This document shows, piece by piece, positions 1 through 64,000 of a stretch of DNA of 64,000 nt; position 1 is the stretch's first letter; each line of letters starts with the position of its first letter. A model generated the notes under the pieces. It saw nothing but the letters and a program-made list of their open reading frames with translations. It searched no databases and was not told the DNA's origin. The stretch comes from an uncultured Gammaproteobacteria bacterium. Its GTDB lineage: Bacteria > Pseudomonadota > Gammaproteobacteria > CAWCPV01. The stretch lies in the NCBI GenBank assembly GCA_963797555.1, contig CAWCPV010000003.1:896001-960000 (forward strand). Reading direction: 5' to 3'. Made by a program: the position numbers and the translations under genes.

Positions 1-191
1 GGTCGACAGGCCGGGCGGGTCGTCGTGGAAAGGTCCCAATCACGCTCGGGTCTTCCCGGACCTTCACGCGGTGGATTTGGCCGAGTAACATGATGGGGGG
101 GTCTGCCGACGAGCGGCCCGAGAGGTGGCCCCAGCATCGCCATCGCCTCGCCGAAGGACCTCGATCATCAGCCGCCCCGGAGGACAGGCCG

Positions 192-343
192 GTGCAACAG
201 CTCATCGATGCCAGCAGAGCCGCACGCCTCGCAGGGGTGCCGCACGAGAGATCCAGCGCCAGATCGTGGCGGGCAGCCTGCCGACCTGCGAAGGGGTCGG
301 CGAACTCAGGCGCCTGGAGTACCCGTACTCAAGTCGCGGCTAA
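192..343 (+). pseudogene. Frameshifted, truncated HTH-like N-terminal fragment
   Basis: GGAGGA precedes a GTG at 192. VQQLIDASRAARLAGVP continues in another frame as REIQRQIVAGSLPTCEG and then stops at 343. The joined sequence resembles an 'SRAARLxGV...lQ..i..G.LpTfEG' excisionase/MerR-like HTH. Confidence 0.4.
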
Positions 344-429
344 CCGCTTTGCCATCCCTTGTCTGTTGTCCCTCACACTGGCGCCCACGGGATCCATTGA
401 TGAGGGTAGCGGCACTGACGTTCGACACC

Positions 430-738
430 ATGACCGGTTGCGCTGACAGCGAGCCTTTTGCCCTGCGGGTACTCGGCGACAGCATGGAGCCGGAGTTCGC
501 GGAAGGCACTATCATCATCATCGAGCCCGGCGGCTTGGTCGAGGATGGCTGCTTCGTCGTTGCACAGCACGACGGCGAGTACGTTTTCCGCCAGTTGGTC
601 CGGGACGGCGTGCGGTGGCTGCTCAGGCCCCTCAACGACAGATATCCCGCGGTCGAAATACCGGGCATTCAGTCCATCAAGGGCCGGGTCATCCAAAAAG
701 CCGGCAAGTACCGACGCGACAGGAAGCACTACCTCTGA
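430..738 (+). CDS. S24/LexA-UmuD-like peptidase-domain protein without an HTH (alternative start at 400)
   Basis: FALRVLGDSMEPEF and C-terminal LRPLNDRYP...IKGRV match the S24 fold. The usual catalytic Lys position reads VFRQL. Confidence 0.75.
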   Translation: MTGCADSEPFALRVLGDSMEPEFAEGTIIIIEPGGLVEDGCFVVAQHDGEYVFRQLVRDGVRWLLRPLNDRYPAVEIPGIQSIKGRVIQKAGKYRRDRKHYL

Positions 739-816
739 CGGCGGATCGAGCCAGTCCTTCAGGGACCCGCTGGGCGTTGTGTACGCGCGTCGCCCTGCGC
801 CGCGCCTTTGGTCGCC

Positions 817-2268
817 TCACCAGTCCCACGTGGCATAGATGCCGGGACGGAACACCTCCCTGCCGGATTCGGTGAACGCGAAGGTGTACGGATCAATGGC
901 ATTGCCCAGATCCTCGCACCAGGAGGGATGACTGTAGTTGATGTCGGTGAAGAACCACAGCCCTCGCACCGATTGGCATGCGGCCGTAATCATCTGGATC
1001 TGCTCACCCGCCTCCCTGCCGACGATGCACCCGCCCAGCAGTTGTCCGGTCTCCTCATCGTGCACCACCTCTATGAACCCTTCGTAGTCGTGGCGGGCGC
1101 GCGCCTTGGGTGAACCGCTGAGGTTGGTGCGCACCACCGCGGCATCGAAACCTGCTTCCTCTGCCCGTTCCTCGGTGAGCCCCACGGCGGCGATCTCCAG
1201 GGCGGAATCGATTACGATGGGCACCCGGTTATAGTTGCTGCGCAACTGGTTGCCTTTGACGGCGTTGACCGCGGCGACCTTGGCGTCGTGGAGCGCGGCG
1301 TTGGCAGTCATCGGACCGCGCTTGACATCACCCACGGCGTAGATGCCGGGGACGACTGTCTCGAGGTACTCATTCGTCACGACGAAGCCATCCGCGTCCA
1401 GTTGGACGCCGACGTGCTCTAGCCCGAGGCCGCGGCTCGTTGGTGTGCGCCCGATGGCAACCAAGACCCGCTGAAAGGTCCCCTGGCTGCCGTCGGTGAA
1501 GGTCACCCGCACCCCTTCGCGCTGGATCTCCCCGCGAGCCACCGACACTCCTTTACATACCTCGATGCCGAGGCGCTGGAACTTTCGCTCCAACATCTGG
1601 CTGGCACGCTGCGGGATACTGGTCTTGTTGAGCAGGCGGTCCGCCTGCTCCGCAATGGTGACGTTTGCGCCGAACTGATGCATGAGGTAGCCCAGCTCGG
1701 TCCCGATAGCGCCTCCGCCGAGGCAAAGCACGCTCTGCGGCAGCGCATCAAGGTGCAGCATGAAGTCCCGGGAGGTCAGCACCCGGTCGCGGTCGCTCGG
1801 ACAGAGGGGATGCTCCCGAGGTGAGCTGCCCGTAGCGATGACGACGTGCTGGGCACGCAGGGTCTGGTACACCGCCCCGCCGCCGCCAGTGGGCTCCACT
1901 TCCACCAGACGCGCATCCTGGAGCCTTGCATGCCCCCGATACAGGCGAATACCCAGACGTCGGAGCCAGACCGGAAAGTGCTCCCGGATGTCTCGGACCA
2001 CTTGGTTCTTGTGCTCGACCGCGCCCGCAAAATCGCCGTTGACGCGCCCTGTAAGACCGCGACCTTGCAGGGCGTTGATGTCCTCGATCATGGACGCCAA
2101 GTGCAGCAGCGTCTTCTTGGGCACACAGCCCTGGTTCAGACAGGTGCCTCCAGGCAAAGACTTCTCCACCAAGGCGACGCGTGCCCCGAGCTGAGCCGCG
2201 GTTACCGCCGCCTTGTAGCCTCCCGGGCCGCTGCCGATAACAACGAGATCAAAATCCTTGGCATCCAT
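817..2268 (-). CDS. Class I pyridine nucleotide-disulfide oxidoreductase (dihydrolipoamide dehydrogenase-like)
   Basis: FAD motif VIGSGPGG, redox disulfide GGTCLNQGCVP, NAD motif GGGAIGTE, IYAVGD, and C-terminal HPSWCE. Confidence 0.85.
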   Translation of the reverse strand: MDAKDFDLVVIGSGPGGYKAAVTAAQLGARVALVEKSLPGGTCLNQGCVPKKTLLHLASMIEDINALQGRGLTGRVNGDFAGAVEHKNQVVRDIREHFPVWLRRLGIRLYRGHARLQDARLVEVEPTGGGGAVYQTLRAQHVVIATGSSPREHPLCPSDRDRVLTSRDFMLHLDALPQSVLCLGGGAIGTELGYLMHQFGANVTIAEQADRLLNKTSIPQRASQMLERKFQRLGIEVCKGVSVARGEIQREGVRVTFTDGSQGTFQRVLVAIGRTPTSRGLGLEHVGVQLDADGFVVTNEYLETVVPGIYAVGDVKRGPMTANAALHDAKVAAVNAVKGNQLRSNYNRVPIVIDSALEIAAVGLTEERAEEAGFDAAVVRTNLSGSPKARARHDYEGFIEVVHDEETGQLLGGCIVGREAGEQIQMITAACQSVRGLWFFTDINYSHPSWCEDLGNAIDPYTFAFTESGREVFRPGIYATWDW

Positions 2269-2307
2269 GGCTTCCGGCTGCGGCGCCCCACCGTCCGGAC
2301 CGGCTCC

Positions 2308-2622
2308 TCAACGCTTCTTCGGTGGCACGTAGTGGGGGTCGTTGGGATTCATGAAGATGAACTGGAAGCTACCCGCCTCCAGCTCCACATAGTCTAGGAC
2401 GCAGCCATCCAGCAGATCCGTGTATTCCGGGTCCACCACCACGTCCACCTCGTATGCTGGAATGCGGATATCGCTATCGCGGATGTGGTCAAAACCCATC
2501 GCATAGTCGATGGAGCCGTCGGGCTTACGGGTCGCCGCGATGCGCAGAGCCATGCCTTCCATGCCTCCACCCTGGGCAGCCACATGAATCTGCTTCCCCG
2601 CTCGCTCGGTGACGGTGATCAT
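2308..2622 (-). CDS. dsrR: DsrR, IscA/HesB-like protein
   Basis: IscA-like fold (LRIAA...YAMGFD...LDYVEL...FIFMNPND) lacking the IscA CGC motif; lies directly after dsrN. Confidence 0.85.
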   Translation of the reverse strand: MITVTERAGKQIHVAAQGGGMEGMALRIAATRKPDGSIDYAMGFDHIRDSDIRIPAYEVDVVVDPEYTDLLDGCVLDYVELEAGSFQFIFMNPNDPHYVPPKKR

Positions 2623-2652
2623 GGGTCTCCTCCGATTGGCTCCGCGCCAGCC

Positions 2653-4068
2653 TCAGTGCATGCCGACCGCGTGCCGCCAACTCTCCCGGGCCCTCCGGCA
2701 ACGACGCACGTAGGCCACGAAACGGCTCACCCAACGGTTGTCCTCTGCGTCGCGCTGGTGCGCATAGCTGGCGAGAACGCGTCTGTACACGATCCCGTCG
2801 TGATTCCCATCGATTCCAGCGCCTCTGAGCACCCGATAAGCGAACTCGATGCCCTCGCCAAGGTTCTCCACACTCGAGTGATGGAATTCGTGAGCGGCGA
2901 ACTCTGCGGGCCTCCCGTCGGAGCTGAGCAGCGGCCAGGGCCCCTTACCGGTCTCCTGCAAGCGCACATAACCGCGCCCCATCGGCCGGTCGTGCATCAC
3001 CACGTCAGCCGGGATGGCGCCGACCATGGCGCAGCTCTGACCCCGCCAAGTAATGCGCCGTGCTAGATACATGAGACCTCCACACTCGGCGTACACCGGC
3101 ATATCCGCTTCGATGAACCGACGCACGTCGGCGCGCAGCGCCGCATTCTTCTGCAGGGCGGCCATGTGCGTCTCCGGGAATCCACCCCCGATGAACAGGG
3201 CATCCACGTCCGGCAGGAGACCAGCGCTGAGCGTGTCAAAGGGCACGATGTCCGCTCCTGCGGACCGCATGGCCTCCAAATCCCCCGGGTAGTAGAAGCC
3301 GAATGCCGCGTCTCGCGCCACGCCGATGCGCACGTCGGGAACTGGGTCGGGACTGCGTGAGGTCCCGAGCACGTTTTCCGAGTCCTGGGCTTGTCCGGCC
3401 ACCTCGAGCACCGCGCCGAGGTCCACATGCGCCGCGACGAGGCGTGCGATCTGCTCGACGCGCGCATCCGGCTGACCGGCTTCGTTGCTCGGTATCAGAC
3501 CAATGTGACGCTCGACAATCTCCATATCGGCGTGATTCGGCACCGCGCCGAGGACACGCACATCCGTGTAGTGCTCGATTACGGCGCGAAGCTTGCCCTC
3601 GTGCCGGCTTCCTCCAAGACGGTTCAGGATCACCCCGGCGATGTGGATATCCGGCTCGAATGCCTGGTACCCCAGAATAAGCGGCGCGATGCCGCGGGTC
3701 ATGCCGCGGGCGTCGATGGCCAGAACCACGGGCGAACCCAGTAGGCTCGCCAGGGCAGCATTGCTGTTGCTGCCGTGCAGATCCAGCCCGTCATAGAGCC
3801 CCTTGTTACCCTCGATGACGGCGAGATCTGCACCGGCCGCGTAGCGGGCGAACGTCGCCCGAATCTCCGACCTGCCCATGGTGTAGAAGTCCAGGTTGTG
3901 GCACGGACGTCCCGCCGCCCGCCCGAGCCACATCGGATCGATGTAGTCCGGCCCTTTCTTGAACGGCTGCACGACGTGGCCACGGGCCGCGAGGGCCGCG
4001 CATAGTCCGATGCTGACCGTAGTCTTGCCCGAGGACTTGTGAGCGGCAGAGATTAGCAGATGGGGCAT
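2653..4068 (-). CDS. dsrN: DsrN siroheme amidase (cobyrinate a,c-diamide synthase family)
   Basis: SAAHKSSGKTT, FKKGPDYIDP, IEGNKGLYDG, YAECGGLMYL and HEFHHS motifs; position after dsrP. Start trimmed to ATG 4068. Confidence 0.9.
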   Translation of the reverse strand: MPHLLISAAHKSSGKTTVSIGLCAALAARGHVVQPFKKGPDYIDPMWLGRAAGRPCHNLDFYTMGRSEIRATFARYAAGADLAVIEGNKGLYDGLDLHGSNSNAALASLLGSPVVLAIDARGMTRGIAPLILGYQAFEPDIHIAGVILNRLGGSRHEGKLRAVIEHYTDVRVLGAVPNHADMEIVERHIGLIPSNEAGQPDARVEQIARLVAAHVDLGAVLEVAGQAQDSENVLGTSRSPDPVPDVRIGVARDAAFGFYYPGDLEAMRSAGADIVPFDTLSAGLLPDVDALFIGGGFPETHMAALQKNAALRADVRRFIEADMPVYAECGGLMYLARRITWRGQSCAMVGAIPADVVMHDRPMGRGYVRLQETGKGPWPLLSSDGRPAEFAAHEFHHSSVENLGEGIEFAYRVLRGAGIDGNHDGIVYRRVLASYAHQRDAEDNRWVSRFVAYVRRCRRARESWRHAVGMH

Positions 4069-4217
4069 GCCCAAGCGACCTGCGTCAACGTGAGGACGGT
4101 CTTCCGCCGTCCAGTGGGGATTGGCGCGGCCCGACAGCAAGATACCGCAACGCCGTGCGCCGAGCCTTAGTCCACGCGGTCCCGCTGCGCCGCACGGGCG
4201 CCGCAGAAGCAAACACC

Positions 4218-5462
4218 TCAGGCTGTTGCCGGCTTCGCGCCCACCTGCGACGGCTCGCCGGCAGCGTGGGGATCCACCTGCTCATCCGCCAGGCTTTTCG
4301 GGAGGAAAGGAAGCACCTTAATGGCAACGGCTGCCATGAGCAACGCGATGGCTACGCCACCCACACCCAGCGCCACCTCGGGCACACTCGGGACATAGTG
4401 CGCCACCGTTCCGTCGAAGAAGGCGCTGCGCACCTCCATGCCCGGAAACATCAGGAGCGGATAGGCCTGGCCGCCGATGATGGTGACGTACATCTGGCCC
4501 AGTCCGCCGACCACCACCAGTGCCGCACCCACCACCGTCCAAAGCCGACTGCCGCTGAACGGCGTCAGGTAGAAGAGCACCAACGGGATGAGCCCCCCAA
4601 TCCCCACCTGCACAAGCCAGAACACGGCAGTGTAGGAACCCCCGTCCAGCAGGATGAAGCGCTCCACGCCATGGTGGTTCGTCATGTACAGGTTGGTAAG
4701 GTGGTAGACCAAGACGAAGTACAGCACGGCAGCGACAAATACGCCGAGCAGATTCTTCAGGCGCCTCACCACGGCATCACCCAAAGGACGCCCGGCGCTC
4801 CGGTAGGCGGCCATCATGACCAGCAGGAATATCGCGGTCCCATAGGCAAACGACATGACCACGAACATCGGCGCCATGATGGCCGAATCGTAAGCCTGTC
4901 GCGCAACCAGGAAACCGAATATGGACCCGGTGCCGGTGGTCAGGATGAGCCGCCACAGAAACGCGAAGAAACCCACCGGCTTGCTATAGGGGTTCATGCG
5001 CCGCTCCATCATCATCCACACGTACACTGCCACCAAGCCGATGAACCCGGTATACAGGAAGATGTTCCAGGCGAAAATGGACTTGAAGTTGTAATAGGTC
5101 ATGGCCACGATGAGCCTGTCCGGCCGCCCGAGGTCGAGAACGAGCACGCACAGTCCCCCGACGAGGAGCGCGATGGCCAGCAGCCCAGAGAGCCTCGCCA
5201 GCGGTTTATAGAGACTCCGGCCGAACACGGAGGCGATGGACGCGACGTTCAGCGCGCCGGAGGCAGCGACGATCAGGAAAACCGCGAACACGTGCGGCGT
5301 GCCCCACACGATCTGGTTGCTCATGCCGGTGACTCGGTGACCCTGCGTTTCCATGTAATAGGCCGCCGCCAGCCCGATGGCCACCAGCCCAGCCAGCAGC
5401 GCCACAAGGCCCCAATAGCCTGCGCTGCGCCCTGCGAGTTCCTGGTATTCGATGGTTTTCAT
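4218..5462 (-). CDS. dsrP: DsrP, NrfD/PsrC-family membrane subunit
   Basis: Multi-TM protein with IVWGTPHVFAVFLIVAASGALN and DLGRPDRL; operon position. Confidence 0.92.
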   Translation of the reverse strand: MKTIEYQELAGRSAGYWGLVALLAGLVAIGLAAAYYMETQGHRVTGMSNQIVWGTPHVFAVFLIVAASGALNVASIASVFGRSLYKPLARLSGLLAIALLVGGLCVLVLDLGRPDRLIVAMTYYNFKSIFAWNIFLYTGFIGLVAVYVWMMMERRMNPYSKPVGFFAFLWRLILTTGTGSIFGFLVARQAYDSAIMAPMFVVMSFAYGTAIFLLVMMAAYRSAGRPLGDAVVRRLKNLLGVFVAAVLYFVLVYHLTNLYMTNHHGVERFILLDGGSYTAVFWLVQVGIGGLIPLVLFYLTPFSGSRLWTVVGAALVVVGGLGQMYVTIIGGQAYPLLMFPGMEVRSAFFDGTVAHYVPSVPEVALGVGGVAIALLMAAVAIKVLPFLPKSLADEQVDPHAAGEPSQVGAKPATA

Positions 5463-5630
5463 GTGTCCCTACAAGCAGTCATCCTGAAGTATACGCCGGG
5501 TGCTGTAGGTCCCACTCACCCGCTTGCGGGAGGAGCTAGCGGCGACGGAACCCGTCATGGCGCGAGCGTTTTCCTGCGCCCGGACGGCGAAAGCCGCCAT
5601 GAGCGGTTTGGGTAGCGCGGCCGGGGCCCC

Positions 5631-6378
5631 TCATACGCCCTGGTAGCGCACGCCGGTATTCAGCTCGAGATCGGCCCGGACCTGTCGGCTCACCACCTGT
5701 CGAGCCCGCTTGGAGATGTCGCTGTCGGGATTATTCATATCCCCGAACACCATCGCACCACCAGCCTTCGCGCTACAGGCCTCGACGCAGGCCGGGATAC
5801 GCCCGGTGTCCACCCGCTGCACGCAGAAGGTACAGCTCTCCACTGTCCCCTTGCCTCGCGGCACCTGGGTGACCTGCTCGTGCAGGGGCTCGTGGACAAA
5901 GGAGCGCGCCTTATACGGACAGGCCATCATGCAGTAGCGGCAGCCGATACAGATGTGCTTGTCCACCAGCACGATGCCGTCCGCGCGGCGGAACGACGCG
6001 CCGGTCGGACAGACATCCACGCAAGGCGGATGCTCACAGTGCTGGCAGAGCATCGGGAGGGTGATGCCTTCCCCGTAGTCTTGTCCCGCAGATCCACTTT
6101 GCGGATCCACTGCGCATCGATCCGGGACGATCGGTGACACTCCAGCCGTTTTCATCACCGCAAGCCTTCACGCACGCATCGCAGCCCTCGGCGCACTTGG
6201 TCGCATCGATCAGCATCCCCCAGCGCACCGCAGACGACACAGGCTCATCCGCCGAGCGCGCTCTGACCAAGTCTACCAGCCGAATCCCGGGTGCCAACAT
6301 GAGCAGGGCTGTTGCCGCCGCAGCCGTCCCCAGGAACTCCCGGCGCCCGCTGTCGGGCTGATCTTCCCTCTTGCTCAC
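5631..6378 (-). CDS. dsrO: DsrO Tat-exported 4Fe-4S protein, interrupted by two single-base frameshifts (~6120 and ~6068)
   Basis: Tat signal GRREFLG and CAEGCDACVKAC are in frame 1, DAQWIRKVDLRD in frame 2, and CQHCEHPPCVDVCP, CIGCRYCMMACPY and CTFC in frame 3. The span is 748 nt, two short of a multiple of 3. Confidence 0.85.
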
Positions 6379-6860
6379 CGTGCCACCCCTGCGCCAGAAA
6401 CGTGACTCGCTGACCTGCCCTTTTCCGCGGGACTCTTGTGCTCCGCCTCCCGCACCTCGAACTCACTTTCCCGTGGCACCGTTGCGTGACACTGGAAGCA
6501 GTCGATCTCCACGGCCGCGTACTCGTGGCAACTCTCGCAGAACTGCCCCCGTGCGTTCACCGGCACGGGCTTGCCCGTGTGATCCTTGCTGACATGGCAG
6601 GCCACGCACTCCGCGAGACTGTGTCGTGTGGTGCGTATGCCCAGATGCATGGTCTCATCGCGCTGATGCAAGATGAATTCCATATGGTCACGCCGCATCA
6701 CGTCGATGGGCTCGACGCATTGCTGCGTCGCGCTGAACCTCGCGTTGGCCTCGGGGTGGCTGGGCAAGGGCACCCGGCTATCCCTGGCCGCCACCGGACC
6801 CGCGGCAAGCGCCGCCGCGAGCGCCAGCCCGATGATACTCACAGGCTTCAAGCCGCGCAT
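6375..6860 (-). CDS. dsrJ: DsrJ periplasmic triheme cytochrome c
   Basis: Signal peptide; CVACH, CESCH and CFQCH heme motifs; conserved CVEP..MRRDHM. Confidence 0.92.
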   Translation of the reverse strand: MRGLKPVSIIGLALAAALAAGPVAARDSRVPLPSHPEANARFSATQQCVEPIDVMRRDHMEFILHQRDETMHLGIRTTRHSLAECVACHVSKDHTGKPVPVNARGQFCESCHEYAAVEIDCFQCHATVPRESEFEVREAEHKSPAEKGRSASHVSGAGVAR

Positions 6861-6872
6861 TCCCGACCGACC

Positions 6873-8822
6873 CTAGTCGCCCATCCCCATATCGATGTAG
6901 CCGGTCGGGCACACGTCGGAGCAGATGTGGCACCCGATACAGCGCGTATAGTCGGTGTCCACGTAGCGACCGGTCGTCGCCTCGGTCTTCTTCACTCGGA
7001 ACACCGCATCCTGAGGGCAGAACACGACGCAGTTGTCGCATTCGAAACACATGCCGCAGCTCATGCAGCGCTTCGCCTCGGCAACCGCCTGCTCGTCGGT
7101 GTAACCGAGCATCCGCTCCTCGAAGTGGCCGATCACTTCGTCCCCCACGGGGCCGTGCTCCGCGCGCTTGTTGCGGGGCGTGTACTGGAAGTGGGCCAGG
7201 AACAGCTTGTCGGCAGGAATGATTTCGTGCGCCGCGCGGTCCTCGTAGTTGTGAACCGCGAACTTGGCCGACGATGTTCCCCATACGTTCTCGTGACTGT
7301 AACCCTCCGGTTCGAGGCCGGCCTCCCGGAGCTTGCTGAGCAGATTGAAATGGTGCACGTCCACCTTGGGGCGCTTGCTGAGTTCCTGATGTTTCATGTA
7401 GTACTCGATGCTCTCCACCGCGATGGAGGCTTGCCCGATGGCCGTAGTCAGCAGGTGCGGACGCACGATGTCCCCAGCCACGAAGTGCCCGGGCCGTCCA
7501 GGCACCTGGTAGTGCTTGTCCGCATTGATGAAGCCGCGGCCGTTGTCCAGACCTTCCAGCCCCTGACTCATGTCCCCGGACTGTCCGATGGCAGACACGA
7601 ACAGGTCGGCCTGTAGGACAAACTCCGTGCCCTGCCGCGGCACCGGGCGGTTGCCCTGCATGTCGCACTCGCACAGCCGCATCCCGATAGCCCGGCCGTT
7701 CTCGTCCTTGAGAATCTCTAGCGGCATGACACTGCCCCGGATATCCACCCCTTCCTGGATGGCGTCGTGTACCTCGTGCTCGGCAGCGGTCATCTTCTCG
7801 ATCGGGAACAGGGAGGTGAGGGTTACTTGGGCCCCCTCGCGCACCAGCGTGGCGGACACGTCATGCGCGGTGAATCCCCACACCACGTTCTCGGGGCGGT
7901 CCTTGTCACGTACGCTGGTGATATGACCGAGGCGCCGTGCCACTGACGCCACGTCGATGGAGGTATCACCGCCGCCCACCACCACCACGCGACCGGACAC
8001 GACCTGCAGCCTGCCCTCGTTGAACGCGCTCAGGAAGTCCACGCCGGAAACACAGTTCGGGGCGTCCCAGCCGGCGACCGGCAGACCCTTTCCTTTCTTG
8101 GTTCCGATCGCCCAGAGGATGGCGTCGAACTCCTGCTCCAGGGCCTCTACGCTCACGTCCTTGCCCACACGGGTGTTGGCCCGCACCTGCACACCCATGT
8201 CGATGATCCGCTGGATCTCGCCATCCAGCACGTCGCGCGGGGTCCGGTAACCCGGAATTCCGTAGCGCATCATGCCGCCCAGTCCGACGTGGTCGTCGAA
8301 GATGGTGCAGCCATGACCCTTGCGCCGCAGCTGGTAAGCAGCGGCCAAGCCCGCCGGACCACCGCCGATGATGGCCACCTTCTTGCCGGTCTCCTGAGCA
8401 GGCGCGGGAAACTTCAAACCGTTCTTCAGGGCGGTGTCACCGATGAACTGCTCCACCGCGTTGATGCCGACGTGATCCTCGACCTCGTTGCGGTTGCACC
8501 CATCCTCGCACGGCGCCGGACATACGCGCCCCATCACCCCCGGAAACGGATTCGCGTCCGTGGAGCGGCGAAACGCATATTCCTGCCAAGTTACATCCTT
8601 TGGCGGCTTCTCGATGCCACGCACGATGTCCAGCCAGCCGCGGATGTCTTCGCCGGAGGGACAGCTCCCCTGACAAGGCGGGGTGCGGTGGACATAGGTT
8701 GGGCACTTATGGGAGTAATCTCCCACGAAGATCTGCTGCTGGAAAGACTCCCAGGTATGCTGGCCGTCCCGGAACTTGCGGAACGTCAGGTCTTTCCTCA
8801 CGTCTTCAGTAGAACTTGCCAT
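6873..8822 (-). CDS. dsrL: DsrL NAD(P)H:acceptor iron-sulfur flavoprotein
   Basis: PCQGSCP and GRVCPAPCEDGC clusters, GGGPAGL, GGGDTSID, and C-terminal 2x[4Fe-4S] (CMSCGMCFECDNC, CIGCHICSDVCP). No YRR motif was seen, consistent with the DsrL-1 type. Confidence 0.95.
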   Translation of the reverse strand: MASSTEDVRKDLTFRKFRDGQHTWESFQQQIFVGDYSHKCPTYVHRTPPCQGSCPSGEDIRGWLDIVRGIEKPPKDVTWQEYAFRRSTDANPFPGVMGRVCPAPCEDGCNRNEVEDHVGINAVEQFIGDTALKNGLKFPAPAQETGKKVAIIGGGPAGLAAAYQLRRKGHGCTIFDDHVGLGGMMRYGIPGYRTPRDVLDGEIQRIIDMGVQVRANTRVGKDVSVEALEQEFDAILWAIGTKKGKGLPVAGWDAPNCVSGVDFLSAFNEGRLQVVSGRVVVVGGGDTSIDVASVARRLGHITSVRDKDRPENVVWGFTAHDVSATLVREGAQVTLTSLFPIEKMTAAEHEVHDAIQEGVDIRGSVMPLEILKDENGRAIGMRLCECDMQGNRPVPRQGTEFVLQADLFVSAIGQSGDMSQGLEGLDNGRGFINADKHYQVPGRPGHFVAGDIVRPHLLTTAIGQASIAVESIEYYMKHQELSKRPKVDVHHFNLLSKLREAGLEPEGYSHENVWGTSSAKFAVHNYEDRAAHEIIPADKLFLAHFQYTPRNKRAEHGPVGDEVIGHFEERMLGYTDEQAVAEAKRCMSCGMCFECDNCVVFCPQDAVFRVKKTEATTGRYVDTDYTRCIGCHICSDVCPTGYIDMGMGD

Positions 8823-8890
8823 CGTGCTCTCCTCTGCCGTTTGTCCAGGCGGACCGGACTTCGACGGTCATCCGTCACCCGCGCCCAGGG

Positions 8891-10396
8891 TCAGTGCGTC
8901 GTACCGAATTCCAGCGCGTCCCCCACCAGTTGGTGGACGCTCACGATCATGTCCATGCCGAAGCCATAATACGGCAACACCTTGGCGAACTGGCTCTTGC
9001 AGATGGCGCAGATGGCCGCCATGTGCGTCACGCCGTGGTCGTCCACGACGCGCTTGAGAGCCTCCATCCGCGGCAGGGCCCCTTTGACGCGCAGTTCCAT
9101 CAGGTCGTCCGTGAGCAGCCCGCCGCCGCCGCCGCAGCAGAAGGTCGCCTCGCCGATGGTCTCCGGCGCCATGTCGTAGAAACGCCGACAGGAGGCCTTG
9201 ATGATCTCCCGGGGGATGGTGAACTGCCCGCCAGGCATGTCACCCATGCGCGACGCGCGCGACACGTTGCACGAGTCGTGAAAAGTCAGCACCCGGTGGT
9301 CATTGGCCTCTTTATTCAATCTCAGGGCGCCCCGTTGGATCAGGTCGTAGGTGAGCTCGCAGATGTGCTGCGGGACGGGGTAGCGCTTGTCCAGGAAGTC
9401 GAACGGACCGATGAGCGTATTCCAGAAGCTGTACGCCACACGCCAGGCGTGCCCACACTCCCCCACCACGATGCGCTTGACCCCGAGATCCAGGGCCGCG
9501 TCGCGGATGCGCTGGGCCACCTTCTGCATGTTCTGATAGCTGCCGATGAAAATCCCGAAGTTTGCCGCCTCCGAGGCGTAGGAACTCAGCGTCCAGCGGA
9601 TGCCCGCTTGGTGGAACACCTTGCCATAGCCGATCAGCCCATCGACGTGAGGCTCCGCGAAGAAGTCCGCGGAAGGCGTGATGAGAAGGACTTCGGCACC
9701 TTTCTCGTCCACCGGATACCGGACGTCCGCCCCGGTACCCGTCTTGACCTCTTCCTCCAAGCCTTCCAGCGTATCCCGCAAGGCTGGCTCCGGCAGACCC
9801 AGGTTGTTCCCAATCTTGTGGACCTTGCCGATGATCTCGTTGGAGTACTTTTGTCCGATGCCGACACTGTCCAGAATCTCGCGCCCGGCCATGGTGATTT
9901 CGGCCGTGTCGATGCCGAACGGGCAGTACACCGAACAACGCCGACACTCGGAGCACTGGTGGTAGTACTTGTACCAGTCCTCCAGCACCTCCTCGGTCAG
10001 GTCCGCAGCGCCGACCAGTTTCGGGAAGTATTTGCCGCCAACGGTGAAGTAGCGCCGATAGACCTTGCGCAGCAGGTCCTGGCGTGCCACCGGCATGTTC
10101 TTGGGGTCCGCCGTCCCCAGATAGTAGTGGCACTTATCCGTGCAGGCGCCGCACTTGACACAGGAGTCCAGGAACACCTGCACCGAACGGTACTTGCCGA
10201 GGATCTCGCCCATCTTGTCGATGGCAACATCCTTCCAGTTGTCCACCAGCTTGCCTGGGAACCCGAGGGCGTCCTGGTGCTGCGGAGACGCCACAAAAGG
10301 CTTGCTGTGAGCCATCGCCCCCTCGCGAATGCGGGGGATGACCGTGACTTCCTTGAGTTCCGGCGTTTGGAACTTGTGCTGACCTGCGTGGGCCAC
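8891..10396 (-). CDS. dsrK: DsrK, HdrD-like catalytic subunit
   Basis: CVKCGACTDKC, CSECRRCSVYCP and CCG domain (FHDSC...CCGGGGG...CAIC). Confidence 0.95.
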   Translation of the reverse strand: MAHAGQHKFQTPELKEVTVIPRIREGAMAHSKPFVASPQHQDALGFPGKLVDNWKDVAIDKMGEILGKYRSVQVFLDSCVKCGACTDKCHYYLGTADPKNMPVARQDLLRKVYRRYFTVGGKYFPKLVGAADLTEEVLEDWYKYYHQCSECRRCSVYCPFGIDTAEITMAGREILDSVGIGQKYSNEIIGKVHKIGNNLGLPEPALRDTLEGLEEEVKTGTGADVRYPVDEKGAEVLLITPSADFFAEPHVDGLIGYGKVFHQAGIRWTLSSYASEAANFGIFIGSYQNMQKVAQRIRDAALDLGVKRIVVGECGHAWRVAYSFWNTLIGPFDFLDKRYPVPQHICELTYDLIQRGALRLNKEANDHRVLTFHDSCNVSRASRMGDMPGGQFTIPREIIKASCRRFYDMAPETIGEATFCCGGGGGLLTDDLMELRVKGALPRMEALKRVVDDHGVTHMAAICAICKSQFAKVLPYYGFGMDMIVSVHQLVGDALEFGTTH

Positions 10397-10416
10397 TGGC
10401 TTACTCCTCTGTCAGG

Positions 10417-11154
10417 TCACTGACCACCAGCGCGGAGCTGCTCTGCCCACGCCGCGACGTGCCGCTTCTCTCGCGGATTGTCCACTTGGTTGCGCGTCGG
10501 ACTAAAGAACAACCCGGGTGCATGGAGCAGCTTGCTGTAAGGGAACACGATCAGGAGTGTGGCGACCAGCGCTAGGTGGATCAGCAGCATGGGATCGGCG
10601 GGCAGCCGCTGCCAATCGAAGTACATGAGCCCGAGGACAAACGCCTTCAGGCGCACGACGTCGGTGTGCCAGACGTACCTCATCAACAGCCCGCTCGCCC
10701 CGATGCCCACGAGCAGGGCCAGCATCAGGTGGTCAGAGGGTGCGGAGATGTAGCGAACACGATCGACGAGGAACCGGCGCCCCCATAACCCCAGCAGACC
10801 GAGGACCATGGCGTACGCCGCGTACTTTCCATACGGCTGCACCAGCTCAACCCAGTCCCACACCGGGTGGGTAAAATACCGCAGGTGGCGCAGCAGAACG
10901 AGCAGCAAAGCGAAATGGAAGACCCAGCCGAATAGCCACGTCCACTTGTTGCCCTTGAACAGGCTTTGGAAGAACACCACCTCGCGGAACATCCTAGCCA
11001 CGACACCGGCCCGGGTGGTAGGCGCCGGGGTCGTCGGAATCTTCAGCGGCGCTGGGATGCGTGCATACCGCTGGACGCGATATGTCAGCCCGCCGACGAG
11101 AATTGCGGTCGCCGCGTAAAAGAGCAGTGCATAAACAAACGTCAGAACCCACAT
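10417..11154 (-). CDS. dsrM: DsrM membrane b-type cytochrome (NarI-like)
   Basis: LKIPTTPAP, WVFH...LRHLRYF, LIHL...SKLLHAPG (heme-ligand His residues). Confidence 0.93.
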   Translation of the reverse strand: MWVLTFVYALLFYAATAILVGGLTYRVQRYARIPAPLKIPTTPAPTTRAGVVARMFREVVFFQSLFKGNKWTWLFGWVFHFALLLVLLRHLRYFTHPVWDWVELVQPYGKYAAYAMVLGLLGLWGRRFLVDRVRYISAPSDHLMLALLVGIGASGLLMRYVWHTDVVRLKAFVLGLMYFDWQRLPADPMLLIHLALVATLLIVFPYSKLLHAPGLFFSPTRNQVDNPREKRHVAAWAEQLRAGGQ

Positions 11155-11192
11155 GGTCCCGCAGCCTTATCCAGATGGACTGAGAAGGGGCG

Positions 11193-11216
11193 CGGGGGGC
11201 GTATTCGCGCCCCCCG
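11193..11216 (-). terminator. GC-rich hairpin just 3' of dsrC (possible attenuator or mRNA stabiliser)
   Basis: CGGGGGGCG-TATTCG-CGCCCCCCG forms a perfect 9-bp stem 11 nt after the dsrC stop; it has only a weak U-tail. Confidence 0.5.
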
Positions 11217-11227
11217 ACGAATCCGAA

Positions 11228-11560
11228 TCAGACGCAACCGGTCGGCTTGGGCAGACCGGCGTACTTGCATGCCTGCTTCGCCGGACCGTACGGGAACAGC
11301 TCGTAGAGGTACTTGCTGTTGCCCTTGTCCGGCCCCAGCTTCTTGCCGATAGCCTTGGTCAGGACGCGAACAGCGGGTGCGATCTGGTATTCCTGATAGT
11401 ACTCTCGCAGGAAATTGAGCACTTCCCAATGGCTCTCGCTCAGAGGCAGGCCATCCTCTGTCGCCATCTTGTCGGCCACCTCGGGCTCCCAGTCGCTCAG
11501 GTTGGCCAGGTAACCCTCCTCGTCCGTCTCCAGCATCTTCCCGTTGACTTCAATCGCCAT
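11228..11560 (-). CDS. dsrC: DsrC sulfur carrier
   Basis: TDEEGYL N-terminus; C-terminus QACKYAGLPKPTGCV carries both conserved Cys. Confidence 0.97.
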   Translation of the reverse strand: MAIEVNGKMLETDEEGYLANLSDWEPEVADKMATEDGLPLSESHWEVLNFLREYYQEYQIAPAVRVLTKAIGKKLGPDKGNSKYLYELFPYGPAKQACKYAGLPKPTGCV

Positions 11561-11605
11561 GATGCCGTCTCCTCGTCGTCGCTAATAAACAGACTGTGCT
11601 ACAGT

Positions 11606-11908
11606 TCACAGCCAGGACTGGACCTTGTCGTGCTCGACCACGAGGTCCACGAACCCGCCATAATCGACGAGATGCACGCCGTCGATCACCTTGGTCTCCT
11701 CCATTCCGCGCGCCTTGAGGTCGGGTCCCAGGACATAGACCCGGTGGCGCTCCATCGCCTGCCTTATGTCACCTTCCACGACCGTCCCTTTCATGGCTGC
11801 GTACACCCCATCCTCTATGAACAGGATCGCGCTGCCGGGCTTGGCCAGCCGCAAACAGGCATCCAAGCTTCTCTTCTCGAACGGTGACTTATTTACCGTG
11901 TGCAACAT
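11606..11908 (-). CDS. dsrH: DsrH/TusB
   Basis: MLHTVNKSPF...CLR...IEDGVYAA...DLKARG...QSWL. Confidence 0.95.
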   Translation of the reverse strand: MLHTVNKSPFEKRSLDACLRLAKPGSAILFIEDGVYAAMKGTVVEGDIRQAMERHRVYVLGPDLKARGMEETKVIDGVHLVDYGGFVDLVVEHDKVQSWL

Positions 11909-11924
11909 CCCAGGTCGGGCCTCC

Positions 11925-12323
11925 CTAGTAGTTCAGGATGACGTCCTGCTGTTCCAGCAAGTCAGCAAGCTGCGCGCGGCCGAGCACCTCCACCGGGACC
12001 ATCAGATCATCCTCGGTCAGGCCACGCTCCTCCAGCGACTCCTTCTCTACGTAAAGCTTCTCCACGTCATACATCTCCAAGGCTCGGTACGTGGGGGAGA
12101 AATTCTTCATGCCGGACTGGGAAGTATCCTGCCCTTTCTTGAGCTGATACACCCCGTCGTCCACGAACGCCACGCTCACGTCCTGCTCGAACGCCGCACC
12201 GATCAGCACCACCTCCAGACCCTCGAGCGCGTAGATGGTGCCGTAGGGCGCCCTGCGGTTGACGTACATGAACTTCTTGACTACACCGCCCTGCCGACCG
12301 TCGTCTTCCATCATCTCAGCCAT
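11925..12323 (-). CDS. dsrF: DsrF/TusC
   Basis: RRAPYGTIYALEGLEVVLIGAAFEQDVS..FVDDGVYQL. Confidence 0.95.
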   Translation of the reverse strand: MAEMMEDDGRQGGVVKKFMYVNRRAPYGTIYALEGLEVVLIGAAFEQDVSVAFVDDGVYQLKKGQDTSQSGMKNFSPTYRALEMYDVEKLYVEKESLEERGLTEDDLMVPVEVLGRAQLADLLEQQDVILNY

Positions 12324-12338
12324 CCGCTCGATGCTCCG

Positions 12339-12731
12339 TCAGTCCCCGAAGGCCACCAGACGATCCGCCTGGACGCCTGCCTCGATAAGCTGACCCAGGC
12401 CGGAGATGCGAAAGCCGGGGGCGATGTTGTCGGCATCCTTGCCGTGACGCTTCTTCTCTTCGACATCCACGATGCCACGGCGCTGGGCGGCAGCCACGCA
12501 GACCACCAGATCGAGCCCATACTTCTCGGCGAGATCCGTCCAGCGCTTCTGGATGTGCCGGTCGTCCTGGGGCGGCGTGGTGAGACGTGTGCCGTTGTTC
12601 ACACCGTCGTGGTAGAAGAACACGCGATACACCTGGTGACCCTTCTCCAACGCCGCCTTGGTGAACTGGTACGCGCTGTCGGCGGCCTGATGCGTGTAGG
12701 GCCCCTCGTTTACGAGTATGGCGAGCTTCAT
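12339..12731 (-). CDS. dsrE: DsrE/TusD sulfurtransferase
   Basis: EGPYTHQA, FFYHDGV, active-site VVCVAAAQRRG, and SGLGQL. Start trimmed to ATG 12731. Confidence 0.95.
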   Translation of the reverse strand: MKLAILVNEGPYTHQAADSAYQFTKAALEKGHQVYRVFFYHDGVNNGTRLTTPPQDDRHIQKRWTDLAEKYGLDLVVCVAAAQRRGIVDVEEKKRHGKDADNIAPGFRISGLGQLIEAGVQADRLVAFGD

Positions 12732-12748
12732 GGGCGTGCGACTATCGC

Positions 12749-13825
12749 TCAGAACCGGATATGGGCCGACGCGTTCAGGCTCTTGCGCGCACCGCGCCAG
12801 TTGTCCAGATGGAACTTGGTGAACGGCAAGTCGGTAAGCTCGAAGAAGCGCGTCCAACCGATGCGATCGATCCAGTCGTTCATGCGCTCCCAGTCCTTGG
12901 CATCCTGCTGATATGCTTTGAGGATGCGCTTGACGATGGCGCTCGCTTCGGGCCAGCGCGGCGGGTTGTTGGGGATGCCGGCCGCAACCAGCTTCTGGAA
13001 CGTGGGCTTACTGCGCGCGTTCGAGTGGTTGCCCCCCACCCAAATCGCCAGCTTCGAGTGCTCCGGGTCGTTGATCTGCATGGGCGGACAAGGCGGATAG
13101 CAGGCACCGCAGCAGATACACTTCTTCTCGTCCACCTCCAGGGAAGGCTTGCCGTTCACCTGGGCCGGCCGAATCGCCGCCACCGGGCAGCGGGCCACCA
13201 CGGATGGACGCTCGCACACGTTGGCGACGAGGTCGTGGTTGATCTTGGGAGGCTTGGTGTGCTGAATGTTGATGGCGATGTCGCCCTGACCCCCGCAGTT
13301 GATCTGGCAGCAGGAGGTGGTGATGTGCACGCGGTTCGGCATTCGGCAGGTCCTAAACTCGTCGATGAGTTCGTCCATCATCGCCTTCACCACCCCGGAG
13401 GCATCGGTACCCGGGATGTCGCAGTGCAGCCAGCCCTGGGTATGCGAGATGAAAGCCACCGAATTGGCCGTACCGCCGACGGGAAAGCCTGCCTCCTCCA
13501 AGGCGTTGATAAGAGGCTCCACCTTGGAACCGTCGGCCACCATGACCTCCGGTAGGCTGCGGATGGTGAACCGCAGGTGACCCTCACCGTATTTATCCAC
13601 GATGTCGGTCAACTTGCGCAGCGTGAAAACGTCCAGGATACGCTGCGTGCCGCACTTCACCGTCCAGATCTCGTCCCCGCTGTGGGCCACGTGCCGCAGC
13701 ACGCCCGGACGGGGATGCTCGTGGTACTTCCACTGACCGTAGTTTTTCTGCATGAGCGGATGCATGTACTGGAAACCATCCGGGCATCCACTCTCGATCG
13801 GCGTCCGATGCTGAGCTTGCGCCAT
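12749..13825 (-). CDS. dsrB: Dissimilatory sulfite reductase beta subunit (reverse type)
   Basis: HTQGWLHCDIP, SCCQINCG, and ferredoxin CICCGACYPPCP; cluster includes dsrEFH and dsrL. Confidence 0.97.
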   Translation of the reverse strand: MAQAQHRTPIESGCPDGFQYMHPLMQKNYGQWKYHEHPRPGVLRHVAHSGDEIWTVKCGTQRILDVFTLRKLTDIVDKYGEGHLRFTIRSLPEVMVADGSKVEPLINALEEAGFPVGGTANSVAFISHTQGWLHCDIPGTDASGVVKAMMDELIDEFRTCRMPNRVHITTSCCQINCGGQGDIAINIQHTKPPKINHDLVANVCERPSVVARCPVAAIRPAQVNGKPSLEVDEKKCICCGACYPPCPPMQINDPEHSKLAIWVGGNHSNARSKPTFQKLVAAGIPNNPPRWPEASAIVKRILKAYQQDAKDWERMNDWIDRIGWTRFFELTDLPFTKFHLDNWRGARKSLNASAHIRF

Positions 13826-13934
13826 TGCTAACCTCCAAACGGGTATTGCGCAGACATTAAGCTGGCGCAGAGGGCGGTAGCATGTCCCGCCCCACGCGCC
13901 GCCCTACGATACGGCGTCTCTGCGAAGGGACCAG

Positions 13935-15206
13935 CTAGCCCGCCGCAGCGTGCTTCTGCTCGGCCCTGCGCTGGAACCACTTCTCAGCCTCCTCGTCCCA
14001 CGTGTCCAAGCGCACGTAACTGCTCTCGCGGGGATGGTTGATCATGTTCGGGTCGGGCTCGACGCCGATACCCTCGAGGAAGTTCACCAGTCCGATGCGC
14101 TCGATCATCTCGCCGCAGCGCTCGTGCTCCAAGCCGTTTTCGGCCCAGAAGTCGATGGTGCGCTCGGCGAGTTCCACCAGCTTCTGGTAATCGTCCTCGC
14201 TTTCCAGCTTCGTGAAGGGGACGATGACGGTGCCCATCATGTCGCCGATCTTCAGGGTGCGCTTGCCGCCGATGAGGATGCTTACACCCTTGTCGTCTCC
14301 CGGCGAGAGCGCCTTGGTCATGACATTCAGGCAGTGCATGCAGCGCACGCAGTTGCGGTTCTCCACGCTCAGCGTGTCGTCGTCATTCAACGACATGCAG
14401 TTCGTTGGACAGCGGGCGATGACGTTGTCGATCACGTACTTGCGGCCCTTCTTTTGGACGAAAGCCCGGACCTCGTCCTGATCCACTTTCATATCATCGC
14501 GCCAAGTGCCGATGACGGCGAAGTCCGCGCGCTCGATGGAGTTGGTGCAGTCGTTGGGACAACCGGAGACTTTGAACTTGAACTTATACGGCAGGGCCGG
14601 ACGGTGTACGTCGTCGGTGAAGTTGTTGACCAGCGTGCGGTGAATCTTCTGCTCGTTGGCGCAGGATTGCTCACAGCGAGCGGACCCCACGCAGGACATC
14701 GCGGTGCGCACGCACGGGCCAGCGCCGCCGAGGTCGAAGCCGTAGTCGTTGATCTCGTCGAAGAAGTGCTGGGTGTTCTCGGTGGTCGCGCCGATGAACA
14801 TGATGTTGCCGGTCTGACCGTGGAAAGTGACCAGCCCGGAGCCCCACTTTTCCCAGCTGTCCGCGAGCTGGCGCAGGATGGCGGTGTTGTAGAAGTTGCC
14901 GGCAGGTGGCTGAACGCGCAACGTGTGAAACTCCCTGGACTTCGGGAACTGATTGCCCACCTCCGAGAAGCGCGGAATGATGCCACCCCCATAACCATAG
15001 ACGCTGACCGTTCCCCCTTTCCAGTAACCCTTGCGAGTCTCGTAAGAGTGCTCCAACTGCCCGAGCAGGTCATTCGCCACGCCGCGAATCCGTCCATCGT
15101 CGTGGCCGTCCCGCAGACGCTTGATCCCAGAGATGAAGCTCGGCCAGGGGCCGTGCTCAAGCTCGTCCAGCATCGGGGTTTCATGCTTCTTGGTCTCTTC
15201 CGCCAT
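13935..15206 (-). CDS. dsrA: Dissimilatory sulfite reductase alpha subunit (reverse type)
   Basis: TPMLDELEHGPWPSF, WKGG...GYGGGII, siroheme motif CVGSARC...SGCPNDC, and CVRCMHC. Confidence 0.97.
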   Translation of the reverse strand: MAEETKKHETPMLDELEHGPWPSFISGIKRLRDGHDDGRIRGVANDLLGQLEHSYETRKGYWKGGTVSVYGYGGGIIPRFSEVGNQFPKSREFHTLRVQPPAGNFYNTAILRQLADSWEKWGSGLVTFHGQTGNIMFIGATTENTQHFFDEINDYGFDLGGAGPCVRTAMSCVGSARCEQSCANEQKIHRTLVNNFTDDVHRPALPYKFKFKVSGCPNDCTNSIERADFAVIGTWRDDMKVDQDEVRAFVQKKGRKYVIDNVIARCPTNCMSLNDDDTLSVENRNCVRCMHCLNVMTKALSPGDDKGVSILIGGKRTLKIGDMMGTVIVPFTKLESEDDYQKLVELAERTIDFWAENGLEHERCGEMIERIGLVNFLEGIGVEPDPNMINHPRESSYVRLDTWDEEAEKWFQRRAEQKHAAAG

Positions 15207-15419
15207 GGCGTTCGCCTCCTGTCAATCCTCGGTTTGCACGTCGATTAATCGAGACAGATTATGTCAAGTCCGCGCGAGAGGAGAAATCTGCGACAGGCCA
15301 GACCGGCAACACCCGCCCGCCCACCGGCCGGCACGCACCACCCAGCCTTCGCTCGCGCCCACCGCAACCGCCCAACTACGCCAACTTCGCTCGCCGCGCG
15401 AGGATACTCAAGGTCATAT

Positions 15420-15500
15420 ATAGTAACGCAGCCTCGGAGCGGCGCATACCCTACCGATGGGATAAGGTATTGCCGACGCCCTACCCCAAAAGAGATAGGT
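15420..15500 (-). promoter_or_regulatory. Putative dsrA promoter with two upstream operator-like boxes
   Basis: A TACTAT -10-like hexamer is on the minus strand at 15420-15425. ATACC-N15-GGTAT (15446-15470) and CCCTACCCC..GATAGG (15479-15499) share a CCCTACC...GATA(A)GGT core. Confidence 0.35.
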
Positions 15501-15678
15501 TACTTCAGGGACTGGACAGTGTCATCCGGAACGCGACATGCCGATCCTCGGACTGAACCTCCGGACCCCTATCGAGGTCGTACACGCCACTCTTGCTCGT
15601 ACCGGGAACGCTGCGGCGGACCTGACCGCGCCTGCGCCGTTCCCGCATAGGATACCCCCACCGGGTGGGTGCCGCTGG

Positions 15679-15812
15679 GGGCTTGTGAATAGTTCCGCTG
15701 CAGGTCTCGATAGCGGCCTTGCGCTCGCTCCGCGCCCATCGACTGGATAGGTGTCGTCGCTGCACTCCGTGCGCCTTGCCGCCGGGCGCTGTCGCGATTT
15801 CTTCACAAGCTC
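15679..15812. mobile_element. MITE-like inverted-repeat element, copy 1 (longest)
   Basis: Termini GCTTGTGAA (15681-89) and TTCACAAGC (15802-10). The right end CGATTTCTTCACAAGCTCTGA is identical to the one at ~32024-32044. Confidence 0.65.
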
Positions 15813-15837
15813 TGAGACTCCCGCGGCCCGGCCAAAG

Positions 15838-16902
15838 CTAGAGACGCTCCTTGAGCCAGGCAGCGATAGCGGACGGAATCTCCTTCTGCGCCCGGCCACT
15901 CACGTAGACGCCGATATGCCCCCCCTTGAAGGGCAATGCCGTATAGTCGTCCGTCCCGACGCACGACTGCAGGGCAATGGACGACTCGGGGGGCACCAGA
16001 TGGTCCTGGGTCGCATAGACGTTGAAGATTGGCATGGTAACCTGCTGCAGATCGACTTGCCGGCCACCGATCGCCAGGTCGCCCTTAATCAACGCGTTGC
16101 GCTGGTAAAAGTCCTTAATGAACTGCCTGAACGCCTCACCGGCCTGATCGGGACTGTCGAAGATCCACTTCTCCATGCGCACGAAATTGCGCAACTTCTC
16201 GGGGTCGTCGAGCATGTCCACCAGATCGAGGTACTTTTGACCGGTAAGGCGGAATGGCTTCAAGGACAGGAACGTCCAGTTGAGCAGCTCGCCTGGGACG
16301 TTGCCTAGCGTATCCACCAGCAGATCGACATCGACGTGCTGCGCCCAGCGCCCCAAGGTGTTGTTGTCGGTGTGGAAATCGACCGGCGTCACCATGGTGA
16401 TGAGGTTGCGGACCCTCTCCGGATACAACGCGCTGAAACACAGGCTGAAGGTCCCGCCCTGGCAGATGCCTAGCACATTGAGGCGACCCACGCCGTGCTG
16501 TTCGCAGATGTGCTCGACGCAGCGCCGAATGTACCCGTTGATATAGTCGTCCAGTCCTAGATAGCGGTCCGCTAGGTCCGGATAACCCCAGTCGATAAGG
16601 TAGAGATCCAACCCCTGCTCCAAGAGGCGCCGTACCAGTGAGCGGTCCTCTTGCAGATCAGTCATGTAGGGTCGGTTTACCAAAGCGTAAACGATGAGCA
16701 CCGGCACGCGGACCGGCTGCTCCACCAGGGGGCGGAAGTGGTACAGGACGAGCTTGTCCTCGGAATACACCGGGTCTTTGGGGGTCACCCCGACGTCGAC
16801 TTGACCTAAGCCGCTGAGTGTGACTATGCCCTTGCTGAGCTTCTCCGTAAATCCGAGCAACTCCTGGCCGAGCTTGTGCGGCTGTAACGCGAAAGGAAAC
16901 AC
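15838..16902 (-). CDS. phaC: Class III PHA synthase subunit PhaC
   Basis: YALVNRPYMTDLQ, lipase-box GICQGG, DHLVP and GGHIG; adjacent to phaE. Confidence 0.95.
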   Translation of the reverse strand: MFPFALQPHKLGQELLGFTEKLSKGIVTLSGLGQVDVGVTPKDPVYSEDKLVLYHFRPLVEQPVRVPVLIVYALVNRPYMTDLQEDRSLVRRLLEQGLDLYLIDWGYPDLADRYLGLDDYINGYIRRCVEHICEQHGVGRLNVLGICQGGTFSLCFSALYPERVRNLITMVTPVDFHTDNNTLGRWAQHVDVDLLVDTLGNVPGELLNWTFLSLKPFRLTGQKYLDLVDMLDDPEKLRNFVRMEKWIFDSPDQAGEAFRQFIKDFYQRNALIKGDLAIGGRQVDLQQVTMPIFNVYATQDHLVPPESSIALQSCVGTDDYTALPFKGGHIGVYVSGRAQKEIPSAIAAWLKERL

Positions 16903-16905
16903 GGG

Positions 16906-18135
16906 CTATCCTCCTCGCTTGGGCTGAGCCCGGGGTTTGCGCGACTTGGCGGCACTTCTGGCACCGGGGGCGCCCTTCGCCGCTGACGGCGCCAGCGATG
17001 TGCGGGATGCCCTGAGGGTTGCCAGTTCCTCTCGCAGCTGCGTTACCTGGGCTTTCACATCCGCAACGTCCAGACCTTCCACATCCTCGCGGAGCTTCCC
17101 CACCGCCCGCGAAAGATCCTCTGCGTCTGTCTTCTTGGCCTGTGCCTCCAATTCCTTGACCCGCTGGTTGAGGTGGTGAGCACGCTGGTGAGCAGTGTTC
17201 AGCTCGTGCCGGCTCGGCATATTCATCGCACTCAGCACCTCGTCCACCATGAGCTGCCCATGCCGCTTCAAGGCCATCGAGGAGTTGACCAGTGCGGCAC
17301 TAAGCTCACCGTATTCGCCGCTGGACACGACCTCCGCATAGGCGTCCTCCCCACAGTCGACCCACAGGTCATACAGCGCTCTTGCAGTCTCCAACTGCTT
17401 GTCGCTCGAGGCCATTTCCAGGACTTTGCGCTGGAAGATCTCGAGGGCGCGCACGCCGACCTTTGCGAATACCGTCGTGTACTTGCGCAGTGCCTCGACG
17501 TAGTCCATCCAGTAGCGCATGGCCTCCTGCACCTGCTCCTGCGACTCGCGCGTGTAGCCCAGCGGAGGGATGGACAGGTACTGCTCGAATTTCAGGCGCA
17601 AGGCGTCTCCGATGTGGCGTACGTCCTCCTGCTTGAGGACTTGGAGCAAGTCTCCGGGGAATAGCGACAGCGACGAGGCGACCCGCCTCCAAGTGTCCAT
17701 CGGCAACCCCAAAAGGGCCATGCAGCCCTGTGCAGCGCCACTCGAGTTGGAGCAAGCCTTATTGAAGGCGTCTTTGGCCTGCTCGAGGCTGCGGTTAACG
17801 GCAGCCATCCAGTCGGCACCCGCCTTGTGGGCCGCCTCCACGTTGTTGAGCGCGCTAAATAGCTGCTCGCTCAAGCCTAGATAGCTGAACCCCTGATCCA
17901 GCAGCCGACCGTACAGCTCCTGGACCGGACCCTCAGTCTGGGACCTCAGCGCCGCCTGCCAGCGCTCTAGTCCTTCTCGCCAAAGCCGCCACGGGTCCGC
18001 ACTCACGCGCGCGCCGGCGCCGACCGCGGGGATGATCGACTGTCGGCCGAGCGATACCCACGCTTCCCAAGAACGCCGCTGTACGTCGGCCCATGCTTGC
18101 ATCCACTTGCCCGTCAACTCGGGTTGCTCATCCAT
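16906..18135 (-). CDS. phaE: Class III PHA synthase subunit PhaE
   Basis: PPLGYTRESQEQ, ARALYDLWVDCGEDAY and MNMPSRHEL; 3 nt upstream of phaC. Confidence 0.9.
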   Translation of the reverse strand: MDEQPELTGKWMQAWADVQRRSWEAWVSLGRQSIIPAVGAGARVSADPWRLWREGLERWQAALRSQTEGPVQELYGRLLDQGFSYLGLSEQLFSALNNVEAAHKAGADWMAAVNRSLEQAKDAFNKACSNSSGAAQGCMALLGLPMDTWRRVASSLSLFPGDLLQVLKQEDVRHIGDALRLKFEQYLSIPPLGYTRESQEQVQEAMRYWMDYVEALRKYTTVFAKVGVRALEIFQRKVLEMASSDKQLETARALYDLWVDCGEDAYAEVVSSGEYGELSAALVNSSMALKRHGQLMVDEVLSAMNMPSRHELNTAHQRAHHLNQRVKELEAQAKKTDAEDLSRAVGKLREDVEGLDVADVKAQVTQLREELATLRASRTSLAPSAAKGAPGARSAAKSRKPRAQPKRGG

Positions 18136-18244
18136 GGTTCACCTTCTCGCTCGTCCGGGGCCACCGCCGGTCCGGCCCGGGCAATATTACACCGCCGCGA
18201 AGCATCTGGGATCGGGCGAGAAGTCTATCACGCACATAATTACA

Positions 18245-18269
18245 CCGCAACATCAATGGTTTGTTGCGG
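18245..18269. promoter_or_regulatory. Inverted repeat upstream of phaE, possible PhaR-type site
   Basis: CCGCAACA-N9-TGTTGCGG is a perfect 8-bp inverted repeat about 110 nt upstream of phaE. Confidence 0.45.
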
Positions 18270-18354
18270 CGTGGGGATGCGCGCCGGGCCGCGGATGGCG
18301 CGCGAAGTTGAACATCCATAGCGGGCCATAGGCCCAACGAACAGCGAGGAAATA

Positions 18355-18393
18355 GTACTCCCTAAGTACCACATATTCGGACTATAATGGTCC
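18355..18393 (+). promoter_or_regulatory. Tandem operator pair overlapping the -10 box of the SUF operon
   Basis: GTAC-N7-GTAC (18355-69) and GGAC-TATAATG-GTCC (18379-93); the second encloses TATAAT. Confidence 0.55.
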
Positions 18394-18418
18394 CAGTTTT
18401 TCTGAGGAGGCGGCACTT

Positions 18419-18910
18419 ATGGTCCGCATGAGCAAACTCACTGACTACGGCACCGTCGTCATGAGCTACCTCGCCCGTCGGCCAAGCGAGCTTCACTCTG
18501 CGGGCGAGATCGCGGCGCACGTACACGTGGCGCTGCCCACCGTCAGCAAGGTGCTGAAGCTCTTGGCCCGCGATGGCCTGCTGGTGTCTTCCCGCGGAGC
18601 GCGCGGGGGCTACGGGTTGGCCCGGCCGGCAGAGGCCATCTCGATGGCTCAGATCATTCGCGCCATGGAGGGCCCCATCGCTCTCACGGAGTGCAGCGAC
18701 GAGGCTGGCAGGTGCGTCCAAGAAGCCCTCTGCTCCATCGGGGGCCACTGGCAACGCATCAACGAGGCCATGCAAGCGACCTTGGATGCCATCAAGTTGG
18801 CGGAAATGATCGAGCCGCTGCTGGCCAGGACCTCGGGGGTCCGCGTCGCCCAGCCGCAACGTTCGGCGGAGGATGTCCCATCTCCCCAGCCAAGCGATGT
18901 CGAACACTGA
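18419..18910 (+). CDS. Rrf2-family SUF-system transcriptional regulator
   Basis: SKLTDYG...VSKVLKLL...[14 protein letters not shown] wHTH with EC...C.....C cluster ligands; first gene of the suf operon. Confidence 0.9.
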
Positions 18911-18932
18911 GATACGGACCCTGGAGACTCTT

Positions 18933-20378
18933 ATGGCCACATCGACCCAAGACATCAACGCACTTCTGAGCCGCAGGTACAAGCACGGATTCGTGACCGA
19001 CATTGATGCCGACACCGTGCCCCCCGGACTCAACGAGGAGGTAATCCGGGTCATCTCCGCCAAGAAGAACGAGCCGGAGTTCATGCTGCAATGGCGACTC
19101 AAGGCCTACCGCCACTGGCTCACGATGCCGCAGCCGAGATGGGCTCACCTGAAGATCGACCCCATCGACTTTCAGGCGATCAGCTACTACGCCGCTCCGA
19201 GGGTCAAGGAGGGGCCGAAGAGCCTGGGCGAGGTCGATCCCGAGTTGCTGCGCACCTACGAGAAGCTCGGCATCCCGCTCAAGGAGCAGGAGATGTTGGC
19301 AGGTGTGGCGGTGGACGCGGTGTTCGACAGCGTGTCCGTGGCGACCACCTTCAAGGACAAGCTGGCGAAGATGGGCATCATCTTCGGCTCCTTCTCCGAT
19401 GCGGTGCGGGAGCATCCCGAGCTGGTGGAGAAGTACCTCGGGTCGGTGGTCCCATACACCGACAACTTCTTCGCCACACTCAACTCGGCGGTATTCAGCG
19501 ACGGCTCCTTCGCCTACATCCCCAGGGGGGTGCGCTGCCCGATGGAGCTCTCCACCTACTTCCGAATCAACGCCAAGTCCACCGGCCAGTTCGAGCGCAC
19601 CCTGATCGTCGCCGATGAGGGTAGCTACGTAAGCTATCTGGAGGGCTGCACTGCACCGATGCGCGACGAGAACCAACTGCACGCCGCGGTGGTGGAGCTG
19701 GTCGCGCTGGAGGGCGCCCAAATCAAGTATTCCACGGTACAGAACTGGTACCCGGGGGACGAGGAGGGCCGCGGCGGAATCTACAACTTCGTCACCAAGC
19801 GGGGCGAGTGCCGAGGCGCTAATTCCAAGGTCTCTTGGACCCAAGTCGAGACCGGCTCCGCCATCACCTGGAAATATCCGAGCTGCGTACTCACTGGAGA
19901 CAACTCGGTGGGCGAGTTCTACTCGGTGGCACTCACCAACCACCGGCAACAGGCCGACACCGGAACGAAGATGGTGCACATTGGCAAGAACACGCGATCC
20001 ACCATCCTCTCCAAGGGGATCTCGGCAGGGCGCGGCCAGAACACCTACCGCGGGCTGGTAAAAGTCACCAAGGGGGCCGAGAGCGCCCGCAACTACACCC
20101 AGTGCGACTCCATGCTCCTCGGCAGCCGCTGCGGCGCGCACACCTTCCCCTACATCGAGGTGGCCAACCCCACAGCCAAGGTGGAGCACGAGGCATCCAC
20201 CTCGAAGATCAGCGACGACCAACTGTTCTACTGCATGCAGCGGGGCATCAGCTCCGAGGACGCGGTGTCGATGATCGTCAACGGCTTCTGTAAAGCAGTC
20301 TTCAAGGAGCTGCCGATGGAATTCGCAGTCGAGGCCCAGAAGCTTCTCGGGGTGAGCCTGGAAGGGAGCATTGGCTAA
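18933..20378 (+). CDS. sufB: Fe-S cluster assembly protein SufB
   Basis: [25 protein letters not shown] and EHEASTSKI. Start trimmed to ATG 18933. Confidence 0.97.
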
Positions 20379-20433
20379 GAGATCGGGAAGACGGTTCAAC
20401 GGATTCATATCATTCGAAAGAGGTCAAAGGCGC

Positions 20434-21207
20434 ATGCTGTCCATCAAGAATCTGCACGCGAGCGTGAACGGTAAGCCCATCCTCAAGGGCATCGACTTGG
20501 AGGTCCGCCGGGGCGAGGTGCACGCCATCATGGGCCCCAACGGCTCGGGTAAGAGCACCCTGTCCCACGTCCTAGCCGGGCGCGCGGGCTACGAGGTCAC
20601 CGACGGCGAGGTGCTGTACGAGGGTCGCGATCTATTGGAGATGGCGCCCGAGCAGCGCGCTCGGGAGGGTATCTTCCTCGCCTTCCAGTACCCGGTGGAA
20701 ATTCCTGGCGTCAGCAACATCTACCTGCTCAAGGCCGCCGTCAACGCCATCCGCAAGCATCGGGGCGAGGTGGAGCTGGACGCGATGGACTTTCTCACCC
20801 TGGTCAAGGAGCGCACCCGGCTGGTAGAGATGGACGAGTCGTTCCTTTACCGGGCGGTTAACGAAGGCTTCTCCGGCGGCGAGAAGAAGCGTAACGAGGT
20901 GTTCCAAATGGCGGTGCTGGAGCCCAAGCTCGCGGTCATGGACGAGACCGACTCCGGACTCGACATCGACGCCCTGAAGATCGTGGCCAACGGCGTCAAT
21001 GCGATGCGCGGCCCGGAGCGCGCATTCGTCCTGGTCACCCATTACCAGCGCCTCCTGGACTACATCGTGCCGGACTTCGTCCACGTCCTGGCCGCAGGCC
21101 GCATCATAAAGTCGGGTACCCGGGAGCTGGCCCACGAACTGGAGGCCAAGGGTTACGGGTGGCTCGAGAAGGAGCCGGAGACGGCTGGGGCGGGGGTGAT
21201 GGGATGA
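20434..21207 (+). CDS. sufC: Fe-S cluster assembly ATPase SufC
   Basis: [28 protein letters not shown] and [12 protein letters not shown]. Confidence 0.97.
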
Positions 21208-22547
21208 GCGGCCCGGCGTCGAACGGCATCGATCGCTATCTGCGCAGCTATGCGGATCGCCGAGCGACCCTGCCCGGCCGCTCGCTCCCGTGGATACAGG
21301 GACTGCGCGAGGAGGCACTGGCAAACTTCCGCGACCGGGGGTTCCCCACAACGCGCGAGGAGGAGTGGAAATATACCCGCGTGGCAGCCATCGAGAACGG
21401 GGACTTTGTGCCTGCGCATAACGGCGTGGATCGGATCGATGGGAGCTGGGTCGCCGCGCGGACCCTCGGCGACCCGGGACCTCACCTCATGGTGTTCGTC
21501 GACGGCCGTTTCGCGCCGGGATTGTCCCGTCTCAATAGCCTCCCGGGATCCGTGCAGGTGCGGAGCCTGGCCGAGGCACTGGAGAGCGAGCCGGACTTAG
21601 TCCAGCCCTACCTGGGCCGGCAAGCGGACAGTAGGCGGCATGGATTCGCAGCGCTGAATACGGCGCTAATGGCGGACGGCGCGTGCGTCATCGTGCCCCA
21701 CGGGGTGAGCCTCGAGGAGCCCATCCAGATAGTGTTTATCGGCGGCGTCCAAGGGAACACCGGTGCCTACATCCGAAACCTGTACGTGGCCGAGGCAGAC
21801 GGTCGGGCCACCATCGTCGAGACCTATGTAGGCTTCGACGACACCGCCTACCTCACCAGCGCGGTAACGGAGACGGTCTTGGGGCGGAACGCCGTGCTCC
21901 ACCATTACAAGCTGCAGCAGGAAAGCATGAAGGCCCACCACATTGCCGCGCTGCACCTCCATCAGGCGCGGGACAGCCAGCTCCAGGCTCACAGCTTCTC
22001 ATTGGGGGGGCTGCTTGCCCGCCACGAGATCAACGCCGTGCTCGCGGAAGAGGGGGTGCACTGCGCACTGAACGGTCTTTATCTGGCCGACGGCCGCCGA
22101 CAAGTGGACACCTACCTGTTCGTCGACCACGCCCGGCCGCACGGCACCAGCCGCGAGGAGTTCAAGGGCGTCGTTGGCGGCCGCGCCCGCGCGGTATTCA
22201 ATGGGAAGGTGCTGGTGCGCCAGGACGCCCAGCAGACGGACGCCCATATGAGCAACAAGAACCTCTTGCTGTCCAAGGACGCGGAGGCCGACACACGACC
22301 CCAACTGGAGATCTACGCCGACGACGTGCGCTGCACTCATGGCGCCACGGTGGGACAGCTCGACGAGGACGCGCTCTTCTATCTGCGCTCCCGCGGCATC
22401 GCCGAGCAGACCGCCCGGGGTTTCCTCATCTTCGGCTTCGCCCACGACATTATCGACCGTATCCCGGACGCCAAGGTGCGAAGCGGTCTGGCGCGGTTGG
22501 TCGTCGGTCATCTACCCAACCACGACCAAATGAAGGACCTTCTATGA
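21204..22547 (+). CDS. sufD: Fe-S cluster assembly protein SufD
   Basis: EEWKYT, AVFNGK and [22 protein letters not shown]. Confidence 0.95.
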
Positions 22548-23809
22548 GTGCCCAGGTGAAGCGGGTCGAGCCCACCGTGGCCCCATGTCCTGCCTATGAC
22601 GTGGGGCGGGTGCGGGAGGACTTCCCGGCATTGCACCAGACCGTCCATGGGCGCCCCCTGGTCTACCTGGACAACGGAGCCACGAGCCAGAAGCCCAACG
22701 CGGTGATCGAGGCATTGGCGGACTATTACCGCCGCTACAATGCCAATGTCCACCGCGGCGTCCACCAGTTGAGTCAGCTGGCCACCGAAGCGTACGAAGG
22801 AGCCCGCACGCGCGTGGCGGCCTTCATCCATGCCCGCAGTGCACGGGAGATGGTCTTCGTGCGCGGAGCGACCGAAGGGATCAATCTGGTAGCCCAGACC
22901 TACGGCCGGCAAAACCTGCGGGCCGGCGACGAGATCCTGCTCACCGAGATGGAGCATCACTCCAACATCGTTCCCTGGCAGATGCTATGCGAGCATACCG
23001 GAGCGGTCTTGAGGGTGGCCTCCATCAACGACGCCGGCGAGGTGAACCTGGCCCACTTCGAGTCCCTGCTAAGCGACCGCACACGCTTGGTGGCCGTGGG
23101 CCACATGTCCAATGCCCTGGGAACTATCAACCCGGTGCGCCGCATGGCGCGCTTGGCCCATGCTGCGGGCGCCAAGGTGCTCGTCGACGGTGCCCAGGCG
23201 GTTCCCCACCTGCCGGTGGACGTGCAGGCCCTGGACTGTGACTTCTATGTCCTGTCTGGGCACAAGCTCTACGGACCGACCGGCGTAGGCATCATCTATG
23301 GAAAGCTGGAGCTGCTGGAGGCGATGCCGCCTTACCAAGGGGGCGGAGACATGATCCGCATGGTCAGCTTCGACAAGACCGTGTACAACGACGTGCCGTT
23401 CAAGTTCGAGGCCGGTACCCCGCACATCGCCGGCGCCATCGGTCTCGCGGCCGCGCTCGACTACTTGAACGGACTGGGATTGGATGCGGTCGCGCGCCAT
23501 GAGAGCGACCTCTTGGATTACGCCACCGACGCTCTGAGCGCTATCAAGGGCCTGCGCATCATCGGCAACGCTCGCGAAAAGGGAGCAATCCTCTCCTTCG
23601 TGCTCAGCCGGGCGCATCCCCACGACATTGGCACTATCATGGACCACGAAGGGGTGGCCATACGGGCTGGGCACCACTGCGCCATGCCGGTGATGCAGCA
23701 TTTCCGAGTCCCCGCGACAGTCCGCGCCTCGTTCGCCTGTTACAACACCCGTGAAGAGGTGGATCGGCTGGTGCAGGCCATCGATAAAGTTCGAGATCTC
23801 TTTCCCTGA
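22544..23809 (+). CDS. sufS: Cysteine desulfurase SufS
   Basis: YLDNGATSQKP, PLP lysine SGHKLYGPTG and IRAGHHCA. Start trimmed to ATG 22544, overlapping the sufD stop. Confidence 0.96.
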   Translation: MSAQVKRVEPTVAPCPAYDVGRVREDFPALHQTVHGRPLVYLDNGATSQKPNAVIEALADYYRRYNANVHRGVHQLSQLATEAYEGARTRVAAFIHARSAREMVFVRGATEGINLVAQTYGRQNLRAGDEILLTEMEHHSNIVPWQMLCEHTGAVLRVASINDAGEVNLAHFESLLSDRTRLVAVGHMSNALGTINPVRRMARLAHAAGAKVLVDGAQAVPHLPVDVQALDCDFYVLSGHKLYGPTGVGIIYGKLELLEAMPPYQGGGDMIRMVSFDKTVYNDVPFKFEAGTPHIAGAIGLAAALDYLNGLGLDAVARHESDLLDYATDALSAIKGLRIIGNAREKGAILSFVLSRAHPHDIGTIMDHEGVAIRAGHHCAMPVMQHFRVPATVRASFACYNTREEVDRLVQAIDKVRDLFP

Positions 23810-23881
23810 TGACCGCTGGAGGCGCGTCGCTCGGTCCAGACGGAGATCTATCGCCGCGGTCGCGCCTCTGAGGAGACAGAC

Positions 23882-24226
23882 ATGAGCACGGAGCAGTCCG
23901 AATCAGCAGCGGGTGGCGAAACCGAGGATCTGAAACCTCGCGTCATCGACGCGCTGCGCACGGTTTACGACCCGGAGATCCCGATCAACATCTACGACCT
24001 CGGCCTCATCTACGAGCTTCAGATCGAGTCCGGCGGTCACGTGGCCATCCGCATGACCCTGACGGCCCCAGGCTGTCCCGTGGCGCAGACCTTCCCGGCG
24101 ACGGTAGAGGGGACGGTGCGGGCCGTTGACGGAGTCGTCGACGCCGAGGTCGAGTTGGTCTGGGACCCCCCCTGGACTATGGAACGCATGTCCGAGGCTG
24201 CGCGGCTGCAGCTTGGGATGCTCTAG
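23882..24226 (+). CDS. DUF59/SufT-like Fe-S assembly protein
   Basis: VYDPEIPINIYDLGLIY, MTLTAPGCP and LVWDPPW. Confidence 0.9.
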   Translation: MSTEQSESAAGGETEDLKPRVIDALRTVYDPEIPINIYDLGLIYELQIESGGHVAIRMTLTAPGCPVAQTFPATVEGTVRAVDGVVDAEVELVWDPPWTMERMSEAARLQLGML

Positions 24227-24294
24227 AATCGGACTCAGGCGCCGCAAGGACTCGGCCCGGCAAGAGCGCTGCGTTGCCGAAGAGGAAGGCGCCC

Positions 24295-24616
24295 GTGGCG
24301 GATTGGGTAGACGTGGCACGTGTGGACGAGTTCCCGCCCGGGACTTGGCGGGTGGTGGAGGTGGAGGGCGCGCTGATAGCAGTATTCAACCTCGAAGGGG
24401 CGTACTACGCCATCGAGGACGTTCTGCACCCACGACGGCAGCACGCTGACTGGCGGGGATATCGAAGGAGAGGTGATCGTCTGTCCGCGCCACGGGGCGA
24501 AGTTCTCCATCAAGACGGGGGAGGTGCTCGCACCGCCCGCGTACGAGTCTGTCTCCATCTTCCCAGTGCGTACCGAAGGCGGCAAGGTGCAGGTCAAGGA
24601 CGACCGCTGGGACTGA
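24295..24616 (+). CDS. Rieske [2Fe-2S] ferredoxin with one extra base near 24422
   Basis: YAIEDV is followed after a +1 slip by CTHDG...CPRHGAKF...PPAYE and a TGA at 24614-16. The span is 322 nt (321+1). Confidence 0.8.
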
Positions 24617-24670
24617 GAGTTTGTGAACAAAGCTGCTGCGCGTCCCGATGGCGGCGTTGCGCGGTGTTCA
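24617..24670. repeat. MITE-like element, copy 2 (left half only)
   Basis: GAGTTTGTGAACAAAGCTGCTGCGCGTCCCGATGGCGGCGTTGCGC aligns with copy 3 (AGCTCGTGAATAAATCTGCTTCGTCCCGATGGCGGGGTTGCGC). Confidence 0.6.
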
Positions 24671-24698
24671 TGGCATGCTTCCCTGTCCGCCACCCCTT

Positions 24699-25165
24699 TG
24701 GGGCGTCCCGGGGCGCTGGGCACCCCGAGACCGCGAGGGCGGCGGAGGCTGTTCTCCTGGAGGGCGGAAACGCGTTCGACGCATGTCTCGCCGCCCACCT
24801 CACCGCTTGCATCGCCGAGCCGTTGCTGACCTCGCTCGGCCGCAGTTCCCTGCTCACTCGCACCGCATCAGGCCGCGACATCCTGTTACGACTTCTTCCC
24901 GCAAACGCCGCTGCGCGCAATAGCTACGGCAGAGATCGATTTCTATCCGATCCACGCGAACTTCGGGACCGTGACCCAGGAGTTTCATATCGGCCTGGGC
25001 GCGATCGCTACTCCTGGCATCGTCAGGGGCCTGTTTGCCGTACACCGGGACCTCGCTAGCATGCCCATGGCGCGCATCGTCGAGCCTGCCGTGCGGTGCG
25101 CCCGCGAAGGCGTGGTAGTCAATGCCCTCCAGGCCTATACGCTGTCGGTGGTCAGTCCCAATCTA
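24699..25165 (+). pseudogene. ggt: Gamma-glutamyltransferase N-terminal remnant
   Basis: AGHPETARAAEAVLLEGGNAFDA...EPLLTSLG, then frameshifted DFFPQTP...QEFHIGLGAIATPGIVRGL...EPAVRCAREG. No clear start codon; the remainder of the gene is absent. Confidence 0.75.
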
Positions 25166-25372
25166 TCGCTATCGGGCCACGCCGGCCCGCCCGCGCTTTG
25201 TGGGGCAGCGCGCTGGACCATGGGCGCTTCCCGGAGACCAAGGAGGTGAAACTCCTGCCGGACTGTATCGCGCCTGAAAAGAGCCTCAGGCACTGCGCTC
25301 GCCGGAGAGCTCTTCACGAGTTCGGCCTGGAGGCGACCACCGGTCGATTCGGGGGGCAGGCGTCGTTTGCGA

Positions 25373-26437
25373 TCAAGTCCCGGCCGATGCCGTTAGAAGG
25401 GTCCCCGTGAGATGCACGCTGCCCGGCTCCCCGAGTCGTCTCCCGATCTCGATCTGTACCGGCAAGGCTCGCCTGATCACCTCGGCGGCGGTCAGAAGAT
25501 GCTGCGTTATCTCCGCCGTTCGCAGCAGCGGCGCGCCGGGCACGACCGACGGCGGCAGCAGCAGTTGGTCGGCGAAATAGCGGTCCAGCGCCGCGCCCGT
25601 CTCCAGGAATGCAAACACCTCGTCCGCCCCCTCCTCGGCCACACGCTCGGCGGGCTTGCCACGCTCACCCAAGGCAAAGCAGCAGAAGCTGGTGTGAGCA
25701 AACTGGGCGGACAGCCAGCAGCATGGTCCTCGGGGAACCTCCAGGCAGGCTGACCAGATTCATCTCCAAGTTCTCGCAGACTCCGCAAAGCCGTTGCAGG
25801 GCACGCAAACGCTGTCGGCCGGCAATCTCCGGGTCGAGATTGCAGACCGCCGCCACACCACGGAGGTAACGCGCGGCGGCCACGCTCGGTCAAGTCCAGT
25901 CAGCCGGGTCGCCGGACGGATTTCGGCCAGAATGGCCCCGCCGTCGCGCGGATAGAAACCCGCCTGCTCCACCGGTAAGGCTGCCCCGTAACCGATGCAC
26001 GCGACAGCGGGCAGCCACTGCCTTTCCAGGTAGTGGTAGCAGGGGCTCCGAGGCACGTAGGTGCCGCCCGTGATAGTGGACTTCCGAGCCTACGCTCGCC
26101 AAGGCGAGAGGCAAGAAGATGGTCGGGAGTACCATAGAGGTGGCGCCAGCGGTCCCGACGTGGAAGCGGTAATGACCCTGACGCACGGATCCCGGTAAAG
26201 AAACTCAGCTCACGCGCGCCCAGCCTCGCCCCCTCGAAACGTCCGTCACAGTTGGCAGCGGCGGCTTCGACGGCCTTGAGGTGCTGCGGCATTAATTAAC
26301 CTCGGCGTAGCGCGCCGCGCGCGGATGTTGGTGACACGCAGCGGCGTTGACGTCAGCACCGAGAGCGCGAGGGCCGTTCTCAGCACTTGGCCGCCGCCCT
26401 CCGCCCGCGAGCCGTCGATGGCGAGCATTGCGGCCAT
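25373..26437 (-). pseudogene. rtcA: RNA 3'-terminal phosphate cyclase, multiply frameshifted
   Basis: [53 protein letters not shown] and ADQL...QHLLT are spread over six ORF pieces. Confidence 0.85.
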
Positions 26438-26451
26438 GGTATTCTGAGCGG

Positions 26452-27336
26452 GTGCCGTGGATTCAGATCAGATTCGAGGTGCCACGGGACGACGCCGAAG
26501 GCCTCTCGGAAACCCTCGAGGCGGCGGGCGCGCTCGCGGTTGGGCTGGAGGATGCACGAGACGAGCCACTGTACGAGCCGGCGCCCGGCACTATACCACT
26601 ACCACTGTGGCCGTTGACCCGTCTGGTTGCCCTTTTCGAGGAGGGGACGGACGTTGCGAAGGTGCTGAAGACACTGAGCATCACCCTTGTAGCGGGGGTG
26701 CCGACACCGGTCAGGATCGCGGCGGTGGAGGAACGGGACTGGCAACGGGAATGCCAGGAGAACTTCACACCTCAGCTGTTCGCGGACCGGCTGTGGGTGT
26801 GCCGCACTTGGCACCGACCGCCCGACGGCCCAGCGAAACACGTCATTCTGGACCCGGGACTGGCGTTCGGGACGGGAAGCCACGCTACGACGGCTCTGTG
26901 CCTGGAATGGCTCGCAGCGCAGTCACTCGAACGGGCCACCGTGGTCGATTACGGGTGTGGCTCCGGCATCCTGGGAATCGGGGCGGCGCGGCTTGGTGCG
27001 GATGTCGTGTGGGCGGTGGACATTGATTCCCAGGCGCTCACCGCCACTGCCGAGAACGCTCGCTTGAACGGCGTCGACGGGCAAATGTGCGTGGCGGCCC
27101 CGGAAGCGCTGTCGGCAGTAATCGCGGACGTTGTGGTCGCCAACATCCTGGCGTCTCCACTCACCGCCCTGGCCCGCCGCTTCGCGCGGCTGCTGCATAC
27201 CGGCGGTCGAATCGCCCTGTCGGGCATCCTCGAAGCACAGGCCACGGGGGTCCAGTTGGCCTACGAGCCCTGGTTCTCGTTCGGGGACGCAGCGCAGCGG
27301 GAAGGGTGGGTGCGTTTGCAGGGGGTGCGCCGGTAG
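26452..27336 (+). CDS. prmA: Ribosomal protein L11 methyltransferase
   Basis: [24 protein letters not shown] and VANILA; upstream of dusB-fis. Confidence 0.93.
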
Positions 27337-27599
27337 CTTTTTACAGGTATGATTTTGGCCCCCCGTGACAACGGGATCGGCCCGCGGACGGACGACCCCG
27401 GCGGACGACGGCCCGTATCCCACCTCGGGACAGAGGCGCCTCTTGCGCCACGGGCACTGTAGTCCACAAGGGGACGGCGAGGGGTATGTGCGTTGGGGGA
27501 CAATGCCGCGAGTGCCGGTTGAGCCAGCGAGCCATGACACCCAGCGACCAGCGAATTCGGGCTTGGCCCACACCGGCTGCTGCTTCCCGGTCTGACCGC

Positions 27600-28592
27600 G
27601 TGCGCATCGGGCCGTTCCAGCTCCCCAATCGTCTGGCGCTCGCACCCATGGCCGGCGTTACCGACCGGCCTTTTCGGCAGCTCTGCAAGCAGTGGGGGGC
27701 GGGCCTCGCAGTCTCTGAGATGGTGTCCTGCAGCTCGTTGCTGTCGGGCAGTGAGAAGACTCAACGCCGCGCAAACCACGAGGGCGAAGGCGAGCCCAGA
27801 TCCGTTCAGATCGTCGGGGCGGACCCCCGTATGATGGCCGAAGCTGCCCGCTACAACGCGGACCGTGGGGCACAGATTATCGACATCAATATGGGTTGCC
27901 CGGCCAAGAAGGTGTGCAACGTCATGGCTGGCTCCGCCCTCATGCGGGATGAGCAGCTCGTCGCCTCGATATTGCGGGCCGTGGTAGCGGCAGTGAGCGT
28001 CCCGGTGACCCTAAAAATCCGCACCGGTTGGGATACGGCCCACCGCAATGGCGTTCGCATCGCTCAGATCGCAGAGGATTGCGGCGTTCAGGCGCTGGCG
28101 GTGCACGGCCGCACGCGCGCATGCGGCTTCTCCGGAGAGGCGGAGTACGGCACCATACGAGCGATCAAGCGGGCGGTGAAGCTGCCGGTGATCGCCAACG
28201 GCGACATCACGACGCCCGAGAAAGCGCAGCGTGTGCTCGACGACACCGGAGCCGACGCGCTGATGATCGGCCGCGCGGCCCAAGGCCGGCCCTGGATATT
28301 CTCGATGATTGACCATTATCTCACTACCGGTGAGGTGCCACCCGAGCCCTCCCCGGCCGAGGTTCGCGACACGATGCTCGCCCACCTGCACAACCTGTAC
28401 GCGTTCTACGGCGACCGTACGGGTGTCCTCGTCGGGCGCAAGCACCTGTCCTGGTACAGCAAAGGCAGCGTGGGAGGCGCGGCGTTCCGGCAGATGATTA
28501 ATCGAATCGAGACGACCCAAGAACAACTAAAGCTCGCCCGCGGGTTTTTCGAGCACGGGGAGCACCCACAGATGGAGGAGTTGGCCGCATGA
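27600..28592 (+). CDS. dusB: tRNA-dihydrouridine synthase B
   Basis: LAPMAGVTD, DINMGCPAKKV, VHGRTR and IANGDI; overlaps fis. Confidence 0.95.
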   Translation: MRIGPFQLPNRLALAPMAGVTDRPFRQLCKQWGAGLAVSEMVSCSSLLSGSEKTQRRANHEGEGEPRSVQIVGADPRMMAEAARYNADRGAQIIDINMGCPAKKVCNVMAGSALMRDEQLVASILRAVVAAVSVPVTLKIRTGWDTAHRNGVRIAQIAEDCGVQALAVHGRTRACGFSGEAEYGTIRAIKRAVKLPVIANGDITTPEKAQRVLDDTGADALMIGRAAQGRPWIFSMIDHYLTTGEVPPEPSPAEVRDTMLAHLHNLYAFYGDRTGVLVGRKHLSWYSKGSVGGAAFRQMINRIETTQEQLKLARGFFEHGEHPQMEELAA

Positions 28593-28888
28593 GCAGCCGA
28601 GCAAACAACATTCAGGCCGTTGCCGAGGACCACTGCGTTGCACCGGAACAGGCACACCAACCGCTGCGGCTGTGCGTGCAGCAGGCGCTGGAAACGTACT
28701 TCCAGCATCTCGATGGGCACCCGCCTCACGACCTGTACCAGTTCGTCATGGCCGAGGTCGAGCCGCCTTTGCTGGAGGTCACGTTGCGCTATTCCGCGGG
28801 GAACCAGAGCAGGGCTGCGGAGTTGCTGGGGATGAACCGCGGCACGCTCCGCAAGAAGCTACGCTACTACGGCATCGACAAGGCATGA
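28589..28888 (+). CDS. fis: DNA-binding protein Fis
   Basis: EVEPPLL...GNQSRAAELLGMNRGTLRKKL. Confidence 0.93.
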   Translation: MSSRANNIQAVAEDHCVAPEQAHQPLRLCVQQALETYFQHLDGHPPHDLYQFVMAEVEPPLLEVTLRYSAGNQSRAAELLGMNRGTLRKKLRYYGIDKA

Positions 28889-28931
28889 GTGAAGATAGGC
28901 CAATCAGGCGCTGCGACCGGGAGAGAGTGGC

Positions 28932-30515
28932 ATGAGCGACGCGGCCGGTTTGGTAATCCGGCGCGCACTCCTGAGTGTGTATGACAAGCGAGGCATCGCG
29001 GAGTTGGCGGCCGACCTGCACCGCCTCGGGGTGCAGCTATTGTCCACCGGCGGAACCGCCAAGCTATTGGCGGAAACTGGCGTACCGACGACGGAGGTGT
29101 CCGACTACACGGGATTCCCCGAGATCATGGATGGTCGTGTTAAGACGCTCCACCCGAAGATCCACGGGGGACTGTTGGGCAGACCCCGAGTCGACGACGA
29201 GGTGATGTCCCGCCATGGGATCGCACCCATCGATCTACTCGTGGTGAACCTCTATCCGTTCGTCGAGGTCACGGCCCGTTCCGACTGCGATCTGGCCATG
29301 GCCATCGAGCATATCGATGTCGGAGGCTCGGCGATGATTCGGGCCGCGGCCAAGAACCACGGGCGCGTTACCGTGCTGGTGGATCCGGACGACTATGCCC
29401 TGGTGCGGGGGGAGCTGAGATCCCACGGCGGGGCCGTGGGCGAGGCCACGCGTTACCACCTGGCCACCAAGGCGTTCCAGCACACAGCGGCGTACGATGG
29501 CGCCGTCGCCGCCTACCTGGGGAGCCGGCAAGCCGACAGCACTCGGCATGCGTTTCCGACAACCTGGCACCTACAGCTCACCAAGGCGATGGACCTCAGG
29601 TATGGCGAGAATCCTCATCAACGCGCTGCGTTCTACGTGGAACCCGACGCGCCGGCCGGCTGCATCGCCAGCGCGCGCCAGCTACTGGGCAAGGAACTGT
29701 CCTTTAACAATATCGCCGACGCCGATGCGTCCTTGGAGTGCGTCAAGTCCTTCGACGAGGGAGCCGCGTGTGTCATCGTCAAGCATGCCAACCCTTGTGG
29801 TGTCGCGCTTGGCGAGGTCCCGCTGGAGGCATACGAGCGGGCCTACGCCGTCGACCCGACCTCGGCCTTCGGCGGCGTCATCGCCTTCAACCGCCGGCTC
29901 GATGCCGCCACCGCGCGAGCCATCGTCGAGCGCCAGTTCGTCGAAGTGATCGTCGCGCCTGAAGTGACGGCGGATGCGTTGGCTATCTTGGCCACCAAGA
30001 AGAACCTGCGGGTGCTCGCCTGCGGCTGGTGGGCGCCACCCAGCGCGACGGACATCGATTATCGACGTGTCCTCGCAGGCATGCTGATCCAACAACGCGA
30101 CGTGCCGGCCACATCTCCGGGCCAGGGCAAGGTGGTGAGCCGGCGCGTCCCGTCCCCTCAGGAGTGGGACGACCTTTGGTTCGCCTGGAAGGTCGTGAGG
30201 TTCGTGAAGTCCAATGCCATCGTGTATGCGCGCGGCGCACAGACGGTCGGCATCGGGGCGGGGCAGATGAGTCGTGTCATGAGCGCCAAGATCGCGGCGC
30301 TGAAGGCCGACGAGGCCAAGCTCGGACCGTCCGGGGCGGTCATGGCCTCGGATGCGTTCTTCCCTTTCCGGGACAGCATCGACCAGGCCGCCGCCGCGGG
30401 AATCCGGGCCGTGATTCAGCCCGGAGGTTCGATACGCGACTCGGAGGTGGTCACCGCAGCCGACGAGCATGACATGGCCATGGTCTTCACCGGAATCCGC
30501 CATTTCCGTCATTAG
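28932..30515 (+). CDS. purH: Bifunctional AICAR transformylase/IMP cyclohydrolase
   Basis: [35 protein letters not shown] and RHFRH. Confidence 0.97.
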
Positions 30516-30687
30516 TCTCGCCGGGCGTGGGCAACGCAATCGCTGTTCGGCGAACGCCGGTACCAGCCGCCCCGAGGACAGGACGGCCTAGTCCAGGGTG
30601 GCGGCTCAGGCGCCCCCGGTGTGGCATCGCTTGCCTCGGACACGGCAGCGAGCACCAAGCCGAGCCGCCAGGCGCGGGAAACGGCAT

Positions 30688-31980
30688 GTGAGGATCCTCA
30701 TCGTCGGCAGTGGCGGGCGAGAGCATGCCCTCGCCTGGAAAGTCGCCCAGTCGCCCCAGGTGCAGCACGTGTTCGTGGCACCTGGCAATGCTGGAACCGC
30801 CCGCGAGCCGAAGGTCCACAACGTGCCGCTAAACGCTGGCGAGCTGGAACGGCTTGCCGACTTTGCCCGATCGCAGTCCGTGGACCTGACCATAGTCGGA
30901 CCCGAACTGCCCTTGGTCGCGGGCCTTGCGGATCTCTTCCGGGCTCAGGGGCTGCGCTGCTTTGGGCCTTCCCGCGCCGCAGCACGACTGGAGGGCTCCA
31001 AGGTCTTTGCCAAGGACTTCATGGTCCGCCACGGTATCCCGACGGCGTCGTCTCGGACCTTCACGGACCTATCGGAAGCCCTGGCGTATGTGCAGTCGCA
31101 CCCGTCACCCTTGGTGGTCAAGGCGGACGGGCTGGCGGGGGGTAAGGGCGTGGTCGTGGCTCAGAACCGCGAACAGGCTGAGACCGCGATCCGCAACATG
31201 TTGGCCGGCAAAGTCTTCGGAGAGGCTGGTCAGCGCATCCTCGTCGAGGAGTATCTCGTCGGGGAAGAGGCGAGCTTCATCGCCATGGTGGACGGCCAGA
31301 ACGTGCTGCCCTTCGCTGGCTCCCAGGACCACAAGACGCGGGACGACGGCGACCGCGGTCCTAACACCGGGGGCATGGGGGCGTACTCGCCCGCGCCCGT
31401 GCTGACGGAGCCGGTTCAGGAGCGGGTCCTGCGCACCATCGTCGAGCCGGTCGTGCGCGGCATGGTCGCCGAGGGACACGCTTACTCGGGCTTCCTTTAC
31501 GCGGGCATCGTGATCGACCCGGAAGGCCTGCCGCGCGTCCTGGAGTTCAACTGTCGCCTCGGTGACCCGGAGGCCCAGCCGCTCCTCATGCGACTTCGCT
31601 CGGACTTGGTGGACCTCTGCCAAGCAGGCTGCAGCGGCAGCTTGAGCGATGTCCAGGCACGCTGGGACCCACGCACTGCGGTGGGGGTGGTGATGGCGGC
31701 GGCTGGATACCCCGAGACCTATCGCAAGGGCGACATCGTCCACGGGCTGCCCGAACATGAGGTCCCGGACGCGAAGGTTTTCCACGCTGGCACGGCGGAG
31801 GAGCAGGGGAACATCGTGACCGATGGAGGCCGGGTGTTGTGCGCGGTCGCCCTGGGGACGGATGCCGCCGAAGCGCAGGCGCGTGCCTATCGGCTAGTGC
31901 GCCAAATCCATTGGGATGGGGTGTATTACCGTAGCGACATCGGGCACCGGGCGATTGCCAGGGCGGTAGCTCGTGAATAA
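30688..31980 (+). CDS. purD: Phosphoribosylamine-glycine ligase
   Basis: GSGGREHAL, KADGLAGGKGV, GPNTGGMGAYSP and EFNCRLGDPE. Confidence 0.97.
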   Translation: MRILIVGSGGREHALAWKVAQSPQVQHVFVAPGNAGTAREPKVHNVPLNAGELERLADFARSQSVDLTIVGPELPLVAGLADLFRAQGLRCFGPSRAAARLEGSKVFAKDFMVRHGIPTASSRTFTDLSEALAYVQSHPSPLVVKADGLAGGKGVVVAQNREQAETAIRNMLAGKVFGEAGQRILVEEYLVGEEASFIAMVDGQNVLPFAGSQDHKTRDDGDRGPNTGGMGAYSPAPVLTEPVQERVLRTIVEPVVRGMVAEGHAYSGFLYAGIVIDPEGLPRVLEFNCRLGDPEAQPLLMRLRSDLVDLCQAGCSGSLSDVQARWDPRTAVGVVMAAAGYPETYRKGDIVHGLPEHEVPDAKVFHAGTAEEQGNIVTDGGRVLCAVALGTDAAEAQARAYRLVRQIHWDGVYYRSDIGHRAIARAVARE

Positions 31981-32041
31981 ATCTGCTTCGTCCCGATGGC
32001 GGGGTTGCGCAGCTCACTCGCGCCGATTTCTTCACAAGCTC
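31968..32041. repeat. MITE-like element, copy 3 (internally deleted); contains the purD stop
   Basis: Left end AGCTCGTGAATAAATC and right end GATTTCTTCACAAGCT match at 14 of 16 positions as an inverted repeat. Confidence 0.65.
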
Positions 32042-32117
32042 TGACCGAATGAGGCTTGCGCCACGGCCTGTCGCCTTGGCACGCGTCGGGAGAGGAGATC
32101 CCCTGATTCATCCTCCC

Positions 32118-32148
32118 AAAAAAGACGCGGGCGGCTAGGCCGCCCGCG
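32118..32148 (-). terminator. Rho-independent terminator of the G/P/M-rich gene
   Basis: On the minus strand CGCGGGCGGC-CTA-GCCGCCCGCG is followed by TCTTTTTT, about 35 nt after the stop. Confidence 0.75.
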
Positions 32149-32182
32149 CGCTGGATCCTTTGGGACCGCTCTCAGGCCGTCG

Positions 32183-33634
32183 CTAACCCATGGTCGGCGG
32201 GAACGGTCCGTGCCGCAGGACCGCGGGAGGGGCTCCCCAGCCTCCAGACATGGTGCCCGGACCTGCCATGGCGGCAGGACGGATGCCCGCGAGAGGCCCG
32301 ATCCCTCGATGGAAGGCGACCGACATCGGGCTAGGCCCGCCTGGCATCATTCCCTGGGGACCCTGTGGGCCGAAGCCGGCGAAGACCATCGGATTGACCG
32401 GGCCATTGCTTGGACCCATCGGTCCCGCACCGGGGCCCATCATTCCCTCATGGAAAGCGACCGACATCGGGCTAGGCCCGCCCGGCATCATTCCCTGGGG
32501 ACCCTGTGGGCCGAGGCCGGCGAAGACCATCGGATTGACCGGGCCATTGCCTGGACGCATCGGTCCCGCACCGGGGCCCATCATTCCCTCCATGCCGGGA
32601 CCCATCATCGGAGGCGATCCGATGGAGCCGAACCCGGCAATCTGGGGGCCAGCCATCATCGGAGGACGAGCCATGGGTCCGAGTCCGCCCGCCATGATGC
32701 CCGGGATGCCCACCGCACCCCGATAAGTGGCATAGCGGAATGCCGCCCGTTCCATAGCCATGGCTTGGTGGGCCGCCACCCACTGTGCGTAGGCAGCACC
32801 CATGGCACCCTCACCCTCCGACATCCAGGGCCCGCCAGGACCCCCCGACATCCCGCCCATCGGACCAGCCCAGGCGCTGGTGTAAGGCATAGCAAACGGT
32901 GGTACCGGACCCATCATGCCGGGCCCAGCCATCATCGGCGGCGTCGACCAAGGCGCCCCGATGGGGGAGCCCGCATTCTGCCATGCCACGCGGCTCGGCA
33001 TGAACGGCGGCATACCTCCGAAGCCACCGGGGCCGGGACGAAACGCCGCGTGCATCAACCCGATGTTGGGCCCGAAGCCTCCCATCGGCCCCCTAGCGGA
33101 AGCCGCCATAGGTGAAATGCCGCCACCCCACAGAGCTGCGTTCTGTGCTGGCGGGCCGCCCATGCCCGAACCACCGAATGGCCCGAGCCCCGCCGCGTAG
33201 GGGTTAGCCCACGGCCCTCCTGGGCCCCACGGCCCTCCTGGGCCGCCACGCGCGAACGGCGGCGGTCCCGAGAAGCCTTCTGGCCCCCCCATGCCTGGCG
33301 GTCCGTTGAACGCCACGCGGCTGATGGCCGGTGCCGCCTGCAACGGCCCCAGCCCCCTGGCCAACATGGCTGGTCCGCCGAACCGACCGATTCCGGCACG
33401 TCCCAACATCGGCCCGGCCATGGGCCCAATACCGCGCCACAGGATGGGAGACGGTCCAGCCATGGGCCCGAGGCCAGCCCTCAAGACCGCGGGGCTCGGA
33501 CCAATCATGCCCATGGGCGCCCTGGCCAGCATCGGCGGGATCATGAACTCTGGACCGGCCTGCGCCACGGTCGAAACGACCGTCGATGCAGAACAGGCCA
33601 GTGCTGTCACGGTAAGCAATGAGTACGATTTCAT
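32183..33634 (-). CDS. Secreted Gly/Pro/Met/Ala-rich low-complexity protein (candidate sulfur-globule/structural protein)
   Basis: GGAGGAG RBS before ATG 33634, signal peptide MKSYSLLTVTALACSASTVVSTVAQA, 483-aa open frame, and a terminator after the stop. Confidence 0.75.
   Translation of the reverse strand: MKSYSLLTVTALACSASTVVSTVAQAGPEFMIPPMLARAPMGMIGPSPAVLRAGLGPMAGPSPILWRGIGPMAGPMLGRAGIGRFGGPAMLARGLGPLQAAPAISRVAFNGPPGMGGPEGFSGPPPFARGGPGGPWGPGGPWANPYAAGLGPFGGSGMGGPPAQNAALWGGGISPMAASARGPMGGFGPNIGLMHAAFRPGPGGFGGMPPFMPSRVAWQNAGSPIGAPWSTPPMMAGPGMMGPVPPFAMPYTSAWAGPMGGMSGGPGGPWMSEGEGAMGAAYAQWVAAHQAMAMERAAFRYATYRGAVGIPGIMAGGLGPMARPPMMAGPQIAGFGSIGSPPMMGPGMEGMMGPGAGPMRPGNGPVNPMVFAGLGPQGPQGMMPGGPSPMSVAFHEGMMGPGAGPMGPSNGPVNPMVFAGFGPQGPQGMMPGGPSPMSVAFHRGIGPLAGIRPAAMAGPGTMSGGWGAPPAVLRHGPFPPTMG
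32309..32590 (-). repeat. Intragenic tandem duplication, 2 x 141 bp (47 aa)
   Basis: EGMMGPGAGPM(R/G)P(G/S)NGPVNPMVFAG(L/F)GPQGPQGMMPGGPSPMSVAFH occurs twice; units begin at 32309 and 32450. Confidence 0.9.
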
Positions 33635-34084
33635 CGACTCCTCCTTCTGGTTCGATCTGCGCATTTGCGCCGGCAAGCTAGGTCAGTGAAGCATCGTTCA
33701 GTCCGTTGCCGCCGGCGACTCCGCTCAGGGCACTAACCAAGTTTCCGCCGGAGCGCCCCGCGATATGTTAACCACGATGCGTGCGAAAGATAAAGTCTTT
33801 TTTGTTCCGAGTGATCCAGCCTATTCCTGCGGGGGCGTCTCATGTGCGGAAGGCCACAGGCTGACAACGGGTGGGGCATCTCGTGGCGTTTCGCCCTCAT
33901 CGCCCCGCCGAGCCGGCGTCTCGCCCCGTTGAGTCGATGCCCGATATCCGTTACCCTAGCGCAATCTGGCGCTCCCCCGCCCGATGAGCAGCAACTTGGC
34001 CCACGCGGGCACCTCGGTCCAGCGCCGCACCGGGCGCTACTCTTGTTTGCCGCGGGGCGTGTGGGCACAGAGAGTTAGCTGACA

Positions 34085-34393
34085 ATGGTCACCAAGACGA
34101 TCCGTTTAGTATCTGCAGTCACCACGCTCGCACTCCTGGGCTTGGGCACTGGCCCCGTGGCCCATGCGACGCACTATCCCGGGCATCTTCTGATCGGAAG
34201 CTCCATTTACGACAATTTTTCCCGCCTCATCAACCGACCCGTCAAGCTGCTGCTCAAGGGCGGTGGAGAGGTGCACGGAATAGTCAGAGAAGTGGGTACC
34301 AAGTTGGTGCGCCTTGATGGCCCGGATGGCGAGGACAGCCTGGTGGTCGTGGACGAGGTAGCGGTACTGATTACGGAACCGGGGCCCCAGTAG
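34085..34393 (+). CDS. Small exported protein, possible Sm/Hfq-like beta fold
   Basis: Signal peptide ending VAHA, followed by RPVKLLLKGGGEVHGIVREVGTKLVRL...SLVVVDEVAVL. Confidence 0.6.
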   Translation: MVTKTIRLVSAVTTLALLGLGTGPVAHATHYPGHLLIGSSIYDNFSRLINRPVKLLLKGGGEVHGIVREVGTKLVRLDGPDGEDSLVVVDEVAVLITEPGPQ

Positions 34394-34420
34394 GGGGTTG
34401 TTTGCGCATAGGAGGCCACC

Positions 34421-35305
34421 ATGTCCGTCAGACATCCCATCATTGCGGTCACCGGCTCCTCCGGCGCCGGCACCACCACGGTGAAGCATGCGTTCAAGGA
34501 TATCTTCCGCCGCGAAGGGATCGACAACGTCATCTTCGTTGAAGGGGACAGTTTTCACCGCTACGACAGGTACGAAATGAAGGAGAAGATCCAGGAGTGG
34601 GAAGCGGTCGACAAGAACCTCAGCCACTTCGGTCCCGACGCCAACCTGCTTGAGGAGCAGGAGGCCCTGTTCAGGGCATACGGCACGGACGGAACGGGCA
34701 AGATTCGTCATTACATCCACGACGTGGAGGAGGCCGAGACATACGACGGGGAGCCGGGACGCTTCACGGCATGGGAGCCTATTCCGGCAAACACGGATCT
34801 CTTGCTGTATGAGGGACTGCACGGCGGCGTCGTAACCGAAACGGTGGACGTCGCCCAGCACGTGGACCTACTCATCGGCGTAGTGCCCATCGTCAATCTG
34901 GAGTGGATCCAGAAGATCCATCGGGACTGTGCCACCCGCGGCTACACCGCCGAGCAAGTCACCCACACGATCCTGCGCCGCATGCCGGACTACGTCGACT
35001 ACATCACGCCGCAGTTCTCCCGGAGCCATATCAACTTCCAGCGCGTCTCCCTCGTCGATACGTCCAACCCTTTCATCGCGCGCGACATCCCGACGCCGGA
35101 TGAGAGCGTTGCGGTCATTCGATTCCGGGACGCGAGGAACCAGAACTTCCCCTATATGTTGCAGATGATTCACGGTTCCTTCATGTCCCGCCCGAACACG
35201 CTCGTGGCGCCCGGGGGCAAGATGGGCCTGGCCATGGAGGTCATCTTGACCCCCATCATCCGCGACATGATGGACAAGAAGAAACGGGTCACGCTGGGGA
35301 TGTGA
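34421..35305 (+). CDS. prk: Phosphoribulokinase (proteobacterial type)
   Basis: IIAVTGSSGAGTT, EGDSFHRYDR, YEGLHG, VNLEWIQKIHRD and DTSNPFIAR. Confidence 0.95.
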   Translation: MSVRHPIIAVTGSSGAGTTTVKHAFKDIFRREGIDNVIFVEGDSFHRYDRYEMKEKIQEWEAVDKNLSHFGPDANLLEEQEALFRAYGTDGTGKIRHYIHDVEEAETYDGEPGRFTAWEPIPANTDLLLYEGLHGGVVTETVDVAQHVDLLIGVVPIVNLEWIQKIHRDCATRGYTAEQVTHTILRRMPDYVDYITPQFSRSHINFQRVSLVDTSNPFIARDIPTPDESVAVIRFRDARNQNFPYMLQMIHGSFMSRPNTLVAPGGKMGLAMEVILTPIIRDMMDKKKRVTLGM

Positions 35306-35434
35306 CCTACCGGTGCCAAGCCGCCCGCCTGGCTTGAATCCCTCTTGCGGCCGTCCGGGCAGGCCCCGGCCTGCGCCCGATGGCGCCTCGCCATGAGTCT
35401 GGCGGAGCCGTACGCGCGCCGCGGTCGACAAGGC

Positions 35435-35983
35435 TCAGAGGAATACCGCCGGCACGCCGGTGTAGCCGTACAGCCGATCGTGGAAGATCTCGCCGTTGGC
35501 AAAGAACCCTACCAGCGGGAAGTCCCCGAGCACAGCCGTTCAGGTCCCGGATCGAGCGCGCCATGAGGTGTGCGATCTGGATCTCGGCCGGGTCACCGTG
35601 CACCACGGCGAACCGAGCGTCCCGGCGCTCGCACCAGGCGCCGTGTTGCGCGTGGAAGCTCTCCAGATCCGTGTCCGCCGGGATGGGTTCGAACACTCGA
35701 AAGGCATCGGTGGGCAGGCTCGCTATCAGGGCCGCTATGGCAGGACGTTCCAAGTGCTCCCGCCCGGTCGTGCTGATGCCGACGCCCACGGTCCCGACCC
35801 AGTGCTCGACGCCCGATCCTGTGTGCACGCGCATCAGGATCTCCGGTACGTACTCGGCCCAGAGGTCGCTCACGTACAGGAAACCGAGGCCCCTCGGGGG
35901 ACATCCCGCAGGTCCGCGATGCAATCGTAACCCGCTTGACGCCAATCGCCGGCGCTGGCGTGTGCCGCAGAGAACATCGTCAT
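35435..35983 (-). pseudogene. FIST-domain signal transduction protein remnant
   Basis: FSAAHASAGDWR, LGFLYVSD...HWVGTVGVGI...VVHGDP and C-terminal PLVGFFANGEIFHDRLYGYTGV lie across two frameshifts; the central part is missing. Confidence 0.7.
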
Positions 35984-36100
35984 GGCGGAAAAACCTGAGA
36001 TTACATTGGCGGGCCTGCGGTTATCGGCTAAGCTGAGCGGGCTCTGCGTCGATCGCGCCTCGGTGCCGACTCCTGGCGTGGCACGACCCCATGTTATGCG

Positions 36101-37291
36101 GTGAATACCATGACCATCAAGTCCTATCACCCGCCTGTCCGCACCCTGCTGGGGCCGGGGCCTTCGGATGTCCCCGCGCGTATCCTCGAGGCAATGTCGC
36201 GCCCCACGATCGGGCACCTGGATCCGGCTTTCCTGGATATGATGGATGAGCTGAAGTCCCTGCTGCAGTACGGCTTCCAGACGCGCAACCCCGTGACCCT
36301 TCCTGTCTCCGGCCCGGGGTCGGCCGGCATGGAAGCGTGCTTCGTGAACTTGCTGGAACCCGGGGACACCGTCGTCGTCTGCATCAACGGCGTCTTCGGG
36401 TCGCGCATGAGGGAAAACGTGGAGCGTTGCGGCGCCAACGCCATCGTCTTGGACACGCCCTGGGGACAAGCAGTGGACCCGAACCGGCTCGAGGACACCC
36501 TTAAGGGTGCACCCGCGGCGACGGTCGTGGCCTTCGTCCATGCCGAGACCTCGACCGGCGCTCTATCGGATGCCAAGACTCTGGCGCAGGTCGCTCAGCG
36601 CTACGACTGCCTCACTATCATGGACGCGGTCACGTCTTTGGGCGGCTGCCCCGTCCTGGTGGACGAATGGGGCATCGATGCGACGTACTCCGGCAGCCAG
36701 AAATGCCTCTCATGTACCCCCGGTTTGGCACCCCTTACCTTTGGCGAGCGGGCGATGGAGCGCATCAAGGCACGGCGCCACAAGGTGCAGAGCTGGTTCT
36801 TGGATGTCGGTCTGCTCACGGCATACTGGGGCACGGGCGCGCAACGCGCTTATCACCATACGGCGCCGATCAACGCGCTGTATGGGCTGCACGAGGCGCT
36901 GGTGATATTGCAGGAGGAGGGCCTGGAAAACGCGTGGGAGCGGCACCGCAGCAACCATGAGTTGCTGCGCGCCGGGATCGAGGCGATGGGATTGGACTTC
37001 CTGGTGCAGGAAGGCCAGCGCCTGCCGCAGCTGAACGCGATTCAAGTTCCGTCCGGAGCGGATGAGGCGGAGGTGCGCCGCTGTCTGCTCCAGGACTATT
37101 CGATCGAGATCGGCGCGGGCCTGGGCGTACTGGCCGGCAAGATCTGGCGCATCGGACTCATGGGGCACGGAAGCAAGCCCCGAAACGTTCGCCTGGTCTT
37201 GGGGGCGCTCGAGGATGCCCTGACCGCGCTCAAGGCGCCCGTCCGCCGGGGCATGGCCCAGCAGGCCGTGCGCTACATCCTCAGAGGCTAA
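36101..37291 (+). CDS. Class V aminotransferase (alanine-glyoxylate/serine-pyruvate family)
   Basis: LLGPGPS, VHAETSTG, DAVTSLGG, SGSQKC, YHHTAP and WRIGLMG. Confidence 0.9.
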   Translation: MNTMTIKSYHPPVRTLLGPGPSDVPARILEAMSRPTIGHLDPAFLDMMDELKSLLQYGFQTRNPVTLPVSGPGSAGMEACFVNLLEPGDTVVVCINGVFGSRMRENVERCGANAIVLDTPWGQAVDPNRLEDTLKGAPAATVVAFVHAETSTGALSDAKTLAQVAQRYDCLTIMDAVTSLGGCPVLVDEWGIDATYSGSQKCLSCTPGLAPLTFGERAMERIKARRHKVQSWFLDVGLLTAYWGTGAQRAYHHTAPINALYGLHEALVILQEEGLENAWERHRSNHELLRAGIEAMGLDFLVQEGQRLPQLNAIQVPSGADEAEVRRCLLQDYSIEIGAGLGVLAGKIWRIGLMGHGSKPRNVRLVLGALEDALTALKAPVRRGMAQQAVRYILRG

Positions 37292-37857
37292 GGCATGCGT
37301 GCCAGCCGGTCCAGATCGACGGCGGCGGCATAGGCCGCCAGATCGTCCGGCCCGACCTGGGTCCCCCGCACTGATATCAGGATGCGCTTGTTCAGTACCA
37401 TGGCAATCTCGCCGCTCTTGTCTTTGGCATCGTACTTCACCAGGGACCGCTCTCGACCAATCTTCTTGAAACTGCCGCCGTTGGCGGTCGCGAAAGCCGG
37501 ATCATCGAAAGCAAGCATGGCGCTCTGCAGCACCACCGAGTCCGTCACGTACCGGAGCATCACCAGTTTCTCGGCTTCGCGGTACACGCGTTGCGCCGAG
37601 ATGCCACCGCCGTAAAAGCCGGCAGCCATCACGCTGGACATCGCCTCGTCGACCTGCCAGCCCTTCAACGGCGAAGGCAGGGCCGCCTTCATGAGATCTC
37701 CTATCTCGCGGCGGATCAGCCCGGTAGCGAGTTCCAGACTATCGACGGCCGCACTCAGGCGGCCATCGCGGTAATGCACCATGCCCTCCTGTAGGGCGTC
37801 GGTCACCTCGTCGGCAAGGGCTGTAGAAACAGCCAGAGTCGCGACTGCACATATCAT
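37288..37857 (-). CDS. Hypothetical exported protein (start uncertain)
   Basis: Signal-like ATLAVSTALA-DEV followed by ALPSPLKGW...GGGISAQRVY; stop overlaps the aminotransferase stop. Confidence 0.6.
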   Translation of the reverse strand: MICAVATLAVSTALADEVTDALQEGMVHYRDGRLSAAVDSLELATGLIRREIGDLMKAALPSPLKGWQVDEAMSSVMAAGFYGGGISAQRVYREAEKLVMLRYVTDSVVLQSAMLAFDDPAFATANGGSFKKIGRERSLVKYDAKDKSGEIAMVLNKRILISVRGTQVGPDDLAAYAAAVDLDRLARMP

Positions 37858-38029
37858 TCCAAGCTTCAAGGTTCCTCCCACCCCCTCAGGTCGCACCCCG
37901 GACAACCGCGCCTCGTGCCTGAAGGGACGCCGGCACGTCGGCTGTTCATTATGACAAGCGTGCCGATAGCGTTTCAAACCATCGCACCGGTCACCACTGG
38001 GCGATAGTGCGCTAGAATATAGCGTTTCC

Positions 38030-38866
38030 ATGATACATTCCTTTCTGGTACGAACGGCGATGCAGCGGCGCGTGCGCTTGGGGTGGGGGATCGGTCTGTT
38101 CCTCGCTGTGACTCTTGGCGCCACGCGGGTCGAGGGCGCCGTGGCGGTATTGATTCCGGGTTACCTGGGCGACGCCGCTACTTGGCGAGACGCGGGGATC
38201 ACGGCGGCCCTCGTTAGCGCCGGCTGGCGAGACGGCGGGATGCTCGCTGGACAGCGCGCTGGCTCCGCCCGACCCCAGCCGGGCAATGTCTTCTACATCG
38301 CAGACGCGCCCTCGGAAGCTCCCCTTCTCTACCAAGCCCAATTGCTGCACGATTCTCTGGAGCAACTTTACCGCAATGGCGCGCAGGAGCCTCTAATCCT
38401 CATTGGCCACTCGGCCGGCGGCGTGGTGGCACGCCTGTTCATGGTTCAGTACGGCCAACCGAAGGTGCGAGCCCTTATCACCATCGCGTCCCCTCACCTC
38501 GGCACAGAGACCGCCGAACTCGGACTCATGACTAGCCTCAGCCCGCTCGGATTCTTCGCGCCCTTGGTGGGCGCCGGGACCCTCAACAAATCGCGGGCGC
38601 TCTACGCTGATCTGGCTCCGGAGCGGCCCGGCGACTTGCTTTACTGGCTCAACCGCCAGGCCCATCCGGACAGCCGCTACATCTCGGTGGTGCGGACGGA
38701 CAAGACCTTCCTCGCTAACCTCATCGTCTCCGCCCAAAGCCAGGATATGAACAACGTCTACGCCCTACGCGGCAGGGCGCAAACTGTAACGACCTCGGAC
38801 GGACATGGGCTGGACCGCAAGGACGGCCCCTTGCTGGTGGGGCTGCTGAAGAAAGTGACTCGATGA
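38030..38866 (+). CDS. Exported alpha/beta hydrolase (lipase/PGAP1-like)
   Basis: VLIPGYLG, nucleophile elbow IGHSAGG, ITIASPHLG and C-terminal GH. Confidence 0.8.
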   Translation: MIHSFLVRTAMQRRVRLGWGIGLFLAVTLGATRVEGAVAVLIPGYLGDAATWRDAGITAALVSAGWRDGGMLAGQRAGSARPQPGNVFYIADAPSEAPLLYQAQLLHDSLEQLYRNGAQEPLILIGHSAGGVVARLFMVQYGQPKVRALITIASPHLGTETAELGLMTSLSPLGFFAPLVGAGTLNKSRALYADLAPERPGDLLYWLNRQAHPDSRYISVVRTDKTFLANLIVSAQSQDMNNVYALRGRAQTVTTSDGHGLDRKDGPLLVGLLKKVTR

Positions 38867-38955
38867 CGGCAGGGTTCTGGCGAGCGGTGCCGGCTGTGAC
38901 CATAGCCGCGGCGGCAGCCCCCGGAAACCGGCGCAGAGCGGCCCAGGCCCCTGAC

Positions 38956-38984
38956 TTAAACTTTCACACCGCTCGTCCTATAAT
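38956..38984 (+). promoter_or_regulatory. Putative sigma70 promoter
   Basis: TTAAAC-N17-TATAAT upstream of the hypothetical/pfp genes. Confidence 0.35.
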
Positions 38985-38995
38985 CTGCGCACGAC

Positions 38996-39379
38996 GTGCT
39001 GGAATGCGAAGCTGTGGGCCCCATTCCCGACTTCACCCAGGACGAGCTAGAGATCGTCCGAGAATTGACCGAGAGACGCTACCGTAAGCCGATTACGGTG
39101 GAGTTGGCCGACGCCGAGGTACAGATCGAACCGTCTTCCGGCGAGCTGACCCTTTGTCCCACCCTCTTCTGGCGGGAGCGCGACGCGAACTTCGTGGTGG
39201 TCAAGACCGGCGAGCGGCGTTATCGCTGCGAGTTCTTCTATCACCCATCGGAGCATTATGGCACCGGGGTCGCGGCATATACCGATCTCGTGGAATGCAC
39301 GACCACCTTGCTGCGCCTGCAAGCCGACCACGAGGCGCAGCGCACCGGTGAGAGCCCCCCGCCCCGGCGTTCCGAATAA
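38996..39379 (+). CDS. Hypothetical protein (start uncertain)
   Basis: Globular-looking ORF (IPDFT...CPTLFW...YGTG...LQADHE) lying 32 nt upstream of pfp on the same strand. Confidence 0.7.
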   Translation: MLECEAVGPIPDFTQDELEIVRELTERRYRKPITVELADAEVQIEPSSGELTLCPTLFWRERDANFVVVKTGERRYRCEFFYHPSEHYGTGVAAYTDLVECTTTLLRLQADHEAQRTGESPPPRRSE

Positions 39380-39411
39380 ACGCCATCACCGTATAGCCCA
39401 GGGAGCTGCGT

Positions 39412-40674
39412 ATGCCAAAGAACGCCTTTTATGCCCAGTCGGGCGGCGTGACCGCCGTCATCAACGCCAGCGCGTGCGGCCTCATCCAGACGGCCCGCCG
39501 GCACTCGGATCGCATCGGCAAGATCTACGCCGGCCGTAATGGCATCATCGGGGCACTGACGGAGGACCTGATCGATACCAGCCAGGAGTCCGACGAGGCT
39601 ATCGCCGCCCTCCGCCACACGCCCGCGGGTGCCTTCGGCTCTTGCCGCTACAAGCTCAAGGGGCTGGATCAGAACAGGGCGCAATACGAACGTCTGATAG
39701 AGGTATTCAAAGCCCACGACATCGGATACTTTTTTTACAACGGGGGCGGAGACTCCCAGGACACGTCCCACAAGGTCTCCCAGATTGGCGACAAGCTGGG
39801 CTACCCGATGATCTGCGTGGGCATACCCAAGACGGTGGACAACGACCTGCCCATCACCGATAACTGCCCGGGTTTTGGATCGGTGGCCAAGTATGTCGCC
39901 GTCTCCGCGCGGGAGGCCAGCTTCAACGTCGCCTCCATGGCCAAGACCTCCACCAAAGTGTTCGTCTTGGAAGTGATGGGGCGCCACGCGGGCTGGATCG
40001 CCGCGGCCGGAGGGCTCGCCTCCAGCCCTGATTGCGAGATCCCGATCGTCATCCTGTTTCCCGAGATTCCCTTCGACGAGGAGCACTTCGTCGACCAAGT
40101 ACAGCTCAAGGTAAGCAAGTACGGATACTGCACTGTGGTGGTCTCCGAGGGTGCCAAGAACCCGGACGGAACGTTCCTGGCCGAGGCCGGGGGGAAAGAC
40201 GCCTTCGGCCACGCGCAGCTCGGCGGTGTCGGACCCGTGATCGCCCAGCTCATCAAGGAGCGCCTGGGCTACAAGTACCACTGGGCGGTTGCGGACTACC
40301 TGCAACGCTCCGCTCGCCATATCGCCGCGAAGACCGACGTGGACCAGGCTTACGCCATGGGTAAGGCGGCGGTGGATCTGGCCCTGTCCGGCAAGAACGC
40401 GGTCATGCCCACCATCGTCCGTGCCTCCAGCCGCCCTTACCGCTGGGAGGTGGGCGTGGCCAACTTGGCCGAAGTGGCCAACGTGGAGAAGAAGATGCCG
40501 CGTGAGTTCATCACCAACGACGGCTTTGGCATTACAGAGGCTTGCCGCGAGTACCTATTGCCCCTCATGGAGGGGGAGGACTATCCACCCTACCAGGACG
40601 GGTTGCCGCGGTACGTGCGGCTGAAGAACGCCGGAGTTCCGAAGAAGCTCGGCCTCTTCGACCTGAAGGTGTAG
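39412..40674 (+). CDS. pfp: Pyrophosphate-dependent 6-phosphofructokinase
   Basis: QSGGVTAVIN, GGGDS (Asp at the PPi-determining position), PKTVDND and EVMGRHAGW. Confidence 0.88.
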   Translation: MPKNAFYAQSGGVTAVINASACGLIQTARRHSDRIGKIYAGRNGIIGALTEDLIDTSQESDEAIAALRHTPAGAFGSCRYKLKGLDQNRAQYERLIEVFKAHDIGYFFYNGGGDSQDTSHKVSQIGDKLGYPMICVGIPKTVDNDLPITDNCPGFGSVAKYVAVSAREASFNVASMAKTSTKVFVLEVMGRHAGWIAAAGGLASSPDCEIPIVILFPEIPFDEEHFVDQVQLKVSKYGYCTVVVSEGAKNPDGTFLAEAGGKDAFGHAQLGGVGPVIAQLIKERLGYKYHWAVADYLQRSARHIAAKTDVDQAYAMGKAAVDLALSGKNAVMPTIVRASSRPYRWEVGVANLAEVANVEKKMPREFITNDGFGITEACREYLLPLMEGEDYPPYQDGLPRYVRLKNAGVPKKLGLFDLKV

Positions 40675-40770
40675 GGCGTAGGACGGCGCAGGATCGGCAA
40701 CGGCGGCCCATGCCAGAAGGCGCGTGCCGCGGATCTCTCCCGGCAGTACCTGCAGTCATGGGGCGCGCGC

Positions 40771-40965
40771 ATGACCCTCGATAAGGCTCGCGAGCTGCTT
40801 GCAGTCCAGGTCAATCTGGCCGGTGGCTACAACCGCAACTCCGCCAAGCTCATCCTGGCAGAGGTGCAGCGCGAGCATGGCCAGGCGGCGGTCGATATGC
40901 TGATCCAAGAGTTCGACTTGGAGAGGGTATTTGGCTTCAATCCGGGCAGCCAGTTCCGGCGCTAG
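40771..40965 (+). CDS. Small hypothetical protein
   Basis: 64-aa ORF (GGYNRNSAKLILAEVQREHGQ) with high-GC3 codons, between pfp and hppA. Confidence 0.6.
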   Translation: MTLDKARELLAVQVNLAGGYNRNSAKLILAEVQREHGQAAVDMLIQEFDLERVFGFNPGSQFRR

Positions 40966-41106
40966 ACCCTAGTCCGCGACCGGGCCGATCCGGCAGATTC
41001 CATCAGCCGCTCCCCTAGGACCTCCCGCCGACACGGACGTCGATGACCCGCGAGGGCGACTGCCCCGCGGTAATATCACTGAAAACGATGTCGGAGGAAC
41101 TGAATC

Positions 41107-43182
41107 ATGATTGGCGCTTTGGTCTTTGCCTTGCTGTGCGCGGTCGCGGCCCTAGTCTACGGGTTCCTGTCCATCCAGTGGGTGTTGAGGCAGCCGTCCG
41201 GCAGCGAACGGATGCGCGCCATCGCCGAGTATATCCAAGAAGGGGCGTCCGCCTACCTGCGACGCCAGTACACCACCATCGGCATCGTCGGTATCGTCCT
41301 GTTCGTCATTATCGCGTTGGCGCCGGGTCTGGGCCTGCCGACGGCCACGGGCTTCGCCATCGGGGCGGTCCTGTCGGGACTGACGGGCTTCATCGGCATG
41401 AACATCTCGGTTCGGGCCAATGTGCGCACCGCCGAGGCGGCCAAGGGGGGCATCAATAACGCCCTGCAGCTCGCGTTTCGCAGCGGCTCAATCACCGGGT
41501 TACTGGTGGTGGGCCTCGGGCTCCTAGGAGTCTCGGGCTACTACGCTATCCTGGTGGCCGTCAGCGATCCCGATCAAGCGGTGACCCACTTGATAGGACT
41601 GGGCTTCGGGGCGTCGCTCATCTCCATCTTCGCCCGACTCGGAGGCGGCATTTTCACCAAGGGCGCAAACGTCGGCGCCGACCTCGTAGGTAAGGTAGAG
41701 GTCGGAATCCCCGAGGACGACCCGCGCAACCCCGCAGTGATTGCCGACAATGTCGGGGACAACGTGGGGGACTGCGCCGGAATGGCGGCGGACCTGTTCG
41801 AGACCTACGCCGTCACGATCATCGCCACCATGCTCCTCGGCGCACTCCTGCTGAAGCAGGCGGGAAACACCGTCATCGTCTATCCCCTGGTGCTGGGAGG
41901 CGTCTCCATCATCGCCTCGGTGATCGGGACCTTCTTCGTCAAGGCTTCGGCAGGGGGAAGGATAATGAGCGCCCTCTACCGGGGTGTCATCACCTCCGGC
42001 GCAATAGCCGCGGTCCTGTTCTACCCGGTCACGGTCTGGCTGATGCCGGCAACGGTCGAAGTCCAAGGGGCGGTTATCACGGGGACAGGCATCTACCTGG
42101 CGGCGCTCGTCGGGCTAGCACTCACCGCAGCCCTGATGGTCATCACCGAGTATTACACGGCTACCCAGTATGGACCGGTGCGCCACATCGCCCAAGCATC
42201 TACCACCGGCCACGCCACCAACATCATCGCAGGGCTGGGCCTATCGATGAAGGCCACCGCACTGCCGGTGCTGGCGGTATGCGCCAGTATCTGGGGGGCT
42301 CACGAGTTGGCCGGACTTTACGGCATCGCCATCGCCGCCACCTCCATGCTCTCCATGACCGGCATGATCGTCGCCTTGGATGCCTATGGTCCCGTCACGG
42401 ACAACGCCGGCGGGATCGCAGAGATGGCGGACCTCCCACCCGAGGTTCGCGGCGTCACCGACCCACTGGATGCGGTCGGCAACACCACCAAGGCCGTCAC
42501 CAAAGGCTATGCCATCGGTTCAGCGGGCCTGGCGGCGCTCGTGCTTTTCGCGGATTACACCCACGCCCTGGAGCACGCCGGCACTCACCTGGCGTTCGAT
42601 CTCTCGGATCCGGCGATCATCATCGGTCTGTTCATCGGTGGGCTCGTGCCTTACCTGTTCGCCTCCATGGCCATGGAGGCCGTCGGCCGGGCTGCGGGCT
42701 CCGTGGTCATGGAGGTCCGCCGCCAGTTCAGGGAGATCAAGGGCATCTTGGAGGGCGAAGCCAAACCGGACTACTCGCGGGCTGTCGACCTGCTCACGCG
42801 CGCCGCGATCAAGGAGATGGTGGTCCCCTCGCTGCTGCCCGTGCTGGTCCCCATCGTCGTGGTGTTCCTGATGAGCTGGATAATGGGGCCTGCTGCAGGC
42901 CCCAAGGCTCTGGGCGGCGTCCTGGTGGGGACCATCGTGACCGGACTGTTCGTGGCCATTTCCATGACCACCGGTGGCGGGGCCTGGGACAATGCCAAGA
43001 AGTACATCGAGGACGGCAACTTGGGCGGCAAGGGCTCGGACGCTCATAAGGCCGCGGTGACCGGAGACACGGTCGGCGACCCCTACAAGGACACAGCCGG
43101 GCCGGCCATCAACCCCCTCATCAAGATCATCAATATCGTCGCGCTGCTCCTAGTCCCGCTGCTCCCCGCCGTGGGGCAATGA
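41107..43182 (+). CDS. hppA: Membrane H+-translocating pyrophosphatase, K+-independent type
   Basis: Many TM segments; [11 protein letters not shown], [21 protein letters not shown] (Lys marks K+-independence) and [10 protein letters not shown]. Confidence 0.93.
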
Positions 43183-43596
43183 GGGAAGCCCACGGGGGAC
43201 ATGGCAATGCCGGGGAGCACTGCGCAGCAGTCGTCGACGCGACGCCGACGCAGAATCGCCAGGGATCGCGGGCAACCCACCCTCACGCTCGATCGCCCGC
43301 GGCTCCCCCGCCCTCCCTAGCCCGGTCTCCCCCTCGAGTCGCTTGCAAGATGCCAAGGGCGTCACGCAGGGGCTCGATCGGGAGACGGTGGCGCATGGTG
43401 TTCACGGGTCACGAGGGGTCGCGGCAGTTGTGGCCATGCCCGGCGTGCTCGATGAAGCAGAGAGGATATGCACCGGATCCGGCATCTCGCTGCGCTCGGC
43501 GGCGACGGTCCTTGGACTACACCGTAACCGCCCAACGGCGCAGCACACCCCCCAGCCCCTAGGTGCCGGCTCTCGCCTGTGGCAATGAAATCCCCC

Positions 43597-43995
43597 TCAG
43601 AGCTTGGGCGTACCGTCGTGGGCGTAGGTCCGCTCGAACAAGCCCTGGCAGGAAACGCAGCGCTTCGCCTCCGGGTGAGCCCCCAAGCGCTGGTAACCGA
43701 TGCTCTCCCCGCAGTCGATGCAGGTGCCGTAGCTCCCCATTGCGATGCGGTTCAATGCCTGCTCGACTTCTTTGAGCTCCCGAATCTGACGATCGATGAT
43801 GGCGATGCTAAAGTCCACCAGGAGGTCGGCAACCGACTCCTCCGCTTCGTCGTGCACGCGCTCCGCCAAGTCGATGTAATGCGCTTCATCCGATCGCAAC
43901 AGCTCTTCCCGGATCTCTTCCTGGAGACGGCGACGCTTGTCTTCGAGGCGCTTCTTCAGCTCCGCGATTTGCTCCTTGGTCATTTCCTGGGTCAC
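43597..43995 (-). CDS. TraR/DksA-family zinc-finger protein
   Basis: Coiled-coil followed by YGTCIDCGE.I...RL...P.A.RCVSCQ. Confidence 0.85.
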   Translation of the reverse strand: MTQEMTKEQIAELKKRLEDKRRRLQEEIREELLRSDEAHYIDLAERVHDEAEESVADLLVDFSIAIIDRQIRELKEVEQALNRIAMGSYGTCIDCGESIGYQRLGAHPEAKRCVSCQGLFERTYAHDGTPKL

Positions 43996-44102
43996 CGCGA
44001 GTATCCCCCGAGTTCAGTTACAGGTCGTAGCACAGTACGATGTTGCCCTGAGGGATGGACTGGAGGCCGGTGCGGACTGCAGTCACCGACCTGCCGTTTG
44101 CA

Positions 44103-44792
44103 CTACCAAGGCATAAAGCCATTCCCCCACGGCATAAAGCTGTTCATCATGCTCATCGGTCGGGCGGCTTGACCCATGCTCCCCACATCCCGCCCCATGC
44201 GGCCGATGGAGTAACTCATGGTGGACATGAACTGGCTCATGGCGATCATGTTCGCCACGATAGGCTCCATCTTTGCGGAGATGATGGTGATATTTCCCGA
44301 CAACACGTGCATGGTGACGTTGATGGCTGTAAGGTCGGAGCTGATGATATCCGTATTCCCCGCGATCTTGGTGAGGTCCGCCATCATCGTGGACATTTCG
44401 CGCTCCACCTTCGCCATATTCTCACTCAAGGACAGGGTATTACCAGACATCGAGTGCACGTCGAAACGCAGCTTATCCATGCTGTCAGACAGCCGCAGCA
44501 CGCTGGCCGAAATGTTCGCCATGTTTTGGCCCATGTTCTTGTCAATCGAGCGGGCCAAAATGGAAACGTCGTGGGTCAGGCTGTAGATCAGATAGAAACC
44601 ATAGGCAGCCAGCACGATGAAGGCGAACAGCGACGGGTACACGACCAGCTCCCACCGGCGCGCACTAGCCTCAAACGCCTTGGCGAAGCGGTCGAGGCCC
44701 GCATCCATCGAGGAAGCGGACTGACGGGGCTCTATCGCCTCAGGTCCGTGGCCGCCCGGGGCGGAATTTCCTTCGTCAGATGGGGTGGTCAT
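44103..44792 (-). CDS. Single-pass membrane protein with a long Met-rich coiled-coil
   Basis: TM segment VVYPSLFAFIVLAAYGFYLIY followed by heptad M/I/L repeats; C-terminus FMPWGNGFMPW. Confidence 0.75.
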   Translation of the reverse strand: MTTPSDEGNSAPGGHGPEAIEPRQSASSMDAGLDRFAKAFEASARRWELVVYPSLFAFIVLAAYGFYLIYSLTHDVSILARSIDKNMGQNMANISASVLRLSDSMDKLRFDVHSMSGNTLSLSENMAKVEREMSTMMADLTKIAGNTDIISSDLTAINVTMHVLSGNITIISAKMEPIVANMIAMSQFMSTMSYSIGRMGRDVGSMGQAARPMSMMNSFMPWGNGFMPW

Positions 44793-45037
44793 GCATCAAG
44801 TCCTTACGGGCGCGCAACGGCACGTCTACCGGGTATCCCGAAGGGAAAGTCGGATTGTGACACCCGTTATGACGGCCCGTCAACCTTGGTGCGGCGCGCC
44901 AGAATCTGGTGAGCGCAAGCGTCGCCCATCCCGCCGCCGCGCCTCCGCCGCCGAAGCTCACACGGGTGCTGGCGCCCCATGCCTGCTGTTCAGTCCGACC
45001 CCGCATTTCGACCCCTGAGCTTCAGAGCCCCTGGTCA

Positions 45038-48000
45038 TCAGCTCTCACCGAGCTGCGTCTCTATGCCATCCGCCAACTCGGTAAAGCCGGACTGCGCGTG
45101 CTCGGCCGGGGTAAGGTGGTTCATGTCGGCCAGCACATCCGTCAGGCGCGCAATGGTGGCACGGATCTCACGGTAAAGGTCCAAGGTTTCCCGCACCCCC
45201 TCCAGGTTCGATCCCTCGACCGTTTTCATTTCGGCATCCAGCTCCCCGATCTTCTGCTCCCAGAACCTGATATGGCCCACAATCCCGATCGGGTCATGGA
45301 TCCCCGCCTCATCGAGGACTATCGGGAAGCCCCGCCCGCGCAGGTCCTTCGCCTTGTCGATTTGGATCAGCTCGAACATGCAATAGCGTGAGCGCAGATA
45401 CGCCTCGCTGAGCACCACAACCGCCGCCTTGCCCCGGCCCAGCCGGTTCATGAAGTCCAGGATAGAGTCCTTGTAATGCAGCTCGTCCTTGTCCCGCGTC
45501 ACCCGAATACCGCGGCCCCGCAGCGCATCGGTGAGTGCATCGACAATGGCCGTATCCGCCCGCCACGCATACGACACGAAGACCTCCGGCGGATCGACGG
45601 GGGCATGCAGAGGGGGCGTCGCTTCCACCCGCTCGTATTCCACTATCCCTGCCTCGCGGCCTGTCCCGCGTTCGAACACCGCATCGATCAGGGCGGCGGC
45701 ATCCACCATCTCCCAACTGCGGCGACACTGGATCGGCCGGCTTTCGCGTGCCGCTCGGGTCAGGACTTCGAAGGGGAAGGACTCCGGATCCGGATGTCCG
45801 GCGCACTGGGGACAGTTGCAGGGGACCAGGGCCTGGGCATCCAGGCGCGGGAAGCTGCGATGAATGCGCGTGAGCTCGTGCAGGACTATCCCGAGCAGGA
45901 CCTTGCGCCCGGGGCCTTGGGCGCGCAGCACCAGTTGGCGCCGCTGGTTGTCCTCGACCGCTTCGCACCGTGCCTCCTCGTGCTCCAAGACCACGCCGGA
46001 GCGCCAAACCAACCGGCCCCCGCCCGTGATGTAGGGATGAGTCGCGACCGTGAGACGGGTGATGATCCCTTTGGGCATAAAGCCATAGACCCAGCGTAGA
46101 ACCAGGTCGCGGCTCTGGTCCCACGGGTAGGTGGGGCGCGACGCGGGAAGGAGCTGGGGCGCAATATAGCCCGTCCCGTCCGGCAGCTCGTAACAGAGCT
46201 GGAACTTCATCATCAGTCGCAGCAACTCGTCTCCCATGCCCGCGTGCTCGGGGGCATCCCAGATGCGTGCGAGGTCGGCCCGTGAAAAGTGGCCGTAGGC
46301 GGCCGCCACCCCGGCATCGTCCAGCACCCGGTAGACCGCATCCGTGCCCCAGGAGGGGCGCAGGATCACCGTGTGCTTGAGCACCGGATCGTCCTGGAAG
46401 TGCAGACAGATGCCGAGGTCGTGCAGGTAGTCGCTCAACTGAAGCTTGTCCTTGTCGCGGGTAAAGCCATGGCGCCCGCAGAGGTCGAGAAACTCGGTCA
46501 GGGCGATATGGTCCCGGGAGTCCGATTCCAGTGCCTCGCGCACCCGCTTCCAGGCGGCGGGCAGTGCGTCTCCGATGTGCGGAAGCCCCTCCAATTGGTG
46601 GCGGATGCGCCGGACCACCCCGTCCAGCCCCCGGTTGGTTTGCAAGTTGGTGGCCAGGATCTCCTTCACGTTGGGGAAGCGCGCCCGCAGAGTTGCCTCG
46701 TCCAGCTCCCTGCGCCGGTCCTGCTTTTCGTTCTTGACGATGATGAGCGGGGCATCCCCCGCCAGCAGTTCCACCACGCCGAGCCAGTAATGGAAGTCCG
46801 TGTCCTCCTTGCGTGCGTCCGCCACCAGCACATAGAGCGAGCGGTGGGTCAGGAAGAACTGATGGGTGGCGTGGTAGATCTCCTGTCCGCCGAAGTCCCA
46901 GATCCCCACCTCGAAGTCCCGGTCGATGGGAGCGGCGCCGTCAGCGCGGGGATGGATGCGGCTCGGGAAGCGCCAGCGCAGGATGTCTATACCTTCGGTA
47001 GAGGGCCGGTCCGGGTCGAGGGCATAGGCGGGGTCCAGGATCTTCGCCGCCAGGGTGCTTTTGCCGGCTCCGCCCTCGCCCACGATCAGGAGCTTGGCCT
47101 CGCACAGATAGTCTGTCCCGGTCTCGGCCCGCTGACGCCAGTAATCGCGGATGGCGTCCAGACCCTTGGAGACCACCTCCTCGGGCGGGGTGACGATGGG
47201 TTGGTTACTGATGTCGAGGTAACGCAGGTGGGTCAGTTTGAGGATCGCGGCGGGTATCTCTCTGATTTGACCTGGGGTGCGGTTGATGCCAACTATTTGG
47301 GATTCGCCTCGGTTGAACCAGGCATGAGAAGGTACTGTACCGTCCAACCAGAGGTTCCGGAGACGATGCAGCGAGTAAACGACGGTTGGGATCTCTTGAA
47401 GATTCGAATGGCTCAGATCGAGGTGTTCCAGCCTCTGTAGAGCCGCTAATTCATCGGGGATGAACTCCAATGGATTACTGCTGAGACCGAGCGTGACAAG
47501 GCGAACCGATTGGTGTATTGCGGGTGACAATCCAGATATTCGATTGTAGCCTACGAATACAGACCGCAGGTCGGGCAGCGCAAAGAGCCAGTCCGGAAGA
47601 CAGTCCAGGCCCGCGTCCTCGGCTTCAAGCGTCTGAAGCCGGGTAAGCTGCATTATTGACTCCGGCAACCGGGTGATCGGATTGCCGGACAAGGTCAGAT
47701 GCTGCAGATTTGCGAGGCGACCCACCCCCTCCGGAAGATCACTTAGCCCGCAATAGAAGAGGTCGAGTCTCTCCAGAAGCGGAAAACGGTCTCCGATGTC
47801 CCCGAGGACTTCCTCGATCCAGTGCGGCGGCTGCGCATCCTTCTCGTAGCGGCCCAGGTCGAGCCAGCGCAGTTTCGAGAGCGCGCGGAGTCGCTCCGGC
47901 GGGGACTCCAGCTCCCAATCGAGCGCGACGCCGCGTACCTGCTCGTCCGGCACGCCTAGCCGTTCGATCACCGACCAGTGCGCGGAAATGGGCAAGCCCG

Positions 48001-48232
48001 CGGGCACGTCTTCGATCGGATTGTCGAATACAATGACCTCCCGCAGCGCCTTCAACTCCGAGACCCAGGCCGGCAGGGAGCGGATCCGGTTACCCGAGAT
48101 GTTCAGCGACTCCAGCCAATAGATCTCGCGGACCGCCTCCGGCACTGAGTCCAGCTCCCCATAGCTAAGGTTCAGGTGCTTGTGCCGCTGTCGTCGCGCC
48201 TCTTCGAGTTTCTCCTCATTCCGGGGTTTCAC
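45038..48232 (-). CDS. Roco-family protein: LRR - Roc GTPase - COR - TIR
   Basis: About 11 LxxLxLxxN-type repeats; P-loop GEGGAGKST; STEGIDI; WDFGGQEIYHATHQFF; COR (LHDLGICLHF, W.TDAVY.VLD); TIR VFVSYAW...SEAYLRSRYCMFEL. Confidence 0.9.
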   Translation of the reverse strand: MKPRNEEKLEEARRQRHKHLNLSYGELDSVPEAVREIYWLESLNISGNRIRSLPAWVSELKALREVIVFDNPIEDVPAGLPISAHWSVIERLGVPDEQVRGVALDWELESPPERLRALSKLRWLDLGRYEKDAQPPHWIEEVLGDIGDRFPLLERLDLFYCGLSDLPEGVGRLANLQHLTLSGNPITRLPESIMQLTRLQTLEAEDAGLDCLPDWLFALPDLRSVFVGYNRISGLSPAIHQSVRLVTLGLSSNPLEFIPDELAALQRLEHLDLSHSNLQEIPTVVYSLHRLRNLWLDGTVPSHAWFNRGESQIVGINRTPGQIREIPAAILKLTHLRYLDISNQPIVTPPEEVVSKGLDAIRDYWRQRAETGTDYLCEAKLLIVGEGGAGKSTLAAKILDPAYALDPDRPSTEGIDILRWRFPSRIHPRADGAAPIDRDFEVGIWDFGGQEIYHATHQFFLTHRSLYVLVADARKEDTDFHYWLGVVELLAGDAPLIIVKNEKQDRRRELDEATLRARFPNVKEILATNLQTNRGLDGVVRRIRHQLEGLPHIGDALPAAWKRVREALESDSRDHIALTEFLDLCGRHGFTRDKDKLQLSDYLHDLGICLHFQDDPVLKHTVILRPSWGTDAVYRVLDDAGVAAAYGHFSRADLARIWDAPEHAGMGDELLRLMMKFQLCYELPDGTGYIAPQLLPASRPTYPWDQSRDLVLRWVYGFMPKGIITRLTVATHPYITGGGRLVWRSGVVLEHEEARCEAVEDNQRRQLVLRAQGPGRKVLLGIVLHELTRIHRSFPRLDAQALVPCNCPQCAGHPDPESFPFEVLTRAARESRPIQCRRSWEMVDAAALIDAVFERGTGREAGIVEYERVEATPPLHAPVDPPEVFVSYAWRADTAIVDALTDALRGRGIRVTRDKDELHYKDSILDFMNRLGRGKAAVVVLSEAYLRSRYCMFELIQIDKAKDLRGRGFPIVLDEAGIHDPIGIVGHIRFWEQKIGELDAEMKTVEGSNLEGVRETLDLYREIRATIARLTDVLADMNHLTPAEHAQSGFTELADGIETQLGES

Positions 48233-48982
48233 CCCTTACTCCATACCCGATCCAAATCGATAGATTCGCGCTGCGATCCAGCGCCCAGGGGAAACCGGCC
48301 AGTGCCCGTCGGGCTCGCGACCGTCGCGCCCAATCCGAGGTGGACCCCGGCCGGAGGCGCCGGCTGCACCTCGCAGGCTAGGGGGCGGCAGGAGAGCGTG
48401 CTCGCCGCAAGCCTCCGTCGATGTCCCATGGGAGCTGCCCCTCGCGGGTCCCACAGACTGCCCGAGGCGGGGTGCACCGGGAACCCCCACCGCCCCCTGA
48501 GAATCCGCCAGATTGTGGTCGTTTAACCGGGACACCACCAGCCCCTCAACGCTAGGCGCGGTGTGTCTCCGGTGCAAGTGGTCCGCGGCACGGGGCCGCC
48601 GCATCAAGGGTCGCGCAACCGCCCGAGCCATCAGACTCGCCGTAGCGATGGCGGACGCTCCCGCCCTCCCCCTGCTACAGGGCCGAGAGGGCCGTTCATT
48701 CCACACGGGCCACACGGCGCGGGCGCCGTGGCCCTCAGGCCATCCGCTCCCGGACCATCAGACGCCCGCCACTCGACTGGTACACGGTCGGCTCTCCAGG
48801 ACGGGGGCAGTAACCTGGGCCGGGCCCTGGGGACCATTGCTCAGGCGCTGGGATAGCTGCCCGCTCCTCGCCACACAGCGGGGAAGTTTACTCGGTGCGG
48901 CCGATCGGCCGTGGAACGTTCGATGGCGCAAGCCTACCACGACGGGTCGGGAATTTCGGCACAGCCTCTCAGGCGCCGGCGG

Positions 48983-49621
48983 CTAGGCCGCAAGCCCTGG
49001 ATACAGGACATCCGCCAAGCGGTCGAACTCCTGCGCCCCTTTGCCGTCCGGCTCCAATTCGAAGACGGCCAACCCCTCGCTGAAGGACCTGCGGTAGATC
49101 GTTCGTTGACAAAGACGGCTCTCGATCAGCTCCACTCCGGGCATTTGGCCAAGCGCCGCTTCGGTCTCATCGGATTCCCGCACGGCATGGTGGGTGTCGG
49201 CCCGGTTCACGAAGGCGAACACCTTGGGATGCTTTTGGGGGGAGACCACCTCCTGCACGATAAGCAGGAATCGTTGCGTCGACCAGATGTCCGCCTGACT
49301 GGGCGGCACCGGGATGAGGATACGATCAGCCACGGCAAGGGCCTCGCGCATTCCCGGAACGTTCGAAGCCCCCACGTCCACCAACACCTCCCCATCGCAC
49401 CGGAGCAACTGGGAGACGACATCCTTGTTTGCCTGCAGGATTTGGATAGCAGGCTGATAGCCTTCTTCGCGCCTGACATCGGTCACATCCGACAGCGTAG
49501 CCTGCGGATCCAGGTCGAAGGCTACGACGGACTCCCCGCGAACCGCCAACCACGCCGCAAGGTTGAAGGTCACTGTACTCTTCCCCGACCCCCCTTTCAG
49601 ATTTCCGATGACCGTGATCAC
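48983..49621 (-). CDS. Orphan ParA/MinD-family ATPase
   Basis: Deviant Walker A NLKGGSGKST, DLDPQ, LVDVG and PVPPSQAD; about 212 aa; no parB nearby. Confidence 0.85.
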   Translation of the reverse strand: MITVIGNLKGGSGKSTVTFNLAAWLAVRGESVVAFDLDPQATLSDVTDVRREEGYQPAIQILQANKDVVSQLLRCDGEVLVDVGASNVPGMREALAVADRILIPVPPSQADIWSTQRFLLIVQEVVSPQKHPKVFAFVNRADTHHAVRESDETEAALGQMPGVELIESRLCQRTIYRRSFSEGLAVFELEPDGKGAQEFDRLADVLYPGLAA

Positions 49622-49747
49622 AGACCGCTCCCAACCTTTGGTCGGCACTGTCCAAGGCTTCCACGATTAAGCCGCGTGGCGGCGCGCTGCGCGCTTCCTA
49701 CCTGCGACGCCAACCAGGCGCGATGATACTGCCGCAGGCAGCAACGA

Positions 49748-50965
49748 TCAACGACAGCCTCCGGGGGGATTGCTGGTCGACCCGCCCACAGCCGCAGATT
49801 CCGGACCTGCGGGAGCGAGGGTACGCTGGCGCGTCCGCGCAATAAGCTCCAGCACCGCCTCGGCCGCTTCCTTGTCCGAGTCGCGCTTAAGCTCATGGTG
49901 GACCCGGGCAAACTCGCGCGCCTGCAGCGCGAAGCCCTCGGGGTGGTCGAGGCAGGCAAGCACGGCGGCCCCCAGGTTCTCCGGCGTCGCGTCCTGCTGG
50001 AGAAACTCCGGGACCAGGGAGCAGCCCGCCAGCAGGTTCGGTAGCGCAACGCATGGCACCTTGACCAAGCGCCGCAGTATCTGAAAGGTCACCGGTGAGA
50101 GCCGATAGGCAACCACCATGGGCCGGGGGATGAGCATCGCTTCGAGGGAGGCGGTACCCGATGCAGCCAGTACCACATCGGCAGCGACCATGGCCTCGAT
50201 GGACCTGCCCTCGACCAGGGTCAACGGTAGATCGGGGGCGTACCGCACGCGCGCGGCCGCGAACAACCTCGCCGCCGCCGCATTGGCGGTCGGGCTGACA
50301 AAGTGCAACTGGGGCCGCCTCTCCAGGGACCAGCGAGCAGCGCGCAGAAACGGCTCGGCCAGATACCGGATCTCGCTGGATCGGCTGCCCGGCAGCAACG
50401 CCGCGATGGTCCCCTCCCGGGGAAGGCCCAGGGCCGAGCGAGCATCACTTTGCGAGAGCAGTGGCGGCATCACGGCGGCCAGCGGGTGCCCCACGAATCG
50501 CACGGGAATCGCATGCTGCTCGTAGAACTGCGCCTCGAAAGGGAACAAGGTCAGGACCAGATCTACGCACTCGCGCATCCTGCGCACCCGATACTGACGC
50601 CATGCCCACACCGATGGGCTCACATAGTGCGCGGTGGGCACGCCTGCACGTTTCAGCACCCGTTCGAGGGGCAGGTTGAAGTCGGGCGAGTCGATCCCTA
50701 CGAAGGCGTCCGGGGGGGCCGCCAGCCAGTGTCGTACCAGACGACGACGCAGCCGCAGCAGCCCCGGGAGGTGCCGCAGCACCTCCGCCAGGCCCATCAC
50801 CGACAGCCTGTCGGCGGGAGCCAGAACGCGGCACCCCTGAGCGGCCATCCGCGGGCCCGCGACACCCTCGAAGACTACGCCCGGCCACAACTCCTTGACG
50901 GCCGCCAGCAACCCCCCGCCCAATAGGTCGCCGGAAGACTCTCCGGCGACGACCGCGATGCGCAA
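49748..50965 (-). CDS. lpxB: Lipid-A-disaccharide synthase
   Basis: VAGESSGDLLG, GIDSPDFN, YVSPSVWAWR and LLPGSR. TTG start inferred. Confidence 0.95.
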   Translation of the reverse strand: MRIAVVAGESSGDLLGGGLLAAVKELWPGVVFEGVAGPRMAAQGCRVLAPADRLSVMGLAEVLRHLPGLLRLRRRLVRHWLAAPPDAFVGIDSPDFNLPLERVLKRAGVPTAHYVSPSVWAWRQYRVRRMRECVDLVLTLFPFEAQFYEQHAIPVRFVGHPLAAVMPPLLSQSDARSALGLPREGTIAALLPGSRSSEIRYLAEPFLRAARWSLERRPQLHFVSPTANAAAARLFAAARVRYAPDLPLTLVEGRSIEAMVAADVVLAASGTASLEAMLIPRPMVVAYRLSPVTFQILRRLVKVPCVALPNLLAGCSLVPEFLQQDATPENLGAAVLACLDHPEGFALQAREFARVHHELKRDSDKEAAEAVLELIARTRQRTLAPAGPESAAVGGSTSNPPGGCR

Positions 50966-50970
50966 GGCAG

Positions 50971-51741
50971 TCAGCGCAGGATGCCGCGCTGTGACTGCTC
51001 CAAGAAGCCCACTAGCAGGCTCACCTCTGGACACTCCTGAGCAAGGATGTGCAGGCGCTCTAGTGCCTGGGCCGCGGTGAGGCCGGAGCGATAGAGCACC
51101 CGGTAGGCACGGCGGAGTGTGGCAACGACTTCGGGGCCAAACCCCCGCCTGCGCAATCCCTCGGTGTTGATCCCCCGCGGACGAGCCAGTTGGCCAGCGA
51201 CGGTCACGAAGGGAGGGACGTCCTTGTGGATGTGACTGCCAAATGCGCACAAGCAGTGGGCGCCGAGCCTGCAGAACTGGTACACCAGCGTGAAGCCGCC
51301 CAGAAACGCGTAGTCGGCCACCTGTACATGGCCGGCCAGCGAAGCACCGTTGGCGAAGATAGTATGGCTGCCCACCTCGCAGTCGTGAGCGATGTGCACA
51401 TAAGCCATTATCCAATTGTCATCGCCGATACGGGTGACGCCTCCGCCCTGCACCGTGCCGCGGTTGATACTGCAGTACTCGCGGATGACGTTTCCCGCGC
51501 CGATCTCGAGCCAGGTACGCTCGCCTCGGTACTTCTTGTCCTGCGGGACATCCCCGATCGAGGCGAACTGGAACACCTTGTTGTCGGGGCCGATGCGCGT
51601 CGGCCCCTGGATGACTGCATGCGGTCCTACCTTCGTCCCGGAGGCGATCTCCACATCCGCGCCAATGATCGCGTACGGACCAATGGATACGTCCTCAGCG
51701 ATGCACGCAGAAGGATGGATGATCGCCCGCTCATCGATCAC
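50971..51741 (-). CDS. lpxA: UDP-N-acetylglucosamine O-acyltransferase
   Basis: Hexapeptide repeats, PQDKKY, HIAHDC and [12 protein letters not shown]. Confidence 0.95.
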
Positions 51742-52199
51742 GGCTCTATTTCCTTGATGGTGGTCATGAGTTCGGCCTGGGATACTACCGCACCCTCCAC
51801 GGTGGCCTCCGCCGAGAAGCGCCACACGCCCCTCAGGCTGCGGGTGAGGATCACCTCAATGAGCATGCGGTCTCCGGGAGTAACGGGTCGCTTGAAACGC
51901 GCCTTGTCGATCCCGACAAAGTAATACACGCATCGCGCGTCCGACCGAACCAGACCGCTCACGAAGGCGAGGACTCCGGTCGCCTGGGCCATCGCCTCCA
52001 CGATGAGCACGCCCGGCATCACGGGATGCCCCGGAAAGTGGCCCTGGAAGAACGGCTCGTTGATGGTGACGTTTTTCACGGCGGTCAGGGACTTGCCGGG
52101 CACGTAGTCCACTACCCGGTCGATCAGCAGGAAGGGATAGCGGTGAGGGAGGTACCTGAGGATCTGCCGAACGTCCAGAACGGTCTGTGTGTCAGTCAT
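51738..52199 (-). CDS. fabZ: 3-hydroxyacyl-ACP dehydratase
   Basis: [12 protein letters not shown] and [22 protein letters not shown]. Confidence 0.97.
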
Positions 52200-53244
52200 G
52201 ACGGGCCAGCTTCTTCTCGAGCGCTTGCACGCGACGTGCGAGATCCTCGATACGGCGGAAATGACCTATGGCACGGCGCCACGCCCGATTGGGTTGCGCC
52301 GGCATGCCCGAGGAGTACATGCCCGGCTCAAGGATGGACTTGGTGATCATAGACATCCCGGTGATCTGAACCCCGTCAGCGATGTGTAGATGGCCGCCGA
52401 TCCCAGTTCCCCCGCCGATGGCGCAACGCTTACCGATAGTGGTACTGCCGGCAATACCGACACAGCCTGCGATGGCGGTCTGGGCCCCGATGTGCACGTT
52501 ATGGCCTACCTGGATCTGATTGTCCAGCTTCACACCGTCATCGATCACGGTATCTTCGATGGTACCGCGGTCGACGGTGGTATTGGCGCCGATCTCCACA
52601 TCATCGCCGATCCAGACCCGACCAAGCTGCGGGACCTTGATCCAGGCTTCCCCGTCGTTCGCCATCCCGAACCCGTCGCTGCCGATGACAACCCCCGGGT
52701 GGATCAGTGCACGCTTCCCGATACATGTCCTCCGGCACAGCACGACCTGCGCCACCAACTGGCTGCCCTCTCCGATGACGCACCCCTCACCCACGTAGCA
52801 GCTTGGTCCGATTTGCACGTGGGGACCGATCTCCGCACCGCGCTCAATGACGGTGTAAGGCCCAATCCACGCACTCTGGTGGATGCGGCTCTCCGGACCC
52901 ACGCAGGCTGTCTGGTCAATTCCTCGGCGCCGCGGAGTCGGCCCATGCAGCAGTGCCGCGACCTTCGCGAACGTGACGTAAGGGTTATCCACAACCCAGG
53001 CGGCCACGGGACAACCGTCGGCCTCTTCGGAAGACAAGATCACGGCCGAGGCTGCGGTGCTCGCCAGGTACCTGCGGTAGCGCCGATTCGCGAGAAACGT
53101 GACGGTCCCCGGCAGGGCCCGCTGGATAGGCGCAACGTCAGCGATCACACAGTCGTGATCCCCGTGGATAACCCCACCCAGGCGGCGCGCCAGCTCACCC
53201 AGAGTATATCCGGAAAGCCCCGGCACCCCGCCCTCCGCGGTCAC
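52192..53244 (-). CDS. lpxD: UDP-3-O-acyl-glucosamine N-acyltransferase
   Basis: [23 protein letters not shown] and [11 protein letters not shown]. Confidence 0.96.
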
Positions 53245-53756
53245 TTCGTCCCCTTCTTCAAGCGCTCGAGCACCCGGTCAGTGATGTCCATGCGTTCGCC
53301 GGCATAGATCACCCCGTCGCCGAGCACCAAGTCGTACCTCTGGTCCTTGGCCAGGTCGGTGATCGCCTGAAAAACCTGCTTCTGTATCTTGTCGAATTCC
53401 TCGTTGCGCCGCAGATTGAAATCCTCGCGGAATTCCTGCTGGTCTCGGTCGAGGTCGCGACGCTTGTCACGGATCTGACGCTCTAGGTCGCGTCGCTGCA
53501 CGTCGCTCATGACGGCGCCGTCGCGGGAAAGCTTATCCTCCATGCGCTTCACATCCTTCTGTACAGCGGCCAAGGCCCGATCGCGGGGCGCGAACTCTTT
53601 CTCCAGGCGAGTGCGCGCCGCCTCCACCTGCGGCGCTTGCTCCAGGATCTTCTGGGCATTGACAACACCGATCTTGGTTTCGGCGGCCGTGGCCGACCCG
53701 GTGGGCAATAAACCGCTCACGACCAAGACAGCCAACGCAAGGCTAATGGGTTTCAA
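53241..53756 (-). CDS. skp: Periplasmic chaperone Skp/OmpH
   Basis: Signal peptide, KIGVVN...LEKEF, coiled-coil and DITDRVL; lies between bamA and lpxD. Confidence 0.9.
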   Translation of the reverse strand: MKPISLALAVLVVSGLLPTGSATAAETKIGVVNAQKILEQAPQVEAARTRLEKEFAPRDRALAAVQKDVKRMEDKLSRDGAVMSDVQRRDLERQIRDKRRDLDRDQQEFREDFNLRRNEEFDKIQKQVFQAITDLAKDQRYDLVLGDGVIYAGERMDITDRVLERLKKGTK

Positions 53757-53774
53757 GGTTAGTCTCCGGAAATC

Positions 53775-56051
53775 TCAAAATGCAGTGCCAATGGAAAACT
53801 GGAAAGGCTGACGTTGGTCACCCTTCTGTGCATTCAACGGCTCGGCCACGCTGAACTCGAGCGGACCGAGCGGCGAGAACCACTGCGCCGACAGGCCCGC
53901 AGAATAGCGCAGCCCAGCCAAGCTGGGCGTCTGCCCGGGTCCGTAGACTTGGCCTCCATCCACGAAGACGCCGAGACGGATCGCCTTGGTCTCAGTCATG
54001 AAAGGCGGGGGAAACAGCAACTCCGCACTGCCGACCACCCTGAAGTTCCCACCCAACGGATCGCCGTTCACCGAGCGGGGCCCCAAAGTATTGTCCTTGA
54101 AACCCCGCACCGAGCGTATGCCGCCGGCGTAGTAGTTCTCGAAGAATGGCAACTCCGACAAATCCCCGAATCCGTTGCCGTACCCGACCTGGCCTTGTAG
54201 GGAGCCCACCAGGATCTTGCCGATAGGGCGCCACCAATGGTCATTCAGAGCAACTTTGTAGTAATCCAGGTTTCCCAGTGGCATGCCCACCTCGAGATCT
54301 AAATTGTGAAGCAACCCACTGTTCGGGAAGATCGCCCGATCGCGCGTGTCGTGCGCCCACCCTCCGGTGAGCTTAGGCGCCTGATACTGCTCGCCATTCT
54401 GGGCAAGGAACGCAATATATTCGGGAGGCGTATCGCTGTTGGTGATTATTTTCGTATTCTGGTATCCCATCCCAAAGCGAATGGTGTCGAACTCCCCGAG
54501 CGGAATGCCATACCTCAGGTTCCCCCCCCAGTCATCGGAGGTGTATGGCCCGACATTCGCCTGCCCGGCATAAGTGGTCCGATAAAATAGGTTGACGCCG
54601 CTGCTCACACCGTTGATGGTGAAGTAGGGATTCAAGTAGTCAAGGCTATAGATCCTATTCACTTTGCTATTGCTGAACGCGGCGCTGACGCGCGTTCCCG
54701 TTCCCAGGAAGTTGTCCTGGCTCACGCTGGCGTTGAACAGGAATCCCTGGGTCTGGGAGTACCCGACCCCGGCCAGGAGGTTGCCCGAGGCCCGCTCGGT
54801 CACGGCTAAGTTGACGTCGACTTGGTCCGTAGTGCCCGGCACCGCAGGTGTCTCCACGTTGACATCCTCGAAGTACCCCAGCTTCTCCAGGCGGGTCCGC
54901 GAGAGCTTCACCTTGTCCGTAGACAGAAGTCCCGCCTCCATCTGGCGAATCTCGCGCCGCACCACCTCGTCCCGAGTCTTGAGGTTGCCCTTTATGTTGA
55001 TGCGGTTGACATAGGCGCGCCGACCCGGGTCGATGAAAAATGTCAGCGACACCTCTTTGGCCTTCTCGTCCAGATCCGGGATGGCGTTGACATTGGCGAA
55101 CGCGTAGCCATCCTTGCCCAACCGCTCGGACAGGCGCGTGGCGGTGTCGGTGACCTGTTTGCGGGAAAAGATATCCCCAGGCTTGACCTGCACCAGAGAC
55201 TGAAGCTCGCTTTGCGGGACCACCATGTCCCCCGAGAGCTTGACGTTCTTCACCTTGTATCTGTCGCCCTCAGTGATACCCAGGGCGATGTAAACGTCCT
55301 TCTTGTCGGGGGTGATAGACACCTGGGTAGAGTCGATGCTGAAGTTGACGAAGCCGCGGTCGAGATAAAAGGACCGAAGCGCCTCCAAGTCCGCAGCGAG
55401 CTTCTGCTTCGAATACTGATCGTTCTTCGTATAGAACGATAGCCAGTTGGGCGTGCTCAGCTGGAACACCTTGAGCAGCCGCTTAGTCGGGAAGGTCTTG
55501 TTGCCGACGATGTTGATCTCACGGATCTTGGCGATCCCGCCTTCGTGGATCTGGATAGCGATTGCGACCCGGTTGCGCTCGAGCGGTGTCACCGTAGTCT
55601 TGATTTGAACTCCATACCTCCCGAGGCCGAAATACTGCCGCTGCAACTCCTGCTCCACTCGGTCCAGCAGGGAACGGTTGAACACGCGTCCTCTGGCAAG
55701 GCCCACCCGTTCCAGGGCTTCCTTGAGCTGTTTGGTATCCAGGGCGTGGTTACCCGATATCTCGACGGCATCGATGGACGGACGTTCCTGCAATGATACG
55801 ACCAGCACGTCCCCGTCTCGCTCGAGGGAGACGTCCCTGAAGAACCCGGTTTTGTAAAGGGCGTGGATCGCCTGTCGTGCGCGCTTGTCGTCCAACGTCT
55901 CTCCTGCCTGGACCGGTAGGTAGTTGAACACCGTCCCGGCAGACAGCCTGCGCAGCCCCTCCACGCGGATGTCCTTGATCACGAACGGCTCGAAAGCCCA
56001 GGCATGGGTGGCGAACAACAGGGGAGCGAGCAGCACCAGGACCCGTTTCAT
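53775..56051 (-). CDS. bamA: Outer membrane protein assembly factor BamA
   Basis: POTRA repeats (DIRVEGL, GNLKTRDEVVRRE), VRGF motif and C-terminal Phe. Confidence 0.96.
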   Translation of the reverse strand: MKRVLVLLAPLLFATHAWAFEPFVIKDIRVEGLRRLSAGTVFNYLPVQAGETLDDKRARQAIHALYKTGFFRDVSLERDGDVLVVSLQERPSIDAVEISGNHALDTKQLKEALERVGLARGRVFNRSLLDRVEQELQRQYFGLGRYGVQIKTTVTPLERNRVAIAIQIHEGGIAKIREINIVGNKTFPTKRLLKVFQLSTPNWLSFYTKNDQYSKQKLAADLEALRSFYLDRGFVNFSIDSTQVSITPDKKDVYIALGITEGDRYKVKNVKLSGDMVVPQSELQSLVQVKPGDIFSRKQVTDTATRLSERLGKDGYAFANVNAIPDLDEKAKEVSLTFFIDPGRRAYVNRINIKGNLKTRDEVVRREIRQMEAGLLSTDKVKLSRTRLEKLGYFEDVNVETPAVPGTTDQVDVNLAVTERASGNLLAGVGYSQTQGFLFNASVSQDNFLGTGTRVSAAFSNSKVNRIYSLDYLNPYFTINGVSSGVNLFYRTTYAGQANVGPYTSDDWGGNLRYGIPLGEFDTIRFGMGYQNTKIITNSDTPPEYIAFLAQNGEQYQAPKLTGGWAHDTRDRAIFPNSGLLHNLDLEVGMPLGNLDYYKVALNDHWWRPIGKILVGSLQGQVGYGNGFGDLSELPFFENYYAGGIRSVRGFKDNTLGPRSVNGDPLGGNFRVVGSAELLFPPPFMTETKAIRLGVFVDGGQVYGPGQTPSLAGLRYSAGLSAQWFSPLGPLEFSVAEPLNAQKGDQRQPFQFSIGTAF

Positions 56052-56114
56052 ATCGGTCCCGGGATGAGCGCATGCCGGCGTGGGCGCGGCGGGTAATGCG
56101 CGCTCCAGCATCCA

Positions 56115-57485
56115 CTAATGAAACAGTCGGGTGAGATCATTGTAAAAAGCCACTCCCATCAACGCCAGCAACAACGCGATGCCAACCCGCTGCCCGAGCA
56201 CTTGCGCCTGTTCGGAGAGCGGGCTGCCCTTAGCAAGCTCTATAAGGTAATAGAGAAGGTGTCCGCCATCCAGCACCGGGATGGGAAGCATGTTCAGTAC
56301 TCCCAGGCTGACGCTCACCAGCCCTAGGAAAGCCAGGAACGTGGCCAGACCCACGCTGGCCGCCTGTCCCGCGTACTGGGCGATGCTGATCGGCCCACTG
56401 ATGTTCTGCCAGGAGGCCTGGCCCACGACCATCTTCCCCAGGAGCTGAACAGTGAGCGTGGCCATCTGCCAGGTCTTCTCGGCGCCGGCTAAGAAGGCGC
56501 GCGGGGGTGCATAGCGCACCGTAGCGACGTAGCCCTTTCCGACCGGGGCAGGCGAGAGCCGGACCGCCGCGCCGATGTATCCAACGACCTTGCCCGCCTC
56601 CGTCGTCATGGGCTCGGGCCTGATCTCCAGCTCCACCCGAGTGCCGTCCCGCACCGCGATCGTGTGCAGCACCTTATTGGGACGATCGCGCACGTACTGG
56701 ACCCACTCCTCCCAGTCGCGAACCGGTTGACCGTCGACGGACACGATGCGATCCCCCGCCCGGAGTTGAGCCCGGTAGGCGGCGCCTCCGGGAACCACTC
56801 GCCCGATCACCGGTGGAATGTCGGGTCGCCAAGCACGGATGCCAATCTCGTGCAGCAGGTTCCCGGCGTTGACCTGGATCGGTTCGGCGCCGAGGTCCAG
56901 GGTCGCGGTCCGGACGCGACCGCCCGGGTCACGTACGGTGAGATCCGCCACGTCGCCGTCCAACACGTCGGGCAACAGAGCCAGCACAACAGCTTCCCAC
57001 GTGCCGGTGCCCTCCCCGTCGACCTTGATGATCTCGTCTCGGGGCGCGAGGCCTGCCTCGGCGGCCGGCGACTGCGGCGTCACGGCACCCACCACTGGCC
57101 GCACTCCGGTCACCCCGACCATGAACATGACCCAGTAGGCGACTACGGCAAAGAGGAAATTGAATAGGGGGCCGGCCAACACGATGGCGGCGCGCCGCGC
57201 GATGGGCTGGCGATTGAAGGCACGATGAGCTTCCTCGGCCGGCACGCTACCTTCCGTCTCGTCCAACATCTTCACGTAACCGCCCAAGGGAAGGGCCGCG
57301 ACGACGTACTCCGTGCGATCTGAACCGCGTCGCCAGGATAGAAGCGGACGTCCAAAACCGATGGAGAAGCGCAGTACCTTGACCCCCAGGCGCCGGGCGA
57401 CCCAGAAATGCCCAAACTCGTGCACGGTGACGAGCACGCCGATGGCCAGCGCAAACCACAGCAGCGATGGCAAGACCTCACCCAC
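56115..57485 (-). CDS. rseP: RIP metalloprotease RseP
   Basis: HEFGH, two PDZ domains and NMLPIPVLDGGH. Confidence 0.95.
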   Translation of the reverse strand: MGEVLPSLLWFALAIGVLVTVHEFGHFWVARRLGVKVLRFSIGFGRPLLSWRRGSDRTEYVVAALPLGGYVKMLDETEGSVPAEEAHRAFNRQPIARRAAIVLAGPLFNFLFAVVAYWVMFMVGVTGVRPVVGAVTPQSPAAEAGLAPRDEIIKVDGEGTGTWEAVVLALLPDVLDGDVADLTVRDPGGRVRTATLDLGAEPIQVNAGNLLHEIGIRAWRPDIPPVIGRVVPGGAAYRAQLRAGDRIVSVDGQPVRDWEEWVQYVRDRPNKVLHTIAVRDGTRVELEIRPEPMTTEAGKVVGYIGAAVRLSPAPVGKGYVATVRYAPPRAFLAGAEKTWQMATLTVQLLGKMVVGQASWQNISGPISIAQYAGQAASVGLATFLAFLGLVSVSLGVLNMLPIPVLDGGHLLYYLIELAKGSPLSEQAQVLGQRVGIALLLALMGVAFYNDLTRLFH

Positions 57486-58674
57486 CGGATATGCGCCTGG
57501 TCCGACGGGCGATGTGATGTGAGGCCGCGGCGCGGGCCGCGCCATCATCTGCCAGAACAACGTCCAGGCTAGTGGCTTCGTGGGCGGTCACCGCGGCGAG
57601 CGCGGCGTCAACGACCTCGGGGATGCCCATGAAACCCAAGCGGCCGTCCAGGAACGCCTGGACCGCCACTTCGTTAGCCGCATTCAGGATGGCTGGTGCA
57701 GTGCCTGCCGCCGCCATCGCCTGTGCGGCGAGGCCGAGACAGGGATAACGCCGCGACTCCGGACGCGCGAAACCGAGTTGGGCCACCTCGAACAGATCCA
57801 AGCTGGGTGCCCCCGAAACAACCCGCTCGGGCCAGGACAAGGCATACGCAATGGGGATGCGCATGTCCGGCGAGCCCAGTTGCGCCAGGAAAGAGCCGTC
57901 CGCGTACTCCACCAGCGAGTGGATGACGCTCTGAGGATGAAGGACCACCTGAACCTGCTCCGGGGTCGCTCCAAACAGCCAGCAGGCCTCGATGACTTCC
58001 AGCCCCTTGTTCATCATGGTGGCGGAATCCACCGAGATCTTCGGACCCATGACCCAGTTGGGATGTTTGCAGGCCTGCTGGGGGGTCACTCCATGCAGGT
58101 CGGCCAGCGGCCAGGTACGAAACGGCCCCCCCGATCCCGTCAGCCAGAGGCGGCGCACCCCAGCCGTTTCCAGTCCCCCTGCGGACTGGCACGGCAGGCA
58201 TTGGAACAGGGCGTTGTGCTCGCTGTCCACAGGAAGCAGTTGTGCGCCGCTGCGACGCACCTCATCCATGAAGACTTGGCCGCCCATCACCAGGGCTTCC
58301 TTGTTTGCCAGGAGCAGGCGCTTGCCGCTACGGGCCGCCGCCAAGCTCGAGCCCAGTCCCGCCGCCCCGACTATCGCGGCAACCACGGAGTGCACCTGTG
58401 GAAGGGAGGCCACGGTTTCGAGCTCCACCGCGCCCGCAAGCACGCGTACACCGGTCGCCCCACCGTTGAGCAGGCGGTGCAGCCAATCCGCCGCGTCAGC
58501 ATCCACCATCACCGCGAATTCTGGCCGATGCTCCCGGCACAGTGCGGCCATGCGCTCGGCATCGCGGTGCGCCGTCAGGGCCACGACCCGGTAACGGTCC
58601 CGGTGCCGGCGGATCACGTCCAGCGTGTTGGACCCTATGGAGCCCGTGGCCCCGAGGATCGTGACGCCAATCAT
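57478..58674 (-). CDS. dxr: 1-deoxy-D-xylulose-5-phosphate reductoisomerase
   Basis: LGATGSIG, LANKE, PVDSEH and HPNWVMGPKISVDSATMMNKGLE. Confidence 0.97.
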   Translation of the reverse strand: MIGVTILGATGSIGSNTLDVIRRHRDRYRVVALTAHRDAERMAALCREHRPEFAVMVDADAADWLHRLLNGGATGVRVLAGAVELETVASLPQVHSVVAAIVGAAGLGSSLAAARSGKRLLLANKEALVMGGQVFMDEVRRSGAQLLPVDSEHNALFQCLPCQSAGGLETAGVRRLWLTGSGGPFRTWPLADLHGVTPQQACKHPNWVMGPKISVDSATMMNKGLEVIEACWLFGATPEQVQVVLHPQSVIHSLVEYADGSFLAQLGSPDMRIPIAYALSWPERVVSGAPSLDLFEVAQLGFARPESRRYPCLGLAAQAMAAAGTAPAILNAANEVAVQAFLDGRLGFMGIPEVVDAALAAVTAHEATSLDVVLADDGAARAAASHHIARRTRRISGG

Positions 58675-59477
58675 TTCGCTGCCTCCAGCCAAAATAGGCC
58701 CAGCATAAAAAGCGGGGCGGCAGCCGTCAAACTATCGACTCGGTCCAGGACCCCGCCGTGTCCGGGCAGCAGACGGCCGCTGTCCTTCACCCCCGCCACG
58801 CGCTTACACATACTCTCCAGCAGGTCGCCGAGCATGGCGAAGACCACCGTGGCCATCCCCAAACCAATCAGACGGACCCACTGAACACCGCCCAGCCCCA
58901 GCACTGGTGCCGCAAGTACCGAGAGAGATACACCTGCGAGCAAACCCGCCCATGCACCCTCCCATGTCTTTCCCGGGCTGATGCGCGGGGCCAACCGCCG
59001 ACTGCCCCAGCGCCGCCCCACCAGAAACGCTGCACTGTCCGCGGCCCAAACCAGCCCAAGCAGAAACAGCAGATAGAGATGCCCATGTGGGGACACCTCG
59101 TGCACGGCCACCAGGGCACGCCAGGCGGGCACCAGGACCGCGACACCCACCAGCCCGCGCATCCAGACTGGGGCCAGGCCGGGCCCGCGGCCCGAGATGA
59201 GCACCCACGCGGCCGCCAGGAACCACCACACAAGAGCCGCGGTCATCAGAGACAGCAGATTGACGCGCAACGATCCCCACAGCAGCAGCGCTATTAGACC
59301 GACATAGGACGCCCGCCCTGCGGCGTGGGTGATGCCGCTCAACACGCTCCACTCCCAGGCCGCGAGTCCGGCAATAATGGAAAAAGCCAGAGCCAGCAAA
59401 GATGTGGGCAGAAGCAGCACGCCGCCGACCACGAACGGAATTAGCAGCGCGGCGGTGATCAGGCGCTGGCTAACCAC
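58671..59477 (-). CDS. cdsA: Phosphatidate cytidylyltransferase
   Basis: SPGKTWEG and KDSGRLLPGHGGVLDRVDS. Confidence 0.95.
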   Translation of the reverse strand: MVSQRLITAALLIPFVVGGVLLLPTSLLALAFSIIAGLAAWEWSVLSGITHAAGRASYVGLIALLLWGSLRVNLLSLMTAALVWWFLAAAWVLISGRGPGLAPVWMRGLVGVAVLVPAWRALVAVHEVSPHGHLYLLFLLGLVWAADSAAFLVGRRWGSRRLAPRISPGKTWEGAWAGLLAGVSLSVLAAPVLGLGGVQWVRLIGLGMATVVFAMLGDLLESMCKRVAGVKDSGRLLPGHGGVLDRVDSLTAAAPLFMLGLFWLEAAK

Positions 59478-60264
59478 CCAGCGATTTCTTCCTCACCTGC
59501 TCCACTTGCTCCCCGGTATGGCCGAGTCGTCGCTGCCGCCTCGCAAAGGAGACGAGGGCGGCCTCCAGAGCCGGACGATCGAAATCGGGCCACAGGGCAT
59601 CGGTGAAGTACAGCTCCGTATAGGCGAGCTGCCAGAGCAGGAAGTTGCTGATGCGCTGCTCGCCCCCAGTGCGGATGAACAGGTCGGGCTCGGGGAGATC
59701 GTGCAGGCAGAGGAACGAAGCGAGCACTTCAGGAGTGACGTCGGCAGCACGCAGATCTCCCGCTTCCACACGCTCAGCCACCTGCTGGGCCGCCTGGCCG
59801 ATGTCCCAGCGGCCCCCGTAGTTGACCGCCACCACTAGGTTGAGCCCCCCGTTGGGCGCCGTCAGAGCCTCAGCGGCGGCTACGCGTTCCTGGAGCTTCT
59901 GGGAGAAGGCGCTACGCTCACCGATGATACGCAGCCGGACGTCGCTTTCGTGCAGGTGCTTGACCTCCCGCTGCAACGCCTTCATGAACAAATCCATGAG
60001 CATGCTCACTTCCTGTTCAGGTCGGCGCCAGTTCTCGCTGCTGAACGCGAACAGAGTGAGTACCCTGATGCCCTTTTCGCCGCACACCTTCACCACCCGA
60101 CGTACGGCCTCGATTCCCGCCTGGTGGCCGGCAATACGCGGCAGATGCCGCCGCCTGGCCCATCGGCCATTGCCATCCATAATGATGGCCACGTGTCGGG
60201 GAACCTGAAGCGTCAACACGGTGTACAGGTCGGAGTCCGCCGTATCAGGGCTAGGCTTAAGCAT
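59470..60264 (-). CDS. uppS: Undecaprenyl diphosphate synthase (start approximate)
   Basis: IIMDGNGRWA, FSSENWRRP and RTGGEQRISNFLLWQ. Confidence 0.95.
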   Translation of the reverse strand: MLKPSPDTADSDLYTVLTLQVPRHVAIIMDGNGRWARRRHLPRIAGHQAGIEAVRRVVKVCGEKGIRVLTLFAFSSENWRRPEQEVSMLMDLFMKALQREVKHLHESDVRLRIIGERSAFSQKLQERVAAAEALTAPNGGLNLVVAVNYGGRWDIGQAAQQVAERVEAGDLRAADVTPEVLASFLCLHDLPEPDLFIRTGGEQRISNFLLWQLAYTELYFTDALWPDFDRPALEAALVSFARRQRRLGHTGEQVEQVRKKSLGG

Positions 60265-60355
60265 GGGACCTTTGCAGCACGAGGGGCCTGAGCGACAGTA
60301 CAGGGACTCGGCCCATCGCCCGGACGGGCGACGCATGCGAAGCGGAACGCACTCC

Positions 60356-60913
60356 TTAAACCGTCATGACTTCTTCTTCCTTGGCGTGCAGGACCTTGTC
60401 GACCTCAGCCACATACTTGTCCGTGAGTTTTTGGGTCTGCTCCTCGGCTCGACGTTCCTGGTCCTCGGAGATCTGTCTATCCTTGACAAGCTGTTTTAGT
60501 TCCGCAATGGCATCACGCCGGACGTTGCGGATAGCGACCCGGGCGTTTTCAGCGTCCGCACGCACGACCCGTACCAGGTCGCGCCGCCGCTCTTCAGTCA
60601 GAGGAGGAAGCGGCACACGGATCACGGTTCCGGCCGTCACCGGATTCAGCCCCAAATTCGAGTCGCGGATCGCTTTTTCCACAATCGTCACCACACTCTT
60701 GTCCCAGGGTGTAACGGTCAGCGTACGCGTATCCGAAACCGCGATGTTAGCCACTTGGTTGATGGGCATGTCGGCCCCGTAACAAAAAACCCTGATGTGC
60801 TCCAGCAGGCTGGTATGAGCCCGCCCGGTGCGCAGCTTCGCCAAGTCCTGTTTGAGGACCTCTATGCTCTTGGCCATGCGGCCCGCCGTCCGCTTCTGAA
60901 TCTCGTCAATCAT
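60356..60913 (-). CDS. frr: Ribosome recycling factor
   Basis: [14 protein letters not shown] and AIRNVRRD. Confidence 0.96.
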
Positions 60914-60985
60914 CTCGTTTGCCCACCGCCGGATCTGTCGAAGCCCATCATACACTCCCCCTCGACCCCCGGCGCCTGCCAGAGA

Positions 60986-61735
60986 CTATGCGATGGTGGC
61001 CACCCCCGCCGCGGGTACGCCGCCAGATATCAGGGTCCCCTCATCCTCCCCCATCACCACCCGGCGCATCGCCCCGGGCTTGGTCATGTCGAACACCCGA
61101 ATGGGCTTGTTGTGGTCTCGGCACAAAATGACAGCCGTAGCATCCATGACTTTGAGATCGCGCTGCAGCACCTCTTCGTAGGTCAGGCGGCTATAACGCT
61201 GCGCCGTCGGGTCGCACACCGGGTCAGCCGAATACACGCCATCGACCTTGGTCGCCTTGAGCACGAGATCCGCGTCGATCTCCACGCCGCGCAGGCTCGC
61301 GGCAGAGTCGGTGGTGAAAAACGGGTTGCCGGTGCCTCCGGCGAAGATGACCACCCGTCTCTTCTCCAGGTGCCGTACCGCCCGGCGCCGGATATAGTCC
61401 TCGCACACTTGGTGCATCTGCAGCGCAGACATGACCCGTGTGAGCACACGATTCTTTTCGAGGGCACTCTGCAACGCCAGGGCGTTGATTACCGTCGCCA
61501 GCATTCCCATCTGGTCGGCCGTCACCCGGTCAACGCCGCTCGCCGCCAGCTCGGCGCCGCGCAGGATATTGCCGCCGCCGATAACCGCCGCGACTTGCAC
61601 GCCGAGCTGAACCAGATCACCGATCTCTACGGCCATGCGGTCCAGTACCGCGGGGCTGATCCCGGATCTGCCCGCACCCATGAGGGCCTCTCCGCTCAGC
61701 TTCAACAGGATGCGACGGTAGGATGGTACGGGCAA
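60986..61735 (-). CDS. pyrH: UMP kinase
   Basis: [17 protein letters not shown] and [13 protein letters not shown] start inferred. Confidence 0.95.
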
Positions 61736-61739
61736 AAGC

Positions 61740-62621
61740 TCAGCGTCCGCTCTGCACCTGCGCCATGACCTCTGCGGCGAAGTCGTCGGAGCGCTTCTCC
61801 AGCCCCTCACCCACTTCGAAGCGCTCGAAACGCCGCACCTCGGCGCCGGCCAGCAGATCCCCCACGGTGATGTCCGGATTCTTGACGAAGGGCTGCCCGA
61901 GCAGCGTCACCTCGGCGACGAACTTCTTGAGCCTGCCCTCCACCATCTTCTCGATGATATCGGCTGTCTTGCCGCTCGCCGCTGCCTGCGCGGCATAAAC
62001 GTCTCGCTCCTGGGCCAGGAGAGCTTCGGGAACCTGCGCCGGGGAAACACACACGGGCCGGCTGGCGGCGATGTGCATGGCGACATCTTTGGCCGTTTGG
62101 GGGTCCCCGCCGAGCAACTCCACCAGGACGCCGATGCGCGTCCCGTGGACATAGCTCGCCAAAATAGCGTCATCGCTGTGCATGCAGGCGCAACGTCGCA
62201 CGCTGATGTTCTCCCCGAGGCGAGCGACTAGCTCCTGACGCCGGTGCTCGATGCTCGTCCCCGCCTCGATCGGCAGCTCCATGAGGCCTGCAAGCTCGCT
62301 CGGCTGGGCCGGTGCGGCGGCTCGCGCCACGCCCTGGGTGAACGCCCGAAAATCCTCGCCCTTGGCCACAAAGTCGGTTTCGCAGTTGACCTCCACCATC
62401 GCCGCCTTGCCGCCTCGTGGATCCATCTCGATCGCGATCAGCCCCTCTGCGGCAATCCTTCCCGCCTTCTTGACCGCCTTGGCCAGACCGGACTTGCGCA
62501 GCCACTCGGCGGCCGCCTCAATGTCGCCGCCGGTCTCCACCAATGCCTTCTTGCATTCCATCATGCCCGCGCCACTGCGGTCACGCAGTTCCTTGACGAG
62601 CGCCGCTGGAATGTTGGTCAT
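61740..62621 (-). CDS. tsf: Elongation factor Ts
   Basis: [29 protein letters not shown] and AMHIAA. Confidence 0.96.
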
Positions 62622-62655
62622 GCTGATTCTCCTGCTACCTTGCCGCCCATCGCGT

Positions 62656-63429
62656 TTACGCCGCCGAGGACCCGCGCGGCACCTCGCCGACGGCCCCCGC
62701 CTCTTCGACCTCCACGAACTCATCGGGCGCCGCCGCGAGCGCCGAAGCGCGCCCTTCCAGAACAGCGTCTGCGGCCGCACGGACAAAAAGCTGGACGGCG
62801 CTGATAGCATCGTCGTTACCGGGGATGATGTAGTCCACCCCGTCCGGGCTGTTATTGGTATCGACCACGCCGACCACAGGGATTCCCAAGCGGTTGGCCT
62901 CACGCACGCCGATCTTCTCGTAGCCCACGTCCACAACGAACAGCGCGTCGGGCAGCCGGTCCATCTGCTTGATACCGCCCAGCCCCCGCTCCAGCTTGTC
63001 CAACTCGCGTCGGCGCATCAGCGCCTCCTTTTTGGTCAGGCGCTCCAGAGAGCCGTCCTCGTTCATGCGCTCCAGCTCCATGAGCCGCCTGATCGACTGC
63101 CGGATAGTGCGGAAGTTGGTGAGCGTGCCACCCGTCCAGCGACGGCTCACGTAAGGGCAGCCGGCACGGGTCGCTTCGCTTTGGATAGTGTCCTGTGCGG
63201 CCCGCTTGGTCCCCACGAACAACACCACTCCCTTCTTGGCGGCAAGGCTGCCCAGGAAGTTCATGGCGTCGCTGAATAGGGGAAGGGTTTTCTCCAGGTT
63301 GATGATGTGGATTCGGCTACGCTCGCCAAAGATGTAAGGCGCCATCTTGGGGCTCCAGTAGCGGGTCTGGTGTCCAAAGTGCAGACCCGCTTCCAACATC
63401 TGGCGCATGGAAACATTGGGCATGTTCAC
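62656..63429 (-). CDS. rpsB: 30S ribosomal protein S2
   Basis: [24 protein letters not shown] and IPGNDDA. Confidence 0.97.
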
Positions 63430-63447
63430 GGCTCCGGGTGACCAGCG

Positions 63448-63525
63448 GTTGATCCTCTACGCGCCCCATGCATCAACTCGACAACTGCCTCGGGAACCCC
63501 AACCTATGGGACGGCGCGTGTGTGC
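63448..63525 (-). ncRNA. rpsB leader (t44-like S2 autoregulatory RNA)
   Basis: Minus strand reads CACACACGCGCC...GGGGTTC...TGGGGCGCGTAGAGG immediately 5' of rpsB. It resembles the t44 layout, with a closing stem ACGCGCC/GGCGCGT. Confidence 0.6.
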
Positions 63526-63598
63526 GATCGGCCCGACCCACGCGGGCCTGGCGTGACTTTCCCTCTGGGGGGCGTTAGACTGCGCAAAGCAACGCGTG

Positions 63599-63604
63599 AT
63601 TATA
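63599..63604 (-). promoter_or_regulatory. -10 box of the rpsB promoter
   Basis: Perfect TATAAT followed by a GC-rich discriminator CACGCG on the minus strand. Confidence 0.5.
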
Positions 63605-63680
63605 CGACACACCCCCGCACCCGGCCAACACCCAGCGCCGTTAGCTTTCAGCGGTAATGCGTAACCTATCCCGAGCTTCC

Positions 63681-64000
63681 ATGAACGTCTCCATCAAGAC
63701 CCCCGAGGAGATCCGGAACATGCGGGTCGCGGGTCGTCTCGCCGCCGACGTCCTGCACATGATAGGACCTTACGTACGCCCCGGGGTGACGACCGAGGAC
63801 CTGGACCGCCTCTGCCACGACTACATCGTCGATGTGCAGCGGGCCATTCCGGCGCCCCTCAACTACAAGGGCTTCCCCAAGTCCATCTGCACGTCGGTGA
63901 ACCACGTCGTGTGCCATGGGATTCCGGGCACCAAACGGCTCAAAGCGGGCGACATTCTCAACATCGACGTGACGGTGATCAAGGACGGTTACCACGGCGA
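63681..64000 (+). CDS. map: Methionine aminopeptidase, type I (runs off the window edge)
   Basis: Own translation: MNVSIKTPEEIRNMRVAG...YKGFPKSICTSVNHVVCHGIPG...NIDVTVIKDGYHG; divergent from rpsB. Confidence 0.95.
   Translation, partial: MNVSIKTPEEIRNMRVAGRLAADVLHMIGPYVRPGVTTEDLDRLCHDYIVDVQRAIPAPLNYKGFPKSICTSVNHVVCHGIPGTKRLKAGDILNIDVTVIKDGYHG

What the first reader, a model, noticed from the sequence alone, without database searches (positions are those of the whole stretch)
45038..48232. Stand-alone LRR-Roc-COR-TIR protein: a candidate GTP-switched bacterial immune receptor
Seen: one 1064-aa ORF joins an LRR region, an intact Roc GTPase (G1 GEGGAGKST, G3 DFGGQ, atypical G4 NEKQD), a COR domain with a Cys cluster (PCNCPQC...QC) and a C-terminal TIR that keeps the Glu in YCMFEL. 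Known: Roco proteins cycle between monomer and dimer via COR depending on nucleotide, and many bacterial TIR domains are Glu-dependent NADases activated by oligomerisation in anti-phage defence. Inference: LRR ligand sensing could drive Roc-COR assembly and switch on the TIR, giving a one-gene sensor-switch-effector. The gene sits alone among housekeeping and metabolic genes.
Basis: partly seen in the sequence, partly recalled or inferred. Interest (0 to 1): 0.8.

Follow-up and report, generated by a model that had tools for sequence, protein, structure and literature searches.

The report
Bacterial LRR-Roco GTPase fused to TIR
This is an intact gene for a large bacterial protein that joins a leucine-rich-repeat sensor, a Roco-type GTPase switch and a plant-like TIR enzyme domain; it is one ordinary member of a very large family that has been predicted, but not yet shown, to act in bacterial immunity.

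Summary
Window 45038..48232 (-) is one 1064-aa ORF: LRR, Roc, COR-A, COR-B, a disordered linker, then a complete TIR domain. Each is also family-wide in 93 aligned homologs: P-loop K391, DFGGQ, the odd G4 NEKQD, four invariant Cys in COR-B, and E954 in the TIR.

The gene does sit among core genes (H+-PPase, DksA-like, ParA-like, lpxB/A/D, bamA), with no defence island.

It is not novel. A word-filtered search gave 2819 homologs, nearly all of the best 120 with the same architecture. Kaur et al. 2021 already described bacterial LRR-GTPase-COR proteins with swappable C-terminal effectors, TIR included, as predicted counter-invader systems.

New support here:
- The LRR is the fastest-evolving part.
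- C-terminal domains swap repeatedly on the Roc-COR tree.
- The same TIR module is fused to nSTAND1, NACHT, caspase, CHAT and other conflict-system modules.
- The TIR is closest to plant TNL TIR NADases.
- This genome holds 17 TIR genes, including a second Roco with a frameshifted TIR.

No activity, phage or dimer test was possible. Verdict: new member of a known, untested kind.

The parts
45038..48232 (-). Whole gene, 1064 codons plus stop (stop codon 45038-45040; GTG start 48230-48232)
   Evidence: ORF list, translation. GC 0.633 and GC3 0.79, typical of the genome.
48239..48242 (-). GGAG Shine-Dalgarno-like tetramer 6 nt upstream of the GTG
   Evidence: Read directly. Inference only.
47165..48178 (-). 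Leucine-rich repeat region, residues about 19-356 (predicted sensor)
   Evidence: Pfam LRR_4, LRR_8 and LRR_14. The AF2 model shows regular strand-helix repeats with pLDDT mostly above 90. It is the most variable part of the family.
46589..47101 (-). Roc GTPase domain, residues about 378-548 (G1 385-393, G3 446-450, G4 501-505)
   Evidence: Pfam Roc 1.2e-20. G1 and G3 are invariant in 93 of 93. Aligns to the C. tepidum Roco Roc domain.
47060..47062 (-). Codon of P-loop Lys391
   Evidence: Invariant in 93 of 93.
46148..46561 (-). COR-A, residues 558-695
   Evidence: Pfam PF16095, 1.1e-41.
45683..46108 (-). COR-B, residues 709-850 (the dimerisation half of COR in solved Roco proteins, as I recall)
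   Evidence: Pfam PF25497, 6.4e-30. Foldseek matches 3dpt/3dpu COR.
45725..45820 (-). Cys cluster C805-x-C807-xx-C810 ... C836 inside COR-B; probable metal site
   Evidence: All four Cys are invariant in 93 of 93. The stretch holding the first three is a gap in C. tepidum Roco (alignment). Metal binding is inference.
45599..45667 (-). Flexible linker, residues 856-878
   Evidence: The only segment with pLDDT under 50 in the full model. Lowest conservation: majority fraction 0.29.
45041..45586 (-). Complete TIR domain, residues 883-1064 (four strands, alphaC, then long C-terminal helices)
   Evidence: Pfam TIR_2 covers 884-991. The AF2 domain model has pLDDT 88.2 and pTM 0.84. TIR structures align across model residues 11-196: RPS4 157 residues at Z 13.1, RPP1 156 residues at Z 12.5. 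Foldseek tops are L6, RPV1, RPS4 and RUN1.
45371..45373 (-). Codon of Glu954, the presumed catalytic Glu in helix alphaC
   Evidence: Invariant in 93 of 93 and in 40 of 40 of alignment A2. Aligns with the Glu of the plant TIR C-L-D-E-L motif in RPV1 and Roq1.

Best explanation
The gene encodes a single-chain, cytoplasmic conflict (immune or cell-suicide) receptor of the bacterial Roco ('AP-GTPase') class. The variable LRR solenoid is the ligand-binding part. The Roc GTPase with COR-A and COR-B is the nucleotide-dependent conformational and dimerisation switch. A roughly 23-residue flexible tether carries a complete, plant-TNL-like TIR domain. When two or more TIR copies are brought together, they cleave NAD+ using Glu954, causing growth arrest or death of the invaded cell.

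Shown here: the anatomy, the conservation of all key residues, the fold, the variable sensor, the swappable effector position, and the use of the same TIR module in many other conflict-system architectures.

Inferred: ligand binding by the LRR, GTP binding and hydrolysis, COR-mediated dimerisation, TIR NADase activity, activation by proximity, and any link to phage. The direction of the nucleotide switch (which state is 'on') is left open.
For: - Architecture and motifs.
- The full-length AF2 model is confident per domain (mean pLDDT 88.9), with one disordered tether at 856-878.
- The nearest solved structures are C. tepidum Roco LRR-Roc-COR (phmmer 4e-61; Foldseek 7.6e-40), then LRRK1 and LRRK2.
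- The TIR profile is nearest to the plant TNL TIRs RPV1 (6.2e-11), Roq1, L6 and RUN1. Foldseek gives the same families. That list includes entry 7s2z, titled 'E100A mutant TIR domain from RUN1 bound to NAD'.
- Sensor variability: majority fraction 0.39-0.44 in the LRR against 0.79-0.80 in Roc and COR-A and 0.73 in TIR. Median identity is 29% against 51-62%.
- Effector swapping: of 80 genome loci, at least 30 carry TIR_2, 5 CHAT, 1 EAD1 and 1 TCAD2, 4 end at COR, and 39 have a C-terminus with no Pfam family. On the Roc-COR tree the C-terminal label needs 18 changes where 3 is the minimum.
- The 196-aa TIR module has 3262 representatives at E<=1e-3 and 421 at E<=1e-30. It sits at N- or C-termini of proteins of many lengths. 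In 39 of them that I scanned, partners included nSTAND1, NACHT, AAA_35, VMAP, EAD7/EAD9, caspase, CHAT, a reverse transcriptase, FGE-sulfatase and WD40.
- Counting only TIR, CHAT, PLD-trypsin, VMAP/MoxR or a second Roco-TIR, 7 of 30 TIR-type loci have such a gene among the two nearest ORFs on each side. Counting Uma2, PIN and AAA_5 as well, it is 10 of 30.
- A Roc-COR-CHAT protein is the protease of the Runella gasdermin system (legend passage of the bioRxiv preprint 10.1101/2021.06.07.447441).
- The published prediction is in Kaur et al. 2021.
Against: - There is no functional data of any kind. I found no experimental paper on a bacterial Roco-TIR.
- The gene lies in core-genome surroundings with no defence gene nearby.
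- Its composition is ordinary for the genome: tetranucleotide distance at the 72nd percentile of 836 windows.
- In 20 to 23 of the 30 homolog loci the nearest neighbours are housekeeping or unknown genes. I had no background rate, so no enrichment can be claimed.
- PADLOC has no model for the protein beyond weak TIR-only matches (best 6e-8).
- The G4 motif departs from NKxD, so guanine specificity is assumed rather than shown.
- A COR dimer supplies only two TIRs, while many TIR NADases work as larger assemblies (recalled).
Confidence: 0.55

Rival explanations
1. Signal-generating TIR. On activation the TIR makes a nucleotide second messenger (a cADPR isomer or ADPR derivative, as in Thoeris or plant TNLs). 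The messenger activates an effector encoded elsewhere, rather than the TIR killing by NAD+ depletion itself.
For: The TIR is closest to plant TNL TIRs. These are signal-producing enzymes, as I recall and as stated for plants and Thoeris in the introduction passage of the 2025 bioRxiv preprint read. The genome holds 17 TIR_2 genes, so shared downstream components are conceivable.
Against: No effector-like gene lies next to the gene. Most homolog loci also lack one. The single-chain architectures of this TIR module look self-contained.
Confidence: 0.15
2. A conflict-unrelated regulatory GTPase: a housekeeping or developmental signalling protein (for example cell-cell recognition or stress-induced dormancy) that is vertically kept in the core genome. 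Its TIR tunes NAD metabolism or acts in kin or self recognition rather than against phages.
For: The setting is core-genome, with ordinary composition. Synteny is conserved within Nostoc (L030, L032, L040 and L091 share the same two upstream genes) and within Pyrinomonadaceae (L044, L071). The family is concentrated in filamentous or aggregating lineages: 61 of 80 loci are Cyanobacteriota.
Against: Distribution in the class is patchy. Only 2 of 40 related genomes have Roc-COR matches, and none reaches the TIR. The window protein's starred clade mixes Acidobacteriota, Planctomycetota and Actinomycetota. Effector swapping and a fast-evolving LRR are typical of conflict genes.
Confidence: 0.15
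3. Scaffold TIR. The TIR is not an enzyme here but a homotypic adaptor, as in MyD88 or MAL, that recruits other TIR proteins of this genome.
For: The VIA-align top rows are the MAL (Z 14.1) and MyD88 (Z 13.8) filament TIRs. There are 16 other TIR_2 genes in the genome.
Against: These rows are tied within about 1 Z with plant and SARM1 TIRs, and fewer residues align (128-129 against 144-157). The Glu and the surrounding S-x-x-C-x-x-E-L motif are invariant, which a pure scaffold would not need. No other copy of this TIR subtype exists in the genome (tblastn).
Confidence: 0.1
4. A decaying or silent relic with no present function.
For: The genome's second Roco gene has its TIR split over two reading frames. 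No RNA run holds the gene, which the tool says is not evidence either way.
Against: The ORF is an uninterrupted 1064 codons, retains every family-invariant residue and has GC3 typical of expressed genes of this genome.
Confidence: 0.03

Closest known systems
Bacterial 'AP-GTPase' (Roco) counter-invader proteins of Kaur, Iyer, Burroughs and Aravind, eLife 2021 (PMC8195603; passages read)
   Same: This is exactly the same class: rapidly evolving N-terminal LRRs, Roc-type GTPase, COR, and a variable C-terminal effector position. The paper says that position is filled by at least 24 domains, TIR among them. Paralogs with different effectors occur in one genome, and here there are two Roco genes.
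   Different: Nothing essential differs; this gene is a member. The paper is computational and tests no function.
Chlorobium tepidum Roco (CtRoco; PDB 6hlu, 3dpu, 8r4b)
   Same: LRR-Roc-COR order. phmmer 4.1e-61 over residues 244-834. Foldseek 7.6e-40. The G1 and G3 motifs align.
   Different: No TIR appears in the aligned CtRoco chains. CtRoco has NKID where this family has NEKQD, and it has a gap where this family has the C-x-C-x-x-C cluster (alignment). Identity is only 20-24%.
Plant TIR-NB-LRR receptors (Roq1 7jlv, RPP1 7crb/7crc, L6, RUN1, RPV1)
   Same: The logic is the same: LRR sensor, NTPase switch, TIR effector. The TIR is the nearest by profile (6.2e-11 to 1.5e-8) and by fold, with the S-x-x-C-x-x-E-L motif aligned.
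   Different: The domain order is reversed (TIR is C-terminal here). The switch is a Ras-like GTPase with COR, not a STAND NB-ARC ATPase. The expected assembly is a COR dimer rather than a tetrameric resistosome. TIR identity is only 16-27%.
Runella Roc-COR-CHAT protease of the bacterial gasdermin system (bioRxiv 10.1101/2021.06.07.447441; legend passages read)
   Same: A Roc-COR module is joined to a cell-death effector in an experimentally handled bacterial system. CHAT occupies the same C-terminal position in 5 of 80 relatives here.
   Different: The effector is a protease acting on a separate gasdermin gene. Here the effector is a TIR and no partner gene is evident.
Oligomerisation-activated TIR NADases (SARM1, TIR-SAVED 7qqk, SPARTA 8ifl, Cat1 9mud, AbTir 8g83)
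   Same: TIR fold with a Glu in alphaC: SARM1 Z 12.5, Cat1 Z 12.6, TIR-SAVED Z 10.5.
   Different: The sensor and assembly modules differ, and sequence similarity is weaker than to plant TIRs (E 5e-4 to 0.5).

Membership tests
Roco proteins (Roc-COR tandem) | Ras-like Roc GTPase domain with intact G1 (GxxxxGK[ST]) and G3 (DxxGQ) | tested here: met
   Pfam Roc 1.2e-20. GEGGAGKST and DFGGQ are present and invariant in 93 of 93.
Roco proteins (Roc-COR tandem) | COR-A and COR-B directly after Roc in the same chain | tested here: met
   PF16095 1.1e-41 at 558-695 and PF25497 6.4e-30 at 709-850.
Roco proteins (Roc-COR tandem) | Fold similar to solved Roco proteins | tested here: met
   Foldseek: 6hlu 7.6e-40, 3dpu TMt 0.79, 4wnr TMt 0.81.
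Roco proteins (Roc-COR tandem) | Canonical G4 NKxD for guanine specificity | tested here: inconclusive
   The motif is NEKQD (501-505). N501 is invariant and D505 occurs in 82 of 93. It may be NKxD with one inserted residue. Specificity was not testable.
Roco proteins (Roc-COR tandem) | GTP binding and hydrolysis, and nucleotide-dependent dimerisation through COR | not testable with these tools
Bacterial LRR-AP-GTPase-COR-effector conflict proteins (Kaur et al. 2021) | N-terminal fast-evolving LRR, variable C-terminal effector position, paralogs with different effectors | tested here: met
   LRR variability. C-terminal tally and tree. Second Roco in the genome.
Catalytic TIR domains (NAD+ glycohydrolase or cyclase) | TIR fold | tested here: met
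   AF2 pLDDT 88.2. Foldseek and VIA-align hits are TIR domains over model residues 11-196.
Catalytic TIR domains (NAD+ glycohydrolase or cyclase) | Conserved Glu in helix alphaC, aligned with the catalytic Glu of plant TIRs | tested here: met
   E954 is invariant, lies in helix 949-960 and aligns with the Glu of the C-L-D-E-L motif of RPV1 and Roq1. That this Glu is the catalytic one is recalled from the literature and consistent with the title of PDB 7s2z.
Catalytic TIR domains (NAD+ glycohydrolase or cyclase) | Measured NAD+ cleavage | not testable with these tools
   Needs a biochemical assay.
Catalogued anti-phage systems (PADLOC-DB 2.0) | Match of the whole protein to a system model, with the system's partner genes nearby | tested here: not met
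   Only the TIR part matches: PDC-S66 6e-8, bSEFIR 9e-7, SAVED_TIR 4.5e-6. No defence model hits the 58 other window ORFs apart from two generic matches.
Thoeris (ThsB TIR plus a separate effector) | Short stand-alone TIR protein next to a ThsA-type effector | tested here: not met
   The TIR is the tail of a 1064-aa protein, and no effector gene is adjacent. ThsB aligns by fold only at Z 11.0.
STAND/NLR-like bacterial receptors (Avs, bNACHT) | STAND-type P-loop NTPase (NACHT, NB-ARC) as the central module | tested here: not met
   The central module is Roc/Ras-like. The only STAND-related Pfam signal is AAA_16 at E 0.084 on the P-loop.

The most novel reading that the evidence does not exclude
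Roco-TIR proteins are true GTP-gated pattern-recognition receptors. That would make them a second NTPase-switch class of innate immune receptor, independent of the STAND/NLR class. Their plant-like TIR would produce a signalling nucleotide, and the invariant four-Cys site in COR-B, which the solved C. tepidum Roco lacks, would be a metal or redox latch controlling the dimer. The bacterial protein would then be a tractable model both for TNL-type TIR activation and for the LRRK2-type Roc-COR switch.
Probability: 0.15. Interest if true: 0.7.

Novelty: new member of a known kind. Interest (0 to 1): 0.3.

Why it matters
If the predicted function holds, this family would show that bacteria gate a TIR death or immune effector with a Ras-like Roc-COR switch, the same module that is mutated in human LRRK2, instead of a STAND ATPase. 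A soluble 1064-aa single-chain bacterial protein with an easily read output (NAD+ loss) would be a convenient system for asking how LRR ligand binding and the Roc nucleotide state are coupled through COR.

This particular gene adds little. The architecture is abundant and already described. Its value is as one clean, intact, well-conserved example, from a genome that also carries many other TIR-NTPase receptors.

Tried and rejected
Each time it was turned back because the queue was full or the waiting time had not passed. No dimer test exists.
- **Sequencing runs:** no RNA holder was listed, and only two DNA metagenome runs held small shares, 0.09 and 0.05. I did not lay reads.
- **Rfam** on 43000-49800 at E<=0.1 gave no match. 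No tRNA was found in the window.
- **The 750-bp GC-rich spacer upstream of the gene** (48233-48982) has no second copy in the genome (blastn). Its 159-aa ORF has no Pfam family. I treat it as non-coding or unknown.
- **The plus-strand ORFs 43179-43562, 43579-44172, 44055-44912 and 44909-45391**, which I first took for neighbours, have no Pfam family. They overlap better minus-strand genes, so I rejected them as spurious.
- **Recent horizontal transfer** was rejected for lack of a compositional signal. The tree still mixes phyla.
- **A separate 'C-terminal helical domain' after the TIR** was rejected. TIR structures align across model residues 11-196.
- **NCBIfam** gave only LRR-level similarity to Xop-type LRR effectors, far below their cut-offs (134 bits against 600). 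This is not a membership.
- **Promoter and terminator scans** gave nothing above the shuffled expectation that bears on the gene.


Full report
**Observation**

One search lists 45038..48232 on the minus strand as a 1064-codon ORF with a GTG start, and translates it without a stop. A GGAG lies 6 nt upstream of the GTG (read).

Pfam finds, all above curated cut-offs:
- several LRR families over residues about 20-356;
- Roc at 380-502 (1.2e-20);
- COR-A at 558-695 (1.1e-41);
- COR-B at 709-850 (6.4e-30);
- TIR_2 at 884-991 (3.4e-14).

**Surroundings**

On the minus strand the gene is preceded by a 750-bp GC-rich spacer. This spacer has no Rfam family, no repeat elsewhere in the genome and no Pfam family in its ORF. 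Beyond it lie a ParA/MinD-like ATPase and then LpxB, LpxA, FabZ, LpxD, Skp, BamA, RseP and Dxr.

The gene is followed by a 229-aa Met-rich membrane or coiled-coil protein of unknown family, then a DksA/TraR zinc-finger protein, and then, on the other strand, H+-PPase and a PFK. The plus-strand ORFs that I first tested there are spurious.

The rest of the window holds dsrAB, dsrEFH, dsrC and other dsr-type genes, a class III PHA synthase, the SUF system, phosphoribulokinase and purine genes, followed by cdsA, uppS, frr, pyrH and tsf. This is therefore core chromosome of a sulfur-oxidising Gram-negative bacterium (inference from gene content).

PADLOC on the 58 other window ORFs at E<=1e-10 hits only SufC and PrmA through generic domains. 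'Stands alone among housekeeping genes' is correct.

The gene's GC (0.633 against 0.646 for the genome) and its tetranucleotide make-up (72nd percentile of 836 windows) are ordinary.

**Anatomy and conservation**

I aligned the protein with 92 of the best full-length homologs (alignment A1). I left out rows of the 120 listed that were short, much longer, or covered less of the query.

Invariant in 93 of 93 are P-loop G385, E386, A389, G390 and K391, the whole D446-E451 stretch, N501, C805, C807, C810, C836 and, in the TIR, S887, F927, M928, G932, S948, C951, E954, R967, P970 and W991.

The unusual G4 NEKQD is family-wide: E502 in 91, K503 in 91, Q504 in 89 and D505 in 82 of 93.

Conservation is lowest in the LRR (majority fraction 0.39-0.44) and in the linker 856-882 (0.29). 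It is high in Roc (0.79), COR-A (0.80), TIR (0.73) and COR-B (0.69). Median identity to the window protein is 29% in the LRR against 62% in Roc, 56% in COR and 51% in TIR.

The nearest solved relative, C. tepidum Roco (4.1e-61), has NKID at G4 and a five-residue gap where this family has C-x-C-x-x-C. The four-Cys site is thus a feature of this subfamily that no solved Roco structure shows. That it binds a metal is my inference.

**Structure**

The full-length AlphaFold2 model has mean pLDDT 88.9 and pTM 0.57, so the domains are confident but their mutual placement is not. The only stretch below pLDDT 50 is 856-878, a tether between COR-B and the TIR. Foldseek puts C. tepidum Roco LRR-Roc-COR first (7.6e-40), followed by LRRK1 and LRRK2.

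A separate model of residues 869-1064, built on a 40-sequence alignment (A2), has pLDDT 88.2 and pTM 0.84.
- Its best Foldseek matches are the plant TIRs L6, RPV1, RPS4 and RUN1 (1.5e-5 to 1e-4, TMt 0.57-0.64). Bacterial TcpB, BtTir and PdTIR rank lower.
- The exhaustive VIA-align search gives TIR domains at Z 12-14. The plant ones align the most residues: RPS4 157, RPP1 156 and AtTIR 144, against 128-129 for MAL and MyD88. The alignments span model residues 11-196.

The long helices after the Pfam TIR_2 match are therefore part of one complete, plant-like TIR domain, not an extra domain.

A profile of A2 searched against PDB sequences again finds RPV1 (6.2e-11), Roq1, L6 and RUN1 first. The alignment puts the family's S-x-x-C-x-x-E-L on the plant S-x-W-C-L-D-E-L, so E954 falls on the plant Glu. 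That this Glu is catalytic is recalled from the literature. It fits the title of PDB entry 7s2z (RUN1 E100A with NAD), which one search lists.

**How common and how distributed**

The word-filtered search scored 8000 candidates and found 2819 with E<=1e-3. By my reading of the table, all but two of the 120 listed (P0007 and P0065) carry PF13676 together with LRR, Roc, COR-A and COR-B. The best are 70% identical metagenome proteins. Named ones come from Corallococcus, Longimicrobium, Thermoanaerobaculia, Bryobacteraceae and Blastocatellia, and are called 'COR domain-containing protein'.

Of these, 61 are Cyanobacteriota and 6 Acidobacteriota by the ranks read from the record titles. A further Scytonema record and an Aminicenantes record carried no phylum label. 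The rest are Actinomycetota, Chloroflexota, Thermodesulfobacteriota, Planctomycetota, Bacteroidota, Omnitrophota and Pseudomonadota.

Among 40 genomes of the same class as the window's genome, each from a different family, only two have Roc-COR matches (at most 38% identity, none reaching beyond residue 855). Two more match the LRR only.

**Effector swapping**

I gave Pfam the C-terminal piece of each of the 80 loci.

| C-terminus | Loci (of 80) |
|---|---|
| TIR_2 | 30 |
| CHAT | 5 |
| EAD1 | 1 |
| TCAD2 | 1 |
| Ends at COR or at the contig end | 4 |
| No Pfam family at E<=1e-5 | 39 |

The count of 30 is a lower bound. For L027, L047 and L075 the tblastn match ran into the query's TIR region, but the piece I cut began after it.

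The window's long TIR type is found in 17 of the 81 proteins compared.

I built a quick maximum-likelihood tree of the Roc-COR part (81 rows). L027 is absent from it because it gave no usable single match.
- The tree places the window protein in a clade of seven long-TIR proteins (SH-aLRT 98), with Thermoanaerobaculia, Blastocatellia, a Planctomycetota MAG, Actinoplanes and Nakamurella.
- It needs 18 changes of C-terminal type, where the minimum is 3 and the shuffled mean is 32.6.
- The tool warns of long branches and uneven composition for several rows, the window's among them, so exact placements are soft.

The family is thus neither invariant nor strictly vertical, although within Nostoc and within Pyrinomonadaceae the locus is syntenic.

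**The TIR module elsewhere**

I searched the 196-aa C-terminal piece against 1.84 billion cluster representatives. It has 3262 matches at E<=1e-3, 1735 at E<=1e-10 and 421 at E<=1e-30. The module lies at the N-terminus or the C-terminus of proteins of 189 to 1493 aa.

I scanned 39 of the 150 listed, chosen for varied length and position. Partners include nSTAND1 with FGE-sulfatase or WD40, AAA_35, NACHT with HEAT, NB-ARC-like with TPR, VMAP-M1 and VMAP-C, EAD7 and EAD9, caspase, CHAT with a kinase, a reverse transcriptase, RelA/SpoT, a sigma-54 AAA+ module, PD-(D/E)XK, and Roc-COR with LRR or WD40. These are the building blocks of the 'ternary' and related conflict systems described by the Aravind group.

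**Neighbourhoods of homologs**

For the 30 TIR-type loci I scanned the two nearest ORFs on each side, 106 ORFs in all.
- Seven loci have a clearly conflict-type neighbour: another TIR protein in L015, L020 and L032; a trypsin-PLD protein in L016; a CHAT protein in L031; a second LRR-Roc-COR-TIR in L048; and VMAP plus a MoxR-like AAA in L082.
- Three more have only Uma2, PIN or AAA_5 (L019, L023, L074).
- The other 20 have housekeeping or unknown neighbours, as here.
- Several loci are orthologous and so not independent, and I had no background rate. This is a hint of association, not a demonstrated enrichment.

**The window's own genome**

The genome has two COR-A matches. The second gene (contig C14, 254808-257375, minus strand) is LRR-Roc-COR. 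Its C-terminal TIR is split over two reading frames, either a real frameshift or an assembly error. That TIR is of a different, short subtype.

The genome has 18 TIR_2 matches, 17 above the cut-off. Six lie within 16 kb on contig C7 and four within 13 kb on contig C4. Those I scanned include TIR-NACHT-FGE-sulfatase and two TIR-nSTAND1-FGE-sulfatase proteins. No other copy of the window's TIR subtype exists in the genome. The organism is thus unusually rich in NTPase-TIR receptors, and this gene is one of them placed in the core chromosome.

**Mechanism**

The best-supported reading (confidence 0.55) is a one-chain conflict receptor:
- the LRR binds a ligant-type trigger, that is, an invader or damage signal;
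- Roc-COR converts this into a change of conformation or oligomeric state;
- the tethered TIRs meet and cleave NAD+ through E954.

Only the anatomy and the comparative pattern are shown. Each biochemical step is inferred from the families involved.

Which nucleotide state is active is open. As I recall, C. tepidum Roco is dimeric without nucleotide and monomeric with GTP, so 'GTP-switched on by dimerisation' should not be assumed.

The rivals are a signal-producing TIR with a remote effector (0.15), a non-immune regulatory role (0.15), a scaffold TIR (0.10) and a relic (0.03).

**Literature and novelty**

Kaur et al., eLife 2021 (PMC8195603; passages read) state that bacterial AP-GTPase-COR proteins have fast-evolving N-terminal LRRs. 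[quoted passage not shown]

- Reviews of ROC domains note TIR next to Roc-COR in Trichoplax (PMC4104024, figure legend).
- A brown-alga study notes TPR-ROCO-TIR in Chondrus (PMC11378527, passage).
- The gasdermin preprint uses a Roc-COR-CHAT protease.
- Searches for 'roco' + 'anti-phage' + 'gtpase' and 'bacterial roco' + 'tir' found no paper.
- 'roc-cor' + 'phage' + 'defense' found only the two papers above.
- The 2025 preprint on TIR-based signalling systems has no occurrence of Roc, LRR or GTPase in its main text.

The architecture and the hypothesis are therefore in print, and an experimental test is not, within the library I could search. Supplements were closed. The finding is a new member of a known kind, and I score its interest at 0.3.

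Noticed in passing
G000 contig C14:254808-257375 (locus L013:4809-7376, minus strand): This is a second LRR-Roc-COR gene of the genome. Its C-terminal TIR (a short subtype unlike the window's) is split between two reading frames, so the annotated-length ORF ends in about 145 residues of out-of-frame sequence. It may be a real frameshift or an assembly error. Asparagine-synthase-like, PqqD and transglutaminase-like genes lie next to it, which looks like a lasso-peptide set.
   Followed up: partly
G000 contigs C7:532468-548059 and C4:372201-385436: There are two clusters of TIR_2 genes, six within 16 kb and four within 13 kb. They include TIR-nSTAND1-FGE-sulfatase proteins. The genome holds 17 TIR_2 matches above the cut-off in all, plus a TIR-NACHT-FGE-sulfatase on C6:49931-52810. 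These look like the real conflict islands of this genome.
   Followed up: partly
window 805-836 of the protein = 45725-45820: A four-Cys cluster (C-x-C-x-x-C, then C 26 residues later) inside COR-B is invariant in 93 of 93 homologs. It is absent, as a gap, in the solved C. tepidum Roco. It is probably a structural metal site that no solved Roco structure shows.
   Followed up: partly
window 44103-44792 (-): A 229-aa protein directly downstream of the Roco-TIR gene is very rich in Met, Ser and Asn. It has one hydrophobic segment and coiled-coil-like repeats, and only sub-threshold Pfam matches (DUF948, DUF1664). It lies in a stretch of lower GC (0.59-0.61). Its function is unknown.
   Followed up: partly
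window 48233-48982: A 750-bp spacer upstream of the gene is unusually GC-rich (0.70). It has no Rfam match, no Pfam family in its ORFs and no second copy in the genome. This is long for a promoter region.
   Followed up: partly
window 2653-15206 (-): A reverse-type dissimilatory sulfite reductase cluster lies here: two NIR_SIR subunits, DsrE, DsrH, DsrC, NrfD-type and 4Fe-4S subunits, and a CobB-like amidase. It is followed by class III PHA synthase genes (15838-18135) and the SUF operon (18419-24226). This marks the host as a sulfur oxidiser.
   Followed up: no
L048:7085-9313 and 9875-13129; L082:6081-12346: In Nostoc paludosum two LRR-Roc-COR-TIR genes lie in tandem. In Nostoc minutum a 1363-aa Roc-COR-TIR frame directly follows VMAP and MoxR-like AAA genes, linking a Roco-TIR to a vWA-MoxR type 'ternary' system.
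   Followed up: no
window 43179-45391 (+): Four long plus-strand ORFs (127, 197, 285 and 160 aa) are artefacts of the high GC content. They overlap better minus-strand genes and have no family matches.
   Followed up: yes
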